Source of the DNA: an uncultured Gammaproteobacteria bacterium
GTDB lineage: Bacteria > Patescibacteriota > Patescibacteriia > Magasanikbacterales > UBA922
Length of the DNA stretch: 64,000 nucleotides
Direction: 5' to 3'
Assembly (NCBI GenBank): GCA_964566225.1
Contig: CAZMHV010000003.1
Coordinates: 6,658-70,657 of the forward strand
The translations under genes and the position numbers were made by a program. The notes under the pieces are model-generated. The model ran no database searches and was not told the origin of the DNA. It worked only from the letters and a program-made list of their open reading frames with translations. Positions 1-64,000 of the stretch are shown here, piece by piece (the first letter of the stretch is position 1; the number at the start of each line of letters is the position of its first letter).

Positions 1-531
1 GCACACAATGGAATGAAAGTTGGAGATACTGTTCTCTCATCACAAAATAAAGTAGAAGCAGCTCCTGGCAATCGTATGCCCCTTGAACATATTCCAGTTG
101 GTCTATTCATCTTCAATGTTGAATTGACTCCAGGAAAAGGTGGTCAGCTCGTTCGCGGTGCTGGTTCATCTGCACAACTTCAAGCAATTGAAGGAAAATA
201 TGCTCAAATTAAGTTGCCTTCTGGAGAAATGCGTTTGATTCTGAAAACCTGTTTAGCAACAATTGGTGTGGTAGGAAATTCAGATTACCGATTGGTTCGT
301 TACGGAAAAGCTGGACGTATGCGTTATCGTGGTATTCGTCCACGTGTAAAAGGAAAGAACATGAACCCTGTAGACCATCCACACGGTGGTGGTGAAGGAC
401 ACAGTCCAATTGGTCTTCGTGGAGGTCCAAAAACTCCATGGGGAAAGAAAGCAATGGGTGTAAAAACTCGTAATAAAACAAAGTGGAATAATCACATGAT
501 TGTCGAAAGACGTAAAGGAAAGAAAAAATAA
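1..531 (+). CDS. rplB: 50S ribosomal protein L2 (5'-partial, C-terminal part)
   Basis: Frame open from position 1. Translation carries the L2 hallmark '...[13 protein letters not shown]...' and sits in conserved operon position upstream of rpsS. Confidence 0.9.
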
Positions 532-540
532 TAATCACTT

Positions 541-861
541 ATGTCAAGAAGTTTAAAAAAAGGACCATACATTGATCCGAGACTCATGGAAAAAGTAGAA
601 AAAGCTTTGAAAGCAAATGATAAAAAAGCTATTCGTACTTGGGCTCGTCAATCAACAATTACTCCACAAATGGTTGGAATGAGTTTTGAAGTACATAACG
701 GAAAAAACTTTATTCCAGTATTTGTTGACGAAAACATGGTTGGTCATAAGCTGGGAGAATTTTCACCAACTCGTAAATTTATTCGTCACGGTGGAAAGAT
801 GGCCAAAGATCAGGCAAGTGGCGGATCAAGTAAACCAGCAGCACCCGCAGCGAAAAAGTAA
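541..861 (+). CDS. rpsS: 30S ribosomal protein S19
   Basis: 106 aa with the 'GPYIDP...KKAIRTWAR...' S19 signature. Gene order L2-S19-L22-S3. Confidence 0.9.
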
Positions 862-882
862 TAGTTAGTTCATCACTATTTT

Positions 883-1347
883 ATGAAAATGGAAACAACT
901 GCAAAACTGAGACAACTTCGAATGAGTCCACGTAAAGTGAGATTACTCACCGATTTGATTAAAGGAAAATCTGTAGAGCAGGCAATGATTCAGCTTGCTA
1001 TGCAAGCCAAAGATGCTGCACAACCTGTAAAAAAACTTTTGGCATCTGCTGTTGCCAATGCTGAACATAATCATGCGATTGATGCCGCAACATTGGTAGT
1101 GAAAAATGCTTTTGTTGACGGGGGTCCAGTATTGAAACGTTTCACCCCACGCGCTTTTGGAAGAGCTTCTGCTATTCATAAACGAACTTCTCATGTAACT
1201 TTGGTTCTTGAAGGTGAAGTTGATGAAAAAAAAGCAAAAGCAAAAACTGAAGTGAAAGAAGTAGAAAGTCACGAAGGTCATGATCATGTTCATGAAGAAG
1301 TGAAAGAAGTGAAAAAAACTACACGAAAAACAAAGAAAGCCGAATAA
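883..1347 (+). CDS. rplV: 50S ribosomal protein L22 with charged C-terminal extension
   Basis: L22-like core ('SPRKVRLL...') in conserved position. Carries an extra Lys/Glu/His-rich tail of about 40 aa. Confidence 0.85.
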   Translation: MKMETTAKLRQLRMSPRKVRLLTDLIKGKSVEQAMIQLAMQAKDAAQPVKKLLASAVANAEHNHAIDAATLVVKNAFVDGGPVLKRFTPRAFGRASAIHKRTSHVTLVLEGEVDEKKAKAKTEVKEVESHEGHDHVHEEVKEVKKTTRKTKKAE

Positions 1348-1372
1348 TTTAGAAATTTGAAATTTTCTCCGT

Positions 1373-2059
1373 ATGGGTCATAAAGTCCATCCAAAAATTC
1401 ACAGAATGCAGGTTATTTCCAGTTGGGACTCACGTTGGTTCTCACAAAATAATTATGCTTTGTTTGCCAAGCAAGATTTGGCTGTGAGAAAATATTTGCT
1501 CAAAAAGTTCAAAGAAGCAAATATTGACTCTATGAGTATTGAACGCGGTCCAAAAAATATGACCGTAACGATTCTTGCTGCTAAGCCAGGCTTTATTATT
1601 GGAAGAAGTGGACAAGGACTTGATGCTGTGAGAAAATATATTGAAACCAAGATTTTACAAATGACCTTGAAAGTAAAACTTCAAGTACGAGAACTTCGTT
1701 CTCCAGCACTTTCTGCGATGGTCGTTGCCCAAACATTGGCAGCCGAAACAGAAAGACGTGTTCCATTTAGACGTCTTATGAAACAGACCATTGAACGCGT
1801 CATGAAAGCTGGTGGAAAGGGAGTAAAAATCCGCATGTCTGGACGTTTGAATGGTGTTGAAATCGCTCGTACAGAAAAACTTGCTGTCGGAAAAGTTCCT
1901 CTTATTACTCTTCGTAGTGATGTTGACTATGCTAATGTGACTGCTCATACTTTGTATGGAGCCATTGGTATCAAGGTTTGGATCTACCATGGAGAAGTAT
2001 TTGGAAGAAAAGATAAATTCGCAGATGCAAATGTAACTACTGAAAAAAGTAAAGAATAA
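1373..2059 (+). CDS. rpsC: 30S ribosomal protein S3
   Basis: 228 aa, 'GHKVHP...' N-terminus and KH-like core typical of S3. Operon position after L22. Confidence 0.9.
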   Translation: MGHKVHPKIHRMQVISSWDSRWFSQNNYALFAKQDLAVRKYLLKKFKEANIDSMSIERGPKNMTVTILAAKPGFIIGRSGQGLDAVRKYIETKILQMTLKVKLQVRELRSPALSAMVVAQTLAAETERRVPFRRLMKQTIERVMKAGGKGVKIRMSGRLNGVEIARTEKLAVGKVPLITLRSDVDYANVTAHTLYGAIGIKVWIYHGEVFGRKDKFADANVTTEKSKE

Positions 2060-2086
2060 TGGCTTTGAGCATAAGTGTTCCCTTAT

Positions 2087-2500
2087 ATGTTATTACCAAA
2101 AAAAGTAAAACACAGAAAATGGCATAGACTTGGCAAACGTCATGTTGGTGTCGCAACTCGTCTTAACACTGTGGCCTTTGGCCAATTTGGTTTGATGAGT
2201 GAAGACCACGCATGGGTTTCAAGTCGCCAAATTGAAGCAGCACGTCGTGTGCTCACCCGTTATATTAAACGTGGTGGAAAAGTATGGATTCGCGTTTTTC
2301 CAGACCGACCAGTTACCAAAAAAGGTTCTGAAGTTCCTATGGGTGGAGGAAAAGGTGCGCCAGATTTCTTTGTTTGTACGGTAAAACCAGGAACAGTATT
2401 ATTTGAAATGAGTGGTATCACTGAAGACCAAGCAAAAGAAGCACTTATCAATGCTTCACACAAATTGCCTCTTCGTGGAAAATTTTTGAACCGTGTTTAG
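2087..2500 (+). CDS. rplP: 50S ribosomal protein L16
   Basis: 'MLLPKKVKHRKWHR...' matches the L16 N-terminus. The ORF-track start at 2075 is an alternative. Confidence 0.85.
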   Translation: MLLPKKVKHRKWHRLGKRHVGVATRLNTVAFGQFGLMSEDHAWVSSRQIEAARRVLTRYIKRGGKVWIRVFPDRPVTKKGSEVPMGGGKGAPDFFVCTVKPGTVLFEMSGITEDQAKEALINASHKLPLRGKFLNRV

Positions 2501-2514
2501 TTTCTCACTTTACT

Positions 2515-2688
2515 ATGCAATTCGCAGATTTAAAAGACAAATCAAAAGAAGAACTCAAAGAACTCTTGAGTGAAAAAAAACAACAGCTTCAAGCGTTGAA
2601 GTTTAAAGTGAGTGAAGCTCAGCTCAAGCAAATTCATTTGATCAAACAAATCCGTCAAGAAATTGCGTGGATTCAAACTTTGCTCTAA
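2515..2688 (+). CDS. rpmC: 50S ribosomal protein L29
   Basis: 57-aa ORF (below the track cutoff) 'MQFADLKDKSKEELKELLSEKKQQLQALKF...', helical L29-like, between rplP and rpsQ. Confidence 0.75.
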   Translation: MQFADLKDKSKEELKELLSEKKQQLQALKFKVSEAQLKQIHLIKQIRQEIAWIQTLL

Positions 2689-2714
2689 AATATATCCGAA
2701 TCACTAATAATGAT

Positions 2715-2984
2715 ATGAACAAACAGTCAACCGTACAATCAGCTCCTCAAGTCTTGAAACGTCAGTTTACAGGAGTAGTTTTAAGTGCAAAAGAGCAAAA
2801 AACGATCCATGTAAATGTGAAGACTATCAAAATGGACGCAAAATATAGAAAACAATATTCAACGTCAAAAAAGTTTGCTGTTCACGATGAAAAAGGAACT
2901 GCAAAAGCAGGGGACACCGTTGTTTTTGAAGAATGTCGCCCATTAAGTAAAACAAAGCGTTGGAGAGTAATTCAAGTAATGTAA
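2715..2984 (+). CDS. rpsQ: 30S ribosomal protein S17
   Basis: S17-like OB-fold sequence '...[16 protein letters not shown]...' in operon position. The upstream in-frame ATG at 2667 overlaps rpmC and is a less likely start. Confidence 0.8.
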
Positions 2985-3006
2985 CCCGACGTATAGCTAC
3001 CTATAT

Positions 3007-3378
3007 ATGATTCAGCATCGAACCATGTTACAAGTTGGAGATAATTCAGGAGCAAAAAAACTCCAGTGTTTGCGCGTGCTTGGTGGATACCAAAAACGTT
3101 ATGCTCGCATTGGTGATATTATTACTTGCTCTGTAAAAGAGGCTGCTCCACGTGGAATGGTAAAAAAAGGTGAAGTTATTCACGCTGTTGTTGTCCGCCA
3201 AAAGAAAGAAATGCGCCGTAAAGACGGAACCTATATTCGTTTTGATGAAAATGCAGCGGTTATTATTGATCAAAAAACAAAAGAACCAAAAGGTACTCGT
3301 ATTTTTGGACCGGTTGCTCGTGAGCTTCGTTCTCAGGGTTACCAAAAAATTATTTCTTTAGCGCCAGAAGTACTCTAA
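3007..3378 (+). CDS. rplN: 50S ribosomal protein L14
   Basis: 123 aa, alignable along its length to canonical L14 ('MIQ..TML.V.DNSGA... IISLAPEVL' C-terminus). Confidence 0.92.
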
Positions 3379-3402
3379 GGCTTTTCCTATAAGTGTTCCC
3401 AT

Positions 3403-3726
3403 ATGAAAATAAAAACAGGTGACAAAGTAAAAGTAATTGCTGGAAGAAAAGAGAACCAAGGAAAGACTGGTAAGGTTCTTCAGATTTTAAAAAATGAAAG
3501 TAAAAATCAGGCATATGTGGTAGTTGAAGGTGTAAACCTTCGCAAAAAGCACCTTCGTTCACGCCGTGCTGGTGAAAAAGGTCAAACCATTGAGCTTGCA
3601 AGTCCTATCCATATTAGTAACGTGATGCTTATTGATCCTAAATCAGATAAACCAACTCGCGTTGGATATAAAATCGAAGGAGACAAAAAAGTTCGTGTTG
3701 CGAAAGTTTCTGGAGAAATAATCTAA
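3403..3726 (+). CDS. rplX: 50S ribosomal protein L24
   Basis: 107 aa with KOW-like 'KIKTGDKVKVIAGRK' N-terminus, positioned after rplN. Confidence 0.88.
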   Translation: MKIKTGDKVKVIAGRKENQGKTGKVLQILKNESKNQAYVVVEGVNLRKKHLRSRRAGEKGQTIELASPIHISNVMLIDPKSDKPTRVGYKIEGDKKVRVAKVSGEII

Positions 3727-3731
3727 TACCT

Positions 3732-4277
3732 ATGGAATCCGCTTTATATACACATTATAAAAAAACCGTTGTACCAGCTTTGAAAACAGAGTTTGGTTTC
3801 AAAAACATCATGCAGGTACCAAAAGTGACCAAGGTTGTTTTGAACGTTGGATATGGACGTCATGCCAAAGAAGGCGCATATATTGAAAATGTTGAAAAGA
3901 CATTGACAGCCATTAGTGGTCAAAAACCAGTCCACAACAAAGCCAAAAAAGCTATTTCAAACTTTAAAACACGTTTGGGAATGGATATTGGTATGTCTGT
4001 GACACTTCGTGGACCACGTATGTACGAATTTTTATACCGTTTGATTCACATTACTTTTCCTCGTGTTCGTGATTTTCGTGGACTTACTCTGACTGGATTT
4101 GATAAACAAGGAAATTTCACTGTTGGATTTAAAGAAAACATTGCATTTCCTGAATCACGTATTGAAACACCAGATAAGATTCATGGACTGCAAGTAGTTG
4201 TTTCTACCACTGCAAGTAATAAAGCCGAAGGTGTGGCTCTCCTCAAACAACTTGGATTTCCTTTTAAAGATAAATAG
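3732..4277 (+). CDS. rplE: 50S ribosomal protein L5
   Basis: 181 aa with L5 signature, positioned after rplX. Confidence 0.88.
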   Translation: MESALYTHYKKTVVPALKTEFGFKNIMQVPKVTKVVLNVGYGRHAKEGAYIENVEKTLTAISGQKPVHNKAKKAISNFKTRLGMDIGMSVTLRGPRMYEFLYRLIHITFPRVRDFRGLTLTGFDKQGNFTVGFKENIAFPESRIETPDKIHGLQVVVSTTASNKAEGVALLKQLGFPFKDK

Positions 4278-4282
4278 AAGTT

Positions 4283-4468
4283 ATGGCTACTCAAGGACAA
4301 ATTGCAAAATCAAATAGAAAACCAAAATTTAGTACTCGTATAGTTCGACGATGTTTTCGTTGTGGTCGTCGACGTGGGTTCATGAGACATTTTCAGCTGT
4401 GTCGTATTTGTTTTCGTGAACTTGCCAACAGTGGGATGCTCCCTGGTGTACGAAAATCAAGTTGGTAA
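4283..4468 (+). CDS. rpsZ: 30S ribosomal protein S14 type Z (zinc-binding, 61 aa)
   Basis: 61 aa carrying a CxxC...CxxC motif ('CFRCGRRRGFMRHFQLCRIC'), typical of short S14 type Z. Confidence 0.88.
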   Translation: MATQGQIAKSNRKPKFSTRIVRRCFRCGRRRGFMRHFQLCRICFRELANSGMLPGVRKSSW

Positions 4469-4524
4469 TTAAACTATTTACTATTTAATAATAGAAATCA
4501 AAAGTTAAATAAAGTATTAATCTT

Positions 4525-4914
4525 ATGATGACGGATCCAATTGCAGACATGCTTACCCGTATTCGAAACGCTCAGGCTTCACGCAAGCGTTCTCTTGAGA
4601 TTCCTTTTTCAAAATTAAAAATGAAAATTGCGGAAATTTTGAAAAAAGAAGGTTTTATCGGAGAAATCAGTAAAACAGAAGCAATGCCTGCAATGCTTGT
4701 GGTTGAACTTAAGTATAGTGGAAAGATTCCTGCTATTCAGGCTATTAAACGTGAAAGTAAACCAGGACACCGCATGTATCGAAAAGCTGAAGAAATGCCA
4801 AATATTTTGAATGGCTATGGTTTGGCTATTGTTTCTACTTCAGAAGGATTAATGACTGGTAAAGAAGCCAAGAAAAAAGGTATCGGTGGTGAAGTTATTT
4901 GTTCTGTATATTAA
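4525..4914 (+). CDS. rpsH: 30S ribosomal protein S8
   Basis: 'DPIADMLTRIRNA' S8 signature. Confidence 0.9.
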   Translation: MMTDPIADMLTRIRNAQASRKRSLEIPFSKLKMKIAEILKKEGFIGEISKTEAMPAMLVVELKYSGKIPAIQAIKRESKPGHRMYRKAEEMPNILNGYGLAIVSTSEGLMTGKEAKKKGIGGEVICSVY

Positions 4915-4922
4915 AATTTTGT

Positions 4923-5459
4923 ATGTCACGTATTGGAAAAAAGACAATTCAAATTCCTGCGGGAGTTACCATGGAACAAAAAGATAAAGTGGTAACCGTA
5001 AAAGGTCCAAAAGGTACATTGACTCGTGTAGTAAGTCCTTTGGTCACTGTGAATATTGCTGGTTCTGAAGCGACTGTTGATGTTGTGAATAAAGAAGATA
5101 AAAAAGAACGATCACTCTGGGGAACTTTTGCTGCCCACCTTCAAAATATGGTAGAAGGAGTTACTCAAGGTTTCAAAAAACAACTTGAAGTAAATGGAGT
5201 AGGTTACCGTGTTGCTATGCAAGGAAAAGATTTGAAGCTCGAACTCGGATTTTCTCACTCTGTGGTATTCAAAATTCCAGAAGGAATGACTGCTTCAGTA
5301 GAAAAGAATATGATTACACTTGAAAGTAGTAATATTGAATTACTTGGACAAACCGCTTCTGAAATTCGATCACTTCGTAAACCTGAACCATATAAAGGAA
5401 AAGGAATTAAATACGCTGAAGAAGTAATCCGTCGCAAGGCAGGAAAAACTGCAAAATAG
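4923..5459 (+). CDS. rplF: 50S ribosomal protein L6
   Basis: 'MSRIGKKTIQIP...' L6 N-terminus. The ORF-track start at 4899 overlaps rpsH, so the internal ATG at 4923 is preferred. Confidence 0.85.
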   Translation: MSRIGKKTIQIPAGVTMEQKDKVVTVKGPKGTLTRVVSPLVTVNIAGSEATVDVVNKEDKKERSLWGTFAAHLQNMVEGVTQGFKKQLEVNGVGYRVAMQGKDLKLELGFSHSVVFKIPEGMTASVEKNMITLESSNIELLGQTASEIRSLRKPEPYKGKGIKYAEEVIRRKAGKTAK

Positions 5460-5495
5460 TAGTTTGACGAGATCACCCTAAAATACTATATTATT

Positions 5496-5870
5496 ATGAG
5501 TAAAGTAACTCTCACAAAACAAGACAAAAGAAACAGACGACGTAATCGCGTTCGTAAAGTTGTAATTGGAAGCATGATTCGTCCACGTTTGAATGTATTT
5601 CGCTCTTTGCGAGGTATGTTTGCGCAAATTATTGATGATAACACCAGTAAAACATTGGTGAGTGTTCACTCAAAATCTGACGCAGCGTCAGGAGATGCAG
5701 GAGAACGATCTGGAAAAGTTGCTGTGAGTTACAAATTAGGACTTCGTCTTGCTGAAAAAGCTAAAGAAAAAGGAATTACTGCCGTTGTTTTTGATCGAGC
5801 GGGCTACCGTTTTCACGGTCGTGTGAAAGCTGTTGCCGATGGGGCTCGCGATGGCGGACTTCAATTTTAA
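5496..5870 (+). CDS. rplR: 50S ribosomal protein L18
   Basis: 124 aa, L18-like with basic N-terminus and '...AVVFDRAGYRFHGRVKA...'. Confidence 0.88.
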   Translation: MSKVTLTKQDKRNRRRNRVRKVVIGSMIRPRLNVFRSLRGMFAQIIDDNTSKTLVSVHSKSDAASGDAGERSGKVAVSYKLGLRLAEKAKEKGITAVVFDRAGYRFHGRVKAVADGARDGGLQF

Positions 5871-5905
5871 TGTTACTTAGAGCATTCCATTAACTTAACA
5901 TCTGT

Positions 5906-6556
5906 ATGCAAGGTAAAGGAAAAGGTAATAAAATGAAACCAAAAAAAGAACGACCTGAGTTTGATCAGCATATTGTTGATTTGGCTCGTGTTACTCGTGT
6001 GACCGAAGGTGGAAAACATTTAAGTTTTCGTGCCTGTGTGGTTATCGGAGACCGCAATGGTCGTGTTGGATTTGGTGTTGAAAAAGGACCAGATGTGCAG
6101 ATTGCTGTGGAAAAAGCAGTGAACCAAGCAAAAAAGAACATTATTCGTGTTCCTCTTGTAAGTGAATCAATCCCACATCGTGTGGAAGCCAAATATAAAG
6201 CAGCCAAAGTAATGCTCAAACCAGCTCCAAAAGGTTCTGGAGTTATTGCTGGAAGTGCGATTCGTGTTATTTTGGAAATGGCTGGTGTACCAAATGCATC
6301 TTCAAAAATGCTTGGAAAAACCAGTAATAAAATTGCCAATGTAAAAGCCGTTTTTCAAGCATTACAATCATTTAATTACCGATCACTCAATGGACGCAAG
6401 CAAAAAGAAAGAGTTGATGCTGATGTAACTGTTCCAGAAGAAAAAGTAGAAGCTTTGAAAGCAAAGACCGGTATTCAAGATGATGCTCCTCAAGCAAAGA
6501 CAGCTGCTAAACCAGCAGCTCGTACTGTGCGAAAGGCAGCTCCCAAAAAAGCCTAA
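5906..6556 (+). CDS. rpsE: 30S ribosomal protein S5 with Ala/Lys-rich C-terminal extension
   Basis: S5 core ('...GDRNGRVGFG...GSGVIAG...') plus an extension of about 50 aa. Followed directly by rplO with no rpmD (L30). Confidence 0.88.
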   Translation: MQGKGKGNKMKPKKERPEFDQHIVDLARVTRVTEGGKHLSFRACVVIGDRNGRVGFGVEKGPDVQIAVEKAVNQAKKNIIRVPLVSESIPHRVEAKYKAAKVMLKPAPKGSGVIAGSAIRVILEMAGVPNASSKMLGKTSNKIANVKAVFQALQSFNYRSLNGRKQKERVDADVTVPEEKVEALKAKTGIQDDAPQAKTAAKPAARTVRKAAPKKA

Positions 6557-6565
6557 TAGATTTTT

Positions 6566-7006
6566 ATGGAATTAACACCTCACACAATTAAAAGTTCAAA
6601 GGGATCAAAACGCAGTAGTAAACGCGTTGGACGTGGTGGCGGTTCAGGTAAAGGAACCACTGCAGCTCGTGGACAAAAAGGTCAACGTGCTCGTTCTGGC
6701 GGTACTCGTGGTATTGCGCGTCGTGCTCTCAAAGCAAATATTCAAAAAGTTCCAAAACTCCGTGGTTTCCGCAGTATGTATGCTAAACCTGAAACGGTTA
6801 CTTTGACTACTCTCAATGCTAAATTTACTGACGGAGATGTAGTAACTCCAACTATTTTGAAGCAAAAGAAATTGATTCAAGGTAACAAAGCAGTAAAAGT
6901 ACTTGCTTCTGGACAGCTCACCAAAAAAATAACTATCAAAGGATGTTTGACTACCAAAAAAGTAGCAGAAATCGTTGAAAAAGTTGGTGGAAAAGTAGTA
7001 TTCTAA
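6566..7006 (+). CDS. rplO: 50S ribosomal protein L15
   Basis: 146 aa, Gly/Arg-rich N-terminus '...GRGGGSGKGTTAARGQKGQ...' typical of L15. Confidence 0.88.
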   Translation: MELTPHTIKSSKGSKRSSKRVGRGGGSGKGTTAARGQKGQRARSGGTRGIARRALKANIQKVPKLRGFRSMYAKPETVTLTTLNAKFTDGDVVTPTILKQKKLIQGNKAVKVLASGQLTKKITIKGCLTTKKVAEIVEKVGGKVVF

Positions 7007-7029
7007 ATATTGTCTTATTCTATAATTGC

Positions 7030-7104
7030 AATCCGAATCTGTCTCATGGCAGACAGGCCTACACAGTGAGTCTGTCAGGTATGAGAAAGATTCGGATTTT
7101 TTTT
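7030..7104 (+). promoter_or_regulatory. Nested stem-loop with U-tract in the rplO–secY spacer (candidate attenuator/terminator)
   Basis: AATCCGAATCT (7030–7040) pairs with AGATTCGGATT (7088–7098) and is followed by T8. An inner CTGTCT/AGACAG hairpin lies at 7039–7056. Confidence 0.5.
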
Positions 7105-7133
7105 CGGAAAATTTACGCAGTAACTTTAACACT

Positions 7134-8405
7134 ATGTTAGAAAAATTTGAAAGAATTTGGAAAATAAAAGATATTCGTAATAGTATTTTATTTGTCCTTG
7201 GAATGCTTTTTATTTTTCGTGTGGCAGCACATATTCCTGTCCCAGGAATTAATGTACAAAATTTACAGAAGTTTTTGGAAGGTAACCAAGTACTTGGACT
7301 CCTCAATATTTTTTCTGGTGGCACATTACAAAATTTTTCTGTTGTGATGCTTGGCGTTGCTCCATATATCACCGCTTCAATTATTTTTCAATTGTTGCAA
7401 ATGGTAATTCCTTCATTTGAAGAAATGGCCAAAGAAGGTGAGTCAGGAAAACAAAAAATTCAAATGTACACTCGTATTGCTGCAGTGCCACTCGCATTTT
7501 TGCAAGCTTTTGGTTTGATTCAGTTGCTCCGTACCTCTCAACTCAATATCTTACCAGATTTGAATACCTTTGGTTTTGTGACTATTATGCTCACTGCTGC
7601 TGCGGGAACGATTTTCCTTATGTGGATTGGTGAACTTATTACTGAAAGAAAACTCGGAAACGGTTTGTCACTGCTTATTTTTGCTGGTATCGTTGCTGCA
7701 TTGCCAAGTGCTGTTCAGCAAATTATTTTGAACTATAACCCATCAGATTTGTTGACTTACGTTTTCTTTGCACTTATTATCATTGTAACAGTCGTTGGTG
7801 TTGTCGTTATTAGTGAAGGACAACGAAATATTCCTGTACAGTATGCCAAACAAGCTATTGGATCACGAAGATTTTCTGGTGCAAATTCAACATTGCCACT
7901 TCGTATCAATATGGCTGGCGTGATTCCAATTATCTTTGCGGTTTCGCTTATTTTATTCCCATCCATGATTGCTCAGTTTTTTGTGAACAAACCTGGAATG
8001 CTTGGACAGATTGCACAAGAAACCATTCGTTTGTTTCAAAATCAGTGGTTTTATGGAATTTTGTATTTTCTCTTGGTATTTGGCTTTACCTACTTTTATA
8101 CTGCTGTGGTATTTCAACCAGAAAAAATTGCAGAGAACTTACAAAAGCAGGGTGGCTATATTCCAGGTATTCGTCCTGGAAAAGAAACTGAACAGTATTT
8201 GAGTAAAATCATGGGTCGTCTTATTTTGACTGGTGCGCTTTTCTTGGGTCTTATTGCTATATTACCTTTGGTCTTACAAGGAATTACTGGAACTCAGTCA
8301 CTTGCTGTGGGTGGTACGAGTCTTCTCATTTTGGTGAGTGTCGCTATTGAAACCACCAAACAAATTGATGCACAACTTACTGTGCATGAATACGATCGAG
8401 CCTAA
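7134..8405 (+). CDS. secY: Preprotein translocase subunit SecY
   Basis: About 10 TM segments and SecY-like sequence from 'MLEKFERIWKIKDIRN...'. The ORF-track start at 7026 lies inside the upstream hairpin, so 7134 is preferred. Confidence 0.88.
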   Translation: MLEKFERIWKIKDIRNSILFVLGMLFIFRVAAHIPVPGINVQNLQKFLEGNQVLGLLNIFSGGTLQNFSVVMLGVAPYITASIIFQLLQMVIPSFEEMAKEGESGKQKIQMYTRIAAVPLAFLQAFGLIQLLRTSQLNILPDLNTFGFVTIMLTAAAGTIFLMWIGELITERKLGNGLSLLIFAGIVAALPSAVQQIILNYNPSDLLTYVFFALIIIVTVVGVVVISEGQRNIPVQYAKQAIGSRRFSGANSTLPLRINMAGVIPIIFAVSLILFPSMIAQFFVNKPGMLGQIAQETIRLFQNQWFYGILYFLLVFGFTYFYTAVVFQPEKIAENLQKQGGYIPGIRPGKETEQYLSKIMGRLILTGALFLGLIAILPLVLQGITGTQSLAVGGTSLLILVSVAIETTKQIDAQLTVHEYDRA

Positions 8406-8432
8406 GATTTTTGGTTCAAAAATATTTTCAAG

Positions 8433-8466
8433 ATCCCGCCTCGTTTTTTACGGGCGGGATTTCTTG
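8433..8466 (+). terminator. Rho-independent terminator after secY
   Basis: ATCCCGCC(tcgtttttta)CGGGCGGGAT hairpin followed by TTCTT. Confidence 0.6.
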
Positions 8467-8529
8467 TCAGAGAGGATGTTTTTTGTTATAGTGATTACGT
8501 TGAAAGCTTCTTTGAATTAATTTTTTTGT

Positions 8530-8829
8530 ATGTCTACATTTAACGATGTCATGAGTTCACTCTTTGGTGGAAACAGTTATTCTACTACTCCTCGAACTTT
8601 GTCAGAAAGTGAAATTCGAACGCTTATCTCTGAAACTAGAATCTCTTCACTTTCTCAAAAAGAAGTGGCTATTGTAGAAGATGCTTTGGTCCATGGAAGA
8701 AATGGAAGTATGATTTCACTTTCCAAAATTGATCAAATACTGAGGCATTTGGAACAAACAAGACAAATTACTCGTTATGACCGTGATAGTGTAATGAAAG
8801 TTTTTAAGAGTCACATGGGAACTCGATAA
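8530..8829 (+). CDS. Hypothetical protein (99 aa) inserted between secY and adk
   Basis: ORF with no recognisable motifs. Its position interrupts the usual secY-adk adjacency. Confidence 0.45.
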   Translation: MSTFNDVMSSLFGGNSYSTTPRTLSESEIRTLISETRISSLSQKEVAIVEDALVHGRNGSMISLSKIDQILRHLEQTRQITRYDRDSVMKVFKSHMGTR

Positions 8830-8839
8830 TTTTATTTTT

Positions 8840-9508
8840 ATGAATGAACAAATTATTATTCTTCTTGGAGTACCCGGCAGTGGTAAAGGAACCCAAGCCA
8901 AGCGACTCCATGACCAGTATGGTTTTGCACACATTTCAAGTGGTGACTTGCTCCGCGCACTGGATGCGAACCCAGATGCTGACCCAGCGCTCAAAGCAAA
9001 GTTAGCAGACATGAAAGCGGGAAAACTCGTTGCCAGTGACTTAATTTATCAACTGGTGTTTGCTGAAATTGAAAAGCAAGTTGCTGATGGAAAAAATATT
9101 GTGCTTGATGGTGCCGTACGAAGTGTTGATCAGGCCCAGGCTTTTGATGCATTTTTTGCACAAAAGAATTTGACCGATCGTGTGCGTGTAGTGGAATTTA
9201 CCATGCCTGATGATTTGAGTTTGCTTCGTCTCACCAAGCGAAAAAACTGCAGTCAGTGTGGACACATTATTTCTTATAGTCCAGAGAATGATGCCAAGAC
9301 TATTTGTGAAAAGTGTGGCGGAGCTTTGGTCGTTCGATCTGATGATACTCCAGAAATTGCCATGAAGCGCATTGCAGAGCAGGGGAATGCTGTAGTGGCG
9401 CCTGTGCGTGCCTACTATCAGCAAGCTGGAAATTATATTGCTGTAGATGCCGTGCAAGATATTGATGGCATGGAACGGGATTTGGTAAGAGAACTTCACC
9501 TTGCTTAA
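8840..9508 (+). CDS. adk: Adenylate kinase (long form with zinc-binding lid)
   Basis: P-loop 'GVPGSGKGTQ' and lid 'CSQCGHIISYS...CEKCGG' with four Cys. Confidence 0.9.
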   Translation: MNEQIIILLGVPGSGKGTQAKRLHDQYGFAHISSGDLLRALDANPDADPALKAKLADMKAGKLVASDLIYQLVFAEIEKQVADGKNIVLDGAVRSVDQAQAFDAFFAQKNLTDRVRVVEFTMPDDLSLLRLTKRKNCSQCGHIISYSPENDAKTICEKCGGALVVRSDDTPEIAMKRIAEQGNAVVAPVRAYYQQAGNYIAVDAVQDIDGMERDLVRELHLA

Positions 9509-9527
9509 TTTGGTATAAACCACAAAA

Positions 9528-9558
9528 GTTAGCTTAAAATAGCTAATTTTTGTTTTTT
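9528..9558 (+). terminator. Rho-independent terminator after adk
   Basis: TTAGCT(taaaat)AGCTAA hairpin followed by TTTTTGTTTTTT. Confidence 0.55.
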
Positions 9559-9598
9559 CACTCTTGATTTTCCTGTATATTTTGATAGACTTACCTAT

Positions 9599-10393
9599 AT
9601 GTCCTACATAAAAACTCCCCAAGAACTCAAACAAATTATTGAAGGCGGCCAAAAAATGGGCGAAATTTTGGAACAGCTCGAACCCATGATTCAAGCAGGG
9701 GTGAGTGGTTTTGAAATTGATGCCGAAGCTGAGCGTCTTATTCGTGCCTCTGGCGGCGTGCCTGCGTTCAAAGGATACAAATCTCGCAAAAGTGATCCAC
9801 CATTTCCTGGAACGCTCTGTTTTTGTCTCAACGACGAGGTAGTACATGGAATTCCTACCAAACAAAAAATTATTCAAAAGGGTGACCTGGTAACTTTGGA
9901 TATTGGCATGCAGTGGCCTGCAAAAGGTGGTTACTTTACTGATACCGCACTGACCGTGCCTGTGGGCAAAGTTCCTGTGCGTGTGCGCAATTTGCTTGCG
10001 GTCACCAGTGAAGCACTTGAAATTGGGATTGAACAAGTAAAAATTGGTAACACGATTGCAGATATTGGACGTGCCATTGAAAAGTATGTACACAAACAAG
10101 GCAAATATGGCATTGTAGAGGACTTAGTGGGTCATGGCGTAGGTCATGCTGTGCACGAAGATCCTCGTGTACCAAATTATGAAGACAGAGATTTAGAAGA
10201 ATGGGAGATTGTGCCTGGTGTGGTGATTGCTATTGAACCAATGATTACTCTCGGTACCCACAAAGTTGTGATGGCCGCAGATGGCTGGAGTATTTTGACT
10301 GCAGACCAGAGTTTAAGTGCACACTTTGAACATACGATTGCTGTGACAGAAGAGGGACCTGTGGTGGTGACCAGGAGACCGAGTGAACGATAA
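9599..10393 (+). CDS. map: Methionine aminopeptidase type I
   Basis: 264 aa with metal-binding residues in MAP-I context ('...DIGMQW...', 'HGVGHAVHEDP', 'EPMITLG'). Confidence 0.88.
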   Translation: MSYIKTPQELKQIIEGGQKMGEILEQLEPMIQAGVSGFEIDAEAERLIRASGGVPAFKGYKSRKSDPPFPGTLCFCLNDEVVHGIPTKQKIIQKGDLVTLDIGMQWPAKGGYFTDTALTVPVGKVPVRVRNLLAVTSEALEIGIEQVKIGNTIADIGRAIEKYVHKQGKYGIVEDLVGHGVGHAVHEDPRVPNYEDRDLEEWEIVPGVVIAIEPMITLGTHKVVMAADGWSILTADQSLSAHFEHTIAVTEEGPVVVTRRPSER

Positions 10394-11033
10394 TATGAAT
10401 TCATTTGAAAGTGTAGAAAAGATCGTTGAAAGAATTCAACGGGGGGAAATTGTTATTGTGCTTGACGAACAAAGAGAACACGAAGCTGACCTTATTGTTT
10501 CTGCTGAGCTGGTTACTCCAGAGCATATTAATTTTATGATTACGTGGGGCAGGGGACTGGTGTGTGTGCCCATGGAAGCAAATCGTTTAAAAGAACTTCA
10601 GTTAGGACCGATCGAACGTTCGTCAGATCCTTTTGGGACAAAATGGTGCACTTCAGTTGATGCACGTGAAGGAATTACCACAGGGATTTCTGCATTTGAT
10701 CGTGCTCGAACGATTCGTCTGCTTGCTTGTGATGGAATCTCTGAAGATTTTACAACTCCTGGCCATATATTTCCGCTCCAAGGAGCATTGGGAGGAATGA
10801 GTGAACGTCAGGGTCATACAGAAAGTTCTTTGGCCCTTATGAAAGCAGCAGGACTTGCTCCTGCCGCAGTTATTTGTGAGATTCTTCGAGATGATGGTCA
10901 TGTGGCTCAGTTATCTGACTTGATGGATTTTGCAAAAAAACATGGTTTAGGGATGTGTACGATTGAACAAATTATTTCGTTTACAAAGGATATAAATTAT
11001 ACAGAGTATGAATATTCCATACCTTCTCGTTGA
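10383..11033 (+). CDS. ribB: 3,4-dihydroxy-2-butanone 4-phosphate synthase-like protein
   Basis: 'VLDEQREHEADLIVSAE' matches the DHBP synthase active-site region (RExEGDL-like). 216 aa. An alternative start at 10395 avoids the overlap with map. Confidence 0.7.
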   Translation: MNDNMNSFESVEKIVERIQRGEIVIVLDEQREHEADLIVSAELVTPEHINFMITWGRGLVCVPMEANRLKELQLGPIERSSDPFGTKWCTSVDAREGITTGISAFDRARTIRLLACDGISEDFTTPGHIFPLQGALGGMSERQGHTESSLALMKAAGLAPAAVICEILRDDGHVAQLSDLMDFAKKHGLGMCTIEQIISFTKDINYTEYEYSIPSR

Positions 11034-11043
11034 CTTTAATGAA

Positions 11044-11310
11044 ATGGTTGATTCTGATACCGTATTGCTTTCATCGGATGATAAAAAAATTGATTTTGAA
11101 GGGAATGAGATTCTTTTGGAGGAAGGGCAAAAAGTTTTTGTATATATGCCAGACATTGATGAACAAGGGAATTTTGATACTTTAGCGGCTCAAGGAACAG
11201 TCGTCAAAAATTCTTACGATGTTGTTTGGACCCAAAAGGCAAAGTGGGTGTGTAAAATAGATAACAATGGTATACGACATAAATCAGAAATTTTAGACAA
11301 TGGAGTATAA
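11044..11310 (+). CDS. Hypothetical protein
   Basis: ORF 11008–11310 trimmed to the internal ATG to avoid a 26-nt overlap with ribB. Acidic, no motifs. Confidence 0.35.
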   Translation: MVDSDTVLLSSDDKKIDFEGNEILLEEGQKVFVYMPDIDEQGNFDTLAAQGTVVKNSYDVVWTQKAKWVCKIDNNGIRHKSEILDNGV

Positions 11311-11319
11311 AATTTTTTT

Positions 11320-11703
11320 ATGAATATTCTCGGCATTGACTTTGGACAAAAACGCATTGGCTTGGCTTGGGTTCAACAAGGCCTTGATGTTATTTTGCCA
11401 TACGGTTTGATACAAAATTCTCCAGAACAAATAGTCCCTGATGAACTGGTAACACTCATCAAAGAAGAACGAATCAATAAAGTAGTTATTGGTGTGCCAC
11501 TTGGAATGGAAGGCGAAGAGAATACGAACACCAAACGTGTTCGTGCCTTTGGCGAAGAACTCGGCAAGCAAATTGATTTGCCCATTGAATTTATTGACGA
11601 ACGATTTACCACGCATGAAGCGAGTCGAATGGGTGGCACAGCAAGCATTGATGAAAAGTCTGCCATGCTGATTTTGGAAACATACATGGAACTCCACAAA
11701 TAG
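11320..11703 (+). CDS. ruvX: Putative pre-16S rRNA nuclease / Holliday-junction resolvase-like YqgF (RuvX)
   Basis: 'ILGIDFGQKRIGLA' N-terminus, RNase H-like YqgF signature. 127 aa. Confidence 0.82.
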   Translation: MNILGIDFGQKRIGLAWVQQGLDVILPYGLIQNSPEQIVPDELVTLIKEERINKVVIGVPLGMEGEENTNTKRVRAFGEELGKQIDLPIEFIDERFTTHEASRMGGTASIDEKSAMLILETYMELHK

Positions 11704-11725
11704 AAATGTTTGGTTGTGAAAATAT

Positions 11726-12481
11726 ATGCAAGCTATTGTTTTGTCGCGGCAGGACTTCAAAGAATACGATCAAATTATTTCTTTGTACACGCGTGAAGAG
11801 GGAAGACGAGATTTGCTCGCGCGTGGCATCAAAAAAATTGTGAGTAAAAATGCGGCTCAACTCGAGCCCTGTTCTGTGGTAGAAGTTGGTGTGGCACATG
11901 GCAAGGATTTGGATATTGTGACCAATGTGCAAATAGAAAAATATTTTCCACAGATTCGACGGAGTTACTACAAATCACTCCTGGGACTTTGGGCGACTGA
12001 CCTCACCAAAGTTTTTTTTACTTCACCCGAGCGTGACGAACGAGTATTTTTACTGCTTTCGTCGTGGCTTGCTCACGTTGACGCTGCTCCACAAATTTCG
12101 CCATATATTCTCGATGCTCTTGTATTACGCAGCTTAAGTTTTTTGGGGCTGACTCCGGTGATTGATCATTGTGCCGAGTGTGAACGGGTGAGAGCAGGGG
12201 AGACATTTTTCTTTTCACCGTCACGGGGTGGAATTGTGTGTTCGTCTTGCCGAAACCAAAAGACGCTTCCGAGCGAAGTGTGGTACCGTGTGAGTAAAGA
12301 CTTTTTGCAAGGGATCTCTGAAATTCTTTTTTCTCCTTGGGAGCAACTTTCGGCCTTTTCGCGTGACAAAAAGGCCTATGTGCAGCTCCACCGCCTTACT
12401 TTGTCATTTGTTCAGTATCACCATGAGGCCAATCTCAAAGACTGGTGGAAAATAGCTAAATTAAGCAAATTTTTTATATAA
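11726..12481 (+). CDS. recO: DNA repair protein RecO
   Basis: OB-fold N-terminus followed by Cys4 zinc motif 'CAEC...CSSC'. 251 aa. Confidence 0.75.
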   Translation: MQAIVLSRQDFKEYDQIISLYTREEGRRDLLARGIKKIVSKNAAQLEPCSVVEVGVAHGKDLDIVTNVQIEKYFPQIRRSYYKSLLGLWATDLTKVFFTSPERDERVFLLLSSWLAHVDAAPQISPYILDALVLRSLSFLGLTPVIDHCAECERVRAGETFFFSPSRGGIVCSSCRNQKTLPSEVWYRVSKDFLQGISEILFSPWEQLSAFSRDKKAYVQLHRLTLSFVQYHHEANLKDWWKIAKLSKFFI

Positions 12482-12513
12482 ACCAGAAGACCAGGGTGGG
12501 GATGAATACCCCC

Positions 12514-12542
12514 TTGACTTCTGTCTCAAAATCCAGTATACT
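12514..12542 (+). promoter_or_regulatory. Sigma70-like promoter for rpmG
   Basis: TTGACT (12514–12519), a 17-nt spacer, then TATACT (12537–12542), about 40 nt upstream of the rpmG start. Confidence 0.5.
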
Positions 12543-12583
12543 GTTCTCACTTATACAAATTCCGACTTTTTAAGCCTTACTCT

Positions 12584-12739
12584 ATGGCACGCGCTAAAAA
12601 CAATGCAAAAATGGAATGTTCTGTCTGCAAAATGACAAATTATTTTCCAAACAAAAATAAAAAGCTCAAGACCAAACTCGAGCTGAGTAAGTACTGCCAA
12701 CACTGCGGACACCACGAAACACATAAAGAAACCAAGTAA
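12584..12739 (+). CDS. rpmG: 50S ribosomal protein L33 (zinc-ribbon type)
   Basis: 51-aa ORF 'MARAKNNAKMECSVCKMTNYFPNKNKKLKTKLELSKYCQHCGHHETHKETK' with CxxC...CxxC. Below the ORF-track cutoff. Confidence 0.75.
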   Translation: MARAKNNAKMECSVCKMTNYFPNKNKKLKTKLELSKYCQHCGHHETHKETK

Positions 12740-12745
12740 AAACCT

Positions 12746-12773
12746 GAGGCCGACCATATCGGCCTCTTGATTT
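12746..12773 (+). terminator. Hairpin after rpmG
   Basis: GAGGCCG(accatat)CGGCCTC followed by TTGATTT. Confidence 0.45.
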
Positions 12774-12808
12774 ATATCTGGATTTTGGGTAAAATATTCA
12801 AACCAAAT

Positions 12809-12879
12809 GGGCGCGTCGTATAATGGTAGTACTGCGGTCTCCAAAACCGTATGCGTGGGTTCGATTCCCCCCGCGCCTG
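12809..12879 (+). tRNA. tRNA-Trp (anticodon CCA)
   Basis: Manual fold: 7-bp acceptor stem (one G-U), D-arm, anticodon stem GCGGT/ACCGT with loop cuCCAaa, T-loop GGTTCGATTCC, discriminator G. CCA is not encoded. Confidence 0.75.
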
Positions 12880-12890
12880 CTAGTGAAAAT

Positions 12891-12916
12891 AGAGCTTCAT
12901 TGAGCTCTGTTTTTTG
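12891..12916 (+). terminator. Rho-independent terminator after tRNA-Trp
   Basis: AGAGCT(tcattg)AGCTCT followed by GTTTTTT. Confidence 0.55.
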
Positions 12917-13018
12917 TATACCCGCAAGTGGAATCGAACTATTCTTTGGAAAAATATAGATTTTTTTATGAGATACTGTTAAAATAAAAACAATTTATAA
13001 TATGTGTGAATTAATTTT

Positions 13019-15004
13019 ATGAAGACAAAAAGTCGTAAACAGCAATATAAGCTTTACCTTGCTAGTGGCATTACTCTCTGGAAAACATATTTTCATAAAA
13101 ATTACTCACCTTTTTTTAATAAAAAAGTGGGGCTTTTTGAGCCTGGGACTTTAGATAATCCGAATGATCACCGTTTTATTCCTATTGGAATTGCTTGTTA
13201 CGATCTCAACGAGATTAACCATGCAGACGCACTTCTTGTGTATATGAAGCATTACCAATCTCTTGATGGATCTCCAACTGGTACAGATAGTACTTGGGAA
13301 TGTGGATATGCAATTGGAAAAGGGAAACCCGTAGTTATGCTGATTGAAGATAAGGACCATATTGATTACTACGCTTCACAGTGGATGGTAAGTTTTAGTA
13401 TTAATGCTATTCTTACCGTTCATAAAGAAGTGGCAGAGATTGTAAAAAAACATCCAAAATTTGTTCATACCACTGTTCTTTTGGCAGAAAACAAAAATCA
13501 ATTTGAGACAAAAGTAACTGAATATCTAGATAATTATTATAGATCAATATATTCTCGTTCAGGGGTCATTAATTACGCAGTAGATAAAAGAGCTCGAGAA
13601 CTTTTTAGTAGAAAGAGTTTATCGGATATAATTTTTACAGAGAGTGCACCTCATAAAAAAGTAGTTGAAAAATTGAATAATTTGGAGGATTTAAAATTTA
13701 CGTCAGACGAAGATGCTCTGGTAGTCTGTGCAATAGAAAGATATATTTCGGAGTTGTTTAAAAGATCTCTTTCTGAAGAGGGGATTGATTCAGCAATTTC
13801 AGCGGTGATAAAAGTTTGGAACAAAAAGGAAAATTATATCTTGGATTGTTTAGAATACTCTTTAATACCACCTTTCGCAGAGGTAAAAAATAGACATTCA
13901 GGTATAAAAAAAATAAGACCAGAATTATTTTTTGAGTTGTATGACTTAGTAAACCATCATGTAGTTTCGGAAGCTCGTTCGATCAAGTCAGAATCTTTCC
14001 CTTATGATATCGGCGCAGTAGTGGAACTGTATAATTGGATGAATACCTATGCTTTAGATGACGTGTTCGATAATTCTGAAATGAGACAGCGTTCAAAAAC
14101 TGTCTGGAAAGCATTTTCCAGAAGAGACGCAATATATACTGGTTTATTAGGCCATTTATTACCACTGAAGTACTTCTTTATTATTGCCACTGAAAATAAA
14201 CAGATAGGTGAAGGTCTGGCAAAGGTAATGAATGATTATAATTATATAATGTACCAAGGACAGGTTTTTGATTTACAACTCACGTTTAATTCAGAAAAAA
14301 AGAAAAAGCTTCTCCAAAAGAAGAATTTGGAAGAAATGCTTCGAATATACTTACAAAGAATTTATGGGATTTGTGGAGGCTTTTTTGAAGCGATTGGCGA
14401 ATTGTCTGCGAAAGCAGGGGATAAAGAAGAACAAATTATGAACGCTGCGGAAATTGATGTCGTTGCTCCGATAATTGGTATGTATTATGGGATTATTCAG
14501 ATGATACGAAATGACCTTGGAGATTATATTATTGTTGAAGAAGTTTCTGGAATGAGTAAAGGTATGAAAGGGGTATCTCATTGCGATATTACTGAGGGGA
14601 AAGTTGATATTACCTATTTGATAGCGATGTACTCATCCGTTTTGGATAAAAAAGAGAAAAAGTTTTTATATGAGTCTTTGTTTAAAAAATTGAGTCAAAA
14701 ACAGAAGTTAAAGATTAATGAGCTACTTTGGAAATCAGGAGCTATAGATCTCACCGTTGAATTGATTCATAATATCATTAAACATGTTAATACTACACTA
14801 CTGACGAAGTATCACGAAACCCCCACACGCACAAAGTGGATGTTCAGTTTAATGGATATTACAAAGGAAGTGTTGATCCCATTCAAGGATCAAGCCTCAA
14901 AATTTGGTTGGATGAAGTATGAATATGATAAAGAACTTCTTGAAGATGTGACAAAGAAAGTTTTAAGCTTAGAAAATAAAACAAAGGGACAGAGGTTGAA
15001 ATAA
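13019..15004 (+). CDS. Fusion protein: N-terminal nucleoside 2-deoxyribosyltransferase-like domain, C-terminal polyprenyl (isoprenyl diphosphate) synthase-like domain
   Basis: N-terminus '...DSTWECGYAIGKGKPVVML' resembles the NDT/flavodoxin-fold 'DSGTxFExGYAxAxGKPV' motif. C-terminus has FARM-like 'ALDDVFDNSEMRQR', then 'GICGGFFEAIGELSAKAGDKEEQI...IQMIRNDLGDY...KGMKGVSHCDITEGKVDITYLIAMY', collinear with trans-prenyltransferase SARM regions. The second Asp-rich motif is degenerate (NDLGD). Confidence 0.5.
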   Translation: MKTKSRKQQYKLYLASGITLWKTYFHKNYSPFFNKKVGLFEPGTLDNPNDHRFIPIGIACYDLNEINHADALLVYMKHYQSLDGSPTGTDSTWECGYAIGKGKPVVMLIEDKDHIDYYASQWMVSFSINAILTVHKEVAEIVKKHPKFVHTTVLLAENKNQFETKVTEYLDNYYRSIYSRSGVINYAVDKRARELFSRKSLSDIIFTESAPHKKVVEKLNNLEDLKFTSDEDALVVCAIERYISELFKRSLSEEGIDSAISAVIKVWNKKENYILDCLEYSLIPPFAEVKNRHSGIKKIRPELFFELYDLVNHHVVSEARSIKSESFPYDIGAVVELYNWMNTYALDDVFDNSEMRQRSKTVWKAFSRRDAIYTGLLGHLLPLKYFFIIATENKQIGEGLAKVMNDYNYIMYQGQVFDLQLTFNSEKKKKLLQKKNLEEMLRIYLQRIYGICGGFFEAIGELSAKAGDKEEQIMNAAEIDVVAPIIGMYYGIIQMIRNDLGDYIIVEEVSGMSKGMKGVSHCDITEGKVDITYLIAMYSSVLDKKEKKFLYESLFKKLSQKQKLKINELLWKSGAIDLTVELIHNIIKHVNTTLLTKYHETPTRTKWMFSLMDITKEVLIPFKDQASKFGWMKYEYDKELLEDVTKKVLSLENKTKGQRLK

Positions 15005-15055
15005 ATAGTGAGTAGGCTAGGGGACTAGGAATGAATAAAGTTTGGAATATAAACA

Positions 15056-15151
15056 TATCCCTTTTCTCCTTTCAAAATAGTTCCAACTTCCTCCACAATG
15101 GCCTGCAGATAAAAACATAGCTCGATCATGCTATGTTTTTTTGTACAAATG
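15056..15151 (+). repeat. Conserved intergenic element, copy A (ends in terminator hairpin 15111–15143)
   Basis: Shares the core '...TTCCAAC..CC.CACAATGGCCTGCA.AT.AAAACATAGCT..[hairpin]..TTTTTT.TA(C)AAA' with copies B and C. Confidence 0.7.
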
Positions 15152-15261
15152 AAAAAAATTATCGATAAAAATAGACTTAAATAAGCAATAATCTTTCTGA
15201 ATGATTGAATTATCATTCAAATAGTGTTAAGGTATAAACTCTGTACTTTTAAAAAGAATCT

Positions 15262-16635
15262 ATGATTTCAGTAATAATTCCCATTTTGAACGAAGAAAAA
15301 ACAATACAAAATATTATTCGATCTGTTCAAAAATATAAAGAAGTAACTGAAATTATTGTTGTTGATGATAAATCAATTGATCGGAGTGTGGAGATTGTAA
15401 AGTTATTGGGTGTTAAGATTATTACGAGCACAAAACTTGGGAAAGGAGCATCAATGCGTGATGGAGTTTTATTTGCAAAAAATGATATTATTGTTTTTCT
15501 CGATGGTGATATAAAAAAATATGCTGATGGTTTTTTAAAAAAAATAACGAAGCCAATTTTAAGTGGAAAGTGTGATTTTGTAAAAACGACATTTGATAGA
15601 GAAGCGGGGAGGGTAACGGAGTTAGTAGCGAAGCCTTTGTTAAGTTTATTATTTCCAAAATTGGCAAAATTTTCTCAACCTTTGAGTGGCATAATCGCAG
15701 GGAAAAAGGAATATTTTGAAAAGATTACTTTTGAAGATGATTATGGTGTTGATATTGGAATTTTGATTGATATGCATCAACTTGGAGCGAAAATATGTGA
15801 AGTTAAGATTGGAAAAATTGAGCATAAAATGAAGATGTGGCAAGAACTGAGCTCTATGTCAAAAGATGTTTCGAAGGCAATACTAAAAAGAGCCAATAAT
15901 TCTTCAACATTGGCTTTGAATCAGTTGGAAACAATTAGTATTATTCGTGATCAAATGGGGTTCGCTATCAAGGAATCTTTGAAAAAAATGAAAAAAATGG
16001 TTATTTTTGATATGGATGATACTATATTGAAGGGAAGATTTGTTTATGAATTTGCGACTCGATTTGGTTTTAAAAGGGAGTTGTTAAAAATTGTTCGTCT
16101 TCATAAAGATCCACTTATTCGTACTAAACGTATTGCCAATTTAATGCGTGGATTTGATATAGGTCAAATAATTGAATTTGTCGAAGCTATGCCAATAGTT
16201 TCAGATATTACTGAAACTATTAAAATTTTAAAATCGAGAGGGTATGTTGTTGGAATTATTAGTGATAGTTATGATGTCGTTGCTCAACATATCAAACATA
16301 AGGTAGATGCTGATTTTTCTTTGGCGAACGAGTTAGAATTTTCTAAAAGTGTCACAACTGGTGAAGTAAAAATTCCATCTTTTTTTATTAAAAATAAAGA
16401 CAGTAAGTGTCAACATAGTGTATGCAAAAGTAATGCGTTGCTGAGTGTAAGCAAATCGTATTCAATCGGTATACGGAATATTATTTCTGTGGGTGATGGT
16501 GAAGGAGATATTTGTATGGTAAAATATTCAGGATTAGGAGTCGCATTTTGTTCTAAAAACAAAGACCTAAAAAAAATTGCCCAAGTTGAAATTTTGAAAA
16601 GAGAGTTTTTACCAATGCTTCATATCGCCTTATAA
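15262..16635 (+). CDS. Bifunctional-looking glycosyltransferase (GT2/GT81-like, GpgS/MpgS-like) fused to HAD-superfamily phosphatase
   Basis: N-terminus 'VIIPILNEEKTI...VVDDKSIDRS...FLDGD' has the GT-A fold with DxD. C-terminus 'MVIFDMDDTIL ... SVGDGEGDI' shows HAD motifs I and IV. 457 aa. Confidence 0.6.
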   Translation: MISVIIPILNEEKTIQNIIRSVQKYKEVTEIIVVDDKSIDRSVEIVKLLGVKIITSTKLGKGASMRDGVLFAKNDIIVFLDGDIKKYADGFLKKITKPILSGKCDFVKTTFDREAGRVTELVAKPLLSLLFPKLAKFSQPLSGIIAGKKEYFEKITFEDDYGVDIGILIDMHQLGAKICEVKIGKIEHKMKMWQELSSMSKDVSKAILKRANNSSTLALNQLETISIIRDQMGFAIKESLKKMKKMVIFDMDDTILKGRFVYEFATRFGFKRELLKIVRLHKDPLIRTKRIANLMRGFDIGQIIEFVEAMPIVSDITETIKILKSRGYVVGIISDSYDVVAQHIKHKVDADFSLANELEFSKSVTTGEVKIPSFFIKNKDSKCQHSVCKSNALLSVSKSYSIGIRNIISVGDGEGDICMVKYSGLGVAFCSKNKDLKKIAQVEILKREFLPMLHIAL

Positions 16636-16638
16636 AAT

Positions 16639-17115
16639 ATGACCCAAAATAAAAAAAAGAATCAAGCAAATTTAATCGCTTCACTCCTTCATATTTTTGG
16701 ACTTTGTATTGTTGTCATTTTGGTAAGTATTTCTGTAATTCATAGGTCATCTCTTATCGGGTGGGCATTAATTTTTCTCGGTCTTTTTTGTTTGGCAAGT
16801 TTATCTTTTTTGAAGATCAGTTTGAAATCTCTTCAACCAGATATTATTTTTGGTATTATTGATAATGGTATTTTAGTTGTTACTGCACTTTTTGGAGCTC
16901 ATTTTGCAGGAGTTTCTGGTGCGGTTGTTGGTGGGGTAGTTGGAAACGCTCTCACCGATGGTATCGCAGGAGTGTTTGAGGGCTATTCTGCTGAAAAACT
17001 TCGTTCTTTGGAAATTTCAGAACAACGAACGGTTTTAAAGTCAGCCGTTGGGAAAATGGCTGGGTGTCTTTTGGGAGCAGGTTTTGTTTTAATGGTGGTT
17101 GAATTTTTATTTTAG
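16639..17115 (+). CDS. Hypothetical membrane protein
   Basis: 158 aa with 4 predicted TM segments and Gly-rich helices. Confidence 0.5.
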   Translation: MTQNKKKNQANLIASLLHIFGLCIVVILVSISVIHRSSLIGWALIFLGLFCLASLSFLKISLKSLQPDIIFGIIDNGILVVTALFGAHFAGVSGAVVGGVVGNALTDGIAGVFEGYSAEKLRSLEISEQRTVLKSAVGKMAGCLLGAGFVLMVVEFLF

Positions 17116-17210
17116 ACTTTTGATTTTTTCTGTTATTGGATCTGTTTGATTCTGAGGTATTGTTTTTGATAAACTAAATCTGACACGGTGTCAAATGAAG
17201 GATATAAATG

Positions 17211-17306
17211 TATCCTTTGTTTTCTTGGAAAGTAATTTCAATATCCTTCACGATGGCCTGCACATGAAAACATAGCTTCAATGAGCTGTGTTTTTTTATA
17301 CAAAAT
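17211..17306 (+). repeat. Conserved intergenic element, copy B (terminator hairpin 17267–17297)
   Basis: 'TATCCTTTG...TTTCAATATCCTTCACGATGGCCTGCACATGAAAACATAGCTtcaatgAGCTGTGTTTTTTTATACAAAATGG', alignable to copies A and C. Confidence 0.7.
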
Positions 17307-17392
17307 GGACGAATGTGTTGAAAGTTGGTACACTAATTTAAACTCCAATATTTAGTTTTTAACTATATCTGATTTAGATGTAAAGACAAAAT

Positions 17393-18034
17393 ATGCAGAT
17401 AGCTAATAAAATATCTTCGTGGCAAGAACTTTCAAAACGAGATAAAGTAATTTTTTTGGCGTACTATTTTCTTATTTGTATTTTCCCAATAATTTCTATA
17501 CTTGCCTTTCTTGATTTATCTCCACTTTCAAAATTTTCAGAAGGACTTTCTGGATTTATTGGTGTGGGGTTATTTTTGTTGTTTCCTGTTATTACATTTA
17601 CTTTGCTTCAAGAACGAATACATTTAATACTTCGCTCTCCTCTTCGTTTTTTTTCTCCTTTTTTTATACAGGCAGGCTTTTTGATATTTAATTTTTTCCT
17701 TCATAGAGAAGACGTTATTCAAAGTATTATTATTTCTGTGCTTTCTGAATTTTGTGGTTTATTTTTAATCTTGTCATCTAGTATCATTTTTCTTATTTAC
17801 AAAAAACGGATTGCTCGGGTAGAACGAATTGGTGACAAGTTGGTAAAGTTAGGTTTTGGGTTATTTATTACACTATTTTTATGGATACCTTTGGTGGCTT
17901 TGGGCTATGCTTACTTTATGAATAGCTTGAAGTTCACTCCACTTTTTGCATTCATTGCGATCATACAGTTTTTTACCGGCGTTATCACTGTGGCTCTTTC
18001 ACAAAAAAAATTATTAAAAGATGGCACTATATAA
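17393..18034 (+). CDS. Hypothetical polytopic membrane protein
   Basis: 213 aa with about 6 TM segments and no motifs. Confidence 0.5.
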   Translation: MQIANKISSWQELSKRDKVIFLAYYFLICIFPIISILAFLDLSPLSKFSEGLSGFIGVGLFLLFPVITFTLLQERIHLILRSPLRFFSPFFIQAGFLIFNFFLHREDVIQSIIISVLSEFCGLFLILSSSIIFLIYKKRIARVERIGDKLVKLGFGLFITLFLWIPLVALGYAYFMNSLKFTPLFAFIAIIQFFTGVITVALSQKKLLKDGTI

Positions 18035-18054
18035 ATTAAATTTTTGAATATAGA

Positions 18055-18152
18055 CAATACTTTTTTTCTTCTTGTAGAATAGTTCCAACCTTGCTTACTC
18101 TGGCCTGCACGCTAAAACACTGCTAATATAAGCTGTATTTTTTATACATTGC
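18055..18152 (+). repeat. Conserved intergenic element, copy C (degenerate hairpin followed by T6)
   Basis: '...TAGAATAGTTCCAACCTTGCTTACTCTGGCCTGCACGCTAAAACACTGCTaatataAGCTGTATTTTTTATACATTG'. The hairpin has two mismatches. Confidence 0.65.
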
Positions 18153-18230
18153 CCAGTTTTTGTTTAAGCCTTGAAAGAAAACCCTCTTCTTGATAGTGTT
18201 ATATGTATTATTTCCCTTATTTTTCATTGT

Positions 18231-18695
18231 ATGGCAGATGTATCCAAAAATAAAAATGTACTCATCGCGGTTTTGGTGATTGGTGTTTTGGCTGCTGGAT
18301 CTTTTGGTATATATCGTTCATCAGTATCAAATACTGTGGGTGCTCCTACAAATCCACCCGTTTCACAGCAAGATGTCCCTTCTGCGGTAAGTGCTTCGTA
18401 CAAAGATGGAGACTATACTGCTGTTGGTACCTACACAGCACCAAATGGACAGGAAACAATTGGTGTGAATGTAACATTAAAAAATAACGTAATTACCAAT
18501 GTTGCTGTACAAGCACAATCAACACAACCCCAATCGAAACGATTTCAAGATATGTTTGCCGAGAATGTTCAGGGTGCCGTAGTTGGAAAAAATATCAGTG
18601 AAATTAATCTCAAAAAAGTTTCTGGTTCATCTTTGACACCAAAAGGCTTCAATGATGCCCTCAATAAAATCAAAACACAGGCTGCTCAGGCGTAA
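18231..18695 (+). CDS. FMN-binding domain protein (NqrC/RnfG-like, extracytoplasmic, membrane-anchored)
   Basis: N-terminal TM helix, 'YKDGDYTAVGTYTAPNGQETIGVNVTLKNNVITNV' FMN_bind fold, and a C-terminal 'KKVSGSSLT' candidate flavinylation motif ([DN]xx[ST]G[AS][ST]). ORF-track start is 18171. Confidence 0.6.
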   Translation: MADVSKNKNVLIAVLVIGVLAAGSFGIYRSSVSNTVGAPTNPPVSQQDVPSAVSASYKDGDYTAVGTYTAPNGQETIGVNVTLKNNVITNVAVQAQSTQPQSKRFQDMFAENVQGAVVGKNISEINLKKVSGSSLTPKGFNDALNKIKTQAAQA

Positions 18696-18712
18696 TATCT
18701 TTTTGCACATTT

Positions 18713-19597
18713 TTGAGTATGCACCCTTCGAACTATACATTTGAAGCGATTGGTACTCATTGGCAGATAGATGTGTATGATGTTTTGACACCTGCTCAAG
18801 AAAAAAACTTGTTGACGAGAATACAAGATCGAATTGAATTATTTGATCGCACGTATTCTCGTTTTCGTTTTGATTCTCTTGTTACCAAAATGTCACAAGA
18901 AGCAGGGGAGTATGAGTTGCCTCCTGATGCAGTACCACTGTTTGACCTGTATAAAAAGTTGTATGATTTGACCCAAGGTTTTTTTACCCCGCTCATTGGT
19001 CAAACATTGGTAGAGGCTGGGTATGATGCAGAGTATTCTTTGCAGTCGAAAACACTTCATCATCCCAAGCGATGGGAAGACGTGATGGAATTCCGTGCAC
19101 CGTATTTGTTGGTCAAACAGCCAGTGCTGCTGGATATTGGAGCGGCTGGCAAAGGGTACCTCATTGATATTGTGGGGCGACTGCTTGAAGAAAATGGTAT
19201 ACACAATTATTGTGTTGATGCGGGTGGAGATATTTTGCACCGTAGTACAAGTGGTGAGTCACTTCAAATTGGACTGGAACACCCACAAAATTTGGAGCAG
19301 GTGATTGGGGTGGTCAATGTCTGGAACCAAAGTTTGTGTGGTTCTGCGGGCAATCGTCGAGCGTGGGGAGAGTTTCATCACATCATCAATCCCTTTACAC
19401 TTTCTTCACCACGGAGTATTCTAGCGGTGTGGGTAATGGCAGACTCAACTTTACTTGCTGACGGACTTTCCACGTGTTTGTTTTTTGTTCCTGCTGAGAC
19501 ATTGCAAACAAAATTCGAATTTGAATATTTAATCGTACGTGACGACTATTCAGTTGAAAAATCTTCTGGTTTTGATGCTGAACTTTTTTTTAGATAA
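18713..19597 (+). CDS. apbE: FAD:protein FMN transferase (ApbE family)
   Basis: 'LDIGAAGKGYLID', 'HHIINP' and overall ApbE-like sequence. 294 aa. Confidence 0.75.
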   Translation: MSMHPSNYTFEAIGTHWQIDVYDVLTPAQEKNLLTRIQDRIELFDRTYSRFRFDSLVTKMSQEAGEYELPPDAVPLFDLYKKLYDLTQGFFTPLIGQTLVEAGYDAEYSLQSKTLHHPKRWEDVMEFRAPYLLVKQPVLLDIGAAGKGYLIDIVGRLLEENGIHNYCVDAGGDILHRSTSGESLQIGLEHPQNLEQVIGVVNVWNQSLCGSAGNRRAWGEFHHIINPFTLSSPRSILAVWVMADSTLLADGLSTCLFFVPAETLQTKFEFEYLIVRDDYSVEKSSGFDAELFFR

Positions 19598-19602
19598 ATT
19601 GT

Positions 19603-21123
19603 ATGCTCAAGTTTATTGATAAATTTCTCAACTCCATTACCATGTACAAATTGGTTTTGTCGGGACTCTCGGGGCTCGCTGTTTTGAGCATTGTGCTTAG
19701 TTTTGCTGGAGTATTGCCATTTACTGGTTTGCAATTACTCGGTTCACTTTTGGTGTTAGTGGGTACGTGTTATCTTACGAATGAAATTACTGGCCGCTTG
19801 CTCAAGGCTCCTCGCAATAGTGAATCATATTTCATTACTGCCCTTATTTTGTTTTTTGTTGTTGCACCATTTATTGGGAGTAAAGAATTTTTTATGGTCG
19901 TGGGAATCGCTGTGTTGGCCATGGCTTCCAAGTACATTTTTGCCATTCACAAAAAACATTTGTTTAACCCTGCAGCCATTTCCGTACTGATTGCCGGGCT
20001 TCTCGGCAGTGGACTTTCTATTTGGTGGGTGGGCAGCGCAGTGCTTTCTCCGTTTACCGCTCTTTTGGGACTTTTGATTGTACGAAAAATTCGTCGTTTT
20101 TCTTTGTTTGTTTCATTTGTGGTGACCAGTTTGATAGTGATGATTTTGTTTGGTATCAAAAATGGCCTTGGCATTTCGAGTGTCTTGGTTGAAGCTTTTA
20201 TTTCTTGGCCGCTTGTGTTTTTTGCTTCTGTTATGCTCACCGAACCACTCACCACACCTCCCACGCGTCAGTGGCAAATAGTGTATGGAGCATTGGTCGG
20301 GGCCTTGTTTAGTTCATCGTTTCACTTTGGACCAATCTCAGCGACTCCAGAATTTGCTTTGGTCGTCGGAAATATTTTTTCATATATTGTAAGTTCCAAA
20401 CAAAAGCTGTTGCTCACCCTCAAAGAAAAGAAAATGATTGTGCCAGGTATTTACGAATTTATTTTTACTCCCAATCAAAAATTGGCATTTATTCCGGGGC
20501 AATATTTGGAATGGACCTTGCCACATGCCAAGGCAGACAGCCGAGGAAACAGACGGTACTTTACCATTGCTTCTTCACCAACTGAAGACGAAATAAAATT
20601 GGGAGTACGTATCAATGAAAAAGAATCGAGTAGTTTCAAAAAAGCACTTCTGCAAATGCAAAATGGTGATGTGATGGTGGCGTCACAACTTGCTGGAGAT
20701 TTTACGTTGCCTCAGGATTCCAAAAAGAAACTGGTGTTTATTGCCGGTGGCATTGGCATTACACCGTTTCGCAGTATGGTTCAGTATTTACTCGATAAAA
20801 ACGAAAAACGTGATGTAACGTTATTTTATTCTACACTCGATCCCAATACGTGTGCATACAATCCAGTCTTTGAAGAAGCCGTACAAAAAATTGGTCTCAA
20901 AAATATTTGTGTGATCTCGGATGCGAGTAGAATTCCTTCGGGTTGGGCAGGGGAGAGTGGATATATTACTTCTGAAATGATTCAAAAGCATATTCCAAAT
21001 TTTGCTGATCATGTGTTTTATCTGTCTGGGCCCAATGCCATGGTGGAAAATTACAAAAAGTTGCTCCTGGGTATGGGGGTTGCCAAAAAGAATATTGAAA
21101 CAGATTATTTCCCTGGGTTTTAA
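19603..21123 (+). CDS. Fusion: NqrB/RnfD-like membrane domain plus ferredoxin-NADP reductase-like FAD/NAD(P)-binding oxidoreductase domain
   Basis: N-terminal half has about 6 TM segments with the 'FNPAAISVL' motif characteristic of NqrB/RnfD. C-terminal half has 'RRYFTIASSP' (FAD RxYS), 'GGIGITPF' and 'FYLSGP' (NAD-binding). Confidence 0.6.
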   Translation: MLKFIDKFLNSITMYKLVLSGLSGLAVLSIVLSFAGVLPFTGLQLLGSLLVLVGTCYLTNEITGRLLKAPRNSESYFITALILFFVVAPFIGSKEFFMVVGIAVLAMASKYIFAIHKKHLFNPAAISVLIAGLLGSGLSIWWVGSAVLSPFTALLGLLIVRKIRRFSLFVSFVVTSLIVMILFGIKNGLGISSVLVEAFISWPLVFFASVMLTEPLTTPPTRQWQIVYGALVGALFSSSFHFGPISATPEFALVVGNIFSYIVSSKQKLLLTLKEKKMIVPGIYEFIFTPNQKLAFIPGQYLEWTLPHAKADSRGNRRYFTIASSPTEDEIKLGVRINEKESSSFKKALLQMQNGDVMVASQLAGDFTLPQDSKKKLVFIAGGIGITPFRSMVQYLLDKNEKRDVTLFYSTLDPNTCAYNPVFEEAVQKIGLKNICVISDASRIPSGWAGESGYITSEMIQKHIPNFADHVFYLSGPNAMVENYKKLLLGMGVAKKNIETDYFPGF

Positions 21124-21135
21124 AGAGATTTGATA

Positions 21136-21165
21136 AAAAATACAGCTTCATCGGCTGTATTTTTT
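21136..21165. terminator. Bidirectional rho-independent terminator between convergent genes
   Basis: AAAAATACAGC(ttcatcg)GCTGTATTTTTT, a perfect hairpin flanked by A and T runs. Confidence 0.65.
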
Positions 21166-22951
21166 AAATTTGTTTTTCAATCTCTGCAATCACTCCTTGC
21201 ACCTCCATCCACTCTTTTTCTTTTTCTTCAATCACACCAGTCACATCATGCAGCTTCTGTGTTTTCTCAAGTGAAAACTCAGTAGTATGCTTTTCAAACC
21301 ATTTAAGCAGTTTTTGTTTGTCTCGCTCCAGTTCCATAATTTCCACTTCCACGTCATGCAGTTTTCGTTTTTCTTTTTTAAGTTGTTCACGCATTTCCTT
21401 TTTTTGATCTTCGGTGGTTGGTTCAGATTTGGCGTCAACAGATTTTGGTTGAATGCCCAAATCTTTTTCAAGTTCTTGCTCCAAGTGCCACACATATTCT
21501 TCGTAGTTGTGGTGGTATCGTTTCACCCGACCATTTTTGACTTCAATAATGGCCGAGGCAACCAGGTTTACAAAGGTACGGTTGTGACTAATAAACATAA
21601 CCGTGGCATTACAATTTTGCAGGGCTGCCCCGAGTGCTTCAACTGTTTCAAAGTCCAAGTGGTTGGTCGGTTCATCGAGCAGCAATACTTGATTTTTTTG
21701 CAGCAAAATTCCAGCAAGACAGAGTCTGGCTTTTTCTCCACCACTGAGGACTGAAATTGGTTTACTTAGGTCGTCTCCAGAAAACAAAAAGTTTCCAGCA
21801 ATCTCGAGTACTTCTTCGGTTTTAACTTCGGCATTCGCAGTGCGACGCAAATATGCATTTACGGTTTCACTTGGGTTCAGCATACTTGGTACATGCTGCG
21901 CATAGTAGCCAACTTTAATATGTGGCCCCCAGCGATAAGTTCCAGCGAGAGAAGGAAGTTCATCGGCAATGGTTTTGAGAAATGTGGTTTTTCCTTGTCC
22001 ATTGTCCCCAACAATTGCCACATGTTCACCGCGTTCAATATCAAGCGTAATATCATTGGCAATAACTTTTTCGCCATAACCAATTACCAGTTCGTTGATA
22101 GTCAAAGCAATTCCTTTGCGATCTTCAACGCGGGGAATACGAATGCGCGTGGTGGACAGGGGATGCAAAATATCTATGGTTTTGAGTTTGGCAATTTGTT
22201 TGAGTTTGGATTGTGCCTGTGTTGCTTTACTTGCCTTGTAACGGAATCGATCCACAAATTCAGTGAGGTGTTTTTTTTCTTGTTCCACTTTTTTGTTGTA
22301 GCGTTTCATCATCTCCAGTTGATCTTCTTTGTATTGCAAATATTCTTCAATATCTCCGGGATACATGGTGGTTTTGCCCTGTTCAATTTCAAGTGTACTC
22401 GTGCACGTATTTTTCAAAAATTCACGGTCGTGTGAAATGAGCAGGAATGTGCCATTGTAGGTTTGCAAAAATTGTTCGAGCAAGAGCAATGTGGAAAGGT
22501 CAAGGTAGTTGGTCGGTTCATCGAGGAGTAACAAGTTTGGATCATGCAAAAGTAAATCAATCAGTTTCACACGCATTTGGTATCCACCTGCAAGCGCCCC
22601 AATTTTACGGTTGAGCATTTCATTTTTTATCTGAAATTTCCCCGCCATTTTGGCACACTGCCATTCTTCTTTGCCAGTGGAGCGAAGCAAAAATTCCATC
22701 ACTGTTTCATCAAAACTATATGGGTCGTGCTGGGTCAGGTAGCCAAGCCGAGTAGTATCATGAATCAAAACCTCGCCTGATGTTTTTTCTTCGTCACCTA
22801 CCACAATCCGAAACAGGGTCGATTTGCCTGCACCATTGCGCCCAATCACTCCAATTTTTTGCTTTTCAGCAATCGTAAGAGTCACGTTATCAAGGATAAC
22901 GCGTGGGCCAAAGGATTTGTGCAGGTTGTTGACTTGGAGGAGGGTGGACAT
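21164..22951 (-). CDS. ABC-F family ATPase (two ABC ATPase cassettes, C-terminal coiled coil; EttA/Uup-like)
   Basis: Two Walker A motifs ('GRNGAGKST', 'GDNGQGKTT'), two LSGG signature motifs, no TM domain, charged coiled-coil tail. 595 aa. Confidence 0.85.
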   Translation of the reverse strand: MSTLLQVNNLHKSFGPRVILDNVTLTIAEKQKIGVIGRNGAGKSTLFRIVVGDEEKTSGEVLIHDTTRLGYLTQHDPYSFDETVMEFLLRSTGKEEWQCAKMAGKFQIKNEMLNRKIGALAGGYQMRVKLIDLLLHDPNLLLLDEPTNYLDLSTLLLLEQFLQTYNGTFLLISHDREFLKNTCTSTLEIEQGKTTMYPGDIEEYLQYKEDQLEMMKRYNKKVEQEKKHLTEFVDRFRYKASKATQAQSKLKQIAKLKTIDILHPLSTTRIRIPRVEDRKGIALTINELVIGYGEKVIANDITLDIERGEHVAIVGDNGQGKTTFLKTIADELPSLAGTYRWGPHIKVGYYAQHVPSMLNPSETVNAYLRRTANAEVKTEEVLEIAGNFLFSGDDLSKPISVLSGGEKARLCLAGILLQKNQVLLLDEPTNHLDFETVEALGAALQNCNATVMFISHNRTFVNLVASAIIEVKNGRVKRYHHNYEEYVWHLEQELEKDLGIQPKSVDAKSEPTTEDQKKEMREQLKKEKRKLHDVEVEIMELERDKQKLLKWFEKHTTEFSLEKTQKLHDVTGVIEEKEKEWMEVQGVIAEIEKQI

Positions 22952-23094
22952 ATATGGGGCTTATACTAGCAGAAAAGATGGAATTGGTAAAGTCTTTCTG
23001 CTTGAATTTTTGAGGTGTAAGTGATATGGTAGAAAAATAGATATTTGAGAAGTGTTTTTTATGCAACATGAAGAAAAAAAAGAAAAATAATACT

Positions 23095-24228
23095 ATGCAA
23101 AATTTTACCAATATTCCAATTATTCGAAATATTCTCTCTCATACTGGCCGTCTCGACGGCGACGACACCGGTTTTCGTTCAGTCGCTTTGAGTCCACTTG
23201 ATAAAATTAACCCAGATCCACTTGTTCTCATAAACAAGAGAGTAAAGTGTTATCCAAGAAATAGAAAATTCCAACGCAATAATTTTGATCCTATTATTTG
23301 TGATGGCAGTGTAAAAGATGAAAGAATGTTTTTGCGTGAGCCTGCTATACGTGCCATAGAAGAAGTAAATAATTTGCTAGAACCTTATGGAAGAGAGTTG
23401 GTACTCGTTGGTGCGTTTCGTCATGTTCACTCACAAGCGCTTGTTTTTTCGGACGCTTTCAATCGTTGGCTTGGTGAAAAAGAGTACGATCAACTCACTG
23501 TAACCGAACAAATACAACTCGGACGTAAAGCCAATGAAGCTGCTTTGTTTGTAGACATTTTACAAGATGATTTGTACGAAGGTGAAAAACAAAAAATAAA
23601 AATGAGTGATACTTTTTATGACATAATTTCTGCGGCAAAAAATTTAGAAAAAACTCCAGATCAGATAATTGACGAACTTTTCATTTATGAAACGAATCTT
23701 GGAAAATTGAATCTCAACCTTGATAAAATTGCGTCCACTGCACATGGAAATGGAGGTTCTGTTGACGCTTGGGTTATTGATTCTTCAAGTGGTAAATTTG
23801 TAAATCGTGGTGTACCAGCTGCATATAACCATGCTCCTGCTGTAATGGATTATTTTGAATGGGCTACGGTAGAAATGTTTGAAGACGAGAGACAAAAGAG
23901 TCCTGTACTCGATGCCTATCTGAGTGGTTATGGAGTAGAAAAAATAACAGAATCTGTTATGAAAGAAATTCGTAATGAACGAAGAATCTTGTTTCACGCC
24001 ATGATGCATGTGGGTGCAACGTATTTTTCTTTGGGCAAAACAGAAGGTGAATGTTGGCATTTTAATTTTGGAAATGAACGGGGAGGAAATCAGTTTGATG
24101 TATTGCCCTTTGGTGGTGGAGCACCACATTCTTTGTTAAAAAATATACGAGAGAAACACACAGAAGAAGTTACTGCTTGTTGGACCAATGAAGTAGCACA
24201 TAACATGTATGATCAATTGATGAAATAA
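23095..24228 (+). CDS. Peptidase M15 family protein (VanX-like D-Ala-D-Ala dipeptidase-like)
   Basis: 'STAHGNGGSVDAWV' resembles the M15 'SxHxxGxAVD' zinc-ligand motif. Start taken after the poly-Lys region (ORF track 23068). Confidence 0.45.
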   Translation: MQNFTNIPIIRNILSHTGRLDGDDTGFRSVALSPLDKINPDPLVLINKRVKCYPRNRKFQRNNFDPIICDGSVKDERMFLREPAIRAIEEVNNLLEPYGRELVLVGAFRHVHSQALVFSDAFNRWLGEKEYDQLTVTEQIQLGRKANEAALFVDILQDDLYEGEKQKIKMSDTFYDIISAAKNLEKTPDQIIDELFIYETNLGKLNLNLDKIASTAHGNGGSVDAWVIDSSSGKFVNRGVPAAYNHAPAVMDYFEWATVEMFEDERQKSPVLDAYLSGYGVEKITESVMKEIRNERRILFHAMMHVGATYFSLGKTEGECWHFNFGNERGGNQFDVLPFGGGAPHSLLKNIREKHTEEVTACWTNEVAHNMYDQLMK

Positions 24229-24265
24229 ACAATTTTTTATACATCGAAAAAATTAATTTCAACCA

Positions 24266-24300
24266 ATAAAAAAATTCTGATGATACATCAGAATTTTTTT
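24266..24300. terminator. Bidirectional terminator
   Basis: AAAAAATTCTGATG(ata)CATCAGAATTTTTTT. Confidence 0.6.
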
Positions 24301-24342
24301 CACTTTTGTTGTGACGAATAGTTCGTCATCACAAAGGCAGGC

Positions 24343-24386
24343 GGCTCGGCGACGACTGGACCGAAGTGGTCAGCGTCGCCGAGTCG
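24343..24386 (-). terminator. GC-rich hairpin just downstream of the high-GC lipoprotein gene
   Basis: CTCGGCGACG(19-nt loop)CGTCGCCGAG, a perfect 10-bp GC stem. Confidence 0.45.
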
Positions 24387-24441
24387 TGAATTGAGGATTG
24401 AGAGATGTTGATCGAGTCTCGCCGTGGAGGCGAGTGGAGTG

Positions 24442-25431
24442 TCAGCGCTTGGCCGCGGCCGCCGATCCGTTGCAGTCCAGCAACGACTTCTGGTTCTCCG
24501 TGAGGCTGGCCTCAAGGTCTTCGCAGAGTCGTTCACCGAGCCGCTCTTTGTCGTTGAGATTCTGTTCGCCGTATTTCTCCCCGTCCTTCGGAAGCTTCTT
24601 CCAGGTCTCGATGAGCTCGACGATGCCCTTGAGCTTCTTCTGGGCGACCATCTCCGGGGTCAGACCGTTGTAGATCTGGTTGGGCTGGGATTTGCCCTCG
24701 GAGACGAAACCAGAGAACTTGTCGACCAGGCTCACCCGATCGCCGTCGTCGCAATTCGGAGAGCTCACGCAGAAGAAGGTGGTGCTGGGGAAGGGCTTGT
24801 CGAAGAACACGATGTTGGCCAGAGCCTTGAGGTGGGCCAGGTTCAGCTCGTCGAGCTTCGCCTGGATCTTCTCGTCCGAGACCTCGTTGTTCGTCGTCAC
24901 CCCACTGGGAGAAGGGTGCTTCCTGAACCGCTCGAGGGGGTGTTCACAGGCGCTCAGCATGCTGAGTGCCTTCATGTACTCGTCGCGCAGTCGTCCCGCG
25001 CCGGTCTTGTCCTGCGCCGTGGCGGGCGTGGCCGCGGCGTTGACCTGGTTCGCGAAGTCCTTGGCGCCGAGGGGGTTCTCTCCATTCAGGCAGGCAGTGG
25101 CCTCCTTGGTGAGCCTGGCGAAGTTCTCCTTTTCTCCCGACGTGCTGCCGGGCGCGGCGCTTGTGGGCTCGAGGGCGCCCGATCCGCCGACCTTGACGGG
25201 TTCGGCGAACCGCGAGGTGAGCAACATGCTCAGTTTGTTGATGCATGCCTGCGCCGACATGAACTCTTCCGGTGTGCCGGTCGGGCACACGACCTCCACG
25301 TCATTGGCCGTGGGGGGTTCGTGGTAGTTGTAGGAGGACGAATCTTCCTCCACTTCTCCGTTGCAGCCGGCGAAGACTGTGGCCAGGATGGCGAGGAAGG
25401 CGGCGAGCGCCAGGACGATGCGGATCGGCAT
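24442..25431 (-). CDS. Putative lipoprotein encoded in a compositionally foreign (about 60% GC) segment
   Basis: 329 aa with signal peptide plus lipobox 'ATVFAGC'. Codon usage is strongly GC3-biased, unlike all neighbours. No known domain recognised. Confidence 0.6.
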   Translation of the reverse strand: MPIRIVLALAAFLAILATVFAGCNGEVEEDSSSYNYHEPPTANDVEVVCPTGTPEEFMSAQACINKLSMLLTSRFAEPVKVGGSGALEPTSAAPGSTSGEKENFARLTKEATACLNGENPLGAKDFANQVNAAATPATAQDKTGAGRLRDEYMKALSMLSACEHPLERFRKHPSPSGVTTNNEVSDEKIQAKLDELNLAHLKALANIVFFDKPFPSTTFFCVSSPNCDDGDRVSLVDKFSGFVSEGKSQPNQIYNGLTPEMVAQKKLKGIVELIETWKKLPKDGEKYGEQNLNDKERLGERLCEDLEASLTENQKSLLDCNGSAAAAKR

Positions 25432-25713
25432 CGGGGGATTCCTTTCAACAAGACACTATTTGGTTTCTCTCGATCTCTCGATCCAGCTTCTTTAGTCCCT
25501 AAAAACTAGGAAACCAAAAAAGCTGGATCGAAATTCTCTCAATTCAGTTGTAAAATAACGTGATTTAAGCGCAAAAATTGAGCTAAATCAACGAGCGAAT
25601 ATACCATAAAAAGAGAAGTTTGTCAAGTATATGTGAATAAATTTGCTTGTATAGAGCAAAATTTATAAGTTTTTTTAAAAATACTCATGATTTTATGATA
25701 TACTTTCTGTACT

Positions 25714-26541
25714 ATGCTCTCCATTCTCGACCCCCAATTTAGCAGCACCCACAATTACAAAAACGACGAAATGCTCCGCCGTCGACGAGCTTTGTATGAA
25801 TACGAAGTCAACCGTGTTGATATTTTTGCCGAGCTCATGGATGTTGTCGGTCAACACCCTGCATCGACACTGCTAGATGTGGCCTGTGGGTTTGGAGATT
25901 TTTTGATTCGTTTGCGTACGGAAAGAAAATTTGAGGGGAGATTGGTTGGAATTGACGCCTCGTCTGGAATGCTCCAAAAACCAATACAAATAGCTTTAGA
26001 AAAAAATTTGAATATTAAATTTGAATCTGCTGACGTGCATCACTTACCTTTTGGCGACGAAGAGTTTGAGAGTATTACGTGCAATTTTGCTTTGTATGCT
26101 TTTGAAAATATGCCACAGGCAATTACCGAAATACACCGATGTCTCAAAAAGGGTGGGTATTTTATTGGTGCTGTGCATGGAGAAAATAACCGACCAAAGT
26201 GGTCATCTTACTTGCATAAAATCTCAGATATGTTAGGGTTAGAAAGTCAGCCATTTGCTTGGGATCGTGTGAATATCCAAAACATTGATTCATCGTTATC
26301 GGGTTTTGTTGTAAAAGAGAAAAAATATTTTGAAACCATTATTCGACTACAAAATGCTGAACCCTTTGTTGACTATACTGATACTTTTCGTGACTTGCGA
26401 TATAACCCCGTGCCAACGGATGATCAGTGGAGTCAGGCACTTGACCTGGTGAGAAGTGAAGTGAACAAAGAAATTGAGCAAAATGGCTTTTTTGAAGAGA
26501 TTTCAAAAACAGGAATATTTATTGCACAAAAATTAGGATAA
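25714..26541 (+). CDS. Class I SAM-dependent methyltransferase
   Basis: Motif I 'LLDVACGFGDF' and Rossmann-fold MTase layout. 275 aa. Confidence 0.7.
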   Translation: MLSILDPQFSSTHNYKNDEMLRRRRALYEYEVNRVDIFAELMDVVGQHPASTLLDVACGFGDFLIRLRTERKFEGRLVGIDASSGMLQKPIQIALEKNLNIKFESADVHHLPFGDEEFESITCNFALYAFENMPQAITEIHRCLKKGGYFIGAVHGENNRPKWSSYLHKISDMLGLESQPFAWDRVNIQNIDSSLSGFVVKEKKYFETIIRLQNAEPFVDYTDTFRDLRYNPVPTDDQWSQALDLVRSEVNKEIEQNGFFEEISKTGIFIAQKLG

Positions 26542-26556
26542 AACCTTTTTCAACCT

Positions 26557-27843
26557 ATGTCCGACGTCGCCATACAAATTTTTTTCATTTTTCTGTTGTT
26601 TTTGTTCAACGGTCTTTTGGCCATGTCCGAAATTGCCATTATCACGTCTCGCCGCGCGCGGCTGGAACAACTCAAAGAAGAAGGAGACAAGCGGGCTGAA
26701 CTGGCTATTGAACTTTCTCAGAAGTCCGATGAGTTTTTGTCGACCATTCAAATTGGTATTACTCTGGTAGGAATTTTTGCTGGAGTATTTGGAGGAGCCA
26801 CGCTCACCAGTCGGTTAGAATCTTTTTTGAATACAACTTTTTTTTCTCCCTACAGTTCGGTGTTGAGTTTTGTGGTTATCGTTGGTGGCATCACATTTTT
26901 TTCTTTGCTCATAGGCGAGCTTGCCCCCAAACGCATTGCACTCAACAACCCCGAAAAAATTGCTCTGCGAATGGCACGACCACTCAAAATGCTTTCTCAC
27001 ATTACCTATCCATTTGTAAAAATTTTAAGTATTTCAAGTACCTTACTTCTCAAAATGATTGGGAGTTCGCCTCTCAGTCAGCCGCCCGTGAGTGAAGAAG
27101 AAGTAAAGTATCTTATTAAAGAGGGAACTGAGGCAGGTGTGTTTGAAGAAGCCGAACAAGACATGATGGAAAGTGTTTTGAAGCTTGGCAACAAGCCCAT
27201 TGGTGCACTCATGACTCCGCGAACCGAAATTGAGTGGCACGATATTGAAGATTCACTTGAAAAATTTCACGAAACCATTACCCAAAGTTCTCGGTCTGTG
27301 TTTCCTGTTGGAAAGGGAAGTCTTGATAATGTACTTGGTGTGATTCATACCAAAGATTATTTGTCCAAAAAACTTTCGAGCGATGTTTTTCCTTTGGAAG
27401 AAATTATCAAAGACAGTTTGTTTATTTTAGAGAGTACTCCTGTGCTAAAAGTCGTAGAAATGTTTAAACGCAGTGCCATACACATTGCTTTTATTATTGA
27501 CGAACATGGTGTGGTGCAAGGACTCGTGACCATCAATGATGTTCTTGAATCAATTATTGGTGATATTTCCCTCACAGGTGAACCTGAGTCAGTGCAGCGC
27601 GAAGACGGCTCGTGGCTCATTGATGGCATGCTTCCTCTCGACGAATTCAAAAAGATTTTCAATATTGAAAAATGGGCTGGTGAAGAAAAAGGACACTATC
27701 ACACTATGGGTGGTCTCATTTTGGTGCACTTTGGCAAAATTCCTTCTGTTGGAAATAATTTTGAGTGGAATGGATTTCGGTTTGAAGTGGTAGACATGGA
27801 TGGCAGACGGGTTGACAAGATACTCGTGACGAAAAAAATATAA
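26557..27843 (+). CDS. CNNM/CorC/TlyC-family membrane protein (DUF21 + CBS pair + CorC_HlyC domain)
   Basis: N-terminal 4-TM DUF21 ('MSEIAIITSRRARLEQL'), tandem CBS domains and C-terminal transporter-associated domain. 428 aa. Confidence 0.8.
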   Translation: MSDVAIQIFFIFLLFLFNGLLAMSEIAIITSRRARLEQLKEEGDKRAELAIELSQKSDEFLSTIQIGITLVGIFAGVFGGATLTSRLESFLNTTFFSPYSSVLSFVVIVGGITFFSLLIGELAPKRIALNNPEKIALRMARPLKMLSHITYPFVKILSISSTLLLKMIGSSPLSQPPVSEEEVKYLIKEGTEAGVFEEAEQDMMESVLKLGNKPIGALMTPRTEIEWHDIEDSLEKFHETITQSSRSVFPVGKGSLDNVLGVIHTKDYLSKKLSSDVFPLEEIIKDSLFILESTPVLKVVEMFKRSAIHIAFIIDEHGVVQGLVTINDVLESIIGDISLTGEPESVQREDGSWLIDGMLPLDEFKKIFNIEKWAGEEKGHYHTMGGLILVHFGKIPSVGNNFEWNGFRFEVVDMDGRRVDKILVTKKI

Positions 27844-27904
27844 TTTTGAAAAAAAATATGTTATACTACTGACAGAATCACCTGTCAGTTTTTATAATAC
27901 AACT

Positions 27905-29245
27905 ATGCTTTCACTTCCATTTCGTTTTTTGTTTGCACTGCTTATTGGTGCCATTATTGGTTTAGAACGTGAAAGTAGTCGCAATGACAGTGAACGTGAA
28001 ACCGAAACAACTTCTGCCGGAGGAATTCGAACCTATGCCCTCATATCACTCCTTGGAGGATTGGCAGGGTTTTTTTATTTGCAAAACATGCCAATGATGT
28101 TTTTGCTGTTGTCTGCCTTTGCAGCCATTCTGGTACTTTTGTATTATGCTATTGGGTCATCTATCACCAAGCACTTTGGTATGACCAGTGAAATTTCTAT
28201 TTTGATTACCTATATACTTGGGTTCTTGGCCATGTTTGAGGGAGTCTCAACGCAGCTCGTGGTTATTTTGCTTGTGGTCACCCTGCTTATTCTTTCTCTC
28301 AAGTCAAAAACACACAAGCTCGTAAATGGCATTTCACCCAATGAAATACGTTCTTTCATTAGTTATGCACTCATTGCACTTGTTGTATTGCCAATTCTTC
28401 CCAATACTCCAGTTACTCTTTCTAAAATTACGTTTCTTCATGATTTGCTCCAAAGTTATGGTGTTGATTTGGGGCAATTTGCTACCCTTGAAATTTTTAA
28501 TCCACGAAAAGTGTGGTTTGTGGTTGCCTTGGTTACAGGAATCGATGTGTTTGGATACATATTGGCCAAACTGGTTGGGGGGAAAAAAAGTTTTACACTT
28601 ACCAGTTTTGTAGCCGGTTTTATTTCGTCTACTTCGGCAACCGCTGCCTTGGCTCGAAAGAGTAACAAAGCATCCGATGTCCGACCTCTTGTGGGATCAG
28701 CGCTTCTGGCCAACATGGCAAGTTTTTTTCAAATTTTTCTTTTGGTCGGGCCAGTCAACGGTGCCTTTTTGGTAAGTTTAACTCCGACACTTCTTGCCAT
28801 TATTTTTGCTTCGGCTGGTTGTAGTGTGTATTTCCTTTCAAGAAAAGAAAAGTCTGTTCACATTTCAAAAGAAACCGAAAAAGAACCTGCAGAACGAGAA
28901 ATTTTTGCTCTCAAGCCTGCACTCAAATTTGCTGCTCTTTTGATTATCGTAAAACTCGTAACCAAAATTTCCCTTATCCTTTTTGGAAATTCTGGTTTTA
29001 TGGTAAGTTCGGTCATTGCCTCGGTTGCCGGTATTGATGCTATTCTTATCAACTTGGCTGACCTTGTCGGCAAAGGAATTACGATTGAAACAGGAATTTT
29101 GACCTTTATTTTGGTGAATGCAACCAATTTGCTTACCAAGTCACTGCTCAGTTATCTCAATGGGGGACGTGCTTTTGCCAAAAAGTTTTTTGCGTGTGTA
29201 CTCATTGTTATTGCCGCCAGTCTCATTGGATTTTTTCTCAAATAA
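27905..29245 (+). CDS. MgtC/SapB family membrane protein with DUF4010-like C-terminal domain
   Basis: 'LLIGAIIGLERE' MgtC signature at the N-terminus. Polytopic, 446 aa. Confidence 0.7.
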   Translation: MLSLPFRFLFALLIGAIIGLERESSRNDSERETETTSAGGIRTYALISLLGGLAGFFYLQNMPMMFLLLSAFAAILVLLYYAIGSSITKHFGMTSEISILITYILGFLAMFEGVSTQLVVILLVVTLLILSLKSKTHKLVNGISPNEIRSFISYALIALVVLPILPNTPVTLSKITFLHDLLQSYGVDLGQFATLEIFNPRKVWFVVALVTGIDVFGYILAKLVGGKKSFTLTSFVAGFISSTSATAALARKSNKASDVRPLVGSALLANMASFFQIFLLVGPVNGAFLVSLTPTLLAIIFASAGCSVYFLSRKEKSVHISKETEKEPAEREIFALKPALKFAALLIIVKLVTKISLILFGNSGFMVSSVIASVAGIDAILINLADLVGKGITIETGILTFILVNATNLLTKSLLSYLNGGRAFAKKFFACVLIVIAASLIGFFLK

Positions 29246-29380
29246 TTTGTCTGGGGATAACTTCACTTGCCTAAAAAGTACTTTCAGTATACAGTAAATA
29301 TATATGAAGCAACTCACTCTCAATAATAACAATAATAATACCCTCAATACGTAGGTGAGTTTTTCTTTTTCAAAATCAAA

Positions 29381-29410
29381 AGACTCTCCTATGTGGAGGG
29401 TCTTTTCTTT
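29381..29410 (+). terminator. Terminator after MgtC-like gene
   Basis: AGACTCTCC(tatgtg)GAGGGTCT followed by TTTCTTTT. Confidence 0.5.
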
Positions 29411-29436
29411 TGTGGGGGAATTTTTGCCCCATATAT

Positions 29437-29508
29437 TCCCGGGTAGTTGAGTGGTACAACACCTCGCTGTTAACGAGGATATCGCTGGTTCGAGTCCAGC
29501 CCTGGGAG
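29437..29508 (+). tRNA. tRNA-Asn (anticodon GTT); integration target of the mobile element
   Basis: Manual fold: acceptor TCCCGGG/CCTGGGA (one G-U), D-arm GTTG/CAAC, anticodon stem CCTCG/CGAGG with loop cuGTTaa, T-arm GCTGG-TTCGAGT-CCAGC, discriminator G. The 3' end is overlapped by the recombinase ORF. Confidence 0.8.
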
Positions 29509-30975
29509 CATGGCTGGACGTTCCTTATATTCAGCGAGTGCCTGAAGGGGACTTCTTAGCTCAAATAAAAGGTTTTTACCTCTCAACTGTAAGTTCTGAA
29601 ATACAAAGTTGAGTATTTGGCGTTTCTCTTCGATTTCAGAACTTTTGAAAATGTCAGAAGCTCTTTGTGCTAAAGAAAGAAGCTGTGTTGCGCTGAGGCT
29701 ATAGTTTTCATCTGCATTTGTGTGGTCTTCTAGTTGAAGCTCAATATCTCGTTGCTTTTCTTTGATCTGTTTGAATTTTTTATCATAGACGTCCTTAGTA
29801 ATACTACGGTCGAGCATAAAGTCAAGTAGGGTATCAGATTGTGCTTGAAGGGCGTCATATTCGTTTCTAAGCGTGTTTACAGCCTGAGAGTGATATTTAC
29901 TCTTTGTTTCGTTCATCGTGTGTATTTTAGCCGTAATTTCTGCCACTTGTATATCTGAAAGTTGGATACTATTGAATGCCTCATAAACAGGTTTTAAGAG
30001 ATCATTTTCATTTACATAGATACGTTTGCAAGTATATTTTGAGTTTGTACAACTATAATGGTTATATATCTTTTTGTGTCGCTCAGCGGTAACTCGACAA
30101 CCACAGTTGGCACATGAAATAAGTCCTTTAAAGATAAAGGGGTGTGAGATTGATTTAAACGGAGTCTTTTTCTTTGATAAGCGTATTTTTGTAGCTTGTT
30201 CAAAAGTATAGCGAGAGATAATTGGCTCGTATTTATGTGGATAGGGTTTAGTTTTAGAGATCATCGTTCCACAATAGAAAGGATTTTTCAATATACATTC
30301 AATCATGCTTTTGGAGAGTATTTTCCCATTAGCACTTTTTAATCCTTCTTTTTCCATTATATTTTTTATATCAAGCATTGATGTGGTGCCAGATATGTAC
30401 AGATCAAAAATCTTTTTTATATATTGCCTTCGAGATTCATCGACTATAATATCTCGTTGATTTTTTTCTTCACCAATATTGAGGTAGCCAATAGGTGCTC
30501 GGCCTATCCATTCGCCGTTTCGTAGTTTTTGTTCGTAAGCACGTTTAACATTATCACTGATTGCGTCAGAGTAGTATTTTGCTAGGTGTAGATTCATTCC
30601 AAAGTGAAATTTTTCTGTTGCAGAGGTTTTTTGATCTATGACAAGATTTTCAGATGTAAAGTGCAACTCAATTTTTCCTTGTTGAGCCATTTCGTATAAA
30701 AGGGGAACACGCTTGTCAAAGACATTGCGTGAAAGACGATCCACCTTATCAAAGCAGACAGCAACTGTTTCCTTTTGGTTTTTAAGATATTCAAGAGCTT
30801 TATCAAATTCGTCTCGTTTTTGTTTATACGCACTTTCGTCAAAGACAAACTGTTTATCTATTTTTAATCCTTTTCTATCACAATAATCCTCGAGTCGTTT
30901 AACTTGAGCGGGTAGAGAGTTACCAGCTTCTTTTTGTTCTTCGGTAGAGACTCGTGCTAGAATTATCGATTTCAT
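29470..30975 (-). CDS. Large serine recombinase (integrase), copy 1; C-terminus altered by the attL junction
   Basis: N-terminal resolvase domain 'ILARVSTEEQ...' with catalytic Ser, recombinase domain, zinc ribbon 'CANCGCRV...YNHYSC', coiled coil. The last 10 aa differ from copy 2 because the ORF crosses the att crossover into the tRNA. Confidence 0.85.
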   Translation of the reverse strand: MKSIILARVSTEEQKEAGNSLPAQVKRLEDYCDRKGLKIDKQFVFDESAYKQKRDEFDKALEYLKNQKETVAVCFDKVDRLSRNVFDKRVPLLYEMAQQGKIELHFTSENLVIDQKTSATEKFHFGMNLHLAKYYSDAISDNVKRAYEQKLRNGEWIGRAPIGYLNIGEEKNQRDIIVDESRRQYIKKIFDLYISGTTSMLDIKNIMEKEGLKSANGKILSKSMIECILKNPFYCGTMISKTKPYPHKYEPIISRYTFEQATKIRLSKKKTPFKSISHPFIFKGLISCANCGCRVTAERHKKIYNHYSCTNSKYTCKRIYVNENDLLKPVYEAFNSIQLSDIQVAEITAKIHTMNETKSKYHSQAVNTLRNEYDALQAQSDTLLDFMLDRSITKDVYDKKFKQIKEKQRDIELQLEDHTNADENYSLSATQLLSLAQRASDIFKSSEIEEKRQILNFVFQNLQLRGKNLLFELRSPLQALAEYKERPAMLPGLDSNQRYPR

Positions 30976-30988
30976 ATGCTTTGTATTG

Positions 30989-33817
30989 TTAACTTGTCAA
31001 TAGCTTCTTCTGAAAATCTATTGCAAAGTCGCCTTCGCCACGAGTATCAGAGTTATAGAACTTTATGCCGATTGGCTTTATTACTTTGTAGCCGTGCTTA
31101 CTCATTTCAGCTAGATAATCTTTGTAGGCCTGCTTGTCGTTTTCGCCTGCATCAAACACAACATCACTGTCATCGTTCAGACTTATCAAGGCTTCTTCTT
31201 TCCAAGCGTCTTGTGCTAGCAAGTGACCACCCTTCGGCTCAATAATTACCTGATAATACAGTTCGTTGCGAGCCACATCATTGATGATGAGTACATAGTC
31301 TGGGCTAAACCTACGACCATCTTTTATGTTATATAGCCAATAGTCCAGTTCGTTACGAATAAGATATATTTCAGCACCTTCGTATCTAGTGTGTAAGTCG
31401 GCAATCTGGCTCGCTAAATATTTCACGAAGCGTTTTTCTTCACTTGTGCCATAGTTTTCACTATACGCATACCAGTCAGCATCTTTTATGTTGAACTGTA
31501 ATTCAGGGTTGTCGTGGTCGCTTTGAGCTTTAGCACGTTCATCAGAACTTATAAACACCTTTTCGCCCGTTACTGGGTCAACGGATGGAAACGACATCAA
31601 ATAAATGTCCTTTTCTTTGCTAAACACCTGCGATAATGACACTGGACGGAACTTGTTGCTACCAGCTTCACGTGGCATATAAATATCTATTCGCCTACGG
31701 ACTTCTGGCAATATCGCACCAACTAGCAGTTGGAGTTTTTCTTGAGCGTTTAGCGAGCCAATATCTTTACCGTCTTCGTAGGTATAAGTAATTGCGTATT
31801 TCGGCAGGTATTTGTTCATCAGTTCATCAACCGTTTGTAGTTCGGGTATATGATGACGTAGGTTGTTGAATCGGAAGAAGTTGGCTTCGGCACATACCAA
31901 CGCTTTGCGAATTATTGGTTCCGCAAAGAACTCATCGGTAATGCGTATAACTTTGGTTTTCTGACTCGCAATTTGTTGATTTTGCTCGTAATCGTTCAAA
32001 GCCCTTGCTCGCAGGTTATACAAGCCCGCTTTGATGGTGCGATTGAAGGTAGTGTCAATTTCTTCGTCAGTTGTTTTGTTGCGTTTTGTCGTGTGGTTGA
32101 CCAGCACAAATCCTTTTTTATACGTTTCGCTTTCTAAAAAGTGTTGTTTGAGTGTAATGGTCTTCTGTTCAATACCTTCATTAATAATACCTTCGCCCAG
32201 CAAATCACGTTGTAAGTTTTCTAGAAACATACCCGTTTTTACAAAGTGATACACGAAAGTTTCCAGCACACGCCCACGTTCAAACGGTGCTTTATCAAAT
32301 TTACGCTTGTACTTATCAAACTCTATATTTCGCTGTGTAAATTCAAATGTTTGGTTCTCTCTTTCGTCTGGCTTATACGAGCTTGGTAGTTCATAAGGGA
32401 AATACCTAGCCCCACGCCCAATCAACTGAATATCTTGTAACGACACCTTCTTGGCTTCACTAATATCAAAGTGAATAATGTCGTATAAACTCAATACGTC
32501 CCATCCTTCATTCAGAGCATTGACGCTAAATATGGCACGAATGGTGTTTCGTTGACTGTCTAACAGTGGCAATAGCTCGGCTTTTTCTTTCTTCTGACTG
32601 TTATATATCAACGTGTTGTCATGTGCAAAGCTTGCTCGTATTTCGCTAACAAACTTATTTAGTCCATCCCAATCGCCTTGTGTTACAAAGCCATTTTTAG
32701 GCTCCCTCAGCCAATCAAACAAATCTTTTAATATCTCGTGTTCACGATTGTTGTTTTCTTGACCCAATTCTTTTAGGTGGTTCAAATCTTCTGGTCGCAA
32801 ACTACTTATGACAGTATCAAAAAATGCACGGTCTTCTTCGCTTTGTGCGATTTTGACAGACTTTATCAACACCACAGGCTTCATCTCTACGCCCATTTCA
32901 CGCTGAGCAAGCAATCTACGATATTCGCTTAACACTACGGCATTGACTATCAGTAGGCGTTTTTGGTCTTCAGTGTGAACCTCTTTGTTGTATAGGAACT
33001 TCACGTCTTTGCTATACCTATCACGATTGAACTCCAAGAAATCGTAACGATGAACGAGCTTATCGCTATATTTAGTATGTATTGCTTCATTCGCCAAATC
33101 TACGGTTGCAGTATATTCAAGTAATAAGTTTTCTTCACGAGCCTTAACTGCCTTCATCACAGCAGTTTCCCAATTTCGCACTTCTTCTATATCGCCTTTA
33201 TTTTTACTGCGAGTATCTACGTTCAAACGGTGGGCTTCATCGGCAATAATCACCACGTTGTTATCGGCAAAATCTTGAGCTGTTAGTCCATTTTCTTTGT
33301 CTTCAATTAGATGGTTATACAGCAGTGAAGTGCTAAAAAACATAAAGTTGATAGCATTACGATCTGCGTCCGCTATACTTGGCACAGCTTTTATACCTAC
33401 ATTACGCCCATTTATTTTGACGCCTTTTGGGTTGAACAAATATTTTTCAAACTTGTAATCGGTAAAGTTTTTGAGCGCTTGGTCTTTAATTTGTATTTGA
33501 TGGACTAAAAATAGGAAGTTGCGGTAGCCTTGTGCGTATAGATACAGTACTACAGACGCCATTACGAGCGTTTTCCCAGTTCCAGTCGCCATATTGAACA
33601 GCACATGCTTGGCTTTTGCCCTGTCGCTTTCATACAGCCAAATAAAGTGTTTCAAGGCTCGCACTTGGTACTCACGCAGGGTTTTGCTCAAATTGTCCGT
33701 GATATATTCAGGCACAATAAATGAGCGTTCCCATATTTGGTAGGTAGGGTTGTTTTCTATTTGGTTGAATAGAAAATCGCCTAATGTTGCATTGATTTTA
33801 GTTTTCGTTTTCACCAT
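30989..33817 (-). CDS. res: Type III restriction-modification system, restriction subunit (Res; SF2 helicase + PD-ExK endonuclease)
   Basis: Walker A 'MATGTGKTLVMA', DEAH box 'IIADEAHRL', helicase motifs, C-terminal 'PDYVLII...IIEPKG' nuclease motif. Overlaps mod by 20 nt. Confidence 0.85.
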   Translation of the reverse strand: MVKTKTKINATLGDFLFNQIENNPTYQIWERSFIVPEYITDNLSKTLREYQVRALKHFIWLYESDRAKAKHVLFNMATGTGKTLVMASVVLYLYAQGYRNFLFLVHQIQIKDQALKNFTDYKFEKYLFNPKGVKINGRNVGIKAVPSIADADRNAINFMFFSTSLLYNHLIEDKENGLTAQDFADNNVVIIADEAHRLNVDTRSKNKGDIEEVRNWETAVMKAVKAREENLLLEYTATVDLANEAIHTKYSDKLVHRYDFLEFNRDRYSKDVKFLYNKEVHTEDQKRLLIVNAVVLSEYRRLLAQREMGVEMKPVVLIKSVKIAQSEEDRAFFDTVISSLRPEDLNHLKELGQENNNREHEILKDLFDWLREPKNGFVTQGDWDGLNKFVSEIRASFAHDNTLIYNSQKKEKAELLPLLDSQRNTIRAIFSVNALNEGWDVLSLYDIIHFDISEAKKVSLQDIQLIGRGARYFPYELPSSYKPDERENQTFEFTQRNIEFDKYKRKFDKAPFERGRVLETFVYHFVKTGMFLENLQRDLLGEGIINEGIEQKTITLKQHFLESETYKKGFVLVNHTTKRNKTTDEEIDTTFNRTIKAGLYNLRARALNDYEQNQQIASQKTKVIRITDEFFAEPIIRKALVCAEANFFRFNNLRHHIPELQTVDELMNKYLPKYAITYTYEDGKDIGSLNAQEKLQLLVGAILPEVRRRIDIYMPREAGSNKFRPVSLSQVFSKEKDIYLMSFPSVDPVTGEKVFISSDERAKAQSDHDNPELQFNIKDADWYAYSENYGTSEEKRFVKYLASQIADLHTRYEGAEIYLIRNELDYWLYNIKDGRRFSPDYVLIINDVARNELYYQVIIEPKGGHLLAQDAWKEEALISLNDDSDVVFDAGENDKQAYKDYLAEMSKHGYKVIKPIGIKFYNSDTRGEGDFAIDFQKKLLTS

Positions 33818-35513
33818 AGAACTTCTCGGTTAGTGCCTTTTCATCTTTCGATACTGTGTGCCGTGTATCGTTCATATCGGCGTAATTTAGGTATAGCTGG
33901 TTTTCGTCTAGTATGTCGGCAAGTGCCTGCTTGCGACCAGCCAAATCAAGCTTGCGAAAGTTTTCGTCTTTTTCAAACTCGGCACGGTCAAACCAGAACT
34001 TCAAGAAGGCGTTGTTACGCATATCTACATACAGGTTTTCCAGTTCTTTGATACTCGTGGCTTCCATAATAGCGTCAATATATTCTTGGTTGTATTTCTT
34101 CAACTCAAAGTAAACAAACGAGGTGTTGCTGTAATACTTTTTTATGGCATTTTCTAAACGCTTGAAGGTAACGTTATTTACATAGTCCATCTGTTCAATC
34201 AAGATGAACTTACGACTACCACCATCTTCGGCATTTTGAGCCATCACAGCCTGTGCGGTAGTGCCTGAACCACCAAAAAAGTCCAGCACGATGTCATCGG
34301 GCTCAGTGCTGATTTGTATACTGTCTTTGACCATAGCAACTGACTTAGGGTAACTAAATACTTTGCCACCAATCATGTCTTTCAAGTCGCTAGTCCCCGT
34401 TGTTCCAGAGTATTCAGGTCTAAACCAAAGCGATTTTGGTCGTTCTCCCTTTATACGAAGTTTAGTGTATATTTTATATTCGCCATTGACTTTTCTTACT
34501 TCCGTTTCGGTTTTCCATTTTTCCATAAGTGTATCTCTGCCCCAACGCCATCTTCGTTCAATTCCATTACTATCAATCGGTAGCATTTCAACACCGTTTT
34601 CAGATTTTGAGATAGACACTTCTTTTGTGTCGGGGTCGTAATAGACAGGGTAAAAAAGATTTGGTCGGTCTTCTCGCCGTGAGCCATCACCACTACGCTG
34701 TAATGGTATGCTTTTATATTTACTTATTTCATCTTCTTGCGGGTAACTGCTTGAATTATCAAAGTTGAAGTCTTTAATTTTTGCGTATTTGGCATTTTTA
34801 GCATATACAATCTTATTCTCGTGTGCGGGCGAAAAAAACTCGTTATATCTTCCCTTTAAATTATGGACAACAGCAAGCACACCAAGCCTATTTTCATAAC
34901 CAAAAATCTCGTCAGCCAAAACGCCCAAATAAAACAATTCGTAGTGGTCAATATCTATAAAAATCATACCATCTTCGGTCAGCAACTCTTTGGCTACTTC
35001 AAGTCTGTTTTTCATAAATGTAAGCCACGAACTGTGATTGAAGTTATTGTTATAGGCAAAGGTGTTGGCGTCCGTGCGGGTATTGTAAGGCGGGTCAATA
35101 TAAATGAACTTAACTTTGCCCGCTAAGCGTTCACGCAGGGTATAAAGTGCTAACAGGTTGTTGCCCTTGATAAGCAGGTTTTGTTTTAGATTGTCGTCTT
35201 CGTCAAAAAACTGAATATCGCTATCGGCGGTCAGTGCCTTTTCTCCGTCTTTGTCTATAAGGCGAAAGTCAGTTAGAACCTTCGGTTCTTCTAGTGTGTC
35301 TATATCTTTACTATCTAGCGTTTGATGTAAAAAGCGTTCATCACGCCCTACATCTTCTTTGCTCATACCCGCTTCCAGCACAGCGTCCTTGAACGGAAAT
35401 GATAACACTACATCGTTATCGTTTTTGATAAAACTGCCCTTACTCGTACTGACCAACCCTATCTTATTCGGATATTGCGTATATCTTCCTTTTTTAGATG
35501 AATTATTTGTCAT
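33798..35513 (-). CDS. mod: Type III R-M modification methyltransferase (Mod; beta-class N6A/N4C MTase)
   Basis: Motif IV 'IYIDPPYNT' precedes motif I 'LDFFGGSGTTAQA' (beta-class order typical of Type III Mod). 571 aa. Confidence 0.85.
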   Translation of the reverse strand: MTNNSSKKGRYTQYPNKIGLVSTSKGSFIKNDNDVVLSFPFKDAVLEAGMSKEDVGRDERFLHQTLDSKDIDTLEEPKVLTDFRLIDKDGEKALTADSDIQFFDEDDNLKQNLLIKGNNLLALYTLRERLAGKVKFIYIDPPYNTRTDANTFAYNNNFNHSSWLTFMKNRLEVAKELLTEDGMIFIDIDHYELFYLGVLADEIFGYENRLGVLAVVHNLKGRYNEFFSPAHENKIVYAKNAKYAKIKDFNFDNSSSYPQEDEISKYKSIPLQRSGDGSRREDRPNLFYPVYYDPDTKEVSISKSENGVEMLPIDSNGIERRWRWGRDTLMEKWKTETEVRKVNGEYKIYTKLRIKGERPKSLWFRPEYSGTTGTSDLKDMIGGKVFSYPKSVAMVKDSIQISTEPDDIVLDFFGGSGTTAQAVMAQNAEDGGSRKFILIEQMDYVNNVTFKRLENAIKKYYSNTSFVYFELKKYNQEYIDAIMEATSIKELENLYVDMRNNAFLKFWFDRAEFEKDENFRKLDLAGRKQALADILDENQLYLNYADMNDTRHTVSKDEKALTEKFYGENEN

Positions 35514-35516
35514 AAT

Positions 35517-35882
35517 TTATTGGGTACTTACTTGTTTTAAAAATGTATCAAACTCTTTTTGATCAATTCTGTATTCTTTACCAATTTTATATGCTGTTAA
35601 TTTTCCAGCTTTGATATAACGATAAATGGTCATCGGGTTAACCCTTAGTTTATTTGCTAGTTCTTCTACTAAGTAAAAGTCATTTTTATTTTCTTGTTTT
35701 GACAGATCTATTTTTACTATAGGAGCTTCTTGGTTATTTTTAGGAATTGGTTTATAAACCAGTTTTACCAACTGTAAAAGTTTATGTGCCTGTTGAAAGG
35801 CATCGTCCTTGGATAATCTTTCGCCAAACTGTTCCTCGTATAACTTTTGAAACTCTTCTAGAGCTTTATCATCTATTTTCAT
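35517..35882 (-). CDS. Excisionase-family HTH DNA-binding protein (candidate recombination directionality factor or regulator)
   Basis: C-terminus 'MTIYRYIKAGKLTAYKIGKEYRIDQKEF' matches the HTH_17/Xis-MerR-like motif. 121 aa. Confidence 0.6.
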   Translation of the reverse strand: MKIDDKALEEFQKLYEEQFGERLSKDDAFQQAHKLLQLVKLVYKPIPKNNQEAPIVKIDLSKQENKNDFYLVEELANKLRVNPMTIYRYIKAGKLTAYKIGKEYRIDQKEFDTFLKQVSTQ

Positions 35883-35923
35883 ATGTTTATAGTTAATGTA
35901 ATTATACTTTACTTTGGTTTACA

Positions 35924-37045
35924 TTACAAACTGAGTTTATAGGGCTCAAAAGTGGATAACTCTTTTTCAATATCTTGAACAAAACCATGGGTATTTATGG
36001 GGAAAGGAGGGGATTTAAAACGTGCCAAGTCTCTTTTAACGTCATTCCAATCTGCCTTGGGTCTATAAGAAGCCACAATAGTCCTGAGTTGTCTCATTCC
36101 TTGGTCTTTGGCTAATAAATTAAAGCCTACAGCCTTAACGGCTTGTTTTATGCTTAGTGTTGGGTCGTGGTGAAGTGTCCTTTTAAGGATAGAAAGTGGA
36201 TTCGTATCCATATCAAGTACAAATTTGTTATTATCGTTAAAAAAGTCAGACCAATATTTTTGAAGGATGTTTTGGGAACGTTCATGGCTTAGGATATCTT
36301 TAAGGGTAGGATTTTGTTTATAGCCAAGTTTGAATAATGTCTTGTTTACGTATTTTTTGGTGGAAAGGCGTATTTCAATTCGTAATAATTTGTGAGATAT
36401 TATCGAGTTTTTTACTTTGTCAAAAAGAGAAAGTTGTTTATCAGTTTTATCTTGATCCATTGAACGTTTTTGAGGCCTTGGTATATCTGCAAACTTGTCG
36501 TACATAACAAAAGAATGTGAGTTAGTATAAAACTGGTAAGCATACCCTTCGTTACGAAAGTCGGCCTTATTTGTATCCATACGTTTGGATATGTCAATTT
36601 TTGCAAGTTCCTGTATGGCGAGGGTGGCTGTGTATCCGTCAGACAAAGGTATATTCTTTCCTACGTGAAAGGCTACAACTGGAGCCTCTAAAAGATGATC
36701 TGTGAGTATCATAACTCCACGTTCAAACATTCTTTTCCTTAAGGTATCTATTGCTTTTGTATAGTCTTCTTGAGTATATTCGTTTATATTTTCACCGTCG
36801 TTTATGAGCTTTGGGATAGAGCATTCTACTTTCAAAACACGTGTTTGGGCATAGTATTGTGTCGTATAGAGTGTCATGCGTGGATAGTAATGACTTTCTT
36901 TTTCCTGTTTGCTCGGGTTATTTTTGAAGTTGGTTCCAGGGAAAAATCTAAGACTCCCAACGCCATCTGTTGGAGGTGAAAATTTATCGTGGTGCATTAT
37001 TTGATAACGTCCCCAAGGAATGAGGAATATAACAGTATCTACCAT
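35924..37045 (-). CDS. Hypothetical protein of the element (possible replication-initiation/Rep-like function; unverified)
   Basis: 373 aa with no confident motif. Its position between Xis-like and SpoVG-like genes is typical of replication/maintenance modules. Functional guess only. Confidence 0.35.
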   Translation of the reverse strand: MVDTVIFLIPWGRYQIMHHDKFSPPTDGVGSLRFFPGTNFKNNPSKQEKESHYYPRMTLYTTQYYAQTRVLKVECSIPKLINDGENINEYTQEDYTKAIDTLRKRMFERGVMILTDHLLEAPVVAFHVGKNIPLSDGYTATLAIQELAKIDISKRMDTNKADFRNEGYAYQFYTNSHSFVMYDKFADIPRPQKRSMDQDKTDKQLSLFDKVKNSIISHKLLRIEIRLSTKKYVNKTLFKLGYKQNPTLKDILSHERSQNILQKYWSDFFNDNNKFVLDMDTNPLSILKRTLHHDPTLSIKQAVKAVGFNLLAKDQGMRQLRTIVASYRPKADWNDVKRDLARFKSPPFPINTHGFVQDIEKELSTFEPYKLSL

Positions 37046-37073
37046 ATCATTACATCTTTTGGGCCTTACAATT

Positions 37074-37334
37074 TTATATAATTTCTTTAACTTTTTTAGT
37101 GATTGCGTCTTCTATTGCTTTGCTTGTCTCTTTATCTATCGGGTGGTATATGTTAAAACTCTTTTCTGCTACTTTTTTGGTAGGATAGGTTATTCTATAT
37201 CCTGAGCCATCTAGCTTAAGGTGTACGCCTATGGACCCAAGGTAGAGAGAGTTGTCTATAACTATAGAGGCCATAGCAATTAGGCCATCTTTAGGCTTTA
37301 TTGGTACTATCTGTACTTCTGTTACGTTTTTCAT
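37074..37334 (-). CDS. spoVG: SpoVG-family protein (mobile-element encoded)
   Basis: 'MKNVTEVQIVPIKPKDGLIAMASIVIDNSLYLGSIGVHL...YPTKK...HPIDKETSKAIEDAI' is collinear with SpoVG (MKVTDVRLRK...ALVSITLDEAFVIHDLRVI...). 86 aa. Confidence 0.7.
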   Translation of the reverse strand: MKNVTEVQIVPIKPKDGLIAMASIVIDNSLYLGSIGVHLKLDGSGYRITYPTKKVAEKSFNIYHPIDKETSKAIEDAITKKVKEII

Positions 37335-37454
37335 AAAGTTGTGGATTATTACGTTTATCTATTTCCCAAAGCAAAGCAAAAAACTGAGCAAGATTTGTGA
37401 TCTGTCCGTTTGTAGAGGGGATCTGGTTGTCAGTCTCTTTTGGATACATAAAAC

Positions 37455-37483
37455 CTGATGGTGTTATCATCAGGTTATCATTG
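37455..37483 (-). terminator. Terminator after the 273-aa element gene
   Basis: AACCTGATG(gtgttat)CATCAGGTT with a T-run on the minus strand (GGTTTTATG). Confidence 0.5.
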
Positions 37484-37518
37484 CTTTACATTTGAAGATA
37501 AGAAGTTAGTGACCCACG

Positions 37519-38340
37519 TTAAATTTCTTTTGATCTTCTTTGTTTTTCGAGTTGAATGAGTTTGGTTATTTCGTGATAAATCAAGCCATTTTTAGGAAAC
37601 TTTTCATTAAGCTTTTCTTTGATCTTTTTTGCGGGAAGTGTCTTGTTTTCCCAGATAAAATCAATCATTTCTTGGCTATGTTTTCTTTTTCGTATTTTAA
37701 AGGCTTTTTCTTGATATAAAGTTTGAGCATTTTCAATCCATTTCCACCTTTTTTCAATATAATCTAAAACATCTCTTTTTGAAGCTTTTTGATTTATACA
37801 AATAGCTATTGGATAAGAAGCAAGCATCAACTGACGTTTTGTATTAAGATATATAATTTCTTCACCTTTATTGGCTGGATTTAATTCATCATCACAAAAA
37901 TCAACTAACTGACACATATCCACGATCGAACCCGCTTGAAGAGACAACTGAGGATAGGGATCGGTCTCGTCGATTAACGCCTTAGCAAACATGAGAAGAT
38001 CCAGGTCAAGTCCATATTTGGAAGCTATCTTTTCTTCTTGAATAAAATACTTAGTTCTTAAAAGCTTTTTACATCTTTTGCGCAATAACTCGTATCCCTT
38101 GATAATAAAGTCAAACTCATTGTTAAAATCGTTATGTCTTTTCTTTTGTTCTGGTGTATAGGTATCAAAATTTCCACTGCCATCTAAAGCATTCTGTTTT
38201 TTTTCAAATTGTCGCAACTTCTTGATATCTTTACGAAAGTTTTTATTTCTAATCAGGTCTTCAATGTAACGAAGCATTTTATTTGTCCCTTGGGTAGGGG
38301 GCCAGCTATGACCTTCTTCAGCTATTTTTACACTTTTCAT
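37519..38340 (-). CDS. Hypothetical protein (first gene of the element operon)
   Basis: 273 aa, Lys-rich, no motif recognised. Confidence 0.5.
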   Translation of the reverse strand: MKSVKIAEEGHSWPPTQGTNKMLRYIEDLIRNKNFRKDIKKLRQFEKKQNALDGSGNFDTYTPEQKKRHNDFNNEFDFIIKGYELLRKRCKKLLRTKYFIQEEKIASKYGLDLDLLMFAKALIDETDPYPQLSLQAGSIVDMCQLVDFCDDELNPANKGEEIIYLNTKRQLMLASYPIAICINQKASKRDVLDYIEKRWKWIENAQTLYQEKAFKIRKRKHSQEMIDFIWENKTLPAKKIKEKLNEKFPKNGLIYHEITKLIQLEKQRRSKEI

Positions 38341-38434
38341 ATTCTTTACAATTGTTAAGTATTGTAAAGAATAACAGAATTTGGTATAAAATTAAAGTGA
38401 AAGTAGTCCTTTATAATGAACTGGCGGCACTGTT

Positions 38435-38692
38435 GTGGGCTTTTTATATCGTTACGTCACTTTAGCCGTTCCCGATAGGAACTGTATGGTTCTTATCTTG
38501 GAACGGGCTAAAAGTCGAACGTTTCTATTTATTCAGTCTGTATTTGACTTTTCTATGAAAAATAGAATGACAAGTAAGAGTGTCGCTCGTAAAGCTTCAG
38601 GGCTTTTACGAGCTAGTGTTACCAAGACTGTGAAAGCAGTTGCTGGTAGTGCTCTTTCTCAGAGGGCTCCTAAAAGAGCGACTCGGAAATAA
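38435..38692 (+). CDS. Small basic ORF in the element control region (uncertain; overlaps a structured inverted repeat)
   Basis: 85-aa ORF divergent from the operon. Contains IR TTAGCCGTTCC...GGAACGGGCTAA (38462–38511). May be non-coding. Confidence 0.25.
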   Translation: MGFLYRYVTLAVPDRNCMVLILERAKSRTFLFIQSVFDFSMKNRMTSKSVARKASGLLRASVTKTVKAVAGSALSQRAPKRATRK

Positions 38693-38730
38693 CTCTTAAA
38701 ACTTGCCGCCAGTTTATTGTAAATGAATTT

Positions 38731-40293
38731 TTAGTGAGTGGTTATATTTTTAAAACGTGATAATAGTTCAGTTCCATTTAATAGGTTTCTCCATTCTACA
38801 GTTCTGAACGCGTCCAGCAAGGGGAGCATGGCTGGACGTTCCTTATATTCAGCGAGTGCCTGAAGGGGACTTCTTAGCTCAAATAAAAGGTTTTTACCTC
38901 TCAACTGTAAGTTCTGAAATACAAAGTTGAGTATTTGGCGTTTCTCTTCGATTTCAGAACTTTTGAAAATGTCAGAAGCTCTTTGTGCTAAAGAAAGAAG
39001 CTGTGTTGCGCTGAGGCTATAGTTTTCATCTGCATTTGTGTGGTCTTCTAGTTGAAGCTCAATATCTCGTTGCTTTTCTTTGATCTGTTTGAATTTTTTA
39101 TCATAGACGTCCTTAGTAATACTACGGTCGAGCATAAAGTCAAGTAGGGTATCAGATTGTGCTTGAAGGGCGTCATATTCGTTTCTAAGCGTGTTTACAG
39201 CCTGAGAGTGATATTTACTCTTTGTTTCGTTCATCGTGTGTATTTTAGCCGTAATTTCTGCCACTTGTATATCTGAAAGTTGGATACTATTGAATGCCTC
39301 ATAAACAGGTTTTAAGAGATCATTTTCATTTACATAGATACGTTTGCAAGTATATTTTGAGTTTGTACAACTATAATGGTTATATATCTTTTTGTGTCGC
39401 TCAGCGGTAACTCGACAACCACAGTTGGCACATGAAATAAGTCCTTTAAAGATAAAGGGGTGTGAGATTGATTTAAACGGAGTCTTTTTCTTTGATAAGC
39501 GTATTTTTGTAGCTTGTTCAAAAGTATAGCGAGAGATAATTGGCTCGTATTTATGTGGATAGGGTTTAGTTTTAGAGATCATCGTTCCACAATAGAAAGG
39601 ATTTTTCAATATACATTCAATCATGCTTTTGGAGAGTATTTTCCCATTAGCACTTTTTAATCCTTCTTTTTCCATTATATTTTTTATATCAAGCATTGAT
39701 GTGGTGCCAGATATGTACAGATCAAAAATCTTTTTTATATATTGCCTTCGAGATTCATCGACTATAATATCTCGTTGATTTTTTTCTTCACCAATATTGA
39801 GGTAGCCAATAGGTGCTCGGCCTATCCATTCGCCGTTTCGTAGTTTTTGTTCGTAAGCACGTTTAACATTATCACTGATTGCGTCAGAGTAGTATTTTGC
39901 TAGGTGTAGATTCATTCCAAAGTGAAATTTTTCTGTTGCAGAGGTTTTTTGATCTATGACAAGATTTTCAGATGTAAAGTGCAACTCAATTTTTCCTTGT
40001 TGAGCCATTTCGTATAAAAGGGGAACACGCTTGTCAAAGACATTGCGTGAAAGACGATCCACCTTATCAAAGCAGACAGCAACTGTTTCCTTTTGGTTTT
40101 TAAGATATTCAAGAGCTTTATCAAATTCGTCTCGTTTTTGTTTATACGCACTTTCGTCAAAGACAAACTGTTTATCTATTTTTAATCCTTTTCTATCACA
40201 ATAATCCTCGAGTCGTTTAACTTGAGCGGGTAGAGAGTTACCAGCTTCTTTTTGTTCTTCGGTAGAGACTCGTGCTAGAATTATCGATTTCAT
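38731..40293 (-). CDS. Large serine recombinase, copy 2 (native attP-spanning C-terminus, 520 aa)
   Basis: Identical to copy 1 except for the C-terminal tail ('...LPLLDAFRTVEWRNLLNGTELLSRFKNITTH'), which is encoded across the element-element junction. Confidence 0.85.
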   Translation of the reverse strand: MKSIILARVSTEEQKEAGNSLPAQVKRLEDYCDRKGLKIDKQFVFDESAYKQKRDEFDKALEYLKNQKETVAVCFDKVDRLSRNVFDKRVPLLYEMAQQGKIELHFTSENLVIDQKTSATEKFHFGMNLHLAKYYSDAISDNVKRAYEQKLRNGEWIGRAPIGYLNIGEEKNQRDIIVDESRRQYIKKIFDLYISGTTSMLDIKNIMEKEGLKSANGKILSKSMIECILKNPFYCGTMISKTKPYPHKYEPIISRYTFEQATKIRLSKKKTPFKSISHPFIFKGLISCANCGCRVTAERHKKIYNHYSCTNSKYTCKRIYVNENDLLKPVYEAFNSIQLSDIQVAEITAKIHTMNETKSKYHSQAVNTLRNEYDALQAQSDTLLDFMLDRSITKDVYDKKFKQIKEKQRDIELQLEDHTNADENYSLSATQLLSLAQRASDIFKSSEIEEKRQILNFVFQNLQLRGKNLLFELRSPLQALAEYKERPAMLPLLDAFRTVEWRNLLNGTELLSRFKNITTH

Positions 40294-40306
40294 ATGCTTT
40301 GTATTG

Positions 40307-43135
40307 TTAACTTGTCAATAGCTTCTTCTGAAAATCTATTGCAAAGTCGCCTTCGCCACGAGTATCAGAGTTATAGAACTTTATGCCGATTGGCTTTATT
40401 ACTTTGTAGCCGTGCTTACTCATTTCAGCTAGATAATCTTTGTAGGCCTGCTTGTCGTTTTCGCCTGCATCAAACACAACATCACTGTCATCGTTCAGAC
40501 TTATCAAGGCTTCTTCTTTCCAAGCGTCTTGTGCTAGCAAGTGACCACCCTTCGGCTCAATAATTACCTGATAATACAGTTCGTTGCGAGCCACATCATT
40601 GATGATGAGTACATAGTCTGGGCTAAACCTACGACCATCTTTTATGTTATATAGCCAATAGTCCAGTTCGTTACGAATAAGATATATTTCAGCACCTTCG
40701 TATCTAGTGTGTAAGTCGGCAATCTGGCTCGCTAAATATTTCACGAAGCGTTTTTCTTCACTTGTGCCATAGTTTTCACTATACGCATACCAGTCAGCAT
40801 CTTTTATGTTGAACTGTAATTCAGGGTTGTCGTGGTCGCTTTGAGCTTTAGCACGTTCATCAGAACTTATAAACACCTTTTCGCCCGTTACTGGGTCAAC
40901 GGATGGAAACGACATCAAATAAATGTCCTTTTCTTTGCTAAACACCTGCGATAATGACACTGGACGGAACTTGTTGCTACCAGCTTCACGTGGCATATAA
41001 ATATCTATTCGCCTACGGACTTCTGGCAATATCGCACCAACTAGCAGTTGGAGTTTTTCTTGAGCGTTTAGCGAGCCAATATCTTTACCGTCTTCGTAGG
41101 TATAAGTAATTGCGTATTTCGGCAGGTATTTGTTCATCAGTTCATCAACCGTTTGTAGTTCGGGTATATGATGACGTAGGTTGTTGAATCGGAAGAAGTT
41201 GGCTTCGGCACATACCAACGCTTTGCGAATTATTGGTTCCGCAAAGAACTCATCGGTAATGCGTATAACTTTGGTTTTCTGACTCGCAATTTGTTGATTT
41301 TGCTCGTAATCGTTCAAAGCCCTTGCTCGCAGGTTATACAAGCCCGCTTTGATGGTGCGATTGAAGGTAGTGTCAATTTCTTCGTCAGTTGTTTTGTTGC
41401 GTTTTGTCGTGTGGTTGACCAGCACAAATCCTTTTTTATACGTTTCGCTTTCTAAAAAGTGTTGTTTGAGTGTAATGGTCTTCTGTTCAATACCTTCATT
41501 AATAATACCTTCGCCCAGCAAATCACGTTGTAAGTTTTCTAGAAACATACCCGTTTTTACAAAGTGATACACGAAAGTTTCCAGCACACGCCCACGTTCA
41601 AACGGTGCTTTATCAAATTTACGCTTGTACTTATCAAACTCTATATTTCGCTGTGTAAATTCAAATGTTTGGTTCTCTCTTTCGTCTGGCTTATACGAGC
41701 TTGGTAGTTCATAAGGGAAATACCTAGCCCCACGCCCAATCAACTGAATATCTTGTAACGACACCTTCTTGGCTTCACTAATATCAAAGTGAATAATGTC
41801 GTATAAACTCAATACGTCCCATCCTTCATTCAGAGCATTGACGCTAAATATGGCACGAATGGTGTTTCGTTGACTGTCTAACAGTGGCAATAGCTCGGCT
41901 TTTTCTTTCTTCTGACTGTTATATATCAACGTGTTGTCATGTGCAAAGCTTGCTCGTATTTCGCTAACAAACTTATTTAGTCCATCCCAATCGCCTTGTG
42001 TTACAAAGCCATTTTTAGGCTCCCTCAGCCAATCAAACAAATCTTTTAATATCTCGTGTTCACGATTGTTGTTTTCTTGACCCAATTCTTTTAGGTGGTT
42101 CAAATCTTCTGGTCGCAAACTACTTATGACAGTATCAAAAAATGCACGGTCTTCTTCGCTTTGTGCGATTTTGACAGACTTTATCAACACCACAGGCTTC
42201 ATCTCTACGCCCATTTCACGCTGAGCAAGCAATCTACGATATTCGCTTAACACTACGGCATTGACTATCAGTAGGCGTTTTTGGTCTTCAGTGTGAACCT
42301 CTTTGTTGTATAGGAACTTCACGTCTTTGCTATACCTATCACGATTGAACTCCAAGAAATCGTAACGATGAACGAGCTTATCGCTATATTTAGTATGTAT
42401 TGCTTCATTCGCCAAATCTACGGTTGCAGTATATTCAAGTAATAAGTTTTCTTCACGAGCCTTAACTGCCTTCATCACAGCAGTTTCCCAATTTCGCACT
42501 TCTTCTATATCGCCTTTATTTTTACTGCGAGTATCTACGTTCAAACGGTGGGCTTCATCGGCAATAATCACCACGTTGTTATCGGCAAAATCTTGAGCTG
42601 TTAGTCCATTTTCTTTGTCTTCAATTAGATGGTTATACAGCAGTGAAGTGCTAAAAAACATAAAGTTGATAGCATTACGATCTGCGTCCGCTATACTTGG
42701 CACAGCTTTTATACCTACATTACGCCCATTTATTTTGACGCCTTTTGGGTTGAACAAATATTTTTCAAACTTGTAATCGGTAAAGTTTTTGAGCGCTTGG
42801 TCTTTAATTTGTATTTGATGGACTAAAAATAGGAAGTTGCGGTAGCCTTGTGCGTATAGATACAGTACTACAGACGCCATTACGAGCGTTTTCCCAGTTC
42901 CAGTCGCCATATTGAACAGCACATGCTTGGCTTTTGCCCTGTCGCTTTCATACAGCCAAATAAAGTGTTTCAAGGCTCGCACTTGGTACTCACGCAGGGT
43001 TTTGCTCAAATTGTCCGTGATATATTCAGGCACAATAAATGAGCGTTCCCATATTTGGTAGGTAGGGTTGTTTTCTATTTGGTTGAATAGAAAATCGCCT
43101 AATGTTGCATTGATTTTAGTTTTCGTTTTCACCAT
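40307..43135 (-). CDS. res: Type III R-M restriction subunit Res (copy 2)
   Basis: Identical to 30989–33817. Confidence 0.85.
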   Translation of the reverse strand: MVKTKTKINATLGDFLFNQIENNPTYQIWERSFIVPEYITDNLSKTLREYQVRALKHFIWLYESDRAKAKHVLFNMATGTGKTLVMASVVLYLYAQGYRNFLFLVHQIQIKDQALKNFTDYKFEKYLFNPKGVKINGRNVGIKAVPSIADADRNAINFMFFSTSLLYNHLIEDKENGLTAQDFADNNVVIIADEAHRLNVDTRSKNKGDIEEVRNWETAVMKAVKAREENLLLEYTATVDLANEAIHTKYSDKLVHRYDFLEFNRDRYSKDVKFLYNKEVHTEDQKRLLIVNAVVLSEYRRLLAQREMGVEMKPVVLIKSVKIAQSEEDRAFFDTVISSLRPEDLNHLKELGQENNNREHEILKDLFDWLREPKNGFVTQGDWDGLNKFVSEIRASFAHDNTLIYNSQKKEKAELLPLLDSQRNTIRAIFSVNALNEGWDVLSLYDIIHFDISEAKKVSLQDIQLIGRGARYFPYELPSSYKPDERENQTFEFTQRNIEFDKYKRKFDKAPFERGRVLETFVYHFVKTGMFLENLQRDLLGEGIINEGIEQKTITLKQHFLESETYKKGFVLVNHTTKRNKTTDEEIDTTFNRTIKAGLYNLRARALNDYEQNQQIASQKTKVIRITDEFFAEPIIRKALVCAEANFFRFNNLRHHIPELQTVDELMNKYLPKYAITYTYEDGKDIGSLNAQEKLQLLVGAILPEVRRRIDIYMPREAGSNKFRPVSLSQVFSKEKDIYLMSFPSVDPVTGEKVFISSDERAKAQSDHDNPELQFNIKDADWYAYSENYGTSEEKRFVKYLASQIADLHTRYEGAEIYLIRNELDYWLYNIKDGRRFSPDYVLIINDVARNELYYQVIIEPKGGHLLAQDAWKEEALISLNDDSDVVFDAGENDKQAYKDYLAEMSKHGYKVIKPIGIKFYNSDTRGEGDFAIDFQKKLLTS

Positions 43136-44831
43136 AGAACTTCTCGGTTAGTGCCTTTTCATCTTTCGATACTGTGTGCCGTGTATCGTTCATATCGGCG
43201 TAATTTAGGTATAGCTGGTTTTCGTCTAGTATGTCGGCAAGTGCCTGCTTGCGACCAGCCAAATCAAGCTTGCGAAAGTTTTCGTCTTTTTCAAACTCGG
43301 CACGGTCAAACCAGAACTTCAAGAAGGCGTTGTTACGCATATCTACATACAGGTTTTCCAGTTCTTTGATACTCGTGGCTTCCATAATAGCGTCAATATA
43401 TTCTTGGTTGTATTTCTTCAACTCAAAGTAAACAAACGAGGTGTTGCTGTAATACTTTTTTATGGCATTTTCTAAACGCTTGAAGGTAACGTTATTTACA
43501 TAGTCCATCTGTTCAATCAAGATGAACTTACGACTACCACCATCTTCGGCATTTTGAGCCATCACAGCCTGTGCGGTAGTGCCTGAACCACCAAAAAAGT
43601 CCAGCACGATGTCATCGGGCTCAGTGCTGATTTGTATACTGTCTTTGACCATAGCAACTGACTTAGGGTAACTAAATACTTTGCCACCAATCATGTCTTT
43701 CAAGTCGCTAGTCCCCGTTGTTCCAGAGTATTCAGGTCTAAACCAAAGCGATTTTGGTCGTTCTCCCTTTATACGAAGTTTAGTGTATATTTTATATTCG
43801 CCATTGACTTTTCTTACTTCCGTTTCGGTTTTCCATTTTTCCATAAGTGTATCTCTGCCCCAACGCCATCTTCGTTCAATTCCATTACTATCAATCGGTA
43901 GCATTTCAACACCGTTTTCAGATTTTGAGATAGACACTTCTTTTGTGTCGGGGTCGTAATAGACAGGGTAAAAAAGATTTGGTCGGTCTTCTCGCCGTGA
44001 GCCATCACCACTACGCTGTAATGGTATGCTTTTATATTTACTTATTTCATCTTCTTGCGGGTAACTGCTTGAATTATCAAAGTTGAAGTCTTTAATTTTT
44101 GCGTATTTGGCATTTTTAGCATATACAATCTTATTCTCGTGTGCGGGCGAAAAAAACTCGTTATATCTTCCCTTTAAATTATGGACAACAGCAAGCACAC
44201 CAAGCCTATTTTCATAACCAAAAATCTCGTCAGCCAAAACGCCCAAATAAAACAATTCGTAGTGGTCAATATCTATAAAAATCATACCATCTTCGGTCAG
44301 CAACTCTTTGGCTACTTCAAGTCTGTTTTTCATAAATGTAAGCCACGAACTGTGATTGAAGTTATTGTTATAGGCAAAGGTGTTGGCGTCCGTGCGGGTA
44401 TTGTAAGGCGGGTCAATATAAATGAACTTAACTTTGCCCGCTAAGCGTTCACGCAGGGTATAAAGTGCTAACAGGTTGTTGCCCTTGATAAGCAGGTTTT
44501 GTTTTAGATTGTCGTCTTCGTCAAAAAACTGAATATCGCTATCGGCGGTCAGTGCCTTTTCTCCGTCTTTGTCTATAAGGCGAAAGTCAGTTAGAACCTT
44601 CGGTTCTTCTAGTGTGTCTATATCTTTACTATCTAGCGTTTGATGTAAAAAGCGTTCATCACGCCCTACATCTTCTTTGCTCATACCCGCTTCCAGCACA
44701 GCGTCCTTGAACGGAAATGATAACACTACATCGTTATCGTTTTTGATAAAACTGCCCTTACTCGTACTGACCAACCCTATCTTATTCGGATATTGCGTAT
44801 ATCTTCCTTTTTTAGATGAATTATTTGTCAT
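43116..44831 (-). CDS. mod: Type III R-M Mod methyltransferase (copy 2)
   Basis: Identical to 33798–35513. Confidence 0.85.
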   Translation of the reverse strand: MTNNSSKKGRYTQYPNKIGLVSTSKGSFIKNDNDVVLSFPFKDAVLEAGMSKEDVGRDERFLHQTLDSKDIDTLEEPKVLTDFRLIDKDGEKALTADSDIQFFDEDDNLKQNLLIKGNNLLALYTLRERLAGKVKFIYIDPPYNTRTDANTFAYNNNFNHSSWLTFMKNRLEVAKELLTEDGMIFIDIDHYELFYLGVLADEIFGYENRLGVLAVVHNLKGRYNEFFSPAHENKIVYAKNAKYAKIKDFNFDNSSSYPQEDEISKYKSIPLQRSGDGSRREDRPNLFYPVYYDPDTKEVSISKSENGVEMLPIDSNGIERRWRWGRDTLMEKWKTETEVRKVNGEYKIYTKLRIKGERPKSLWFRPEYSGTTGTSDLKDMIGGKVFSYPKSVAMVKDSIQISTEPDDIVLDFFGGSGTTAQAVMAQNAEDGGSRKFILIEQMDYVNNVTFKRLENAIKKYYSNTSFVYFELKKYNQEYIDAIMEATSIKELENLYVDMRNNAFLKFWFDRAEFEKDENFRKLDLAGRKQALADILDENQLYLNYADMNDTRHTVSKDEKALTEKFYGENEN

Positions 44832-44834
44832 AAT

Positions 44835-45200
44835 TTATTGGGTACTTACTTGTTTTAAAAATGTATCAAACTCTTTTTGATCAATTCTGTATTCTTTACC
44901 AATTTTATATGCTGTTAATTTTCCAGCTTTGATATAACGATAAATGGTCATCGGGTTAACCCTTAGTTTATTTGCTAGTTCTTCTACTAAGTAAAAGTCA
45001 TTTTTATTTTCTTGTTTTGACAGATCTATTTTTACTATAGGAGCTTCTTGGTTATTTTTAGGAATTGGTTTATAAACCAGTTTTACCAACTGTAAAAGTT
45101 TATGTGCCTGTTGAAAGGCATCGTCCTTGGATAATCTTTCGCCAAACTGTTCCTCGTATAACTTTTGAAACTCTTCTAGAGCTTTATCATCTATTTTCAT
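44835..45200 (-). CDS. Excisionase-family HTH protein (copy 2)
   Basis: Identical to 35517–35882. Confidence 0.6.
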   Translation of the reverse strand: MKIDDKALEEFQKLYEEQFGERLSKDDAFQQAHKLLQLVKLVYKPIPKNNQEAPIVKIDLSKQENKNDFYLVEELANKLRVNPMTIYRYIKAGKLTAYKIGKEYRIDQKEFDTFLKQVSTQ

Positions 45201-45241
45201 ATGTTTATAGTTAATGTAATTATACTTTACTTTGGTTTACA

Positions 45242-46363
45242 TTACAAACTGAGTTTATAGGGCTCAAAAGTGGATAACTCTTTTTCAATATCTTGAACAA
45301 AACCATGGGTATTTATGGGGAAAGGAGGGGATTTAAAACGTGCCAAGTCTCTTTTAACGTCATTCCAATCTGCCTTGGGTCTATAAGAAGCCACAATAGT
45401 CCTGAGTTGTCTCATTCCTTGGTCTTTGGCTAATAAATTAAAGCCTACAGCCTTAACGGCTTGTTTTATGCTTAGTGTTGGGTCGTGGTGAAGTGTCCTT
45501 TTAAGGATAGAAAGTGGATTCGTATCCATATCAAGTACAAATTTGTTATTATCGTTAAAAAAGTCAGACCAATATTTTTGAAGGATGTTTTGGGAACGTT
45601 CATGGCTTAGGATATCTTTAAGGGTAGGATTTTGTTTATAGCCAAGTTTGAATAATGTCTTGTTTACGTATTTTTTGGTGGAAAGGCGTATTTCAATTCG
45701 TAATAATTTGTGAGATATTATCGAGTTTTTTACTTTGTCAAAAAGAGAAAGTTGTTTATCAGTTTTATCTTGATCCATTGAACGTTTTTGAGGCCTTGGT
45801 ATATCTGCAAACTTGTCGTACATAACAAAAGAATGTGAGTTAGTATAAAACTGGTAAGCATACCCTTCGTTACGAAAGTCGGCCTTATTTGTATCCATAC
45901 GTTTGGATATGTCAATTTTTGCAAGTTCCTGTATGGCGAGGGTGGCTGTGTATCCGTCAGACAAAGGTATATTCTTTCCTACGTGAAAGGCTACAACTGG
46001 AGCCTCTAAAAGATGATCTGTGAGTATCATAACTCCACGTTCAAACATTCTTTTCCTTAAGGTATCTATTGCTTTTGTATAGTCTTCTTGAGTATATTCG
46101 TTTATATTTTCACCGTCGTTTATGAGCTTTGGGATAGAGCATTCTACTTTCAAAACACGTGTTTGGGCATAGTATTGTGTCGTATAGAGTGTCATGCGTG
46201 GATAGTAATGACTTTCTTTTTCCTGTTTGCTCGGGTTATTTTTGAAGTTGGTTCCAGGGAAAAATCTAAGACTCCCAACGCCATCTGTTGGAGGTGAAAA
46301 TTTATCGTGGTGCATTATTTGATAACGTCCCCAAGGAATGAGGAATATAACAGTATCTACCAT
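45242..46363 (-). CDS. Hypothetical element protein (copy 2)
   Basis: Identical to 35924–37045. Confidence 0.35.
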   Translation of the reverse strand: MVDTVIFLIPWGRYQIMHHDKFSPPTDGVGSLRFFPGTNFKNNPSKQEKESHYYPRMTLYTTQYYAQTRVLKVECSIPKLINDGENINEYTQEDYTKAIDTLRKRMFERGVMILTDHLLEAPVVAFHVGKNIPLSDGYTATLAIQELAKIDISKRMDTNKADFRNEGYAYQFYTNSHSFVMYDKFADIPRPQKRSMDQDKTDKQLSLFDKVKNSIISHKLLRIEIRLSTKKYVNKTLFKLGYKQNPTLKDILSHERSQNILQKYWSDFFNDNNKFVLDMDTNPLSILKRTLHHDPTLSIKQAVKAVGFNLLAKDQGMRQLRTIVASYRPKADWNDVKRDLARFKSPPFPINTHGFVQDIEKELSTFEPYKLSL

Positions 46364-46391
46364 ATCATTACATCTTTTGGGCCTTACAATT

Positions 46392-46652
46392 TTATATAAT
46401 TTCTTTAACTTTTTTAGTGATTGCGTCTTCTATTGCTTTGCTTGTCTCTTTATCTATCGGGTGGTATATGTTAAAACTCTTTTCTGCTACTTTTTTGGTA
46501 GGATAGGTTATTCTATATCCTGAGCCATCTAGCTTAAGGTGTACGCCTATGGACCCAAGGTAGAGAGAGTTGTCTATAACTATAGAGGCCATAGCAATTA
46601 GGCCATCTTTAGGCTTTATTGGTACTATCTGTACTTCTGTTACGTTTTTCAT
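46392..46652 (-). CDS. spoVG: SpoVG-family protein (copy 2)
   Basis: Identical to 37074–37334. Confidence 0.7.
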   Translation of the reverse strand: MKNVTEVQIVPIKPKDGLIAMASIVIDNSLYLGSIGVHLKLDGSGYRITYPTKKVAEKSFNIYHPIDKETSKAIEDAITKKVKEII

Positions 46653-46836
46653 AAAGTTGTGGATTATTACGTTTATCTATTTCCCAAAGCAAAGCAAAAA
46701 ACTGAGCAAGATTTGTGATCTGTCCGTTTGTAGAGGGGATCTGGTTGTCAGTCTCTTTTGGATACATAAAACCTGATGGTGTTATCATCAGGTTATCATT
46801 GCTTTACATTTGAAGATAAGAAGTTAGTGACCCACG

Positions 46837-47658
46837 TTAAATTTCTTTTGATCTTCTTTGTTTTTCGAGTTGAATGAGTTTGGTTATTTCGTGATAAATC
46901 AAGCCATTTTTAGGAAACTTTTCATTAAGCTTTTCTTTGATCTTTTTTGCGGGAAGTGTCTTGTTTTCCCAGATAAAATCAATCATTTCTTGGCTATGTT
47001 TTCTTTTTCGTATTTTAAAGGCTTTTTCTTGATATAAAGTTTGAGCATTTTCAATCCATTTCCACCTTTTTTCAATATAATCTAAAACATCTCTTTTTGA
47101 AGCTTTTTGATTTATACAAATAGCTATTGGATAAGAAGCAAGCATCAACTGACGTTTTGTATTAAGATATATAATTTCTTCACCTTTATTGGCTGGATTT
47201 AATTCATCATCACAAAAATCAACTAACTGACACATATCCACGATCGAACCCGCTTGAAGAGACAACTGAGGATAGGGATCGGTCTCGTCGATTAACGCCT
47301 TAGCAAACATGAGAAGATCCAGGTCAAGTCCATATTTGGAAGCTATCTTTTCTTCTTGAATAAAATACTTAGTTCTTAAAAGCTTTTTACATCTTTTGCG
47401 CAATAACTCGTATCCCTTGATAATAAAGTCAAACTCATTGTTAAAATCGTTATGTCTTTTCTTTTGTTCTGGTGTATAGGTATCAAAATTTCCACTGCCA
47501 TCTAAAGCATTCTGTTTTTTTTCAAATTGTCGCAACTTCTTGATATCTTTACGAAAGTTTTTATTTCTAATCAGGTCTTCAATGTAACGAAGCATTTTAT
47601 TTGTCCCTTGGGTAGGGGGCCAGCTATGACCTTCTTCAGCTATTTTTACACTTTTCAT
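46837..47658 (-). CDS. Hypothetical protein (copy 2)
   Basis: Identical to 37519–38340. Confidence 0.5.
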   Translation of the reverse strand: MKSVKIAEEGHSWPPTQGTNKMLRYIEDLIRNKNFRKDIKKLRQFEKKQNALDGSGNFDTYTPEQKKRHNDFNNEFDFIIKGYELLRKRCKKLLRTKYFIQEEKIASKYGLDLDLLMFAKALIDETDPYPQLSLQAGSIVDMCQLVDFCDDELNPANKGEEIIYLNTKRQLMLASYPIAICINQKASKRDVLDYIEKRWKWIENAQTLYQEKAFKIRKRKHSQEMIDFIWENKTLPAKKIKEKLNEKFPKNGLIYHEITKLIQLEKQRRSKEI

Positions 47659-48145
47659 ATTCTTTACAATTGTTAAGTATTGTAAAGAATAACAGAATTT
47701 GGTATAAAATTAAAGTGAAAGTAGTCCTTTATAATGAACTGGCGGCACTGTTGTGGGCTTTTTATATCGTTACGTCACTTTAGCCGTTCCCGATAGGAAC
47801 TGTATGGTTCTTATCTTGGAACGGGCTAAAAGTCGAACGTTTCTATTTATTCAGTCTGTATTTGACTTTTCTATGAAAAATAGAATGACAAGTAAGAGTG
47901 TCGCTCGTAAAGCTTCAGGGCTTTTACGAGCTAGTGTTACCAAGACTGTGAAAGCAGTTGCTGGTAGTGCTCTTTCTCAGAGGGCTCCTAAAAGAGCGAC
48001 TCGGAAATAACTCTTAAAACTTGCCGCCAGTTTATTGTAAATGAATTTTTAGTGAGTGGTTATATTTTTAAAACGTGATAATAGTTCAGTTCCATTTAAT
48101 AGGTTTCTCCATTCTACAGTTCTGAACGCGTCCAGCAAGGGGAGC

Positions 48146-48742
48146 TGAATCGGCCATCACTAACTCCCTAACGGGTACGGTGGTGGCTTTTTTTGTTTCA
48201 TTGGGCAGAACGTTTACCCAATTTTCAGCGTGAAGGGCAGAACTCGAATTTTGAACGAAATCAATTGAATTGGGCTCTGTAACAAATGAAATTTTAATGG
48301 TTTGAGGGGAATAATTAATTTTTTGAATTGTTCGTTTCGCCAATAAATTGCTGCTCTGTCCCGTTTCGGTTTTTACCTTTGAAATAAACGATTGAAGTGT
48401 CTGAGTGACCATTTCAGGTGTGAGTTGGGATTGACTTGGACTGAGTTCGAGCCCTGCCTGGCCACCAATAGACTCATTTTTTAGTCTAAAGACAAAACTC
48501 TCGACATATTCTTTATCCACAGCAATTCTTCCCAGATTTTCTACGATATATTGTTCAAGCCTTTCAGCACTCACTTGTTTAGTGCTGCATGCCTCCCAAT
48601 CTCGTTTTGTAACACTACTACATCGATAATAATTATACCTCTTCATTTTGCCTTCTCTCCATTTGTTTGTGAAACACCCTGACATATATGCACCACATTC
48701 CGTACAGGTGATAAGCCCTCCGAAAAGATAATGTTTGAACAA
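48146..48742 (-). pseudogene. Remnant of a related large serine recombinase (zinc-ribbon plus coiled-coil C-terminal half only)
   Basis: 'LFGGLITCTECGAY...YNYYRC' parallels 'FKGLISCANCGCRV...YNHYSC' of the intact integrase. The N-terminal catalytic domain is absent. The ORF tail (to 48086) runs into element end sequence. Confidence 0.5.
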
Positions 48743-48938
48743 CCTATATTTCCAAAAATCCTTTTACAAAAAGAACCGCTACAATGATAAGTAAAATTGA
48801 CACACTAGAAACAAGAGCGATTAATTTCGGTCTTTTTATTTTTTTTGTGACAGAGGTTGCTTCATTCTCTGTTGGCACAGGTTGATTTGTGGAAAATGTA
48901 TTATCCATATGGTTTCTTATATAATTATAAATAAAATG

Positions 48939-49604
48939 TTATGGAGTAACGGATTTTAATTCTCCTTCTATTTTTTCTTTGAGTTTTTCATAACTTGGCA
49001 CTCCTGAGATTATTTTACCATTCAGAAAGAACGTTGGTGTACCTTTAACACCCAGTGCTATGCCATCATTTTTGTCACGGTTTATTTTTTCTTTATAAGC
49101 ATCGCTACTTAAAGATGCACTAAATTTTTCCATATCAAGGCCAAGGGTCTGGGCATACTGTGTAAATAATTCAGTCTGCGGTGTCTGCTTTTCTCCCCAA
49201 GCTGTTTGGTTTTCAAATAGGAGATTATTCATTTCCCAGAATTTTCCTTGTTCACCGGCCGCTTCCGCAGATTTAGCAGCGAGAACTGAGTTACCATGAA
49301 GCGGAAAGTTACGTAAAACAAACGTTATTTTTCCTTCATACTCACTGAGTATTTTTTTGACTATTGGATAGGCTGCACGACAGGCTTCGCACTCAAAATC
49401 TGTAAATTCTACGAGGGTCACGGAAGCGGTGGAACTGGTTATTTTTTGACTATCTTCACGTACGAGTTTGTCCATATTTTCAGGGGCTACCGTTGTAATC
49501 TCTTGCTGTAATGATGGAGTACGAGAAGATAGTGCTATAAGACCAGTGAAGATGACCAGGGTCACTCCAATAATTCCTCCAATTACTTTAGCGTCAGTTG
49601 ACAT
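48939..49604 (-). CDS. DsbA-like thiol:disulfide oxidoreductase (membrane-anchored thioredoxin-fold protein)
   Basis: N-terminal TM anchor, 'FECEACRAAYP' CxxC active site, thioredoxin fold. Confidence 0.7.
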   Translation of the reverse strand: MSTDAKVIGGIIGVTLVIFTGLIALSSRTPSLQQEITTVAPENMDKLVREDSQKITSSTASVTLVEFTDFECEACRAAYPIVKKILSEYEGKITFVLRNFPLHGNSVLAAKSAEAAGEQGKFWEMNNLLFENQTAWGEKQTPQTELFTQYAQTLGLDMEKFSASLSSDAYKEKINRDKNDGIALGVKGTPTFFLNGKIISGVPSYEKLKEKIEGELKSVTP

Positions 49605-49615
49605 AGAAAAAATAG

Positions 49616-50095
49616 TTAAGATTGTAACTTAAAATTTAATTTTTTTTGAATAAGATAACAGATAGCACCACTCACAATGAACACGTCGGCCAGATTGATA
49701 ATACCAGTAAATATTCGTATATAATCTACTGTTTGGTGTCTGAATAAACGATCAAAGCTATTTGATAATGCTCCAGCTAAGATGAGTGTAAGGGAAAGAG
49801 TTACCAAAACATTTGTCACCTTTAGATTATCTTTATCAAGAGGAGAAGAAAGATGGCGAACCAAAAAATAAATTAATAAAATTATAATTGGTGCAGATAA
49901 AATGAGGGTCAACCAGTAGGGCATAGGAATACTAAAAGCAATCCCTGGATTCAGAAATGGCTCCCAACCAAAAAAACTTGTAAGCGACCAGGGTTGATAC
50001 CAAGAATACAATGATTGAAGTTTCAAGAGTTGATCTATTATCAGCAAGCAAGCTCCTGCTACTAGAATGACAAAGTTTTGTTTTTTCAAGGACAT
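49616..50095 (-). CDS. lspA: Lipoprotein signal peptidase (signal peptidase II)
   Basis: 4 TM segments, 'NPGIAFS' and 'SNSFDRL...INLADVF' conserved LspA motifs. Confidence 0.75.
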   Translation of the reverse strand: MSLKKQNFVILVAGACLLIIDQLLKLQSLYSWYQPWSLTSFFGWEPFLNPGIAFSIPMPYWLTLILSAPIIILLIYFLVRHLSSPLDKDNLKVTNVLVTLSLTLILAGALSNSFDRLFRHQTVDYIRIFTGIINLADVFIVSGAICYLIQKKLNFKLQS

Positions 50096-50098
50096 ATT

Positions 50099-50476
50099 TC
50101 ATTTTCTTTTTAGGGAACATACAGGAGGATTGGCAATCTTACGACAAGTTATGTAGACACTTATACTGGAAATTATGAAGGCGATGACTCCGAATTCTTT
50201 CCCTTGGGCAGGAAGTAGAGTGAGAAGCGATGTAGCAACTCCTATGCCAAGCACAGAAGAAAGTAGTACTGACCCACATGAGGCACACCCTGCCTCCAGT
50301 AGTCCAAGCACCATTCCAATTCCACTTGTGAGTCCGCCACGCATTGCAACCATCCGAGCCTTTTGAAAGAGAGTGAGTGCCACATTGATGCCTATGAGTA
50401 TCTCTGTACTAAATAGGAAAGTGAGTGACCAAGCAGTATTATTGATCCACAAAATTTCAATAAAACTTTGAGGCAA
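50099..50476 (-). CDS. Membrane protein with CxSC motif (possibly split or frameshifted; an upstream 46-aa TM ORF lies in another frame)
   Basis: 125 aa, 3–4 TM segments, 'GCASCGS'. An adjacent small minus-strand ORF (about 50497–50640) may be the N-terminus of the same gene. Confidence 0.35.
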   Translation of the reverse strand: MPQSFIEILWINNTAWSLTFLFSTEILIGINVALTLFQKARMVAMRGGLTSGIGMVLGLLEAGCASCGSVLLSSVLGIGVATSLLTLLPAQGKEFGVIAFIISSISVYITCRKIANPPVCSLKRK

Positions 50477-50642
50477 TGAGGGAAATCCACTTTACTTTAC
50501 GGTAAAAGCAAGAAGATTAAAGTAAATAATATTGACTACAACAACTATGAAAAGTGTCGCCACCCCGAGGGTGATCAACCAATATCGTGGTGTATCAAAA
50601 ACCATCACCAAAGCAGTTTTGACACTTTTCATAGTATGTTCG

Positions 50643-51479
50643 TTACTTTAATTTGGTGTCAAGAGCTGCCTTAAGTGATTCGTAGGGTACTGCTCCTGAA
50701 ATAAGTTCAGACTTTCCATCCTTACCAATTAAGAACGTTCCAGGTGTACCAGAGACACCGGCAACACTACCAGCGTTCATTTCATCTTTTACATGTTGAG
50801 CGAATTTTCCACTGTTAAGACAGCTTTTAAATTTGCTTTCGTTCAGTCCCAATTCTTTGGCGAGTGGGACTAACTGATCAAGAGCAAAGCCTGTCCCATT
50901 TGACGTTGTACGTTCAATGAGTGCGTCGAGATACTTCCAAAAGGCATCATTTCCACCAATTTCATTGGCACATTCAGTGGCCTCAGCTTCTTTTTGAGCA
51001 TTAGCATGGAAGGAGAGTGGAAAATGACGATACACCCATCGTACTTTTCCTTTATACTCATCCATAATCTTGAGCATGGTAGGATGAAAACGTTTGCAGA
51101 AGGGACATTCAATATCCGAGTATTCTACCAATGTGACAGAACCAGTGCCTCGAATATGATCTTGTTTGGTTACAGGAGGGACTGGACCAGCAGCAGGTGC
51201 GGTTGGTTGTGGAGCGCTATCAAGAGGCGCAGAAGGCACGTTTGTGGGAGCATTGGCGAGAGCTCTGTTGACTTTACCGTCCATACTGATGTTTCCAGTC
51301 AATATGAGCGAAAGCATTATAAAAAAACCAATAGTCCCGAGTACTAATACTCCTCCGATACCACCCAGCAGCAGAGCTGTTTTGGGTGGTAATTGATTAA
51401 ACAAGGAGGATGATTTAACTGGGCGTGTAGCCGTAGGTTCCAAATCTTGATCTTGTGATATATTATTTTGATGAGTCAT
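50643..51479 (-). CDS. DsbA-like thioredoxin-domain protein with N-terminal membrane anchor and Pro/Ala-rich linker
   Basis: 'IECPFCKRFHP' CxxC, thioredoxin fold. 278 aa. Confidence 0.7.
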   Translation of the reverse strand: MTHQNNISQDQDLEPTATRPVKSSSLFNQLPPKTALLLGGIGGVLVLGTIGFFIMLSLILTGNISMDGKVNRALANAPTNVPSAPLDSAPQPTAPAAGPVPPVTKQDHIRGTGSVTLVEYSDIECPFCKRFHPTMLKIMDEYKGKVRWVYRHFPLSFHANAQKEAEATECANEIGGNDAFWKYLDALIERTTSNGTGFALDQLVPLAKELGLNESKFKSCLNSGKFAQHVKDEMNAGSVAGVSGTPGTFLIGKDGKSELISGAVPYESLKAALDTKLK

Positions 51480-51558
51480 ATTAGATACATTAAAAATAAT
51501 TAAGTTTAAATATATTGTTGCGCTTTGCTGAAAGAGTTAGGGAAAAGAAGTCTCATAC

Positions 51559-52464
51559 TCAACCAGATCTACAATTTTCTTCACCATCGAGGAAACAATT
51601 CTCTCCTTCTTCTTCAATTTCAATCGTAGAGTGATGAATTTCATACTTTTCAAATATCTCTTTTGCTCGAAATTTTATATTCACTTTATCTTCCTGAGAC
51701 AATCCTTTTTTAAGCATGAAGTTGGTTGTCAAAATATTATTTTCTCCGTCTAGACTCCACACATGCGTATCATGCATTTGCACAATCTCAGGAAAATTTT
51801 TGATCTTAGATTCAATCTCTTCAATTTTAATTTCCTTTGGTACACCTTGAAGAAAAATAAAAGCCGTGGCTTTCAAATTCTTCATGACTTTATAAAGAAT
51901 GTAGATAGAAATAAGGATAGAAAGAATTGGATCAAGAATATGAATATCTTTTATGAGAGCAAAGATACTTACGATCAAAACTGCTATCCAGCCAAAGACA
52001 TCTTCAAACAAATGCCAAGAAACCATTTTTTCATTCATCGAATGACCTTTTTTGAGTCGAAGAGCGGCAAACCCATTTACCGCAATTCCAATAAGAGCAA
52101 ACAAGAGCATGCCCTTCGCATTGGCATGTTCTGGATTTATAAGACGAGGGATAGCTTTTGAGAGGACTATGAGAGAGCCCACAAGAAGAATCGCTCCATT
52201 GATAAAAGCGGCTAACAGAGAAAATCGTTTATAACCATAAGAGAACCCAGTGGTACGCTTTCGTTTGGAAACTTTTTCCAGAACAAAAGAAATTCCCAAA
52301 GACATACTGTCTCCAAAATCATGAAGAGCGTCAGAAATAATGGCGAGACTATTTGTATAGATTCCACCAATCAACTCAAAAATTGCAAAACCAAGATTCA
52401 GGAAAAAAGCGAAACGAATATTTTTGAGACTTTTTTGTTCACTGGGTTTGGAGTGTGGATTCAT
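51559..52464 (-). CDS. Cation diffusion facilitator family transporter (CzcD-like)
   Basis: 6 TM segments, 'SDALHDFGD' metal-site motif, C-terminal cytoplasmic domain. 301 aa. Confidence 0.8.
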   Translation of the reverse strand: MNPHSKPSEQKSLKNIRFAFFLNLGFAIFELIGGIYTNSLAIISDALHDFGDSMSLGISFVLEKVSKRKRTTGFSYGYKRFSLLAAFINGAILLVGSLIVLSKAIPRLINPEHANAKGMLLFALIGIAVNGFAALRLKKGHSMNEKMVSWHLFEDVFGWIAVLIVSIFALIKDIHILDPILSILISIYILYKVMKNLKATAFIFLQGVPKEIKIEEIESKIKNFPEIVQMHDTHVWSLDGENNILTTNFMLKKGLSQEDKVNIKFRAKEIFEKYEIHHSTIEIEEEGENCFLDGEENCRSG

Positions 52465-53330
52465 AGTTCTTGTTTATCATTTTTAAAAGGAAGAGTCTCT
52501 GAAGAAACCAATGCCCAAAGAGCCTCCTTATTTAGTTCCCAGTCATTTTCTACATGATCAGTAAGTTCTACGGTAATAGAGGGTTTTTGGAAGGTTTCCC
52601 AAAACCATAATGTTGCTGTCCCGACATACGTCCACTCGTCATAGTACGAATATCCTGTTTTTTTTTCATACCACTTTGCTAAAGCAATAGAGCTTTCATT
52701 CTCTTCTGGTGAAACTAGACCTCCTTGAGAATGGAAAGCAATCATAACCTCAGGTCGATACCTTTCTACCGTTTGCTTGAGAGCAATACTTTCATCTTCT
52801 GAAAAGGGCTTAGATCCTGCAGAGACTCCCTCTTGTTCGTAGGGTTTCCACTCTTTCGCGTCAAAATTTCGGTTAAGGTTTACGCCATTTACATTTAAAT
52901 TGTCCGATCGTTCATAGTATCCATCAGGATTGACAATTGGGATGACTACCAGTTTTTTTGAATCTGAAATACTTTCAGGATTTGCTCGAACTTCTTCGAC
53001 AAACTTATTTAGTAAGTCAGCAGTGTTTTTTTCATCTCCATGTATTGCTCCAAATAAAAACACAGTTTCTTTTCCTCTTCCAATCTCATACCCATAAATA
53101 CTTCTTCCTTTCGTAGAATATCCAAAAAATTTCTCCTTAACTTCTGTTTGAGGTTTGGGGATTAGGAGGGGCTCCTCGTCAGTAGAATTAATAGTTGCAG
53201 GAGAAGTAGACTCATAAGAAACGGATGTATCTCTCTGCAAGAATAAGTATGCCATAGCCAAAAGCAGTGCAATACTCACAATACTTATACAGTAGAGATA
53301 GATTTTTTTTGTATGTATTTTCGTGACCAT
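52461..53330 (-). CDS. M14-family zinc carboxypeptidase-like protein (secreted or anchored)
   Basis: N-terminal TM or signal sequence, 'FGAIHGDE' Zn-binding HxxE motif. 289 aa. Confidence 0.55.
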   Translation of the reverse strand: MVTKIHTKKIYLYCISIVSIALLLAMAYLFLQRDTSVSYESTSPATINSTDEEPLLIPKPQTEVKEKFFGYSTKGRSIYGYEIGRGKETVFLFGAIHGDEKNTADLLNKFVEEVRANPESISDSKKLVVIPIVNPDGYYERSDNLNVNGVNLNRNFDAKEWKPYEQEGVSAGSKPFSEDESIALKQTVERYRPEVMIAFHSQGGLVSPEENESSIALAKWYEKKTGYSYYDEWTYVGTATLWFWETFQKPSITVELTDHVENDWELNKEALWALVSSETLPFKNDKQEL

Positions 53331-53379
53331 AGATTTCTTTAAAGCAAAATACTTCCTCGATCCAAGAATCTAGGTAAAC

Positions 53380-53820
53380 TTATTTTTCCGAAACATTCTT
53401 TTCGGAATTAAGCTTAATAAAGGTGATCAAACATATCGTAATAACAGTAAAGGCTACCAGTGAAAGAAACGGAATAGTCACAAATCCAAACCATTCAAAA
53501 AATTTGGTGGTACAGGATACACCAATCTTACAAGGTTGAATACTCTCAGGTAAAATACCGTAGTAGAGAAGATTTTGATAAATGGCAATCACCAAACCTA
53601 TTATAGATAATGGAAGTGCATACCAGACTACATTTTTATCCTTTCTCATAAGGCCAACAATAAAAATCGCTACTAAGGGGTACATAGCAATTCTTTGATA
53701 CCAACAGAGTACACAGGGAGGAAGTTTCATTACCTCACTAAAATAGAGACTTCCAAACAGGGCAATGACTGGCTGGGTAAATGCTAGATACAAGATATTG
53801 TTTTGAATGAATTTTTTCAT
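53380..53820 (-). CDS. Disulfide bond formation protein B (DsbB/BdbC family)
   Basis: 4 TM segments, 'PCVLCWYQR' and a second Cys pair 'CKIGVSC'. 146 aa. Confidence 0.75.
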   Translation of the reverse strand: MKKFIQNNILYLAFTQPVIALFGSLYFSEVMKLPPCVLCWYQRIAMYPLVAIFIVGLMRKDKNVVWYALPLSIIGLVIAIYQNLLYYGILPESIQPCKIGVSCTTKFFEWFGFVTIPFLSLVAFTVITICLITFIKLNSEKNVSEK

Positions 53821-53886
53821 ATATTATATTTACTAAAAATAAAAAAACTATTTCAATAACAGAAGCTTAAAGATTGTTTTGAATTT

Positions 53887-54282
53887 TTAGTAGATTTTTG
53901 GATGAATCAGGCCAAGACGAAAATGTTGACCATAAGATTCAAAAACTTTAAAACTGCCAAATCTTCTCCGTATAGAAGAGCAATATAACAATATAATTGT
54001 ACAGGAGAAAACCGTTACTGAGAAAATGAAAAAAGAGGTATATAAATTTAATATCTTAAAAAAATTCGGCACCACCACTTTAATAAAATGACCTGTTTCA
54101 TTTGCTTCAGTCACTAAACTACAACAGTTCGTATTATCATCACTATTCACGTATGCCTGAAAAGGCAAAGAAGTTCCATGTAACCAAGTACTGAAAAAAA
54201 CATGCGTTATTGATTTACAAAAAAACGCTATACTGAGTATAATTATCCCTATAGAAAAAATTTTGAATAGCTTCATAGTCAT
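53887..54282 (-). CDS. Hypothetical membrane/secreted protein
   Basis: 131 aa, hydrophobic N- and C-termini, no motif. Confidence 0.4.
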   Translation of the reverse strand: MTMKLFKIFSIGIIILSIAFFCKSITHVFFSTWLHGTSLPFQAYVNSDDNTNCCSLVTEANETGHFIKVVVPNFFKILNLYTSFFIFSVTVFSCTIILLYCSSIRRRFGSFKVFESYGQHFRLGLIHPKIY

Positions 54283-54411
54283 TCTTTAAGGACAATTATA
54301 TCGTAAAACCGTTTATAAATCAACAGGCAGCCTCCATTACATTTTTATATTCTAGTTAAAATAAAAACAACAACGGTTAGCGTTGTTGTTATATAAATTA
54401 CACTGAACGTT

Positions 54412-55353
54412 TTAAATCCGCCCATCTTTAACAAGTCTCCAATAATGGTAGCCTAAAGCTGTAAGCTTACACGATTTTGAGTTTTGTGCTGCGAAATACA
54501 TAAATTCTTCGTCAACAGGAATAACTAATCCCACGCTTTGAAATTTTTGCAAGTGTTTAAAGATTGCTACATTTTCTGGTTTTGCAATTTCTTTATTTGT
54601 ATCTTCAAATGTGGGATCCAAAGGGAATTGAAATTCTGGAGCAGGAAAGTAAGTTGTTATCTTTCGTAACTTTTCTAAAGGTACAGGTGGCTGGATTTCT
54701 CTTAAAGATGTGAACTGAGTTACATTGGTTTTAAAGATAGGTCGTTGATCCCATGGACCTAATGCTTGGTCAATATGAGCGTAGACGCTTCCAGGTGTAA
54801 TATGTCCTCTTAAATCTGCTGCTCCTCCATGTAGGGCACTTAAAAGTAAATTTGTAAAAATTCCATGTCCATTAACTTCTGCCGCGGTTTCATTATCTCG
54901 GCACGCAGTCAATACCGTAGTCCCTTCTTTTATTTGAGTTGTTGCACCACCTGAAACAGCTGGGGAACCAAAAGCACCCGAATTACAGCAGTCTAGAATA
55001 ATTATCTTATTTTTTACCATTGATTCGTTTGCAAGGATAAGAATGTTGTCCATTGATATGCCGACATCGTGTTCTTGGTGATCCGGTGTTACTATAAAAC
55101 CGCCTAACTCGTCTAACATTCCGTGGCCAGAAAAATATAATAAAGAAGCGTCACCATCTCCCTTAAACAACTCTTTGATCATCCCCAGTAGCTCATTCTT
55201 TTTTTGGATGTCAGTTTTTAGAACAACGGAAAAATTTGGTGATCCATCTCCATTTCTTTCTAAAATACTTGAAAGTGCAATTGCGTCATTAACGCAACCT
55301 GCTAGGGGTTTGCTTGAATATTGGTTTATGCCAACGATGAGTGCCTTTTTCAT
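54412..55353 (-). CDS. Caspase-like peptidase (C14 / metacaspase-like) with uncharacterised C-terminal domain of about 110 aa
   Basis: 'ALIVGINQYSSKPLAGCVNDAIAL', catalytic dyad context 'YFSGHG' (His) and 'IIILDCCNSG' (Cys). Lies 4 nt downstream of the TIR-like gene on the same strand. Confidence 0.7.
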   Translation of the reverse strand: MKKALIVGINQYSSKPLAGCVNDAIALSSILERNGDGSPNFSVVLKTDIQKKNELLGMIKELFKGDGDASLLYFSGHGMLDELGGFIVTPDHQEHDVGISMDNILILANESMVKNKIIILDCCNSGAFGSPAVSGGATTQIKEGTTVLTACRDNETAAEVNGHGIFTNLLLSALHGGAADLRGHITPGSVYAHIDQALGPWDQRPIFKTNVTQFTSLREIQPPVPLEKLRKITTYFPAPEFQFPLDPTFEDTNKEIAKPENVAIFKHLQKFQSVGLVIPVDEEFMYFAAQNSKSCKLTALGYHYWRLVKDGRI

Positions 55354-55356
55354 AGT

Positions 55357-55746
55357 TTATGCTCGGTCAACCAGGTCTTTAACATTTTGCCACGTCCAAA
55401 CATAATATCCATTAAGTCCGGCTGGACGAGGACAAGTTTTATCTTTATAACCTTGTATGCCGTAGACGGGTTTGCCAGCTTCATTCGCCATGTCAATTTC
55501 GGCTTTAACCCCGCTACAGGTAGAAGTTTTTTCTCCAACCATTACAAGCACTAAATCACACTTTTTAATTTTTGTTAAACATCTTTCTTTCCAAACACTT
55601 TGATTCCAGGGCTGCTTTACAGACCAGTCCTCCATATCAAAGGGCGAACCTTCATTTTTTGCTTGACCGATAAGTGAAGTTCTTAGGAATTCATCATTAT
55701 CAAAGTCAAAACTTACGAACACCTTCTTTTTTTGTAGAGTATACAT
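55357..55746 (-). CDS. TIR-like domain protein (DUF1863/MTH538 ThsB-like)
   Basis: 'KVFVSFDFDNDEFL' N-terminal strand-loop and '...CDLVLVMVGEKTSTCSGVKAEIDMANEAGKPVYGI' resemble the TIR-like 'FISF..xD' and 'S.WV..EI..A...KPIIGV' pattern. 129 aa. Confidence 0.6.
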   Translation of the reverse strand: MYTLQKKKVFVSFDFDNDEFLRTSLIGQAKNEGSPFDMEDWSVKQPWNQSVWKERCLTKIKKCDLVLVMVGEKTSTCSGVKAEIDMANEAGKPVYGIQGYKDKTCPRPAGLNGYYVWTWQNVKDLVDRA

Positions 55747-55877
55747 AGTAAAATGAAATTAATATTTAACACTATTTGTCAAAAATTATACTATTATCAC
55801 TCTCTATAGTCAAGTGATAACTTTTTAAAAAACAGCCCAATAAATAAGCTGCTTTTTGGCGTGCCCGAGCGTTGATA

Positions 55878-57422
55878 TTAAGAAGAAGTGGGAGTATTAG
55901 TTTCATCTGTAGGAATAACTTCTGATATGTTAGAAGTTATCCCAGTCCCTAATAATTGAAAAGACTCAGCCTTCGGTAACTCTTGCACATCTCGAAGTTT
56001 TCTTTCAATAGCACGAGATCGTACACCTGCCTCATCAATAACGTTGCTTGCTTCAGTAAGTTTCTTTTGCGTTTTATCTAGTATATCTCCAAAGCGACCA
56101 AACTCTGTTTTTACAGCTCCTAAGATTTCCCAAACCTCGCTTGAACGTTTTTCAATAGCCAGAGTTCTAAAGCCCATTTGCAGACTATTCAAAAATGCTG
56201 AAAGTGTAGTCGGACCGACGATAGTTACTTTAAAATCTCGCTGTAAACATTCAAATAGTCCATTACATCTTAGGACTTCAGCATACAATCCTTCAAAGGG
56301 AAGAAACATTATTCCAAAATCTGTTGTACCTGGTGGATCAATATATTTATCTCGAATATCTTTGGCAAAAGTTTTTATACGATTTGCTAACTGCTTACTA
56401 GCACTTTCAATAAGTTCTTTGTCTGACTTTTCATAGGCTTCTAGGAGTAGTTGGTAATCTTCACTTGGAAACTTAGAATCAATAGGGAGAAGTACCACTT
56501 TACTTTGATCCTCGCGACCAGGAAGTTTGATAGCAAATTCTACCATAGCATCACTACCTGCTTTGGTTTTTATATTCTTTTGGTATTGCTCAGGAGTAAA
56601 AAGTTGTTCCAGAATATTTGCTAGCTGATACTCTCCCAGTACACCTCTAGTTTTCACATTCGATAAAACTTTCTTTAAATCTCCAACTCCAGTGGCTAGT
56701 ACTTGCATTTCTCCTAATCCTTTGTGTACGAGATCAAGTTTATCTGTTACCAATTTAAAGGATTGGCCAAGCCGTGTTTCCAAAGTATGGTGGAGTTTCT
56801 CATCAACCGTAGCACGCATTTTTTCAAGCTTCTCATTGTTATCGTCCTGCATGAGTTTGAGCTTGCCTTCTACTATTTCTCTCATTTTTTCCAGTCTTGT
56901 TTCAATGGTCTGAATAAGTTCAGTCTGTTTCGTGTGGAGACTATCTAGTTTCTGCTTTTGTCCCTCATTCAGTTCTTTTATACCTGTTCCAAGAGTCGCT
57001 TCAAATGATTTGAAAGCAACCCGTAATTCATCTCTAGTGTCTTTATTTGCTTGGTTTATCTGAGTTGCAAACGAGATGAGTTGATCTTTCTGCAAAGTAG
57101 CAATATCTAACACTTGCTTGGTAAGAGAACTCCCAAATATATTGAGAGACTGGCTCAGCTCTTCTCGGGCTGTTTTATTCCCTTGAGCGGCTTCTGTACG
57201 ATTCCGAGCCAACTCATCTTTGAGGAGAATTTCAAACCTGTTTACACAGCTGTCTATATTGTCAAGAAGTCCCTTAAGCTCAGAGGAATCGCTCCCATTT
57301 TTGGCTTTCCTTAAAAGAAAAACGATATATCCACTCAAAGCCAGAGAAAGGATGGAGAGGGTAAGAGCAAGAATAGTCATATACGTCCCTATTAAGAGTA
57401 CAATAAGGAACCATGGGTACAA
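55878..57422 (-). CDS. rmuC: DNA recombination protein RmuC
   Basis: N-terminal TM, long coiled coil, C-terminal RmuC domain ('GEYQLANILEQ...'). 514 aa. Confidence 0.75.
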   Translation of the reverse strand: MYPWFLIVLLIGTYMTILALTLSILSLALSGYIVFLLRKAKNGSDSSELKGLLDNIDSCVNRFEILLKDELARNRTEAAQGNKTAREELSQSLNIFGSSLTKQVLDIATLQKDQLISFATQINQANKDTRDELRVAFKSFEATLGTGIKELNEGQKQKLDSLHTKQTELIQTIETRLEKMREIVEGKLKLMQDDNNEKLEKMRATVDEKLHHTLETRLGQSFKLVTDKLDLVHKGLGEMQVLATGVGDLKKVLSNVKTRGVLGEYQLANILEQLFTPEQYQKNIKTKAGSDAMVEFAIKLPGREDQSKVVLLPIDSKFPSEDYQLLLEAYEKSDKELIESASKQLANRIKTFAKDIRDKYIDPPGTTDFGIMFLPFEGLYAEVLRCNGLFECLQRDFKVTIVGPTTLSAFLNSLQMGFRTLAIEKRSSEVWEILGAVKTEFGRFGDILDKTQKKLTEASNVIDEAGVRSRAIERKLRDVQELPKAESFQLLGTGITSNISEVIPTDETNTPTSS

Positions 57423-57430
57423 TCACTAGT

Positions 57431-57533
57431 CAATCCTAACACTTGCATTCAGAGCTTTTAGGCTTTAAGAGAGGAGTATCAATAACCCAACCGCAGAGAG
57501 ATAAATTTTTTCCATGAGCAAGTGTTAGGATTG
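57431..57533. repeat. MITE-like unit: 17-bp perfect terminal inverted repeats flanking a 70-nt spacer
   Basis: TCAATCCTAACACTTGC (57430–57446) and GCAAGTGTTAGGATTGA (57518–57534). Confidence 0.5.
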
Positions 57534-57863
57534 AGGGGTGGTGGATTGTTTAGTGTTAGTGTTTAGTGTAAAGAGAATCTAGAAGAGAGAGTATTACAGT
57601 ATCAAGAAGATATTACAGAATAAAGTCAGAAGTAATTAATATATGTCGTTCAGTAGATTCTCTGGTGAGATTAGTATTCACAGTTTTTTGAGAGTAAAAT
57701 TTGTTTAGATTCAGATATTTTTTAGCCTCTGGGTACTTGACCCAGGAGTCAAGTACTTGGTCAAGCACTTTGTCATTAATTTTATCTTACCATACCTCTC
57801 AAAAACTGTGCAAGTTTTTCAACGGTTGCGTTTTCTCTTCCTGAAACCAGGCGTCTTCAACCC

Positions 57864-59267
57864 GTGAACCGAATTTGGTATGGTCAATGTGAAAGTTTGT
57901 GGTTGAATTGTAACGCGAGCACTCTTTTTTGTTTTCTTTTCCTTGCTACCAATGCTATAATAAGGCAGCTTGTTTTTATTATTTTCATTGTGTCAGTGCT
58001 TTCTCTCAAACGTTTGTTTCATAGTGCCAAGGCAGATAATTTTATTACGAGCAGTATGGTGCTTTTTGCGGGGTCTGTGCTTGTAGGTGGGGTGAACTAT
58101 GTATACCAGTTTTTGATGGCTAGAATGTTGCCTGTAGATAAATATGGTGAGCTCCAGTCACTCTTGGCAATTTTAGCGGTTATCGCTGTATTTAGTAATG
58201 CTATTTCTTTTATCATTACCAAGTACAGCGCTGACTTTGCTGCAAAACAGGAGTGGCATAAAGTCTATTCTCTCGTAATTGTTTTTTCTCAAAAAATTTT
58301 TCTTGCCTCTGGGATTGGCTTGATTGTGTATGTGCTCTTGAGTGGTCACATTGCCACATTTTTAAACTTATCTTCTCGTTTTGAGGTCATTTTGCTTGCG
58401 GTAGCACTTATTTTTGGATTTACCAGTTCCGTAACCTTGGGTATTTTGCGTGGTTTAGAAAAATTTAAAGAAGTTTCCCTCATCTTATTTTGTATAGCCT
58501 TAGTGAAACTTATTTTCTCTCTTTTTTTGTTAAAATTAGGGTTATCTGTTGATGGAGCGGTAGGTGCGGTAGGAATTGCCGCGGTGGTAGGGTATGGTAT
58601 TTCTTTTTATCCTATAAAATTTTTATATGGTAAAAAAAGAGAACCTGTGGGTGGCAAAAAAATATTTATTTATTCACTTCCAGTCTTGGCTTCACTGTTA
58701 TTTACCACACTTCTTTGGAGTATGGATATGATTTTAGTAAAGCACTTTTTTGCCTCAGAAACTGCGGGGGAGTATGCTGCGCTCTCTATGCTTGGGCATA
58801 TTCTCTTTTTTGTACTTGGTCCTATTGGTTTAGTTATGTTCCCTCTGGCCGCCAAAGCTGAAGCAAATAATGAGTATCCTGCAAAGATTTTAAAAAAGGC
58901 ATTGTATTTGACGGTTATTCTGGGATTCCTCCAAATTTCTTTTTTTTCCCTTTTTCCTCAATTGGTAATTCACTTTTTAGTGAGTGATAAGTTTCTTTCA
59001 CTTGTTCCGTATGTTGGGTGGTTTACTTTTTCTATGTTGTTGTATTCATTGGTAACTCTCATATCCAGTTATTTTCTTGCCGTTGGTAAGACAAAAAGTG
59101 TATGGATTCTTTTTTTGGGTGCCTTGACACAAATTATACTCTTGGTTCTTTTTCATGATACTATGTGGAATATTGTGTGGGTTATGAATGGTTCTCTTTT
59201 GTTTACTTTAGTACTTCTTATTGGGTATTTTATTCGAATCTACTATTTATGTCCTCGCCAAAAATGA
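57864..59267 (+). CDS. Polysaccharide biosynthesis flippase (Wzx-like, MOP superfamily)
   Basis: About 12 TM segments in a typical Wzx layout. The true start may be downstream (for example 58056). Confidence 0.65.
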   Translation: MNRIWYGQCESLWLNCNASTLFCFLFLATNAIIRQLVFIIFIVSVLSLKRLFHSAKADNFITSSMVLFAGSVLVGGVNYVYQFLMARMLPVDKYGELQSLLAILAVIAVFSNAISFIITKYSADFAAKQEWHKVYSLVIVFSQKIFLASGIGLIVYVLLSGHIATFLNLSSRFEVILLAVALIFGFTSSVTLGILRGLEKFKEVSLILFCIALVKLIFSLFLLKLGLSVDGAVGAVGIAAVVGYGISFYPIKFLYGKKREPVGGKKIFIYSLPVLASLLFTTLLWSMDMILVKHFFASETAGEYAALSMLGHILFFVLGPIGLVMFPLAAKAEANNEYPAKILKKALYLTVILGFLQISFFSLFPQLVIHFLVSDKFLSLVPYVGWFTFSMLLYSLVTLISSYFLAVGKTKSVWILFLGALTQIILLVLFHDTMWNIVWVMNGSLLFTLVLLIGYFIRIYYLCPRQK

Positions 59268-60220
59268 TTTCTATAGTAGTTCCAGTTTTCAATGAAGAAC
59301 AAAATATTGTTCTTTTTTGTGATGCTTTTTTTCAAATGTGGCAAAGTCTGAAAGAAAAATATTGCTATGAACTAATTTTTGTAGATGATGGAAGTACTGA
59401 CGGTTCTGCGGAAGTACTCGAACGTTTTTCTCACCAGTATGAAAATTTGCATTTTTTGCAATTTTCGAGAAATTTTGGAAAAGAAACCGCCCTTTCTGCG
59501 GGCATTGATGCGGCACACGGGGATGCGGTTATCATGGTTGATGTGGACTTACAGCATCCACTTTCTCTGTTTCCTCAGTTTATCAAAAAATGGGAAGAGG
59601 GAGCAGAAGTGGTGGTTGGGGTGAGAGAAAAAAACTCAGGCGAGGGAATTATTAAAAAATATGGATCTATTTTGTTTTATACAATAATGGATGCTATTGG
59701 TGAAACACGAATCACTCCACGTGCCACTGACTATCGGTTGATAGATAAAAAAGTTGTAAGGGAATTTCGTCGATTTACTGAGCATTCGCGTATGACTCGA
59801 GGCCTTATTGACTGGCTTGGGTTTAAAAGGGACTATATCTCGTTTGTGGCTGACGCTCGTAGGGGAGTAGCTCCTGCACGGTATAGTAAAATTAAACTTT
59901 TGAGGCTTGCTTTGAGTACCTTTATCTCACACAGCTTGTTTCCTTTGAAGCTCGCAGGTTATTTGGGTCTTTTTATCACAACTGTTTTTGGGGGTATAGG
60001 AATCTTTTTGTTGCTTGGAAGATATGTCTTTCAAAATCCGTTTGCTCTGAGTTTTACGGGAACGGCTCAGCTGGCAATTATGATTCTTTTTTTGGTAGGG
60101 GTTATTCTGTCTTGTCTCGGTCTTGTTGCTTTGTATATTGGTACCATAAATGACGAGGTTTCAAATCGTCCACGATATGTGATTCGTAAAGATTCACGGG
60201 AATTTTACGATCAAAAGTAG
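59264..60220 (+). CDS. Family 2 glycosyltransferase, polyprenol-phosphate sugar transferase type (GtrB/DPM1-like) with 2 C-terminal TM helices
   Basis: 'ISIVVPVFNEEQNI', 'FVDDGSTDGS', 'VDVDLQHP' and C-terminal TM pair. Start ATGA overlaps the flippase stop. Confidence 0.75.
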   Translation: MISIVVPVFNEEQNIVLFCDAFFQMWQSLKEKYCYELIFVDDGSTDGSAEVLERFSHQYENLHFLQFSRNFGKETALSAGIDAAHGDAVIMVDVDLQHPLSLFPQFIKKWEEGAEVVVGVREKNSGEGIIKKYGSILFYTIMDAIGETRITPRATDYRLIDKKVVREFRRFTEHSRMTRGLIDWLGFKRDYISFVADARRGVAPARYSKIKLLRLALSTFISHSLFPLKLAGYLGLFITTVFGGIGIFLLLGRYVFQNPFALSFTGTAQLAIMILFLVGVILSCLGLVALYIGTINDEVSNRPRYVIRKDSREFYDQK

Positions 60221-60221
60221 T

Positions 60222-61337
60222 ATGAAAATACTCTGGTTTACGTGGAAAGACAAGAAACACCCCCTGGCCGGTGGTGCCGAGACCATAAATGAGGCTATTT
60301 GTGAGCGTTTGGTGCTTGCAGGACATGAAGTAACCTTGGTTGTGGGTAGCTTTTTGGGTGCCCCAAAAGATGAAATGGTTCGTGGCTATCGAGTTATTCG
60401 ATTAGGAAGTCGTTATACTGTCTATATACAAGCGTATTTGTACTACAAAAAAAATCTCCAGGGTTGGGCAGATGTGGTGATTGATGAAGTAAATACCATG
60501 CCATTTTTTTGTAAGTTGTATGTCCGTGAAAAAAATATACTGTTTATCCATCAACTCTGTCGTGAAATTTGGTTCTATCAAATGATATTCCCATTTTCAC
60601 TCCTTGGCTATATTTTTGAGCCAGTGTATTTGAGACTCTTAAAAAACCAAGTTGTTTTTACTATTTCACAGAGTACAAAAAGTGAGCTCATTCGTTTTGG
60701 ATTTTCTGCTCAAAAAATACATATTCTTTCAGAGGGAATTGAAATTTCTCCGCTTGAACAACTTTCTGAATCAGTGGATAAATTTCAACCTATAACGCTT
60801 CTGTCACTTGGTTCATTGCGTCCAATGAAGCGAACCTTGCATATTGTAAAAGCTTTTGAATTTGTGAGGGCACGGGGTTATGTGATACAATTAAAAATCA
60901 CTGGTGATGCAACAAGCCGTTACGGAAAAAAAGTCTTCAAATATTGTCAGTCATCAGCTTATAAAAATGAAATAATTTTTTTGGGGCGTGTCACCACGGA
61001 ACAAAAAATTGAGTTGCTCCGTAATTCTACGTTACTCTGTGTAACTTCGTTAAAAGAAGGCTGGGGACTCGTCGTGACCGAAGCCAATAGTCAAGGTACT
61101 CCTGCTGTAGTGTACAATGTAGATGGACTTCGTGATAGTGTTCAAGACAGTGTAACTGGTTGGACCTGTAAGTCCAATACTCCTCAAAATTTAGCAGATC
61201 AAATCGTGAAAGCTATTTCTGATAGAAATCAGTATATACAAATAAGAAAATCAGCATATAATTGGAGTGTACAAATTACGTTTGAAAAAAGTTTTCAAGA
61301 CTTTTTGTATGCACTCGAGTCTCTAAAAAATGTATAA
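60222..61337 (+). CDS. Glycosyltransferase family 1 (GT4-like)
   Basis: C-terminal 'SLKEGWGLVVTEANSQGTPAVV' E-x7-E-like GT1 motif. 371 aa. Confidence 0.75.
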   Translation: MKILWFTWKDKKHPLAGGAETINEAICERLVLAGHEVTLVVGSFLGAPKDEMVRGYRVIRLGSRYTVYIQAYLYYKKNLQGWADVVIDEVNTMPFFCKLYVREKNILFIHQLCREIWFYQMIFPFSLLGYIFEPVYLRLLKNQVVFTISQSTKSELIRFGFSAQKIHILSEGIEISPLEQLSESVDKFQPITLLSLGSLRPMKRTLHIVKAFEFVRARGYVIQLKITGDATSRYGKKVFKYCQSSAYKNEIIFLGRVTTEQKIELLRNSTLLCVTSLKEGWGLVVTEANSQGTPAVVYNVDGLRDSVQDSVTGWTCKSNTPQNLADQIVKAISDRNQYIQIRKSAYNWSVQITFEKSFQDFLYALESLKNV

Positions 61338-62175
61338 TCTTTTGACTTTCATGTCACATCCTCTCGTTTCAGTCATTGTCCCAACCAAAAACTCTTCTCG
61401 TACTTTGGGGGCTTGCCTCCAATCGCTTCAGTTGCAAACCTATACTGCAATAGAAGTTATTGTCGTTGATAATTCGAGTACTGATACTACACCTGATATT
61501 GCACATCAATACACCAGTTTATTTTTTACCAAAGGCCCAGAAAGAAGTGCGCAAAGAAATTTTGGAGCAAGCCAAGCAAAAGGTAAATATACGGTCTTTA
61601 TTGATAGTGACATGAAATTGTCCAATACGGTTATTGAAGATTGTGTCAAAATAATGGAAAGTAACAAAGACTTTTCAGGGGTCATTATCCCCGAAGAGTC
61701 CTTTGGACAAGGATTTTGGGCGCAATGTAAAAAGCTTGAAAGAAGTTTTTATGTTGGTGTTGACTGGATGGAGGCCGCAAGATTTTTTCGAACCACTGAT
61801 GTTTTGAAAATAGGTGGATACGATGAACGGCTGCTCAGTGGTGAAGATTGGGATCTTTCAGCCAAAATGGAACGTTTTGGAAGTTTTGCACGAATACCTT
61901 CTTATATATATCACGATGAAGGAGTTTTAAAACTTTGTTCAACAATTCAAAAGAAATTTTTTTATGCAACAGAGTTTCGCAAGTATCTTGATGTAAATAA
62001 AAAAAATCATCATGTATTACGACAGGTTCATATTTTTAGTAGATATAAATTGTTTTTTTCTCAGCCCAAAAAATTATTTCAAAATCCTCTCATTGGTATT
62101 GGAATGATTTTTATGAAGACCTGTGAATTCTTTTTTGGGATTTTTGGGATTCTTTTTGCAAAATACAAAAAGTAA
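61330..62175 (+). CDS. Glycosyltransferase family 2
   Basis: 'VSVIVPTKNSSRTL...VIVVDNSSTD...DSD' GT-A motifs. 281 aa. Confidence 0.75.
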   Translation: MYNLLTFMSHPLVSVIVPTKNSSRTLGACLQSLQLQTYTAIEVIVVDNSSTDTTPDIAHQYTSLFFTKGPERSAQRNFGASQAKGKYTVFIDSDMKLSNTVIEDCVKIMESNKDFSGVIIPEESFGQGFWAQCKKLERSFYVGVDWMEAARFFRTTDVLKIGGYDERLLSGEDWDLSAKMERFGSFARIPSYIYHDEGVLKLCSTIQKKFFYATEFRKYLDVNKKNHHVLRQVHIFSRYKLFFSQPKKLFQNPLIGIGMIFMKTCEFFFGIFGILFAKYKK

Positions 62176-62180
62176 TAACA

Positions 62181-62897
62181 TTGTCTGTTCAAATTTGTAT
62201 GAAAAACGTTCTTGATCAAAAACCAACATTAGATTTACCGGCACGTCTCCAAGGCTGTGCTGACTTTGTATCAGACACGGATATTTTGGGTAAAACGGTG
62301 TTAGATGTGGGGTGTGGTTTTGGTTCATTTGTACTGTATTTGCTTGAAAAAGGAGCGACTCAAGCGACTGGCGTTGAAATTACTGAGTCTGATATAAAAA
62401 CGGCCAAGCAAAATATTCATTCAGAAAAAACTAATTTTTTAGTAGGGAGTGCAATTCAAATTCCTGTTCCGGATAATTCATTTGATACGGTGGTAAGTTT
62501 TGATGTTATTGAACATATTCCCAAACATACTGAGCCTCAGATGTTTTCAGAAGTAATGCGAGTACTCAAGCCAGGGGGATCATTTTATCTTTCTACTCCT
62601 TTTCAATCCGTGGGTTCCAATATTTGTGATCCCGCATGGTTTGTGGCAGGGCATAGGCACTATAGCCAAAAAGAACTCCAAAAATTTGGATCTGATCAGG
62701 GATTTTTTTGTGAGTTAGTGGAAACCAGGGGAGGCTGGTGGAGCTTTTGGGGAATTTTGAATATGTATATTTCCAAATGGATATTTCGTAGACCCGTATT
62801 CTTTCAAGAATTTTTTCAAAAAAAAGAAACTCGAGAGTATTTGAAGAACGGTGGATTTATCAATATTTTAGTGCATTATAAAAAACCTTTGTTATGA
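62181..62897 (+). CDS. Class I SAM-dependent methyltransferase
   Basis: Motif I 'VLDVGCGFGSF', 'VLKPGGSFYLS' post-II. 238 aa. Confidence 0.7.
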   Translation: MSVQICMKNVLDQKPTLDLPARLQGCADFVSDTDILGKTVLDVGCGFGSFVLYLLEKGATQATGVEITESDIKTAKQNIHSEKTNFLVGSAIQIPVPDNSFDTVVSFDVIEHIPKHTEPQMFSEVMRVLKPGGSFYLSTPFQSVGSNICDPAWFVAGHRHYSQKELQKFGSDQGFFCELVETRGGWWSFWGILNMYISKWIFRRPVFFQEFFQKKETREYLKNGGFINILVHYKKPLL

Positions 62898-63319
62898 GTC
62901 AATTTTTACAAAATTTATACCAAAGCGCAGTAGACTTGAATCATAAAAATATATTTGAACTTTTTAAAAAGAATCCAGGTGCTCGATTGTTAGATTTAGG
63001 ATGTGACGATGGTGTGCTCTCAATCCGAATGGCAGAAGCGGTTGGAACAAAAAATATTTTTGGTGTAGAAATTGTTGCCGAGAGTGCTGCCCAGGCACGG
63101 CTCAAAGGAATTACGGTAAAAGAATTTGATATCAACAATACATTTGATCTGGAAGATAATTTTTTTACTATGGACGAACCATTCAGCGGTACCGTAAAAA
63201 GAATAAACAAATATCAAAAACACAGTTTTTGTTTTTTCGACCATCTTTTAAAAAAATACAAAAAGAGCTCCGTCCATCGTCAAAATTATTTATCTATTTT
63301 TATTTATATTTATTTATAA
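62894..63319 (+). CDS. Small methyltransferase-domain protein (possibly truncated)
   Basis: 'LLDLGCDDGVLSI' motif I-like. Only 141 aa, with no clear post-motifs. Confidence 0.4.
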   Translation: MSQFLQNLYQSAVDLNHKNIFELFKKNPGARLLDLGCDDGVLSIRMAEAVGTKNIFGVEIVAESAAQARLKGITVKEFDINNTFDLEDNFFTMDEPFSGTVKRINKYQKHSFCFFDHLLKKYKKSSVHRQNYLSIFIYIYL

Positions 63320-63381
63320 AATATGCGGCTGGTCTTTGTGGTATGCTCATGGGACCTCCAAAGAGTTTAAGATAACCCTCT

Positions 63382-64000
63382 ATGAAAAATTTTACAGAGT
63401 TTCTCTCCAATCGAAAAACAGCCTCAGACTTCAATGCTCGTCTGAAAAATTTTATTGAACAATATAAACTTTATGCCAAAGATAAACCTCAAAAATTAAA
63501 ACTGCTCGATGTTGGTTGTGGAACTCGTTGTGAACTCTTTACTCACAAACGTCCACAGGATACTTACACTGGATGTGATTTTTATGATAATGTTGATGCT
63601 CCTATTGATGGATACAAAAAAATTAACTTAAATGATCAAAAGCTAACAGATGTTTTTCCGGGAGAAACATTCGATGTTATTTTTTGTGGAGAGGTTATTG
63701 AGCATTTGTTTAGCCCTGACACCCTCCTGTCGGAAATAAAATCACTCATGCATAAAGATACTATTTTGATCCTTTCTACTCCCAATCTCGCATATTATTT
63801 AAATCGTATTATGCTTTTGTTTGGAATTTCTCCTTTTTTCCTTGAAAATTCATCAGAACAAAAGTTGGGAAGATTTTTTAAATTTTTGGGACAAGGAAAT
63901 GTTACCGAGGGGCATATCCGTATGTTTACATTCCGAGCATTAAAAGATCTCTTAGCACTTCAAAAATTTGAGATTGTAACGATAAAACCTGTGTACTTTT
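63382..64000 (+). CDS. SAM-dependent methyltransferase (type 11-like), 3'-partial at window edge
   Basis: 'LLDVGCGTRCE' motif I, 'FCGEVIEHL', 'LILSTPN'. The frame is open to the end of the window. Confidence 0.65.
   Translation, partial: MKNFTEFLSNRKTASDFNARLKNFIEQYKLYAKDKPQKLKLLDVGCGTRCELFTHKRPQDTYTGCDFYDNVDAPIDGYKKINLNDQKLTDVFPGETFDVIFCGEVIEHLFSPDTLLSEIKSLMHKDTILILSTPNLAYYLNRIMLLFGISPFFLENSSEQKLGRFFKFLGQGNVTEGHIRMFTFRALKDLLALQKFEIVTIKPVYF

Follow-up and report, generated by a model that had tools for sequence, protein, structure and literature searches.

The window (the whole stretch of 64,000 nucleotides analyzed here) contains an ATG-initiated open reading frame (ORF) at positions 13019 to 15004 of the plus strand, which encodes a protein of 661 amino acids (aa) followed by a stop codon and has a GC content of 0.337. 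The gene is monocistronic, and the structure of its product was predicted with high confidence. Three parts were distinguished in the protein, all encoded on the plus strand: a nucleoside deoxyribosyltransferase (NDT)-superfamily domain with a Rossmann-like arrangement of six β-α units (13043 to 13546; aa ~9 to 176), a family-specific all-helical insert of ~115 aa (13547 to 13888; aa 177 to 290), and a trans-isoprenyl diphosphate synthase (trans-IDS, polyprenyl_synt) fold (13889 to 14818; aa ~291 to 600) with a helical C-terminal extension of ~60 aa that runs past the canonical fold from ETPTRxKW onward (14819 to 15001). No transmembrane segment was predicted in the 661 aa, indicating a soluble protein. 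The AF2 model of the whole chain had a pLDDT of 86.2 and a pTM of 0.88, while the N-terminal 288 aa modeled alone had a pTM of 0.59; the higher value for the whole chain suggests a fixed arrangement between the two domains in the predicted structure. Within the insert, the family alignment is conserved at the start (YLDxYYRSIYxRxGxxNxxVD) and variable thereafter, and no family match was found for the insert.

An earlier note on this DNA had described an NDT-like domain joined to a prenyl synthase-like domain, and the three strings it quoted lie where it placed them: GTDSTWECGYAIGKGKPVV at aa 88 to 106, ALDDVFDNSEMRQR at aa 345 to 358, and NDLGD at aa 498 to 502. When the fusion protein was searched alone, Pfam family PF05014 (Nuc_deoxyrib_tr) matched aa 57 to 115 with 25.2 bits (E value of 1.9e-5), which is below the gathering score of 28.8, but a precomputed PF05014 match is present in many members of the family. 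Stand-alone homologues, which are 35 to 50% identical to the N-domain of the fusion, scored 150 to 216 bits against a profile of that domain, and some of them exceeded the gathering scores of PF05014/PF15891 (31.6 to 44.4 bits). In Foldseek comparisons, the best PDB matches of the N-domain were PTD (1s2d/1s2l), BcmB (4jen), NDT (7o62), and DNPH1, as expected for a Rossmann-like NDT fold. Because the family PF05014 matches, the scores of the stand-alone homologues, and the fold agree, the NDT assignment is secure; the domain is longer than the N-terminal ~140 aa first allotted to it, extending over aa ~9 to 176.

Members of the NDT superfamily (PF05014/PF15891; NDT/PTD 1s2d, Trypanosoma brucei NDT 2a0k, DNPH1/Rcl, and the CMP N-glycosidases MilB and BcmB) have in common with the fusion a Rossmann-like fold, a catalytic Glu in (F/W/Y)ExG(Y/C/W)A followed by GKP(V/I), and an upstream Asp. 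The active-site motif of the fusion, GTDSTWECGYAIGKGKPVV, is encoded at positions 13280 to 13336 of the plus strand, with Glu94 at nucleotides 13298 to 13300. Asp90, Trp93, Glu94, Gly96, Tyr97, Lys103, and Pro104 are invariant in the family alignment, and Glu94 and Asp90 are kept in all 57 full-length members. In alignments with trypanosomatid NDTs (2a0k and 6qai) and MilB, Glu94 falls on the Glu of FE(V/L)G and of vEIGWA, respectively, and it is the candidate catalytic nucleophile. Unlike these enzymes, the fusion falls below the Pfam threshold in sequence and carries its own signature (W21..F25..Y29, LFEPG, H51, GTDSxWE, and WMV), which it has in common only with the stand-alone, UbiA-associated proteins described below. 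A GSIRGG phosphate loop is a feature of DNPH1, whereas the N-domain appears from its sequence to lack one.

Profile and structure comparisons identify the C-terminal part as trans-IDS-like. PF00348 (polyprenyl_synt) matched aa 294 to 563 with 48.6 bits (gathering score of 27), hhalign aligned the C-domain to canonical IDS with 97.7% probability, and Foldseek returned 168 PDB matches at an E value of ≤1e-3, of which the best 50 are all trans-prenyltransferases with TMt values of ~0.7 to 0.78. Both folds, NDT-like and IDS, are thus established by AF2-based and profile evidence. Canonical trans-IDS (PF00348; Pyrococcus horikoshii GGPPS 1wy0, Escherichia coli OPPS 3wjk, and yeast GGPPS 2dh4) have the same all-helical fold (TMt of 0.7 to 0.78) at 14 to 20% identity and the same series of motifs, namely, a GGKRxRP-like motif, a first DDxxD with a downstream Arg, GQxxD, and a GK...D...GK lid motif. 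The counterpart of the GGKRxRP homoallylic (IPP) diphosphate-binding motif is KKIRP (13907 to 13921, plus strand), in which K298 and R300 are invariant. It is followed by YNWMNTYAL-DDVFD (14030 to 14071, plus strand), an invariant polar/aromatic stretch leading into the first Asp-rich motif (D347, D348, and D351), which is also contained in ALDDVFDNSEMRQR (nucleotides 14051 to 14092). This motif with its downstream Arg reads DDVFDNSEMR, and DDxFDxSxxR was found in 62 of 62 members, so that the motif is intact, as had been claimed. The lid/diphosphate motif GKxxGxDxxxGK corresponds to SKGMKGVSHCDITEGK (14555 to 14602, plus strand), which has a 4-residue insertion and begins in a flexible loop of low pLDDT (aa 512 to 517). 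KKxRP, GQxxD, and SHxDxx(E/D)GK are likewise conserved in the family.

Against this common background, the fusion has an NDxxD second motif and several other substitutions, and it adds the invariant YNWxNTY stretch, the helical insert, the C-terminal extension, and the NDT-like domain. The variant second Asp-rich motif lies in QMIRNDLGD (14498 to 14524, plus strand; NDLGD itself at 14510 to 14524), where N498 takes the place of the first Asp, as first reported, and QM takes that of the canonical FQ. RND(L/M)x(D/N) is present in 62 of 62 members and DDxxD in none; since ND occurs in all 62 relatives, the NDxxD-type motif is, judged by these sequences, a fixed variant without sign of decay, and the word "degenerate" used for it in the earlier note is not supported. 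RIYGICG (14357 to 14377, plus strand; 58 of 62 members) aligns to the canonical GKTG, or KT, region, although this mapping is tentative: the HMMER alignment to 1wy0 places GICGGFFE on GKTGALFE (Lys to Ile451 and Thr to Cys452), and hhalign has low confidence there. The KT dipeptide is absent from that stretch of the protein. At positions in contact with IPP or the carbocation in canonical enzymes, the family has other invariant residues (FQ to QM, D to N, RRG to RQx, and, tentatively, KT to IC), while K298, R300, and R356, which are basic residues at the homoallylic diphosphate site, are kept. As far as sequence can tell, this pattern, together with YNWxNTY, fits a phosphorylated acceptor other than IPP.

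Two other identities for the C-domain were rejected. In a class I terpene cyclase, the second motif would be of the NSE/DTE type, (N/D)Dxx(S/T)xxxE, but NDLGDxxxx(E) has an Asp at position 5, and its Glu is out of register and unconserved; in addition, the best 50 of the 168 structural neighbors found by Foldseek are elongating IDS and not cyclases. Membership in the UbiA family found no support either: the C-domain has no PF01040 match in Pfam and no transmembrane segment, and the NDxxD-type motif alone is analogous.

Among 1.84 billion representative sequences, the fusion family comprises 3 clusters at 50% identity and 62 at 90% identity. It was found only in CPR bacteria and in archaea (DPANN-type), and the archaeal contigs are genuinely archaeal. 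An exhaustive HMMER search recovered only fusions and stand-alone homologues of the N-domain. The fusion did not arise by frameshift or chimera formation: 57 of the 62 relatives are single ORFs of >600 aa, which settles the concern that the ORF might be two genes in related genomes. No description of an NDT-IDS fusion family was found in the literature searched, and existing database names are the generic "polyprenyl synthetase family protein" and "GGPP synthase/nucleoside 2-deoxyribosyltransferase," in agreement with the earlier view that this domain combination is uncharacterized.

The search for the same fusion in other genomes thus gave 62 relatives, and across 18 genomic loci we found no conserved neighbors of the fusion gene. 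The earlier note had implied a link to the downstream GT2-phosphatase fusion and membrane protein genes. A functional operon with the GT2 (GpgS-like)-HAD fusion and membrane proteins was rejected, as none of these genes recurs in the 18 loci; the adjacent GT2-HAD gene is a variable cassette. Directly 3′ of the fusion gene lies a terminator-like repeat of ~100 nucleotides (15047 to 15149, plus strand). Synteny with a 95%-identical relative (L001) stops inside this first intergenic repeat, at ~15141 to 15154, and the repeat therefore bounds the unit. The FMN_bind, ApbE, and RnfD-FNR genes further downstream, which we take to resemble a flavin-based electron transfer locus that in Listeria also holds IDS and UbiA genes, were likewise rejected as partners, being unconserved in other loci. 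In the loci examined, neither UbiA nor any other informative partner is conserved next to fusion genes. The fusion gene has a low GC content, and a tRNA gene is adjacent to it.

Wherever the flanks of a stand-alone N-domain homologue could be read, one or two genes for UbiA-family prenyltransferases directly adjoin it; this was seen in at least 9 independent loci (L019, L021, L022-25, L027/L060, L030, L031, L044/45, L052, and L053-57), and several of these have two tandem UbiA paralogues. All NCBIfam matches of the partner UbiAs are far below the cutoff, the best being to O-prenylating members, such as chlorophyll synthase and DGGGP synthase; the subfamily is consequently uncharacterized. In L022, where the stand-alone homologue lies at 8001 to 8528 and its UbiA gene at 8500 to 9369, two IDS genes are also adjacent to the homologue; these are canonical IDS and were rejected as specific relatives of the fusion's C-domain. 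Since its members are either fused to an IDS fold or, as stand-alone forms, adjoin UbiA genes, this NDT-like subfamily is tied to prenyl transfer twice, by fusion and by neighborhood. The stand-alone homologues beside prenyl transfer genes point to an undescribed nucleoside-isoprenoid chemistry and lend independent support to the earlier suggestion of altered, possibly nucleotide-linked chemistry. Genes for Lnt-like and AMP-binding-like proteins and for methyltransferases also occur in the stand-alone/UbiA clusters, and their presence could indicate a pathway of the lipid or lipoprotein type instead of nucleobase prenylation.

These data establish what the two domains are, that their catalytic-type residues are invariant, that the family is restricted in distribution, and that it is linked to prenyltransferases by fusion and neighborhood. 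On this footing we put forward, tentatively and as somewhat short of an even chance, that the protein is a bifunctional soluble enzyme coupling N-glycosidic bond chemistry on a nucleoside or nucleotide to prenyl transfer; that both domains are active, and the acceptor, step order, and product set out here, we infer. In the NDT-type domain, Glu94 would act as covalent nucleophile, and a (deoxy)nucleoside or nucleotide would have its base cleaved off or exchanged. An allylic prenyl diphosphate, bound in the IDS-fold domain by DDVFD, NDLGD, and Mg2+, would be ionized there, and its prenyl group would go to an acceptor that is not IPP. This acceptor would most likely be the nucleobase or nucleoside on which the N-domain acts, and the product would then be a lipophilic base or nucleoside with a prenyl group. 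In other lineages, the N-domain, as a separate protein, may work with membrane UbiA prenyltransferases. The outcome would be a nonhomologous analogue of the IPT plus LOG cytokinin logic or of the terpene-nucleosides.

Several known systems offer parallels. Rv3378c of Mycobacterium tuberculosis has a cis-prenyltransferase-type fold. The product made with Rv3377c and Rv3378c, 1-tuberculosinyladenosine, is a terpenyl-nucleoside (PMC9585517), the product class proposed for the fusion, but these proteins have no NDT domain and no homology to it. IPT with LOG, and TvAPT, have in common with the fusion the proposed logic, in which prenylation of an adenine-type nucleotide and N-glycosidic cleavage give a prenylated base; IPT and TvAPT, however, have P-loop-type IPT folds and LOG belongs to PF03641, none of these is homologous to the fusion's domains, and the function of the fusion is a prediction. 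TvAPT shows that C10 to C20 nucleotide prenylation is enzymatically feasible, and a polyprenyl synthase is encoded nearby (bioRxiv 10.64898/2026.04.03.716432). Among proteins with the trans-IDS fold, MoeN5 of moenomycin biosynthesis and similar enzymes set a precedent for prenylating acceptors besides IPP (PMC7839719), although MoeN5 has no detectable specific sequence relationship to the fusion, uses another acceptor, and lacks an NDT domain. Membrane prenyltransferases of the UbiA family (NDxxDxxxD/DxxxD) have an NDxxD-type motif in common with the C-domain, and there it serves Mg-dependent ionization of the prenyl diphosphate (PMC7839719, PMC3227686); the C-domain differs in being soluble and in belonging to PF00348, not PF01040.

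The strongest competing explanation, which we consider rather unlikely, is that the protein is an ordinary chain-elongating trans-prenyl diphosphate synthase (making FPP, GGPP, or longer products, or performing irregular coupling) whose NDT-like part is an independent module for nucleoside salvage or for nucleotide sensing or oligomerization, so that the two chemistries are separate. CPR organisms do rely on nucleoside salvage, and among plant enzymes, chrysanthemyl diphosphate synthase works with an NDxxD motif. The PF00348 score is above the gathering score, the best 50 of the 168 structural neighbors are elongating IDS, and KKxRP (the IPP site motif), the first Asp-rich motif, and GQxxD are all intact; for chrysanthemyl diphosphate synthase, the NDxxD is the subject of an alignment note within preprint 10.1101/169417. 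Nevertheless, a family of this size is far too rare for the housekeeping IDS of CPR bacteria, and several canonical condensation residues are swapped for different invariant ones. The stand-alone N-domains beside UbiA genes in at least 9 loci would also be hard to explain if the NDT part were unrelated to prenyl chemistry.

Alternatively, though improbably, the protein may be a ribosyl- or deoxyribosyl-lipid synthase, in which a glycosyl-Glu94 intermediate would pass its sugar (phosphate) to polyprenyl phosphate or another prenyl species that the IDS-like domain (in other lineages, UbiA) makes or binds. The product would be a carrier of the polyprenyl-phospho-(deoxy)ribose type or a prenylated pentose phosphate, an outcome resembling, by analogy, the DPPR synthase route. 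NDT enzymes act through a covalent glycosyl intermediate, which an incoming nucleophile then resolves, but we know of no NDT-family enzyme with a phosphate or lipid acceptor. In favor of such a synthase, DPPR synthase itself belongs to the UbiA superfamily (PMC7839719), the partner UbiAs score best, albeit far below the cutoff, against O-prenylating members, and several loci carry a tandem pair of UbiA paralogues. Against it, IDS products are diphosphates and not monophosphates, and no conserved phosphatase or epimerase was found nearby in either the fusion or the stand-alone loci.

A noncatalytic scaffold, one of the options named in the earlier note, or a pseudoenzyme, in which a degenerate second Asp-rich motif would leave the prenyl synthase half dead, is very improbable. 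The second motif does lack its first Asp, and FQ and, by the tentative mapping, KT are missing, but among members that are 42 to 100% identical there is no variation in the replacement residues or in the other residues that bind metal and diphosphate, and this strict conservation of catalytic-type residues argues, at the level of sequence, for an enzyme rather than a scaffold. Moreover, NDxxD is functional in the prenyltransferases UbiA and NphB, where Mg and prenyl diphosphate are bound by it (PMC7839719, PMC3227686). Least probable of all is that this one gene encodes an anti-phage or conflict effector whose NDT-like domain depletes nucleotides: the patchy distribution, variable neighborhoods, low GC content beside a tRNA gene, and cross-domain spread would suit it, and NDT/SLOG/TIR-type folds serve in defense systems (PMC11204291), but no defense system profile matched (0 PADLOC-DB families at an E value of ≤1), no relative lies on IMG/VR viral contigs, the comparison with PHROG gave a weak NDT match only, no defense island neighbors recur, and the invariant prenyl synthase active site and the UbiA association would be left unexplained.

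Returning to the coupled enzyme, a broader and more speculative possibility, which we put at just under one chance in three, is that gene transfer across domains gave CPR bacteria and DPANN-type archaea a shared new pathway, in which an NDT-type N-glycosidase or transferase and a prenyl transfer module (a fused IDS-like domain or a separate UbiA) produce nucleobases or nucleosides that bear a prenyl group, or else prenyl lipids built on a pentose. CPR and DPANN organisms, whose metabolism is minimal, rely on their hosts for nucleotides and lipids, and many of their conserved genes are annotated without function. A link between nucleosides and isoprenoids through a strictly conserved two-domain enzyme and an NDT-like/UbiA gene pair has no counterpart in characterized pathways. 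Should the enzyme turn out to make a prenylated base, nucleoside, or pentose lipid, a new class of metabolite would be added, and the IDS fold would gain a new type of reaction, with a nucleotide-derived acceptor other than IPP. Such a pathway would give ultrasmall episymbionts a new class of lipophilic nucleoside-derived metabolite, serving as a signal, membrane anchor, or cofactor and made by enzymes nonhomologous to IPT and LOG, and it may bear on how these organisms interact with, or anchor to, the membranes of their hosts.

The fusion gene is an ATG-initiated ORF (13019 to 15004, + strand) encoding 661 aa. The peptides quoted in the earlier note, GTDSTWECGYAIGKGKPVV for the nucleoside 2′-deoxyribosyltransferase (NDT) motif and ALDDVFDNSEMRQR for the first Asp-rich motif, were located in its translation at aa 88 to 106 and 345 to 358, respectively, and the second Asp-rich motif, NDLGD, lies at aa 498 to 502, as described there. 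Pfam assigned aa 294 to 563 to PF00348 (polyprenyl_synt), the fold of trans-isoprenyl diphosphate synthases (IDSs), with 48.6 bits against a gathering score of 27; aa 57 to 115 matched PF05014 with 25.2 bits (E value of 1.9e-5), slightly below the gathering score of 28.8, so that the window protein by itself is subthreshold as a Pfam NDT. Its NCBIfam matches were to assorted IDS equivalogs, all weak and subthreshold. Among 5.8 billion clustered proteins searched, 62 proved to be relatives (42 to 100% identity), many with precomputed matches to both PF05014 and PF00348 and some labeled [quoted passage not shown] by JGI, which bears out the proposed fusion of an NDT-like to a polyprenyl-synthase-like domain. 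The possibility raised earlier, that relatives carry two genes split by a frameshift, was rejected because 57 of the 62 exceed 600 aa, the gene is a single unbroken ORF in 18 genomic loci, and separate neighboring genes for the two halves were seen in no relative. Protein P0016 (724 aa; locus L006, 7794 to 9968) carries an annotated N-terminal HTH_17/excisionase extension (PF12728), probably an over-extended start codon or read-through of the upstream gene. Loci L008 and L009 (CAIOLF010000046.1, 22036 to 39997 and, reversed, 69078 to 87039) share an 18-kb gene array, including the fusion gene, in inverted orientation on one 109-kb contig, probably a palindromic assembly artifact or a large inverted duplication.

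A full-length AlphaFold2 model with the family alignment as input (pLDDT, 86.2; pTM, 0.88) comprised a six-stranded Rossmann-like α/β domain (aa ~10 to 175) and an all-helical body (aa 177 to 660). The latter includes an additional helical insert without a family match (aa 177 to 290) and a stretch (aa ~600 to 661) reaching past the canonical IDS fold; no hydrophobic segment of transmembrane character was found in the window protein. The model matched 168 PDB chains at an E value of ≤1e-3, and the best 50 of these were all trans-prenyltransferases (GGPPS, OPPS, HexPPS, SPS, etc.; target-normalized TM of 0.7 to 0.78, 14 to 20% identity). When the N-terminal 288 aa were modeled separately (pLDDT, 83.6), the best PDB matches belonged to the NDT superfamily, namely, a purine deoxyribosyltransferase (1s2d/1s2l), the CMP N-glycosidase BcmB (4jen), and a Desulfotalea NDT (7o62), with DNPH1 a few ranks below; probabilities were 0.98 to 1.0, yet E values were modest. 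Both domains thus belong to known superfamilies. Our literature search found no description of the architecture, the private N-domain subfamily, or the prenyltransferase pairing described below, and databases offer no name beyond "polyprenyl synthetase family protein" or "uncharacterized," in agreement with the initial view that the domain combination is uncharacterized.

Conservation was read from an alignment of 28 members and from all 62 sequences. Invariant or near-invariant N-domain residues are W21, F25, Y29, H51, D90, W93, E94, G96, Y97, K103, and P104, and D..WE.G(Y/C/F) is present in all 57 full-length proteins. Glu94 aligns with the Glu of FE(V/L)G in trypanosomatid NDTs and of vEIGWA in the CMP hydrolase MilB; in the NDT family, the Glu of that motif is the catalytic nucleophile or base. 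In the C-domain, K298/R300 of KKxRP and GQxxD are invariant or nearly so; YNWxNTY, DDxFDxSxxR, SHxDxx(E/D)GK, and QM(I/V)RND(L/M)x(D/N) occur in 62/62 members and R(I/V)(Y/N)GICG in 58/62. Profile-profile alignment of the family with canonical IDSs (hhalign; 97.7% probability, 294 columns) and HMMER alignment to Pyrococcus horikoshii GGPPS agreed in equating KKxRP with GGKRxRP, the two first motifs, and GQxxD with GQxxD, in placing N498 at the first Asp of the canonical second motif, and in placing "QM" at the canonical "FQ" position. I451-C452 tentatively corresponds to the canonical K-T in the HMMER alignment, a low-confidence region in hhalign. The DDxxD second motif, a defining feature of canonical IDSs, is absent from all 62 members. 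The second motif is therefore altered as first noted, with Asn for the first Asp, but "degenerate" does not describe it, since RND is present in 62/62; judged by conservation across members and alignment to canonical IDSs, it is a fixed variant. In prenyltransferases of the UbiA type and in NphB, Asn-first motifs (NDxxD) bind both Mg and the prenyl diphosphate (PMC7839719; PMC3227686).

An exhaustive HMMER search of 1.84 billion representatives (50% identity) with the N-terminal profile returned only 29 proteins at an E value of ≤1e-3, just 3 of them representing the fusion; the fusion family is very small. Metagenome-assembled genome labels of relatives are patescibacterial (Paceibacterota, Magasanikiibacteriota, Buchanan-, Vogel-, Doudna-, and Kuenenbacteria, and Kazan), and the window is bacterial, encoding RecO and RuvX. 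Of the contigs bearing the fusion, two, L013 (with GatD) and L018 (with Cdc48/VAT and ribosomal protein L7Ae), are genuinely archaeal. Their fusion proteins share 47% and 59% identity with that of the window and belong to separate subclades, implying that the gene has passed between CPR bacteria and DPANN-type archaea. Among more distant NDT-like proteins, P0079 (456 aa) has a ~300-aa C-terminal region of unknown family and P0078 (330 aa) has two NDT-like domains as a tandem duplication.

All-against-all comparison of flanking ORFs from the 18 loci and the window revealed no recurrent neighbor of the fusion gene. Directly downstream lies a GT2-HAD fusion (15262 to 16635, + strand; GpgS-like GT2 plus HAD-IB/SerB-like phosphatase), which adjoins the NDT-IDS gene in no other genome among the compared loci. 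With 172 bits to NF010496, short of the cutoff, its GT2 part resembles glucosyl-3-phosphoglycerate synthase, and the GT2-HAD protein may combine synthase and phosphatase in one chain to make a solute of the glycosyl-glycerate type. Locus L001 is 95% identical in DNA across 13505 to 15141, and the likeness ends at ~15141 to 15154, within the first copy of a ~100-nt terminator-like intergenic repeat (hairpin plus T-run, TGCAGATAAAAACATAGC...GCTATGTTTTTTTGTACA; 15047 to 15149, 17202 to 17304, and 18037 to 18145; also L001, 1532 to 1639). The suggested functional neighborhood of GT2-phosphatase and membrane genes was thus not upheld, and the fusion gene looks like an accessory unit in its own right. 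The repeat copies flank the GT2-HAD+TM158 block and the TM213 gene in cassette-like fashion. GC content is 0.31 to 0.36 in the fusion gene and following cassettes versus 0.42 to 0.44 in recO and apbE; this low-GC block (~12900 to 18150), which may be an acquired island, begins right behind tRNA-Trp (12809 to 12880), and the 3′ end of the tRNA recurs in part, inverted, at 12923 to 12939. Genes at 18171 to 21123 (+ strand) for an FMN_bind protein, the ApbE flavin transferase, and a membrane protein in which an RnfD/NqrB-like domain is joined to FNR-like FAD/NAD-binding domains suggest a covalently flavinylated membrane redox module.

The exhaustive search also returned stand-alone proteins of 163 to 193 aa that match the N-domain profile over the full length of the profile (150 to 216 bits) and share its private signature; several pass the Pfam NDT gathering scores. 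Their genomic surroundings are remarkably uniform. A UbiA-family (PF01040) membrane prenyltransferase gene abuts the stand-alone gene in L019, L021, L022 to L025, and L027, and scanning metagenomes with the N-domain profile contributed L030, L031, L044/45, L052, and L053 to L057, each with one or two directly adjacent UbiA genes. Stand-alone hits without readable flanks are uninformative (L043, a 1.4-kb contig; L020 and L026, at contig ends), and the remaining strong hits in the scan were all fusions. Bacterial examples of such clusters are L044 (which encodes SmpB) and L031 (with bacterial-type ribosomal protein genes). An archaeal-type contig, L022, has one too, in the order TrmB/NDT-like/UbiA/IDS/IDS/TrmB, with TrmB-family regulator genes at both ends. 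The tandem L022 IDS paralogues (9508 to 11754, - strand; 370 aa, 60% identical), both with a charged N-terminal extension of ~60 aa and with DDxLG as second motif, were considered as specific relatives of the fusion C-domain, but they are canonical IDSs and this was rejected. The partner UbiAs form an uncharacterized subfamily: their best NCBIfam matches (chlorophyll synthase, DGGGP synthase, generic "prenyltransferase") score well short of the cutoff in every case. Around the stand-alone gene in L030, L031, L052, and L053, the single or paired UbiA paralogues are accompanied by genes for an Lnt-like N-acyltransferase (LNT_N+CN_hydrolase), for an AMP-binding-like enzyme, and for a methyltransferase of the caffeoyl-CoA-OMT or ICMT type; this recurring set looks like an uncharacterized membrane-lipid or prenyl-aromatic pathway. 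The L031 cluster (1620 to 11939), which includes the Lnt-like and AMP-binding-like genes and, alone among the clusters, an aromatic amino-acid lyase gene, lies between the ribosomal protein genes L5 and S8/L6 and appears to be a ~8.6-kb insertion into their operon. Two independent lines, fusion to an IDS-fold domain and conserved UbiA adjacency, thus connect the NDT-like subfamily with prenyl-transfer enzymes.

Because catalytic-type residues are invariant in both halves, we argue for two active sites, and our tentative first choice is a two-site enzyme prenylating an acceptor other than isopentenyl diphosphate (IPP). The IDS-like half retains DDxFD, NDxxD, and the lid Lys/Asp, the set required for binding and ionizing an allylic diphosphate, and, in K298, R300, and R356, basic residues that would hold the diphosphate of the second substrate. 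Residues around the reacting isopentenyl unit of elongating enzymes are replaced (FQ by QM, RRG by RQx, and probably KT by IC), with an invariant polar/aromatic YNWxNTY added beside the first motif. The prenyl group would then pass to a phosphorylated or polar acceptor, most simply the nucleobase or nucleoside on which the NDT-like half acts; where the NDT-like gene is paired with UbiA, that membrane enzyme would stand in for the fused domain. Single steps have precedents, none homologous to the fusion protein: MoeN5 is an IDS-fold enzyme with a non-IPP acceptor (PMC7839719), IPT/TvAPT together with LOG prenylate nucleotides of adenine and free the base (bioRxiv 10.64898/2026.04.03.716432), and a terpene-nucleoside is known in 1-tuberculosinyladenosine (PMC9585517).

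It is less likely that the protein is an elongating IDS, ordinary or irregular, whose NDT domain is regulatory or unrelated; both the rarity of the family and the UbiA association weaken this reading. That the protein transfers a glycosyl group to a prenyl phosphate, yielding a pentose-lipid, seems improbable, and a pseudoenzyme very improbable given the invariant catalytic-type residues. A defense effector is the least probable of all; PADLOC gave no match for the fusion protein, and no relatives were found on IMG/VR viral contigs. We see a realistic, though less than even, chance that the fusion protein marks a new nucleoside-isoprenoid pathway in CPR/DPANN symbionts.

What the first reader, a model, noticed from the sequence alone, without database searches (positions are those of the whole stretch)
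15056..18152. Three copies of a conserved ~95-nt intergenic element ending in a terminator hairpin, a candidate sRNA or cis-regulatory family
Three intergenic regions within 3 kb share far more than a generic terminator. They lie at 15056–15151, 17211–17306 and 18055–18152, all on the plus strand. Each shares an upstream block of about 55 nt (TATCC.TTT..TTC..(A)ATAGTT(C)CAA...CC.(T)CAC.ATGGCCTGCA.AT.AAAACA) followed by a hairpin plus U-tract and TATACAAA. The conserved GGCCTGCA core and the hairpin position are invariant. Each copy sits between a gene end and the next gene start. The elements could be 3'-UTR-derived sRNAs, leader attenuators for the downstream genes, or a short dispersed repeat.
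Basis: seen in the sequence. Interest (0 to 1): 0.55.

Follow-up and report, generated by a model that had tools for sequence, protein, structure and literature searches.

The report
Integration-site scars beside tRNA-Trp
The three repeats are real, but they are most likely leftover junctions from mobile gene islands that inserted one after another next to the tRNA-Trp gene of a Patescibacteria bacterium: each keeps the last codons of a serine recombinase gene on the opposite strand plus a copy of the tRNA's tail and terminator, so they are probably not small regulatory RNAs.

Summary
Three co-oriented copies of about 140 nt (15032-15174, 17186-17329, 18034-18174) share about 78% identity, and relatives occur in six other Patescibacteria contexts.

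The sRNA reading is not supported. Each copy has two halves that meet at GGCCTGCA.

- **Right half.** The core, a trailer, a hairpin with compensatory changes, a T-run and GTATAC are homologous to the 3' end and flank of the neighbouring tRNA-Trp gene.
- **Left half.** This 60-90 nt block has no conserved RNA fold. It shows a protein-coding substitution pattern on the minus strand (0 of 2000 shuffles). It encodes a conserved tail, Q.IV..VGTIL..EKGYVYIP..*. In a Magasanikbacteria genome this tail directly follows a C-terminal fragment of a large serine recombinase (hhalign E 4e-6).

In that genome and one other, an intact or truncated recombinase gene abuts tRNA-Trp, and in the Magasanikbacteria genome the block lies at the far end of an 8-kb low-GC island. 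Everything downstream of tRNA-Trp differs between relatives, and the window's array is GC-poor.

Best reading: the copies are att-junction relics that separate three recombinase-less islets integrated at tRNA-Trp. The hairpins probably still terminate transcription. This is a variant of a known kind and moderately interesting.

The parts
12809..12880 (+). tRNA-Trp(CCA) gene. This is the anchor (attB side) of the array, and its last 6 nt, GCCTGC (12875-12880), are the shared core.
   Evidence: ARAGORN; Rfam tRNA 57.5 bits.
12875..12943 (+). Partial fourth copy: core GCCTGC, trailer, hairpin 12885-12914, T-run, and GTATACCCGCAAGTGGAATCGAACTATT. It is homologous to the right half of c1-c3 and to the right arm of the L045 copy. 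On the minus strand it reads ..QRIVRFHLRVYKKQSSMKLYFH*, in frame with the core.
   Evidence: nhmmer E 2.3e-6; alignment A3; sequence.
13019..15004 (+). Islet 1 cargo: a 661-aa fusion of a nucleoside-deoxyribosyltransferase-like domain and a polyprenyl synthetase. It has no homologue at this position in relatives.
   Evidence: Pfam; tblastn against relatives found nothing; GC 33-34%.
15032..15174 (+). Copy c1, a complete junction: left block, core, hairpin, T-run and GTACAAA.
   Evidence: 58.5 bits with the block model, the best-kept copy.
15025..15108 (-). c1 tail-coding relic, LQAIVEEVGTILKGEKGYVYIPNFIHS*. It is part of a 63-aa ORF, 15216..15025, that reads through the hairpin.
15100..15107 (+). 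c1 core GGCCTGCA, the point where homology to the tRNA-Trp 3' end begins.
15111..15142 (+). c1 hairpin AAAAACATAGC/GCTATGTTTTT plus U-run, an intrinsic-terminator-like structure.
   Evidence: Fold z -2.87; pair counts.
15262..17115 (+). Islet 2 cargo: a GT2-HAD fusion (457 aa) plus a 158-aa partner. The same pair occurs at 74% identity in unrelated contexts elsewhere.
   Evidence: GC 31-33%.
17165..17329 (+). Copy c2: left extension shared with the L049 copy, block, core 17255-17262, hairpin 17266-17295, T-run and ATACAAAA.
17174..17262 (-). c2 tail-coding relic, ..VQAIVKDIEITFQENKGYIYILHLTPCQI*. It has the same stop position as the L049 copy and differs from it by an in-frame 3-nt indel.
17393..18034 (+). 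Islet 3 cargo: a 213-aa protein with no Pfam match.
   Evidence: GC 32%.
18034..18174 (+). Copy c3, the most decayed and the distal end of the low-GC array. Core 18102-18109; hairpin 18114-18141 has mismatches. The tail relic on the minus strand, 18036-18110, reads VQARVSKVGTILQEEKKYCLYSKI*.
   Evidence: z +0.91; 43.6 bits, the lowest of the three; GC rises to 37-42% beyond it.

Best explanation
The three copies are relic attachment-site junctions of genomic islets that integrated, one proximal to the other, at the 3' end of tRNA-Trp by way of large serine recombinases (LSRs).

In this element family the recombination core, GCCTGC (the last bases of the tRNA), lies inside the 3' end of the recombinase gene, which is read on the minus strand towards the tRNA. 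Integration therefore separates the last ~27 codons from the body of the gene. Those codons are the conserved 'block', which encodes Q.IV..VGTIL..EKGYVYIP..*. They are left at the far end of the island, joined at the core to a copy of the tRNA trailer and terminator hairpin.

Repeated insertion at the tRNA-proximal side produced this array: tRNA-Trp | islet 1 | c1 | islet 2 | c2 | islet 3 | c3. The recombinase genes themselves have since been deleted from the window.

Shown: the two-part homology, the coding signature, the link of the tail to an LSR fragment, LSR genes abutting tRNA-Trp in relatives, the variable low-GC content, and the breakpoints at the core.

Inferred: the order of events, that these LSRs catalysed the insertions, and that the hairpins now serve only as terminators for the cargo genes.
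For: 1. **Right half matches the tRNA-Trp 3' end and flank.** nhmmer gives E 2.3e-6 in the window and 5e-5 to 3e-3 in relatives. Alignment A3 has invariant CTGC, AAA, hairpin and T-run. In L045 the similarity continues about 30 nt past the hairpin, to GGAATCGAACTATTTT.

2. **Left half is coding on the minus strand.** Across 9 copies and 54 nt, 34% of differing codon pairs are synonymous, the mean BLOSUM62 score of differing codons is 1.89, and there is 1 stop in 162 codons. Column entropy at codon positions 1, 2 and 3 is 0.56, 0.31 and 0.86. No column shuffle out of 2000 reached these values jointly in any frame. The c2 and L049 copies differ by an in-frame 3-nt indel and share the same stop.

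3. **The tail is always C-terminal.** A profile of the window's three peptides found 9 proteins among 1.84 billion (E 3.5e-9 to 5e-4). The match is always at the C-terminus, and the upstream parts are unrelated.

4. **One hit links the tail to an LSR.** P0146 (Candidatus Magasanikbacteria) has 87 residues upstream of the tail that are homologous to LSR C-terminal regions: hhalign probability 87%, E 4.4e-6, and Smith-Waterman 0 of 2000 shuffles against each of three LSRs.

5. **Intact arrangement in L052.** A 534-aa LSR (Resolvase + Zn_ribbon_recom; phrog_95 integrase, E 1e-65) overlaps tRNA-Trp by 15 nt, reads through the trailer hairpin and ends ..WQAR*. An island of about 8.3 kb and 31-39% GC, carrying a Toprim primase, ends at the block copy. 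The CAG codon of the core is in the same frame in both, so excision would restore the conserved tail.

6. **Truncated recombinase in L049.** A 290-aa LSR remnant, 52% identical to LSR534 residues 430-534 (E 3e-29), abuts tRNA-Trp.

7. **Breakpoint at the core.** The L013a and L052 copies share more than 100 nt of nearly identical left arm and diverge immediately after CTGC: hairpin in one, LSR coding in the other.

8. **Variable content downstream of tRNA-Trp.** Upstream synteny up to rpmG and tRNA-Trp is conserved in eight relatives, but everything downstream differs. L046 (tRNA | 652-aa gene | block-GCCTGC | G6PD leader) compared with L050 (tRNA | hairpin | G6PD leader) is an occupied against an empty site.

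9. **Composition.** The window's array, 13-18 kb, has 31-34% GC against 39-43% on both sides.

10. **Decay gradient away from the tRNA.** Block-model scores fall c1 > c2 > c3, and the first copy of L013 scores best and the last worst.

11. **Same principle in the same window at tRNA-Asn.** The LSR is 501 aa where it abuts the tRNA and 520 aa, with a different tail, at the internal junction of a tandem island copy.
Against: - No recombinase gene or detectable LSR remnant beyond about 25-60 codons lies in the window's tRNA-Trp array. tblastn with two LSRs found nothing in 12800-18400.
- No full-length LSR carrying the tail was recovered. The link rests on one 126-aa fragment, plus frame compatibility and the tRNA-Asn analogy.
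- The stretch just right of the hairpin in hairpin-type copies (P0142 residues 1-38) shows no significant similarity to LSRs. It is therefore unresolved whether the hairpin belongs to the element side (P') or the host side (B').
- The L046/L050 and L049/L047 comparisons suggest different positions for the junction relative to the hairpin.
- LSRs are not known (from my own knowledge) to recombine attP with attL, so the serial-insertion route is conjectural.
- The L006 copy has no tRNA within its 8-kb locus.
- The L049 copy lies between divergent genes.
Confidence: 0.72

Rival explanations
1. The copies are a family of small regulatory RNAs or 3'-UTR/leader elements on the + strand. One version is a ~55-nt RNA started from a promoter-like TAnACA-17-TAAAAT inside the block and ended by the hairpin, with a CU-rich single-stranded seed.
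For: - Hairpin plus U-run with compensatory changes and G-U pairs on the + strand.
- c1 and c2 fold significantly better than shuffles.
- A promoter-like hexamer pair at conserved spacing is visible in most copies, and the scan found it for c3.
- A CU-rich, anti-Shine-Dalgarno-like stretch, and a weak RsaE-like hit.
- The block is conserved across genomes whose RecO proteins are only 60-75% identical.
Against: - No consensus structure in the block.
- The putative seed (columns 11-18) is the most variable part of the block.
- The RsaE hit is 22.5 bits against a gathering score of 79, E 2.1.
- Promoter-like matches are frequent in this AT-rich DNA (43 found, 25 expected), and the -10 is broken in L049 and c2.
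- Several copies lack the adjacent hairpin (L046, L013c, d, e).
- The period-3 substitution pattern, the in-frame indel and the link to the recombinase tail are unexplained by an RNA function.
Confidence: 0.08
2. The copies are still-active recombination sites of an integron-like gene-capture system. Recombinase-less cassettes (cargo plus block-core-hairpin) would be excised and inserted at tRNA-Trp in trans by an LSR encoded elsewhere in the genome.
For: - Gene-element-gene-element arrays in two genomes: 3 copies in 3 kb in the window and 5 copies in 4.4 kb in L013, including an almost empty interval between L013d and L013c and a weak HicA-like pair as one unit.
- Unrelated cargo in every lineage.
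- The core GGCCTGCA is intact in all three window copies.
- Invariant AGTTCCAA and AC.ATGG.CTGC show no synonymous variation, as expected of protein-binding DNA.
Against: - The cores are mutated in four of the five L013 copies: GCTCTGCT, TTTTGCCA, GTCCTGCA, GTTCTGCT.
- The c3 hairpin is decayed.
- Conservation falls with distance along the arrays, as for relics.
- No LSR specific for this site was found in the window; the only LSRs belong to the tRNA-Asn island and have a different tail.
- No evidence of excised forms.
Confidence: 0.13
3. Each copy encodes an independent micro-protein of 21-36 aa on the minus strand, for example from the GTG at the 'IV' valine, preceded by AGG in the core.
For: - Coding signature on the minus strand.
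- Short ORFs with GTG, TTG or ATG starts in most copies.
- The conserved TGCAGGCCAT upstream of the GTG could act as a weak ribosome-binding site.
Against: - No conserved start: the codon before the tail is CTG, GTG, GAG, CAG, TGG, ATG or TAG, and the internal GTG is GTA in three copies.
- No Shine-Dalgarno sequence.
- On the minus strand the ORF lies immediately downstream of a hairpin with a U-run, with no room for a promoter.
- ORFs called in metagenomes have unrelated N-terminal parts of 20-95 aa.
- No Pfam family and no homologue in the word-indexed search.
- In P0146 the peptide is the continuation of a recombinase fragment.
Confidence: 0.05
4. The copies arose by local duplication of the tRNA-Trp terminator region, or are degenerate tRNA-Trp pseudogenes, with no link to mobile elements.
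For: The right half is homologous to the tRNA-Trp flank. MAFFT aligns the block loosely with the tRNA body at similar length.
Against: - The block is not significantly similar to the tRNA body (p 0.6-0.96), and its similarity to the tRNA promoter is weak and inconsistent (p 0.01-0.96).
- cmscan finds no tRNA in the copies.
- Copies occur in distant genomes with different cargo.
- The block carries the recombinase-tail coding signal.
Confidence: 0.02

Closest known systems
attL/attR direct repeats and integrase-gene remnants flanking genomic islands integrated at the 3' ends of tRNA genes, including tandem island arrays. This rests on general knowledge of genomic islands; the review PMC2704930 turned up but I did not read it.
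   Same: A short sequence identical to the tRNA 3' end is repeated at the distal island boundary. The recombinase gene sits next to the tRNA in intact relatives. Cargo is variable and compositionally deviant. Older units lie further from the tRNA.
   Different: The recombinase is a large serine recombinase, whereas tyrosine integrases are usual at tRNA genes (own knowledge). The units here are tiny (0.9-2.2 kb) and have lost the recombinase. The host is a reduced-genome Patescibacteria bacterium.
SSV-type ('suicidal') archaeal integrases, whose recombination site lies inside their own ORF, so that integration splits the gene (PMC7253208, abstract).
   Same: The att core lies inside the recombinase ORF. 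Integration separates part of the gene and leaves it at the other end of the element, next to a tRNA-derived repeat. Such fragments persist as markers of old integrations.
   Different: SSV integrases are tyrosine recombinases and are inactivated by the split. Here only the last ~27 codons of a serine recombinase are exchanged, and the tRNA-adjacent gene stays intact (534 aa in L052; 501 against 520 aa at tRNA-Asn).
Integration-dependent immunity of mycobacteriophage BPs and relatives. [quoted passage not shown]
   Same: Integration swaps the C-terminal end of a phage or island protein because attP is inside its coding sequence.
   Different: The gene affected there is the repressor and the integrase is a tyrosine recombinase. 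No regulatory consequence has been shown here.
Integron gene-cassette arrays with attC sites.
   Same: Co-oriented, unrelated genes each followed by a related ~100-nt site; arrays; a toxin-antitoxin-like unit in one array.
   Different: There are no RYYYAAC...GTTRRRY inverse-core and core pair, no whole-site imperfect palindrome and no IntI. The sites are conserved in sequence rather than structure and carry a recombinase-tail coding signal.

Membership tests
att junction of a tRNA-integrated island | The boundary repeat is identical or homologous to the 3' end of the target tRNA gene. | tested here: met
   GCCTGC plus trailer, hairpin and T-run are shared between tRNA-Trp and all full copies.
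att junction of a tRNA-integrated island | A site-specific recombinase gene lies adjacent to the tRNA or att site. | tested here: inconclusive
   Met in relatives: L052 has an intact 534-aa LSR overlapping tRNA-Trp, and L049 has a 290-aa remnant. Not met in the window's tRNA-Trp array.
att junction of a tRNA-integrated island | The enclosed DNA is accessory: absent or different in relatives and compositionally distinct. | tested here: met
   Genes downstream of tRNA-Trp differ in all relatives. GC is 31-34% against 39-43%.
att junction of a tRNA-integrated island | An empty site exists in a relative, with the junction at the repeat. | tested here: inconclusive
   L046 against L050 and L049 against L047 show insertions between tRNA-Trp and conserved downstream DNA. 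However, the position of the junction relative to the hairpin differs between the two pairs.
att junction of a tRNA-integrated island | The sites are recombined by the cognate recombinase. | not testable with these tools
   This needs an in vivo or in vitro recombination assay, or read-level evidence of excision.
C-terminal fragment of a large serine recombinase gene | Coding-type substitution pattern in one frame. | tested here: met
   Minus frame 0; joint column-shuffle test 0 of 2000; entropy at codon positions 0.56, 0.31, 0.86. The test was not significant on the 42-nt core alone with 11 copies.
C-terminal fragment of a large serine recombinase gene | Contiguity with recognisable LSR sequence. 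| tested here: met
   P0146 residues 4-87 against an LSR C-terminal profile: hhalign probability 86.7%, E 4.4e-6. Smith-Waterman p < 5e-4 in each of three comparisons. This is a single instance; the other 8 hits have unrelated upstream parts.
Bacterial sRNA or cis-regulatory RNA family | Conserved secondary structure with covariation outside the terminator. | tested here: not met
   RNAalifold predicts no pairs on 10 copies. Single-sequence folds of the block disagree with each other.
Bacterial sRNA or cis-regulatory RNA family | Match to a curated RNA family. | tested here: not met
   Only tRNAs reach the gathering score. The best sub-threshold hit is RsaE at 22.5 against 79 bits.
Bacterial sRNA or cis-regulatory RNA family | A discrete transcript with its own 5' end. 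| not testable with these tools
   Only consensus promoter scans are available, and they are inconclusive.
Integron attC site | R''/R' core pair (RYYYAAC ... GTTRRRY) and an imperfect palindrome spanning the site. | tested here: not met
   By inspection, TTCCAAC is a 6/7 match to the inverse core, but there is no GTTRRRY partner. No whole-site hairpin appears in the folds.
MITE or REP-type dispersed repeat | Terminal inverted repeats and scattered genomic distribution. | tested here: not met
   Only the L045 copy has a 10-nt inverted pair. Copies are clustered: 3 in 3 kb of a 64-kb window and 5 in 4.4 kb.
tRNA pseudogene | Detectable similarity of the block to a tRNA. | tested here: not met
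   cmscan at E <= 10 finds no tRNA in the copies. Smith-Waterman against tRNA-Trp gives p 0.6-0.96.

The most novel reading that the evidence does not exclude
Patescibacteria carry a family of serine-recombinase islands whose attP lies inside the recombinase's own 3' end. Integration at tRNA-Trp (and, with a different enzyme, at tRNA-Asn) would then switch the enzyme between a long form with a conserved ~27-aa tail and a short form. Serial tRNA-proximal insertion followed by loss of the recombinase would work as an integron-like gene-capture mechanism that supplies accessory genes to these minimal genomes. The block-core sites might still be usable in trans.
Probability: 0.3. Interest if true: 0.65.

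Novelty: new variant of a known kind. Interest (0 to 1): 0.4.

Why it matters
It removes a false sRNA candidate and shows how such candidates can arise. A strongly conserved 'intergenic' block next to a terminator can be a stranded gene end on the other strand combined with an att site.

It also marks the 3' flank of tRNA-Trp as a gene-acquisition hotspot in a Patescibacteria lineage. These organisms have tiny genomes, and their routes of gene gain are poorly known.

If the tail swap of the serine recombinase on integration is functional, it would be a bacterial serine-recombinase counterpart of the archaeal SSV-type self-splitting integrases and of integration-dependent switches in mycobacteriophages. 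The sites and enzymes would then be candidates for new integrase and att pairs.

Tried and rejected
- **tRNA pseudogene idea.** The MAFFT alignment looked suggestive, but shuffle tests and cmscan rejected it.
- **Block as tRNA-Trp promoter with the tRNA deleted.** The similarity is limited to GTAAAATA.TTC.AAC, with p 0.01-0.96. Not supported.
- **Sigma-70 promoter inside the block.** The scan found only c3. The most conserved bases lie downstream of the putative -10. Not retained.
- **attC-like site, or a long hairpin between AAAATAGTTC and GAACTATTTT.** The pairing is present only in L045. Rejected.
- **AbrB/SpoVT-like peptide.** GYVYIP resembled GRVVIP from memory, but there was no Pfam hit at E <= 10. 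Dropped.
- **Word-indexed protein search with the 63-aa ORF.** It found nothing. The exhaustive profile search was needed.
- **One viral scan wasted** on a pattern with wrong spacing. The correct pattern found nothing in viral contigs.
- **Metagenome pattern scan.** 35 of 36 loci were chance matches in coding DNA.
- **tblastn of P0146 against phage genomes:** no match.
- **P0146 against PHROGs and NCBIfam:** no useful hit.
- **BLASTP of P0146 against single LSRs** was not significant. Significance came only from shuffle-calibrated Smith-Waterman and hhalign.
- **Right arm of hairpin-type copies against LSRs:** not significant.

Full report
**1. The observation**

The three stretches are as described. 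They lie on the + strand, each between the end of one + strand gene and the start of the next. They align at 78% mean column identity over 149 columns. The identity extends about 60 nt upstream of the hairpin and a few bases beyond the T-run. nhmmer scores them at E 1e-34 to 1e-38 and finds no other full copy in the 64-kb window. A spaced pattern through the conserved part matches exactly these three places, against none in shuffles. GC is 38% overall. Only two tRNAs reach Rfam thresholds.

**2. A fourth, partial copy at tRNA-Trp**

The same model hits 12875-12921 (E 2.3e-6). This is the last six bases of tRNA-Trp (12809-12880) plus its trailer, hairpin, T-run and GTATAC. In alignment A3 the tRNA-Trp flanks of the window and of three relatives line up with the right halves of the copies. 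CTGC, the A-run, the stem and the T-run are invariant.

The stem is 97% paired over 10 sequences. It has compensatory changes at 5 of 11 pairs and several G-U pairs on the + strand. It therefore behaves as a + strand RNA hairpin, that is, an intrinsic terminator. The hairpin is strong in c1 and c2 but no better than shuffles in c3.

**3. More copies elsewhere**

- A pattern scan of one genome per species found one copy in a Patescibacteria MAG (L006).
- The metagenome scan gave one true locus, L013, with five copies in 4.4 kb on the strand of its genes. The other 35 loci were chance hits.
- Loci fetched through RecO homologues added copies in L045, L046 and L049.
- These copies were detected by models that did not contain them (E 7e-23, 2e-15, 4e-11).
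- The left 'block', about 60 nt ending in ..AC.ATGGCCTGC, is the best conserved part. What follows the core varies. It is the tRNA-type hairpin in most copies, the leader of the next host gene in L046, and other sequence in L013c, d and e.

**4. What the block is not**

- It has no consensus RNA structure and no consistent single-sequence fold.
- It has no Rfam relative. RsaE scores 22.5 bits against a gathering score of 79.
- It is not detectably related to the tRNA body and only marginally to the tRNA promoter.
- A promoter-like hexamer pair can be read in it. The scan finds it only in c3, and such matches abound in this AT-rich DNA.

**5. What the block is**

Of the six frames, minus frame 0 stands out. 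Across nine copies and 54 nt, 34% of differing codon pairs are synonymous, substitutions are conservative (mean BLOSUM62 1.89), and there is one stop in 162 codons. Column entropy is 0.56, 0.31 and 0.86 at codon positions 1, 2 and 3. No column shuffle out of 2000 matched this in any frame (earlier versions, where the 42-nt core alone was not significant). The c2 and L049 copies differ by an in-frame 3-nt indel and stop at the same codon.

There is, however, no conserved start codon, no ribosome-binding site and no room for a promoter. This is the signature of a gene end, not of a gene.

A profile of the window's three peptides, searched against 1.84 billion proteins, returned nine ORFs of 45-126 aa. 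The match is always C-terminal (Q.IV..VGTIL..EKGYVYIP..*), and the N-terminal parts are unrelated.

One of them, P0146 from Candidatus Magasanikbacteria, has 87 residues before the tail that are homologous to the C-terminal region of large serine recombinases. hhalign gives probability 87%, E 4.4e-6. Smith-Waterman gives 0 of 2000 shuffles against each of three recombinases, at colinear positions.

**6. The intact arrangement**

In the P0146 genome (L052), a 534-aa serine recombinase (Resolvase + Zn_ribbon_recom; phrog_95 integrase) converges on tRNA-Trp and overlaps it by 15 nt. It reads through the tRNA's trailer hairpin and ends ..TRWQAR*.

About 8.3 kb away, at the other end of a 31-39% GC island with a Toprim primase, lies the block. 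It has the same orientation as the recombinase gene, and its core CAG codon is in the same frame. Recombination between the two cores would therefore give a recombinase with the conserved tail.

In L049 a 290-aa remnant of a homologous recombinase (52% identity, E 3e-29) abuts tRNA-Trp. The L013a and L052 copies share a nearly identical left arm of more than 100 nt and diverge immediately after CTGC, with a hairpin in one and recombinase coding sequence in the other. This places a recombination breakpoint at the core.

The same window shows the principle with intact genes at tRNA-Asn. There the serine recombinase next to the tRNA is 501 aa. At the internal junction of a 9,318-bp tandem copy it is 520 aa with a different tail.

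**7. The context fits islands**

In eight relatives the ribosomal operon, secY, adk, map, ruvX, recO, rpmG and tRNA-Trp are syntenic. Everything downstream of the tRNA differs.

L046 has tRNA | hairpin | 652-aa gene | block-GCCTGC | TC | G6PD leader. L050 has tRNA | hairpin | G6PD leader. L049 carries about 7 kb between the tRNA and the PAS-sigma gene, which follows the tRNA directly in L047.

In the window the stretch from the tRNA to c3 has 31-34% GC against 39-43% on either side. Its GT2-HAD gene pair occurs at 74% identity in unrelated contexts. Conservation of the copies falls with distance from the tRNA, c1 > c2 > c3, and similarly along L013. This is what insertion at the tRNA-proximal end would produce.

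**8. Mechanism proposed, and its weak points**

I read the copies as relic junctions of three islets. Each would have been brought in by a serine-recombinase element whose att core lies within the 3' end of its own recombinase gene. The recombinase genes were later lost, leaving the tail codons, the core and the hairpin. The hairpin probably still terminates the cargo transcripts.

Several points are not shown:
- No recombinase remnant lies in the window's array.
- No full-length recombinase with the tail was recovered.
- The right arm of hairpin-type copies is not demonstrably recombinase-derived.
- The two occupied/empty comparisons disagree on whether the junction is left or right of the hairpin.
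- The route by which internal block-core-hairpin junctions form is conjecture. It could be serial insertion at the tRNA side or homologous recombination between related islands.

**9. Comparison with what is known**

tRNA-anchored islands with att repeats and decaying integrase genes are classical. The closest special cases are the archaeal SSV-type integrases, whose att site lies inside their ORF (PMC7253208), and mycobacteriophage integration-dependent immunity (PMC4557955). That attP lies inside the repressor gene in the latter is from my own knowledge, because the indexed abstract is cut off before it says so.

The present case differs in three ways. It uses a large serine recombinase, only the C-terminal ~27 residues are exchanged, and it occurs as arrays of very small recombinase-less units in Patescibacteria. 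I file it as a new variant of a known kind, of moderate interest. As an sRNA candidate it should be dropped.

Noticed in passing
window 29437-48742: tRNA-Asn (29437-29509) is followed by a 9,318-bp unit present twice in tandem (repeat starts at 29491 and 38809; the 300 nt compared are 99-100% identical). Each unit carries a large serine recombinase, a type III restriction-modification pair (Res 942 aa, Mod 571 aa), an HTH_17 protein and two unknown proteins. The recombinase is 501 aa next to the tRNA, with its tail encoded by the tRNA antisense, and 520 aa at the internal junction. A third recombinase fragment (218 aa, Zn_ribbon_recom) lies at 48086-48742. This could be a true tandem integration or an assembly artefact.
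   Followed up: partly
L046 11073-11181; L052 18790-18880 (minus strand): Upstream of the intact tRNA-Trp, L046 has the first 15 nt of tRNA-Trp followed by a 94-nt GC-rich insert. L052 has a tRNA-Trp pseudogene interrupted by GC-rich palindromes. These are further signs of repeated rearrangement at this tRNA.
   Followed up: no
window 12809-12880 compared with L045 1964-2035, L046 11182-11253 and L050 11070-11141: The window's tRNA-Trp is identical to that of L046 (RecO 60% identical). It differs in the anticodon and T stems from that of the closer relative L045 (RecO 75%), whose tRNA resembles L050's. The tRNA sequence types do not follow the RecO relationships. One possible cause is replacement of part of the tRNA by incoming elements.
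   Followed up: no
window 15262-17115: The GT2-HAD fusion (glucosyl-3-phosphoglycerate-synthase-like plus HAD-IB phosphatase) and its 158-aa partner occur as a pair at 74% identity in unrelated contexts (L002, L005). The fusion occurs at 52-61% identity in many phyla (Zixibacteria, Planctomycetota, Bacteroidota, Actinomycetota). The module appears to be widely transferred.
   Followed up: partly
window 24000-26000: A 2-kb stretch has 51% GC in a 38% GC window. It contains a 361-aa ORF (24424-25509, no Pfam match) with long overlapping ORFs on both strands.
   Followed up: no
window 13019-15004: A 661-aa protein joins a weak nucleoside 2-deoxyribosyltransferase-like N-terminus (below the Pfam cut-off) to a polyprenyl synthetase domain. 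It has no counterpart at this position in relatives.
   Followed up: no
window 12916-12943; L045 4120-4150: The sequence after the tRNA-Trp terminator (GTGGAATCGAACTATT) contains, on the minus strand, a 10/10 match to the tRNA's own T-loop (GTTCGATTCC; p about 0.005). It is also an imperfect inverted repeat of the block's AATAGTTCC..CCAC. Its meaning is unclear.
   Followed up: partly
L013 1477-2050: One unit of the L013 array is a two-gene pair whose second gene is weakly HicA-like (20.3 bits, below the cut-off of 27). It may be a toxin-antitoxin unit inside the array.
   Followed up: partly

Follow-up and report, generated by a model that had tools for sequence, protein, structure and literature searches.

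A GC-rich single-gene lipoprotein island in a low-GC genome: recent import or resident unit?

Single-gene islands of deviant base composition are routinely taken as recent horizontal transfers, and the locus described here raises the question of whether this default holds. Within the window, by which we mean the whole 64-kb stretch of DNA that was analyzed, composition changes abruptly around one lipoprotein gene. A preliminary description, based on the sequence alone, considered this gene a recently acquired and unameliorated import. The default transfer reading fails here, since the island persists over a species-level split, recurs with another gene behind the leader, and has no detectable donor. 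We favor, with a probability of roughly 0.5, a resident single-gene surface-lipoprotein unit that is conserved in the lineage and carries an exchangeable GC-rich coding body.

The compositional contrast is pronounced. A maximum-likelihood three-segment fit places the island boundaries at positions 24336 and 25437, between which GC content reaches 62.7%, compared with 37.7% ± 3.0% (maximum 44.8%) in background windows of 1.1 kb (z = 8.4). Along the sequence, GC climbs from about 0.30–0.40 to 0.58–0.70 between ~24300 and ~25450, and no 1-kb bin elsewhere in the 64 kb exceeds 43%. Tetranucleotide usage also sets the island apart, its L1 distance from the remainder of the window being 0.906 versus 0.315 ± 0.031 (maximum 0.416) for other windows. 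Both measures, which the preliminary description had proposed as checks, agree with its estimate of more than 60% GC over about 1.1 kb against a background of ~37%. The single minus-strand open reading frame (ORF) of 329 codons that it recognized, with a signal peptide, a lipobox, and GC-biased third positions, is likewise confirmed. GC1/GC2/GC3 values are 0.585/0.433/0.858 for this coding sequence and 0.49/0.34/0.32 for the 27 native ORFs of the window, whose GC3 never exceeds 0.42. The claim that GC-richness is limited to the coding sequence proved inexact, as 106 bp of the 3′UTR lie inside the GC-rich tract. At the other end, the tract begins 6 nt upstream of the ATG. From this point to 106 nt 3′ of the stop codon, the DNA is 63% GC. 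The atypical composition is restricted to one transcription unit, formed by the lipoprotein gene and its 3′UTR.

Codon-position GC also bears on the choice of strand. The plus-strand ORF that overlaps the gene has a first-position GC of 0.83, as expected on the strand opposite a GC3-rich gene. This supports the minus strand as coding and the ORFs facing it as artifacts of GC content, as initially suggested. Nonetheless, public records carry the antisense ORF, as P0135 in the NCBI contig of 187,920 bp and as P0134 in Logan, and the true-strand product of 329 aa is absent from the public record. With the wrong strand annotated in both sources, protein databases lack the real protein.

An assembly chimera, or high-GC contaminant reads merged into a low-GC contig, would also explain such a compositional jump, and a Logan contig from a related locus (L003, SRR22388034) ends 15 nt inside the gene. 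However, the same junctions are present in the NCBI contig and recur in three assemblies from other sequencing runs. The Logan contig of SRR16481187 is 100% identical to the window over 6.5 kb, across both junctions, and that of SRR25018341 (hereafter L087) is 87.5% identical through the island. The flanks on either side are collinear with the same genome, and the gene is matched by its promoter, ribosome-binding site, and terminator. A chimera is scarcely credible, in line with the preliminary description.

The features of the transcription unit are collected in Table 1. The promoter combines a −35 element (TTGACA, 25626–25621) with an extended −10 element (TGgTATATT, hexamer at 25603–25598) across a spacer of 17 bp, and transcription would start near position 25591. 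A Shine-Dalgarno motif (AAGGA, 25444–25440) precedes the ATG by 8 nt. The upstream nested inverted repeat noted in the preliminary description exists, though as a hairpin of the 5′ leader and not as a terminator (RNA fold z = −3.7 to −5.5). That description also had the gene bracketed by terminators. Hairpins do occur, including a perfect 10-bp GC stem, but those resembling terminators are all located 3′ of the gene. The GC stem belongs to a long hairpin of the 3′UTR, CUCGGCGACGCUGACC...GGUCCAGUCGUCGCCGAG, with arms at 24342–24354 and 24374–24386. Beyond it, the bidirectional terminator is common to the lipoprotein gene and the convergent gene for a 386-aa protein. No Rfam family matched the leader, and the leader and 3′UTR returned sub-threshold chance hits only. 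Complementarity between leader and 3′UTR amounts to 8–9 nt, about the chance level in 1.7 kb. The leader hairpin and 3′ hairpins most likely stabilize the mRNA.

Table 1. Coordinates of features in and around the GC-rich island (numbering of the window).
Feature	Position	Strand	Basis
Bidirectional intrinsic terminator, AT-rich, with A7 and T7 on either side of a 15-bp stem	24268..24300	.	
AT-richer hairpin, 14-nt arms, 86% complementary	24305..24335	.	Just outside the GC-rich tract
GC-rich (62%) structured 3′UTR	24336..24441	-	Fold z = −7.3; boundary fit at 24336
Lipoprotein coding sequence, 329 aa	24442..25431	-	ORF list; GC3 0.858; alignment with L087 orthologue; homology to P0001
Hypervariable 5′ part of coding sequence (signal peptide and about 70 mature residues)	25154..25431	-	Comparison with L087
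AT-rich 5′ leader, about 160 nt, 38% GC	25432..25597	-	Read from sequence
Long leader hairpin, about 26 bp, nested	25478..25531	-	Inverted repeat and RNA fold
Sigma-70-type promoter of lipoprotein gene	25598..25626	-	Promoter scan, 11/12 matches, with TG
Spurious antisense ORF, 361 aa	24424..25509	+	GC by codon position 0.83/0.44/0.57

The encoded protein has the layout of a bacterial lipoprotein. Its N-terminus, MPIRIVLALAAFLAILATVFAGC, consists of a signal peptide and lipobox. The signal peptide spans residues 1–22 (MPIRIVLALAAFLAILATVF, with Arg4 followed by 16 hydrophobic residues) and leads into the lipobox FAGC with Cys23. The corresponding proteins of L087, of a more distant relative (L006), and of the homologue P0001 follow the same layout of a positively charged n-region and a hydrophobic h-region. 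Their lipoboxes read A-T-S-C, L-L-G-C, and T-S-G-C, respectively, compared with F-A-G-C23 in the window, and the lipobox Cys is invariant in alignments A1 and A7. From these motifs, lipidation at Cys23 and display at the cell surface are predicted. Genes for Lgt and LspA were not found within the 64-kb window. The N-terminal part, to about residue 93, is variable and probably disordered, and the C-terminal domain is conserved, helical, and Cys-containing. An AlphaFold model built on a two-sequence alignment is all-helical but of low confidence (pLDDT 48.9), and a Foldseek search of the PDB with this model gave no match with E < 0.5.

Searches for homologues returned little. Pfam, PHROGs, and PDB sequence searches with the 329-aa protein gave no meaningful match, the sole PHROG hit being weak (E 0.003) and confined to the signal peptide. 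A word-indexed search of 5.8 billion clusters found nothing. Exhaustive phmmer comparison with 1.84 billion representatives recovered P0001 alone, as did a two-sequence profile search, making P0001 the only other homologue found among about 15 billion proteins. Back-translated patterns from two alignments had no match in metagenome and viral contigs, although these patterns are short and weakly conserved and the negatives are accordingly soft. Plasmid and phage searches by tblastn and blastn gave no match, nor did the L006 protein against viral contigs. Hence, no high-GC donor or reservoir, actinobacterial or other, emerged from the protein, metagenome, viral, plasmid, and phage searches. The actinobacterial host put forward as a plausible donor gains no support, as homology led only to P0001, which itself lies in a lower-GC contig.

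The neighboring genes encode an ABC-F protein, the unknown 386-aa protein, a methyltransferase, a CNNM protein, and MgtC. GTDB relatives of the 386-aa protein were not found. The CNNM neighbor has only relatives of 58–62% identity, labeled 'uncultured Gammaproteobacteria', and one protein with 60% identity to a neighboring gene is labeled Candidatus Magasanikbacteria. The genome context also includes the ribosomal segment S5-L15-SecY-Adk-Map, which lacks L30, and several of the 16 ribosomal proteins suited to phylogenetic placement are encoded at 1–7000 of the window. The lineage is probably CPR, and the context is compatible with the idea of an epibiont. A tRNA-Asn element at 29.4 kb represents an insertion separate from the island.

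Four related loci, two of them partial, were compared with the window. In L087, a related species, an orthologous island with a GC3 of 0.881 occupies the same position, and the proteins share 80% amino-acid identity. Flanking genes of the two loci differ by dS values of 0.21–0.62, with dN/dS of 0.02–0.15. Equally GC-rich homologues in close relatives had been named in the preliminary description as a sign against recent acquisition, and L087 supplies exactly such a homologue. Within the island, dN/dS rises to 0.73 for the lipoprotein and nucleotide identity forms a mosaic, with about 50% in the hypervariable N-terminal part, 93–95% in the rest (87–97% in the 3′UTR), and 77–92% in the leader. 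The N-terminal part shows dS 0.57 and dN 0.45, and both alleles are GC-rich (GC3 0.85 in the window and 0.93 in L087). The C-terminal part has a dS of 0.088, below every flank by a factor of 2–7.

The other loci extend this pattern. L003 shares the leader and the opening five codons, which are GC-rich, and its contig ends at codon 5. Promoter and leader of L006 are homologous to those of the window (Smith-Waterman score 46 versus 18.4 ± 2.4 in 500 shuffles). The mature protein behind them is unrelated to the window lipoprotein (BLASTP E = 1.3), contains an RHS repeat, and is encoded by a GC-rich gene (57%, A3 3%). The first codons common to the window and its relatives specify M-x-x-R-I-[IV]-L. 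The promoter is conserved in L003, L087, and L006, and the leader hairpin recurs in all three. In L006, 9 of its 26 pairs have changed on both sides. In L006, too, the GC-rich lipoprotein gene is followed by the bidirectional terminator, although the unit there is reversed relative to this terminator and has different neighboring genes, so that the sites are the same only in lying within the ABC-F to CNNM interval. Gene content of this interval varies among the window, L087, and L006. P0001, encoded in locus L002, is homologous to the window lipoprotein over residues 146–324. Its gene is GC-rich within a lower-GC contig and matches the window unit in layout, with a promoter of like type and an analogous leader hairpin of 27 bp (z = −9.8). 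The Muto-Osawa and Lawrence-Ochman regressions predict GC1 from GC3. GC1 in all four GC-rich genes (0.57–0.60) falls ~7–11 points under this prediction.

These observations make a single recent, unameliorated transfer from a high-GC donor, such as the actinobacterial host of an epibiont, an improbable origin. The foreign-like composition on which the preliminary description built its case stands, as an extreme contrast confined to one gene and its 3′UTR. GC-rich 3′ hairpins serve as terminators in high-GC bacteria, and the island ends in a hairpin of this type. Amelioration is slow, so that a gene common to two species could still be 'recent', and the ribosomal segment and the Magasanikbacteria-labeled relative are compatible with a CPR-type organism. 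Recency itself is contradicted by the equally GC-rich orthologue of L087 despite flanks at dS 0.2–0.6, by an unrelated GC-rich lipoprotein behind a homologous leader in L006, and by P0001, a distant homologue of the same layout in another low-GC contig. The searches gave no donor homologue, and in all cases the 5′ junction coincides precisely with a native ribosome-binding site and start codon.

The resident unit that we prefer would work as follows. A native-type AT-rich promoter (TTGACA-17-TGnTATATT) and a hairpin leader would drive a GC-rich lipoprotein body gained before the lineages of the window, L087, and L006 split. This body may later have been replaced or mosaicized through recombination. 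Such exchange would use the conserved leader and first codons as one anchor and the terminator region as the second, with replacement DNA perhaps drawn from an unsampled GC-rich sequence pool. Relaxed or diversifying selection, suggested by a dN/dS of about 0.7, may reflect interaction with a host, a phage, or another outside partner. In favor of a resident unit, either an orthologous body (L087) or an unrelated RHS-repeat body (L006) stands behind the same leader and first codons, and the leader hairpin is kept via nine compensatory pairs. Against it, the database searches revealed no GC-rich donor or reservoir, and no recombinase, repeat, or empty site was found that would define a mechanism of exchange. 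The GC-richness of the body may stem either from the unsampled gene pool or from active maintenance in situ.

Maintenance in situ can also be considered as a full alternative, which we deem possible though rather doubtful. The gene family would then be native to low-GC lineages and its high GC actively kept, without any high-GC donor. Possible causes are mRNA or codon selection, for stability or for the translation speed of exported proteins, and GC-biased gene conversion at a recombination hot spot. All known members (the window, L087, and P0001) come from low-GC surroundings, and the proteins searched yielded no member from a high-GC organism. The N-terminal alleles have diverged substantially while both retained high GC3. 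The low dS of the C-terminal part could mean synonymous-site constraint, as neutral GC-rich DNA under AT-biased mutation would be expected to diverge faster than the flanks. The protein contains more Lys (7.3%) than Arg (3.3%), unlike a very high-GC proteome, and the GC1 shortfall of the four genes points in the same direction. The mosaic identity profile marks the locus as recombinogenic, and a GC-rich non-coding 3′UTR suits gene conversion better than codon selection. On the other hand, we know of no bacterial case in which codon selection or gene conversion shifted the GC3 of one gene from 0.32 to 0.86. Both the abrupt 5′ boundary and the GC-rich hairpin, terminator-like but without a U-tract, resemble those of an imported fragment with its own 3′ end. 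Since the L006 protein is unrelated, the same force would have to act on whatever follows the leader. Members of the family are under-sampled in low-GC genomes, where gene callers overlook them, but this bias does not explain the absence of the family from high-GC genomes. Moreover, the comparison has no outgroup and the substitutions are unpolarized.

A broader version of this idea, which we offer tentatively and consider unlikely, is a hidden class of surface-lipoprotein units whose heritable high GC is actively maintained in low-GC, probably CPR-type, bacteria. In such a class, expression of an exchangeable GC-rich body with a structured GC-rich 3′UTR would depend on a native, AT-rich promoter of the extended −10 type and on a long hairpin in the leader, and mRNA selection or extreme GC-biased gene conversion, not high-GC import, would maintain the GC content. 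Gene callers choosing the antisense strand would keep the class out of protein databases. The antisense calls in NCBI and Logan imply that such GC-rich genes of low-GC metagenome-assembled genomes are systematically absent from these databases, which biases homology searches and inference of horizontal transfer. The island could serve to test gene-specific GC enrichment in bacteria, by biased gene conversion or mRNA selection. Should the organism prove to be a CPR-type epibiont, its fast-evolving, swappable surface lipoprotein, driven by a strong promoter, would be a candidate for mediating contact with a host or phage.

Several known systems resemble parts of this picture. Atypical transferred genes in the sense of Lawrence and Ochman and prophage 'moron' units likewise consist of a single gene that has a promoter and terminator of its own, deviant composition, and diagnostic codon-position GC. 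In contrast, the island lies outside a prophage, keeps its position in a sister lineage, and has no donor found, and its promoter, leader, and ribosome-binding site are of native type, with the compositional junction at the start codon. Close relatives of a recent foreign gene would lack it or carry a version that is not GC-rich, whereas L087 has a GC3 of 0.881 and L003 has GC-rich first codons. A donor lineage of similar composition would also be identifiable, whereas only P0001 was recovered, from a lower-GC contig. A prophage moron in the strict sense agrees in promoter, terminator, and composition and was rejected on the non-phage neighbors and the lack of phage DNA or protein matches. Within the amelioration framework, GC1 and GC2 of the island lag behind GC3, which would be the opposite of decay from a high-GC origin. 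Two further candidates were discarded. A classical genomic island is contradicted by the absence of a recombinase between 21 and 29 kb and of direct repeats at 24336/25437, and a diversity-generating retroelement by the absence of a second copy of 24300–25640 in the window and of a reverse transcriptase among the scanned ORFs.

Integron cassettes share a single-gene unit adjoining a long imperfect inverted repeat and different genes behind a common promoter region. The island differs in its own promoter, in the absence of intI and attI, and in a hairpin placed 5′ in the leader, not 3′ as in attC. An integron cassette was rejected on this 5′ position (25478–25531) and because no tyrosine recombinase occurs among the scanned window ORFs. 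GC-biased gene conversion resembles the locus in raised GC3 and non-coding GC together with recombination mosaicism. Such conversion reportedly acts at recombining bacterial genes, with effects genome-wide (Lassalle et al., 2015), and the increase seen here in one gene is far above those effects.

Variable lipoprotein loci, namely Vsp/Vlp/Vsa of Mollicutes and the Vmp/Vlp site of Borrelia, offer a further comparison. They differ from the island in silent cassettes, an invertase, repeat-driven switching, or a multigene cluster, none of which was seen in the 64-kb window, where no silent cassette or paralogous copy of the lipoprotein gene was detected. Variation of the island is seen between lineages, and those systems do not show a body that departs so strongly in GC from the genome. 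The likeness consists of a conserved promoter, leader, first codons, and lipobox followed by a variable mature part, of different lipoprotein bodies behind one leader in related genomes, and of fast protein evolution. A conserved leader and start joined to different mature parts, as expected of a variable-lipoprotein site, is what L006 and the N-terminal third of L087 display.

The GC content of the window rises from 0.30-0.40 to 0.58-0.70 over approximately 24300-25450 and then returns to its former level (200-bp sliding profile), with 0.43 as the ceiling for every other 1-kb bin of the 64 kb. Maximum-likelihood segmentation places the edges at 24336 and 25437. Between them, GC content is 62.7%, against 37.7% ± 3.0% in 1.1-kb background windows (maximum 44.8%; z = 8.4), and the tetranucleotide distance to the remaining window is 0.906, compared with 0.315 ± 0.031 for other windows (maximum 0.416). 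The compositional island is real and statistically extreme, far past chance, and the foreign-like composition ascribed to it in the preliminary description stands.

The island holds a single minus-strand ORF (24442..25431, 329 aa), whose N-terminus, MPIRIVLALAAFLAILATVFAGC, comprises a signal peptide and a lipobox. Its GC1/GC2/GC3 values are 0.585/0.433/0.858, versus means of 0.49/0.34/0.32 in native ORFs (n = 27; highest GC3 0.42). The overlapping plus-strand ORF (24424..25509, 361 aa) has its GC maximum at codon position 1 (0.83). Such a profile is typical of the strand opposite a GC3-rich gene, in agreement with the earlier assignment of the minus strand as coding and of the opposite-strand ORFs as artefacts. 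Only 8% of sense third positions carry A, which leaves the antisense frame poor in stop codons. NCBI and Logan gene calls chose antisense ORFs in every GC-rich island examined. These include P0134 (Logan, 356 aa) and P0135 (NCBI, 361 aa) at window 24424-25509 (+), together with calls on the Logan contigs L087 (2592-3491, +) and L006 (1544-2386 and 2411-3067, -), with GC1 of 0.74-0.87. Hence, the true lipoproteins are missing from the 15-billion-protein collection, in which a lookup of the 329-aa product returned no record.

A wrong joining of GC-rich DNA into a low-GC contig is highly improbable, as the junctions are reproduced in L001 (SRR16481187) and L087 (SRR25018341). The former, a Logan contig of 6,501 bp, covers window 23033-29533, both junctions included, at 100% identity. 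The latter (30,983 bp) aligns with window 23078-25712 at 87.5% identity, uninterrupted across the island. Window proteins are also recorded from a 187,920-bp NCBI contig.

The rise in GC sets in just 6 nt upstream of the ATG and persists beyond the stop codon, so that GC-richness belongs to the CDS and its 3'UTR and not, as first thought, to the CDS alone. The initial view of an ORF bracketed by terminators also requires revision, since all terminators lie 3' of the gene and the nested inverted repeat noted upstream is the leader hairpin. The 3' hairpin region has a fold z of -7.3. Stabilisation of the mRNA is the most likely role of the hairpins stacked on its 5' and 3' sides. Complementary stretches of 8-12 nt connect the 3'UTR (24387-24406) with the leader (25535-25546 and 25473-25484), namely GAAUUGAG / CUCAAUUC and UUGAGAGA / UCUCUCAA; pairing of the mRNA ends would be possible in principle, and the count of such matches is close to chance expectation for 1.7 kb.

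Elements of the lipoprotein transcription unit and subdivision of the island (identities, dS and dN refer to the comparison with L087)
Feature	Position	Strand	Details
Sigma-70 promoter, near-consensus	25626..25598	-	TTGACA, 17 bp, TGgTATATT
5' leader, AT-rich, ~160 nt	downstream of promoter	-	38% GC; 77-92% nucleotide identity
Leader hairpin, ~26 bp	25478-25531	-	inverted repeat and RNA fold
Shine-Dalgarno AAGGA	25444-25440	-	8 nt upstream of ATG
N-part (signal peptide and ~70 mature residues)	25154-25430		~50% nucleotide identity; dS 0.57, dN 0.45
C-part (rest of island)	24323-25150		~93-95% nucleotide identity; dS 0.088, dN 0.06
GC-rich 3'UTR, 106 nt	after stop codon, to 24336	-	62% GC; holds long hairpin with perfect 10-bp stem
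AT-richer hairpin	24305-24335		beyond GC-rich 3'UTR
Bidirectional terminator	24268-24300		15-bp stem, A7/T7 flanks; common to lipoprotein gene and convergent 386-aa gene

The CNNM transporter encoded in the flank has relatives at 98, 96, 89, and 83% identity; the next ones stand at only about 60%. In L087, an orthologue of the lipoprotein (318 aa, MLNRIILPTLMLLAALATSC...) occupies the same place and orientation, with a GC3 of 0.881 and 80% amino-acid identity. Nei-Gojobori estimates between the window and L087 give dS 0.171, dN 0.125, and dN/dS 0.73 for the whole lipoprotein gene. The corresponding values are 0.32, 0.047, and 0.145 for the 386-aa neighbour, 0.21, 0.006, and 0.03 for CNNM, 0.51, 0.044, and 0.085 for MgtC, and 0.62, 0.012, and 0.019 for the N-terminal part of ABC-F. 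The lipoprotein gene is a mosaic in this comparison, and both N-part alleles are GC-rich (GC3 0.85 and 0.93).

The genes on either side differ in their retention. The 386-aa gene (23068-24228, +) has no match in Pfam, PHROG, or PDB and no relative in GTDB; it is kept in L087 under purifying selection, indicating an orphan yet real gene. The divergent methyltransferase gene (25714-26541) is lost from L087 save for an 85-bp remnant (L087 3759-3843). In its promoter region (25675-25716), a -10 box, TATACT, ends at 25704, 9 nt ahead of the ATG at 25714; judged from this spacing, its mRNA would be nearly leaderless.

A different arrangement is found in L006 (SRR22388219), whose ABC-F and CNNM/MgtC genes match those of the window at 75-83% nucleotide identity and enclose another island of 1.6 kb and 57% GC. 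Its true gene (1604-3076, +) encodes a 490-aa lipoprotein (MQTRIILIAVVLALLGC...) with an RHS/YD repeat, and A occupies merely 3% of its third positions. The mature part is unrelated to the window protein, against which BLASTP gave E = 1.3 at best, whereas promoter and leader are homologous (local alignment score 46 vs 18.4 ± 2.4 for shuffles). The leader hairpin is preserved through 9 compensatory pairs, and the gene is closed by the AAAAAAATTCTGATG...CAGAATTTTTTT terminator that is also present in the window. Its first codons are those of Logan contig L003 (SRR22388034), which has the same promoter and leader and ends 15 nt inside a GC-rich CDS starting MQTRI. The contig of this 88%-identical relative stops (L003 1-15) just where the hypervariable region begins, which would fit several alleles in the sample splitting the assembly graph. 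As gene content from ABC-F to CNNM differs in each of the three genomes (window, L087, and L006), the interval is a variable region.

The 329-aa protein matched nothing in Pfam or PDB sequences, gave one weak signal-peptide match in PHROGs, and had no homologue in a word-indexed protein search. Exhaustive phmmer against 1.84 billion representatives returned a single match, P0001 (E = 2.5e-4), encoded on contig L002. Pairwise BLASTP gives 2e-14, with 27% identity over 175 C-terminal residues and the common motif RLCED..SLT..Q..L.C; a two-sequence profile recovered no further members. P0001 is also a lipoprotein (LTSGC), and its gene has 59% GC (GC3 0.78), with 45-46% in other genes of the contig and 35% in the upstream spacer. 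The gene is preceded by a promoter (TTGACA-17-TGcTATACT) and a leader that forms a 27-bp hairpin, and a GC-rich 3'UTR lies downstream. At the DNA level, no match emerged from metagenome, viral, plasmid, or phage collections, the metagenome and viral scans being soft negatives owing to weak patterns. The high-GC donor proposed earlier, for example actinobacterial, is not nameable from these searches.

The product is predicted to be exported and is probably lipid-anchored. Its predicted structure is all-helical at low confidence (pLDDT 48.9), and a fold search with this model found no match. Nine cysteines, the lipobox residue included, together with two DsbA-like proteins encoded in the window make disulfide bonding plausible.

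Regarding the host, the ribosomal operon (5906-8405) has the order S5-L15-SecY-Adk-Map with the L30 gene missing between S5 and L15, which is compatible with CPR/Patescibacteria without being specific to them. A neighbour-gene homologue at 60% identity, labelled Candidatus Magasanikbacteria, is compatible with such a genome too; its label conflicts with that of the nearest GTDB genomes (58-62% identity), 'uncultured Gammaproteobacteria'. Given these labels, the epibiont premise is unproven. Farther downstream, a 9,337-bp unit abuts the 3' end of tRNA-Asn (29437-29509) and occurs twice in tandem (29491-38827 and 38809-48145; 99.96% identity). Each copy encodes a large serine recombinase (501 and 520 aa), a type III restriction-modification pair (Res 942 aa, Mod 571 aa), and two ORFs having no Pfam match; a third, truncated recombinase lies at 48086..48742. 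The arrangement suggests a tandemly inserted integrative element, or possibly a duplication created in assembly. In L087 (6831-6835), the tRNA-Asn region joins directly to the glycosyltransferase cluster (window 57917 onwards), so about 28 kb (29510-57917) is an insertion relative to L087. This segment contains the tandem element and genes for DsbA-like proteins, a CDF transporter, an M14 peptidase, a caspase-domain protein, and RmuC.

The preliminary description took the island for a recent, unameliorated import of a single gene. Recency is contradicted by the equally GC-rich orthologue in a close relative, L087, and by recurrence of GC-rich lipoproteins in two other settings, with a different gene downstream of this leader in L006 and as a distant homologue in L002. 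A single recent import is accordingly quite unlikely. A rough estimate of amelioration, assuming that neutral AT-biased mutation pulls GC3 towards the native 0.32, predicts that a gene of GC3 0.86 diverges about 1.4-fold faster than its flanks and that alleles dS 0.57 apart decay to a GC3 of about 0.74. In the actual comparison, divergence of the C-part is 2-7 times lower than that of the flanks, and GC3 is still 0.85 and 0.93 in the two N-part alleles. Such behaviour points either to a GC-rich pool, with repeated arrival or divergence within it, or to a maintaining force acting in place.

The latter option is the main rival, that of a native family whose GC content is maintained by selection or GC-biased gene conversion. 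No homologue turned up in any high-GC organism, synonymous sites of the C-part have diverged little, Lys is more frequent than Arg (7.3% vs 3.3%), and the 3' untranslated region is GC-rich as well. In addition, GC1 lies 7-11 points under the GC3-based prediction of the Muto-Osawa and Lawrence-Ochman regressions, which reportedly relate the two. However, the effect size has no known precedent, the transition on the 5' side is abrupt, and the GC-rich 3' hairpin, which lacks a U-tract, resembles an imported terminator. Active maintenance is a possible but less likely explanation. We favour, with a probability of about one half, a resident expression unit in which a native promoter and hairpin leader would drive a surface lipoprotein. 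Its GC-rich body may have been gained before these lineages split, and then swapped or turned into a mosaic by recombination, with the conserved leader and first codons as anchor on one side and the terminator region on the other. Relaxed or diversifying selection on a surface protein would be in keeping with three observations, namely the high dN/dS, the hypervariability of the N-terminal tether, and the break of the L003 contig.

Overall, the island is better viewed as a GC-rich transcription unit for a lipoprotein, both conserved and exchangeable, than as a fresh import. The unit can be likened both to acquired genes of atypical composition, here with an orphan protein family, and to variable lipoprotein expression sites.
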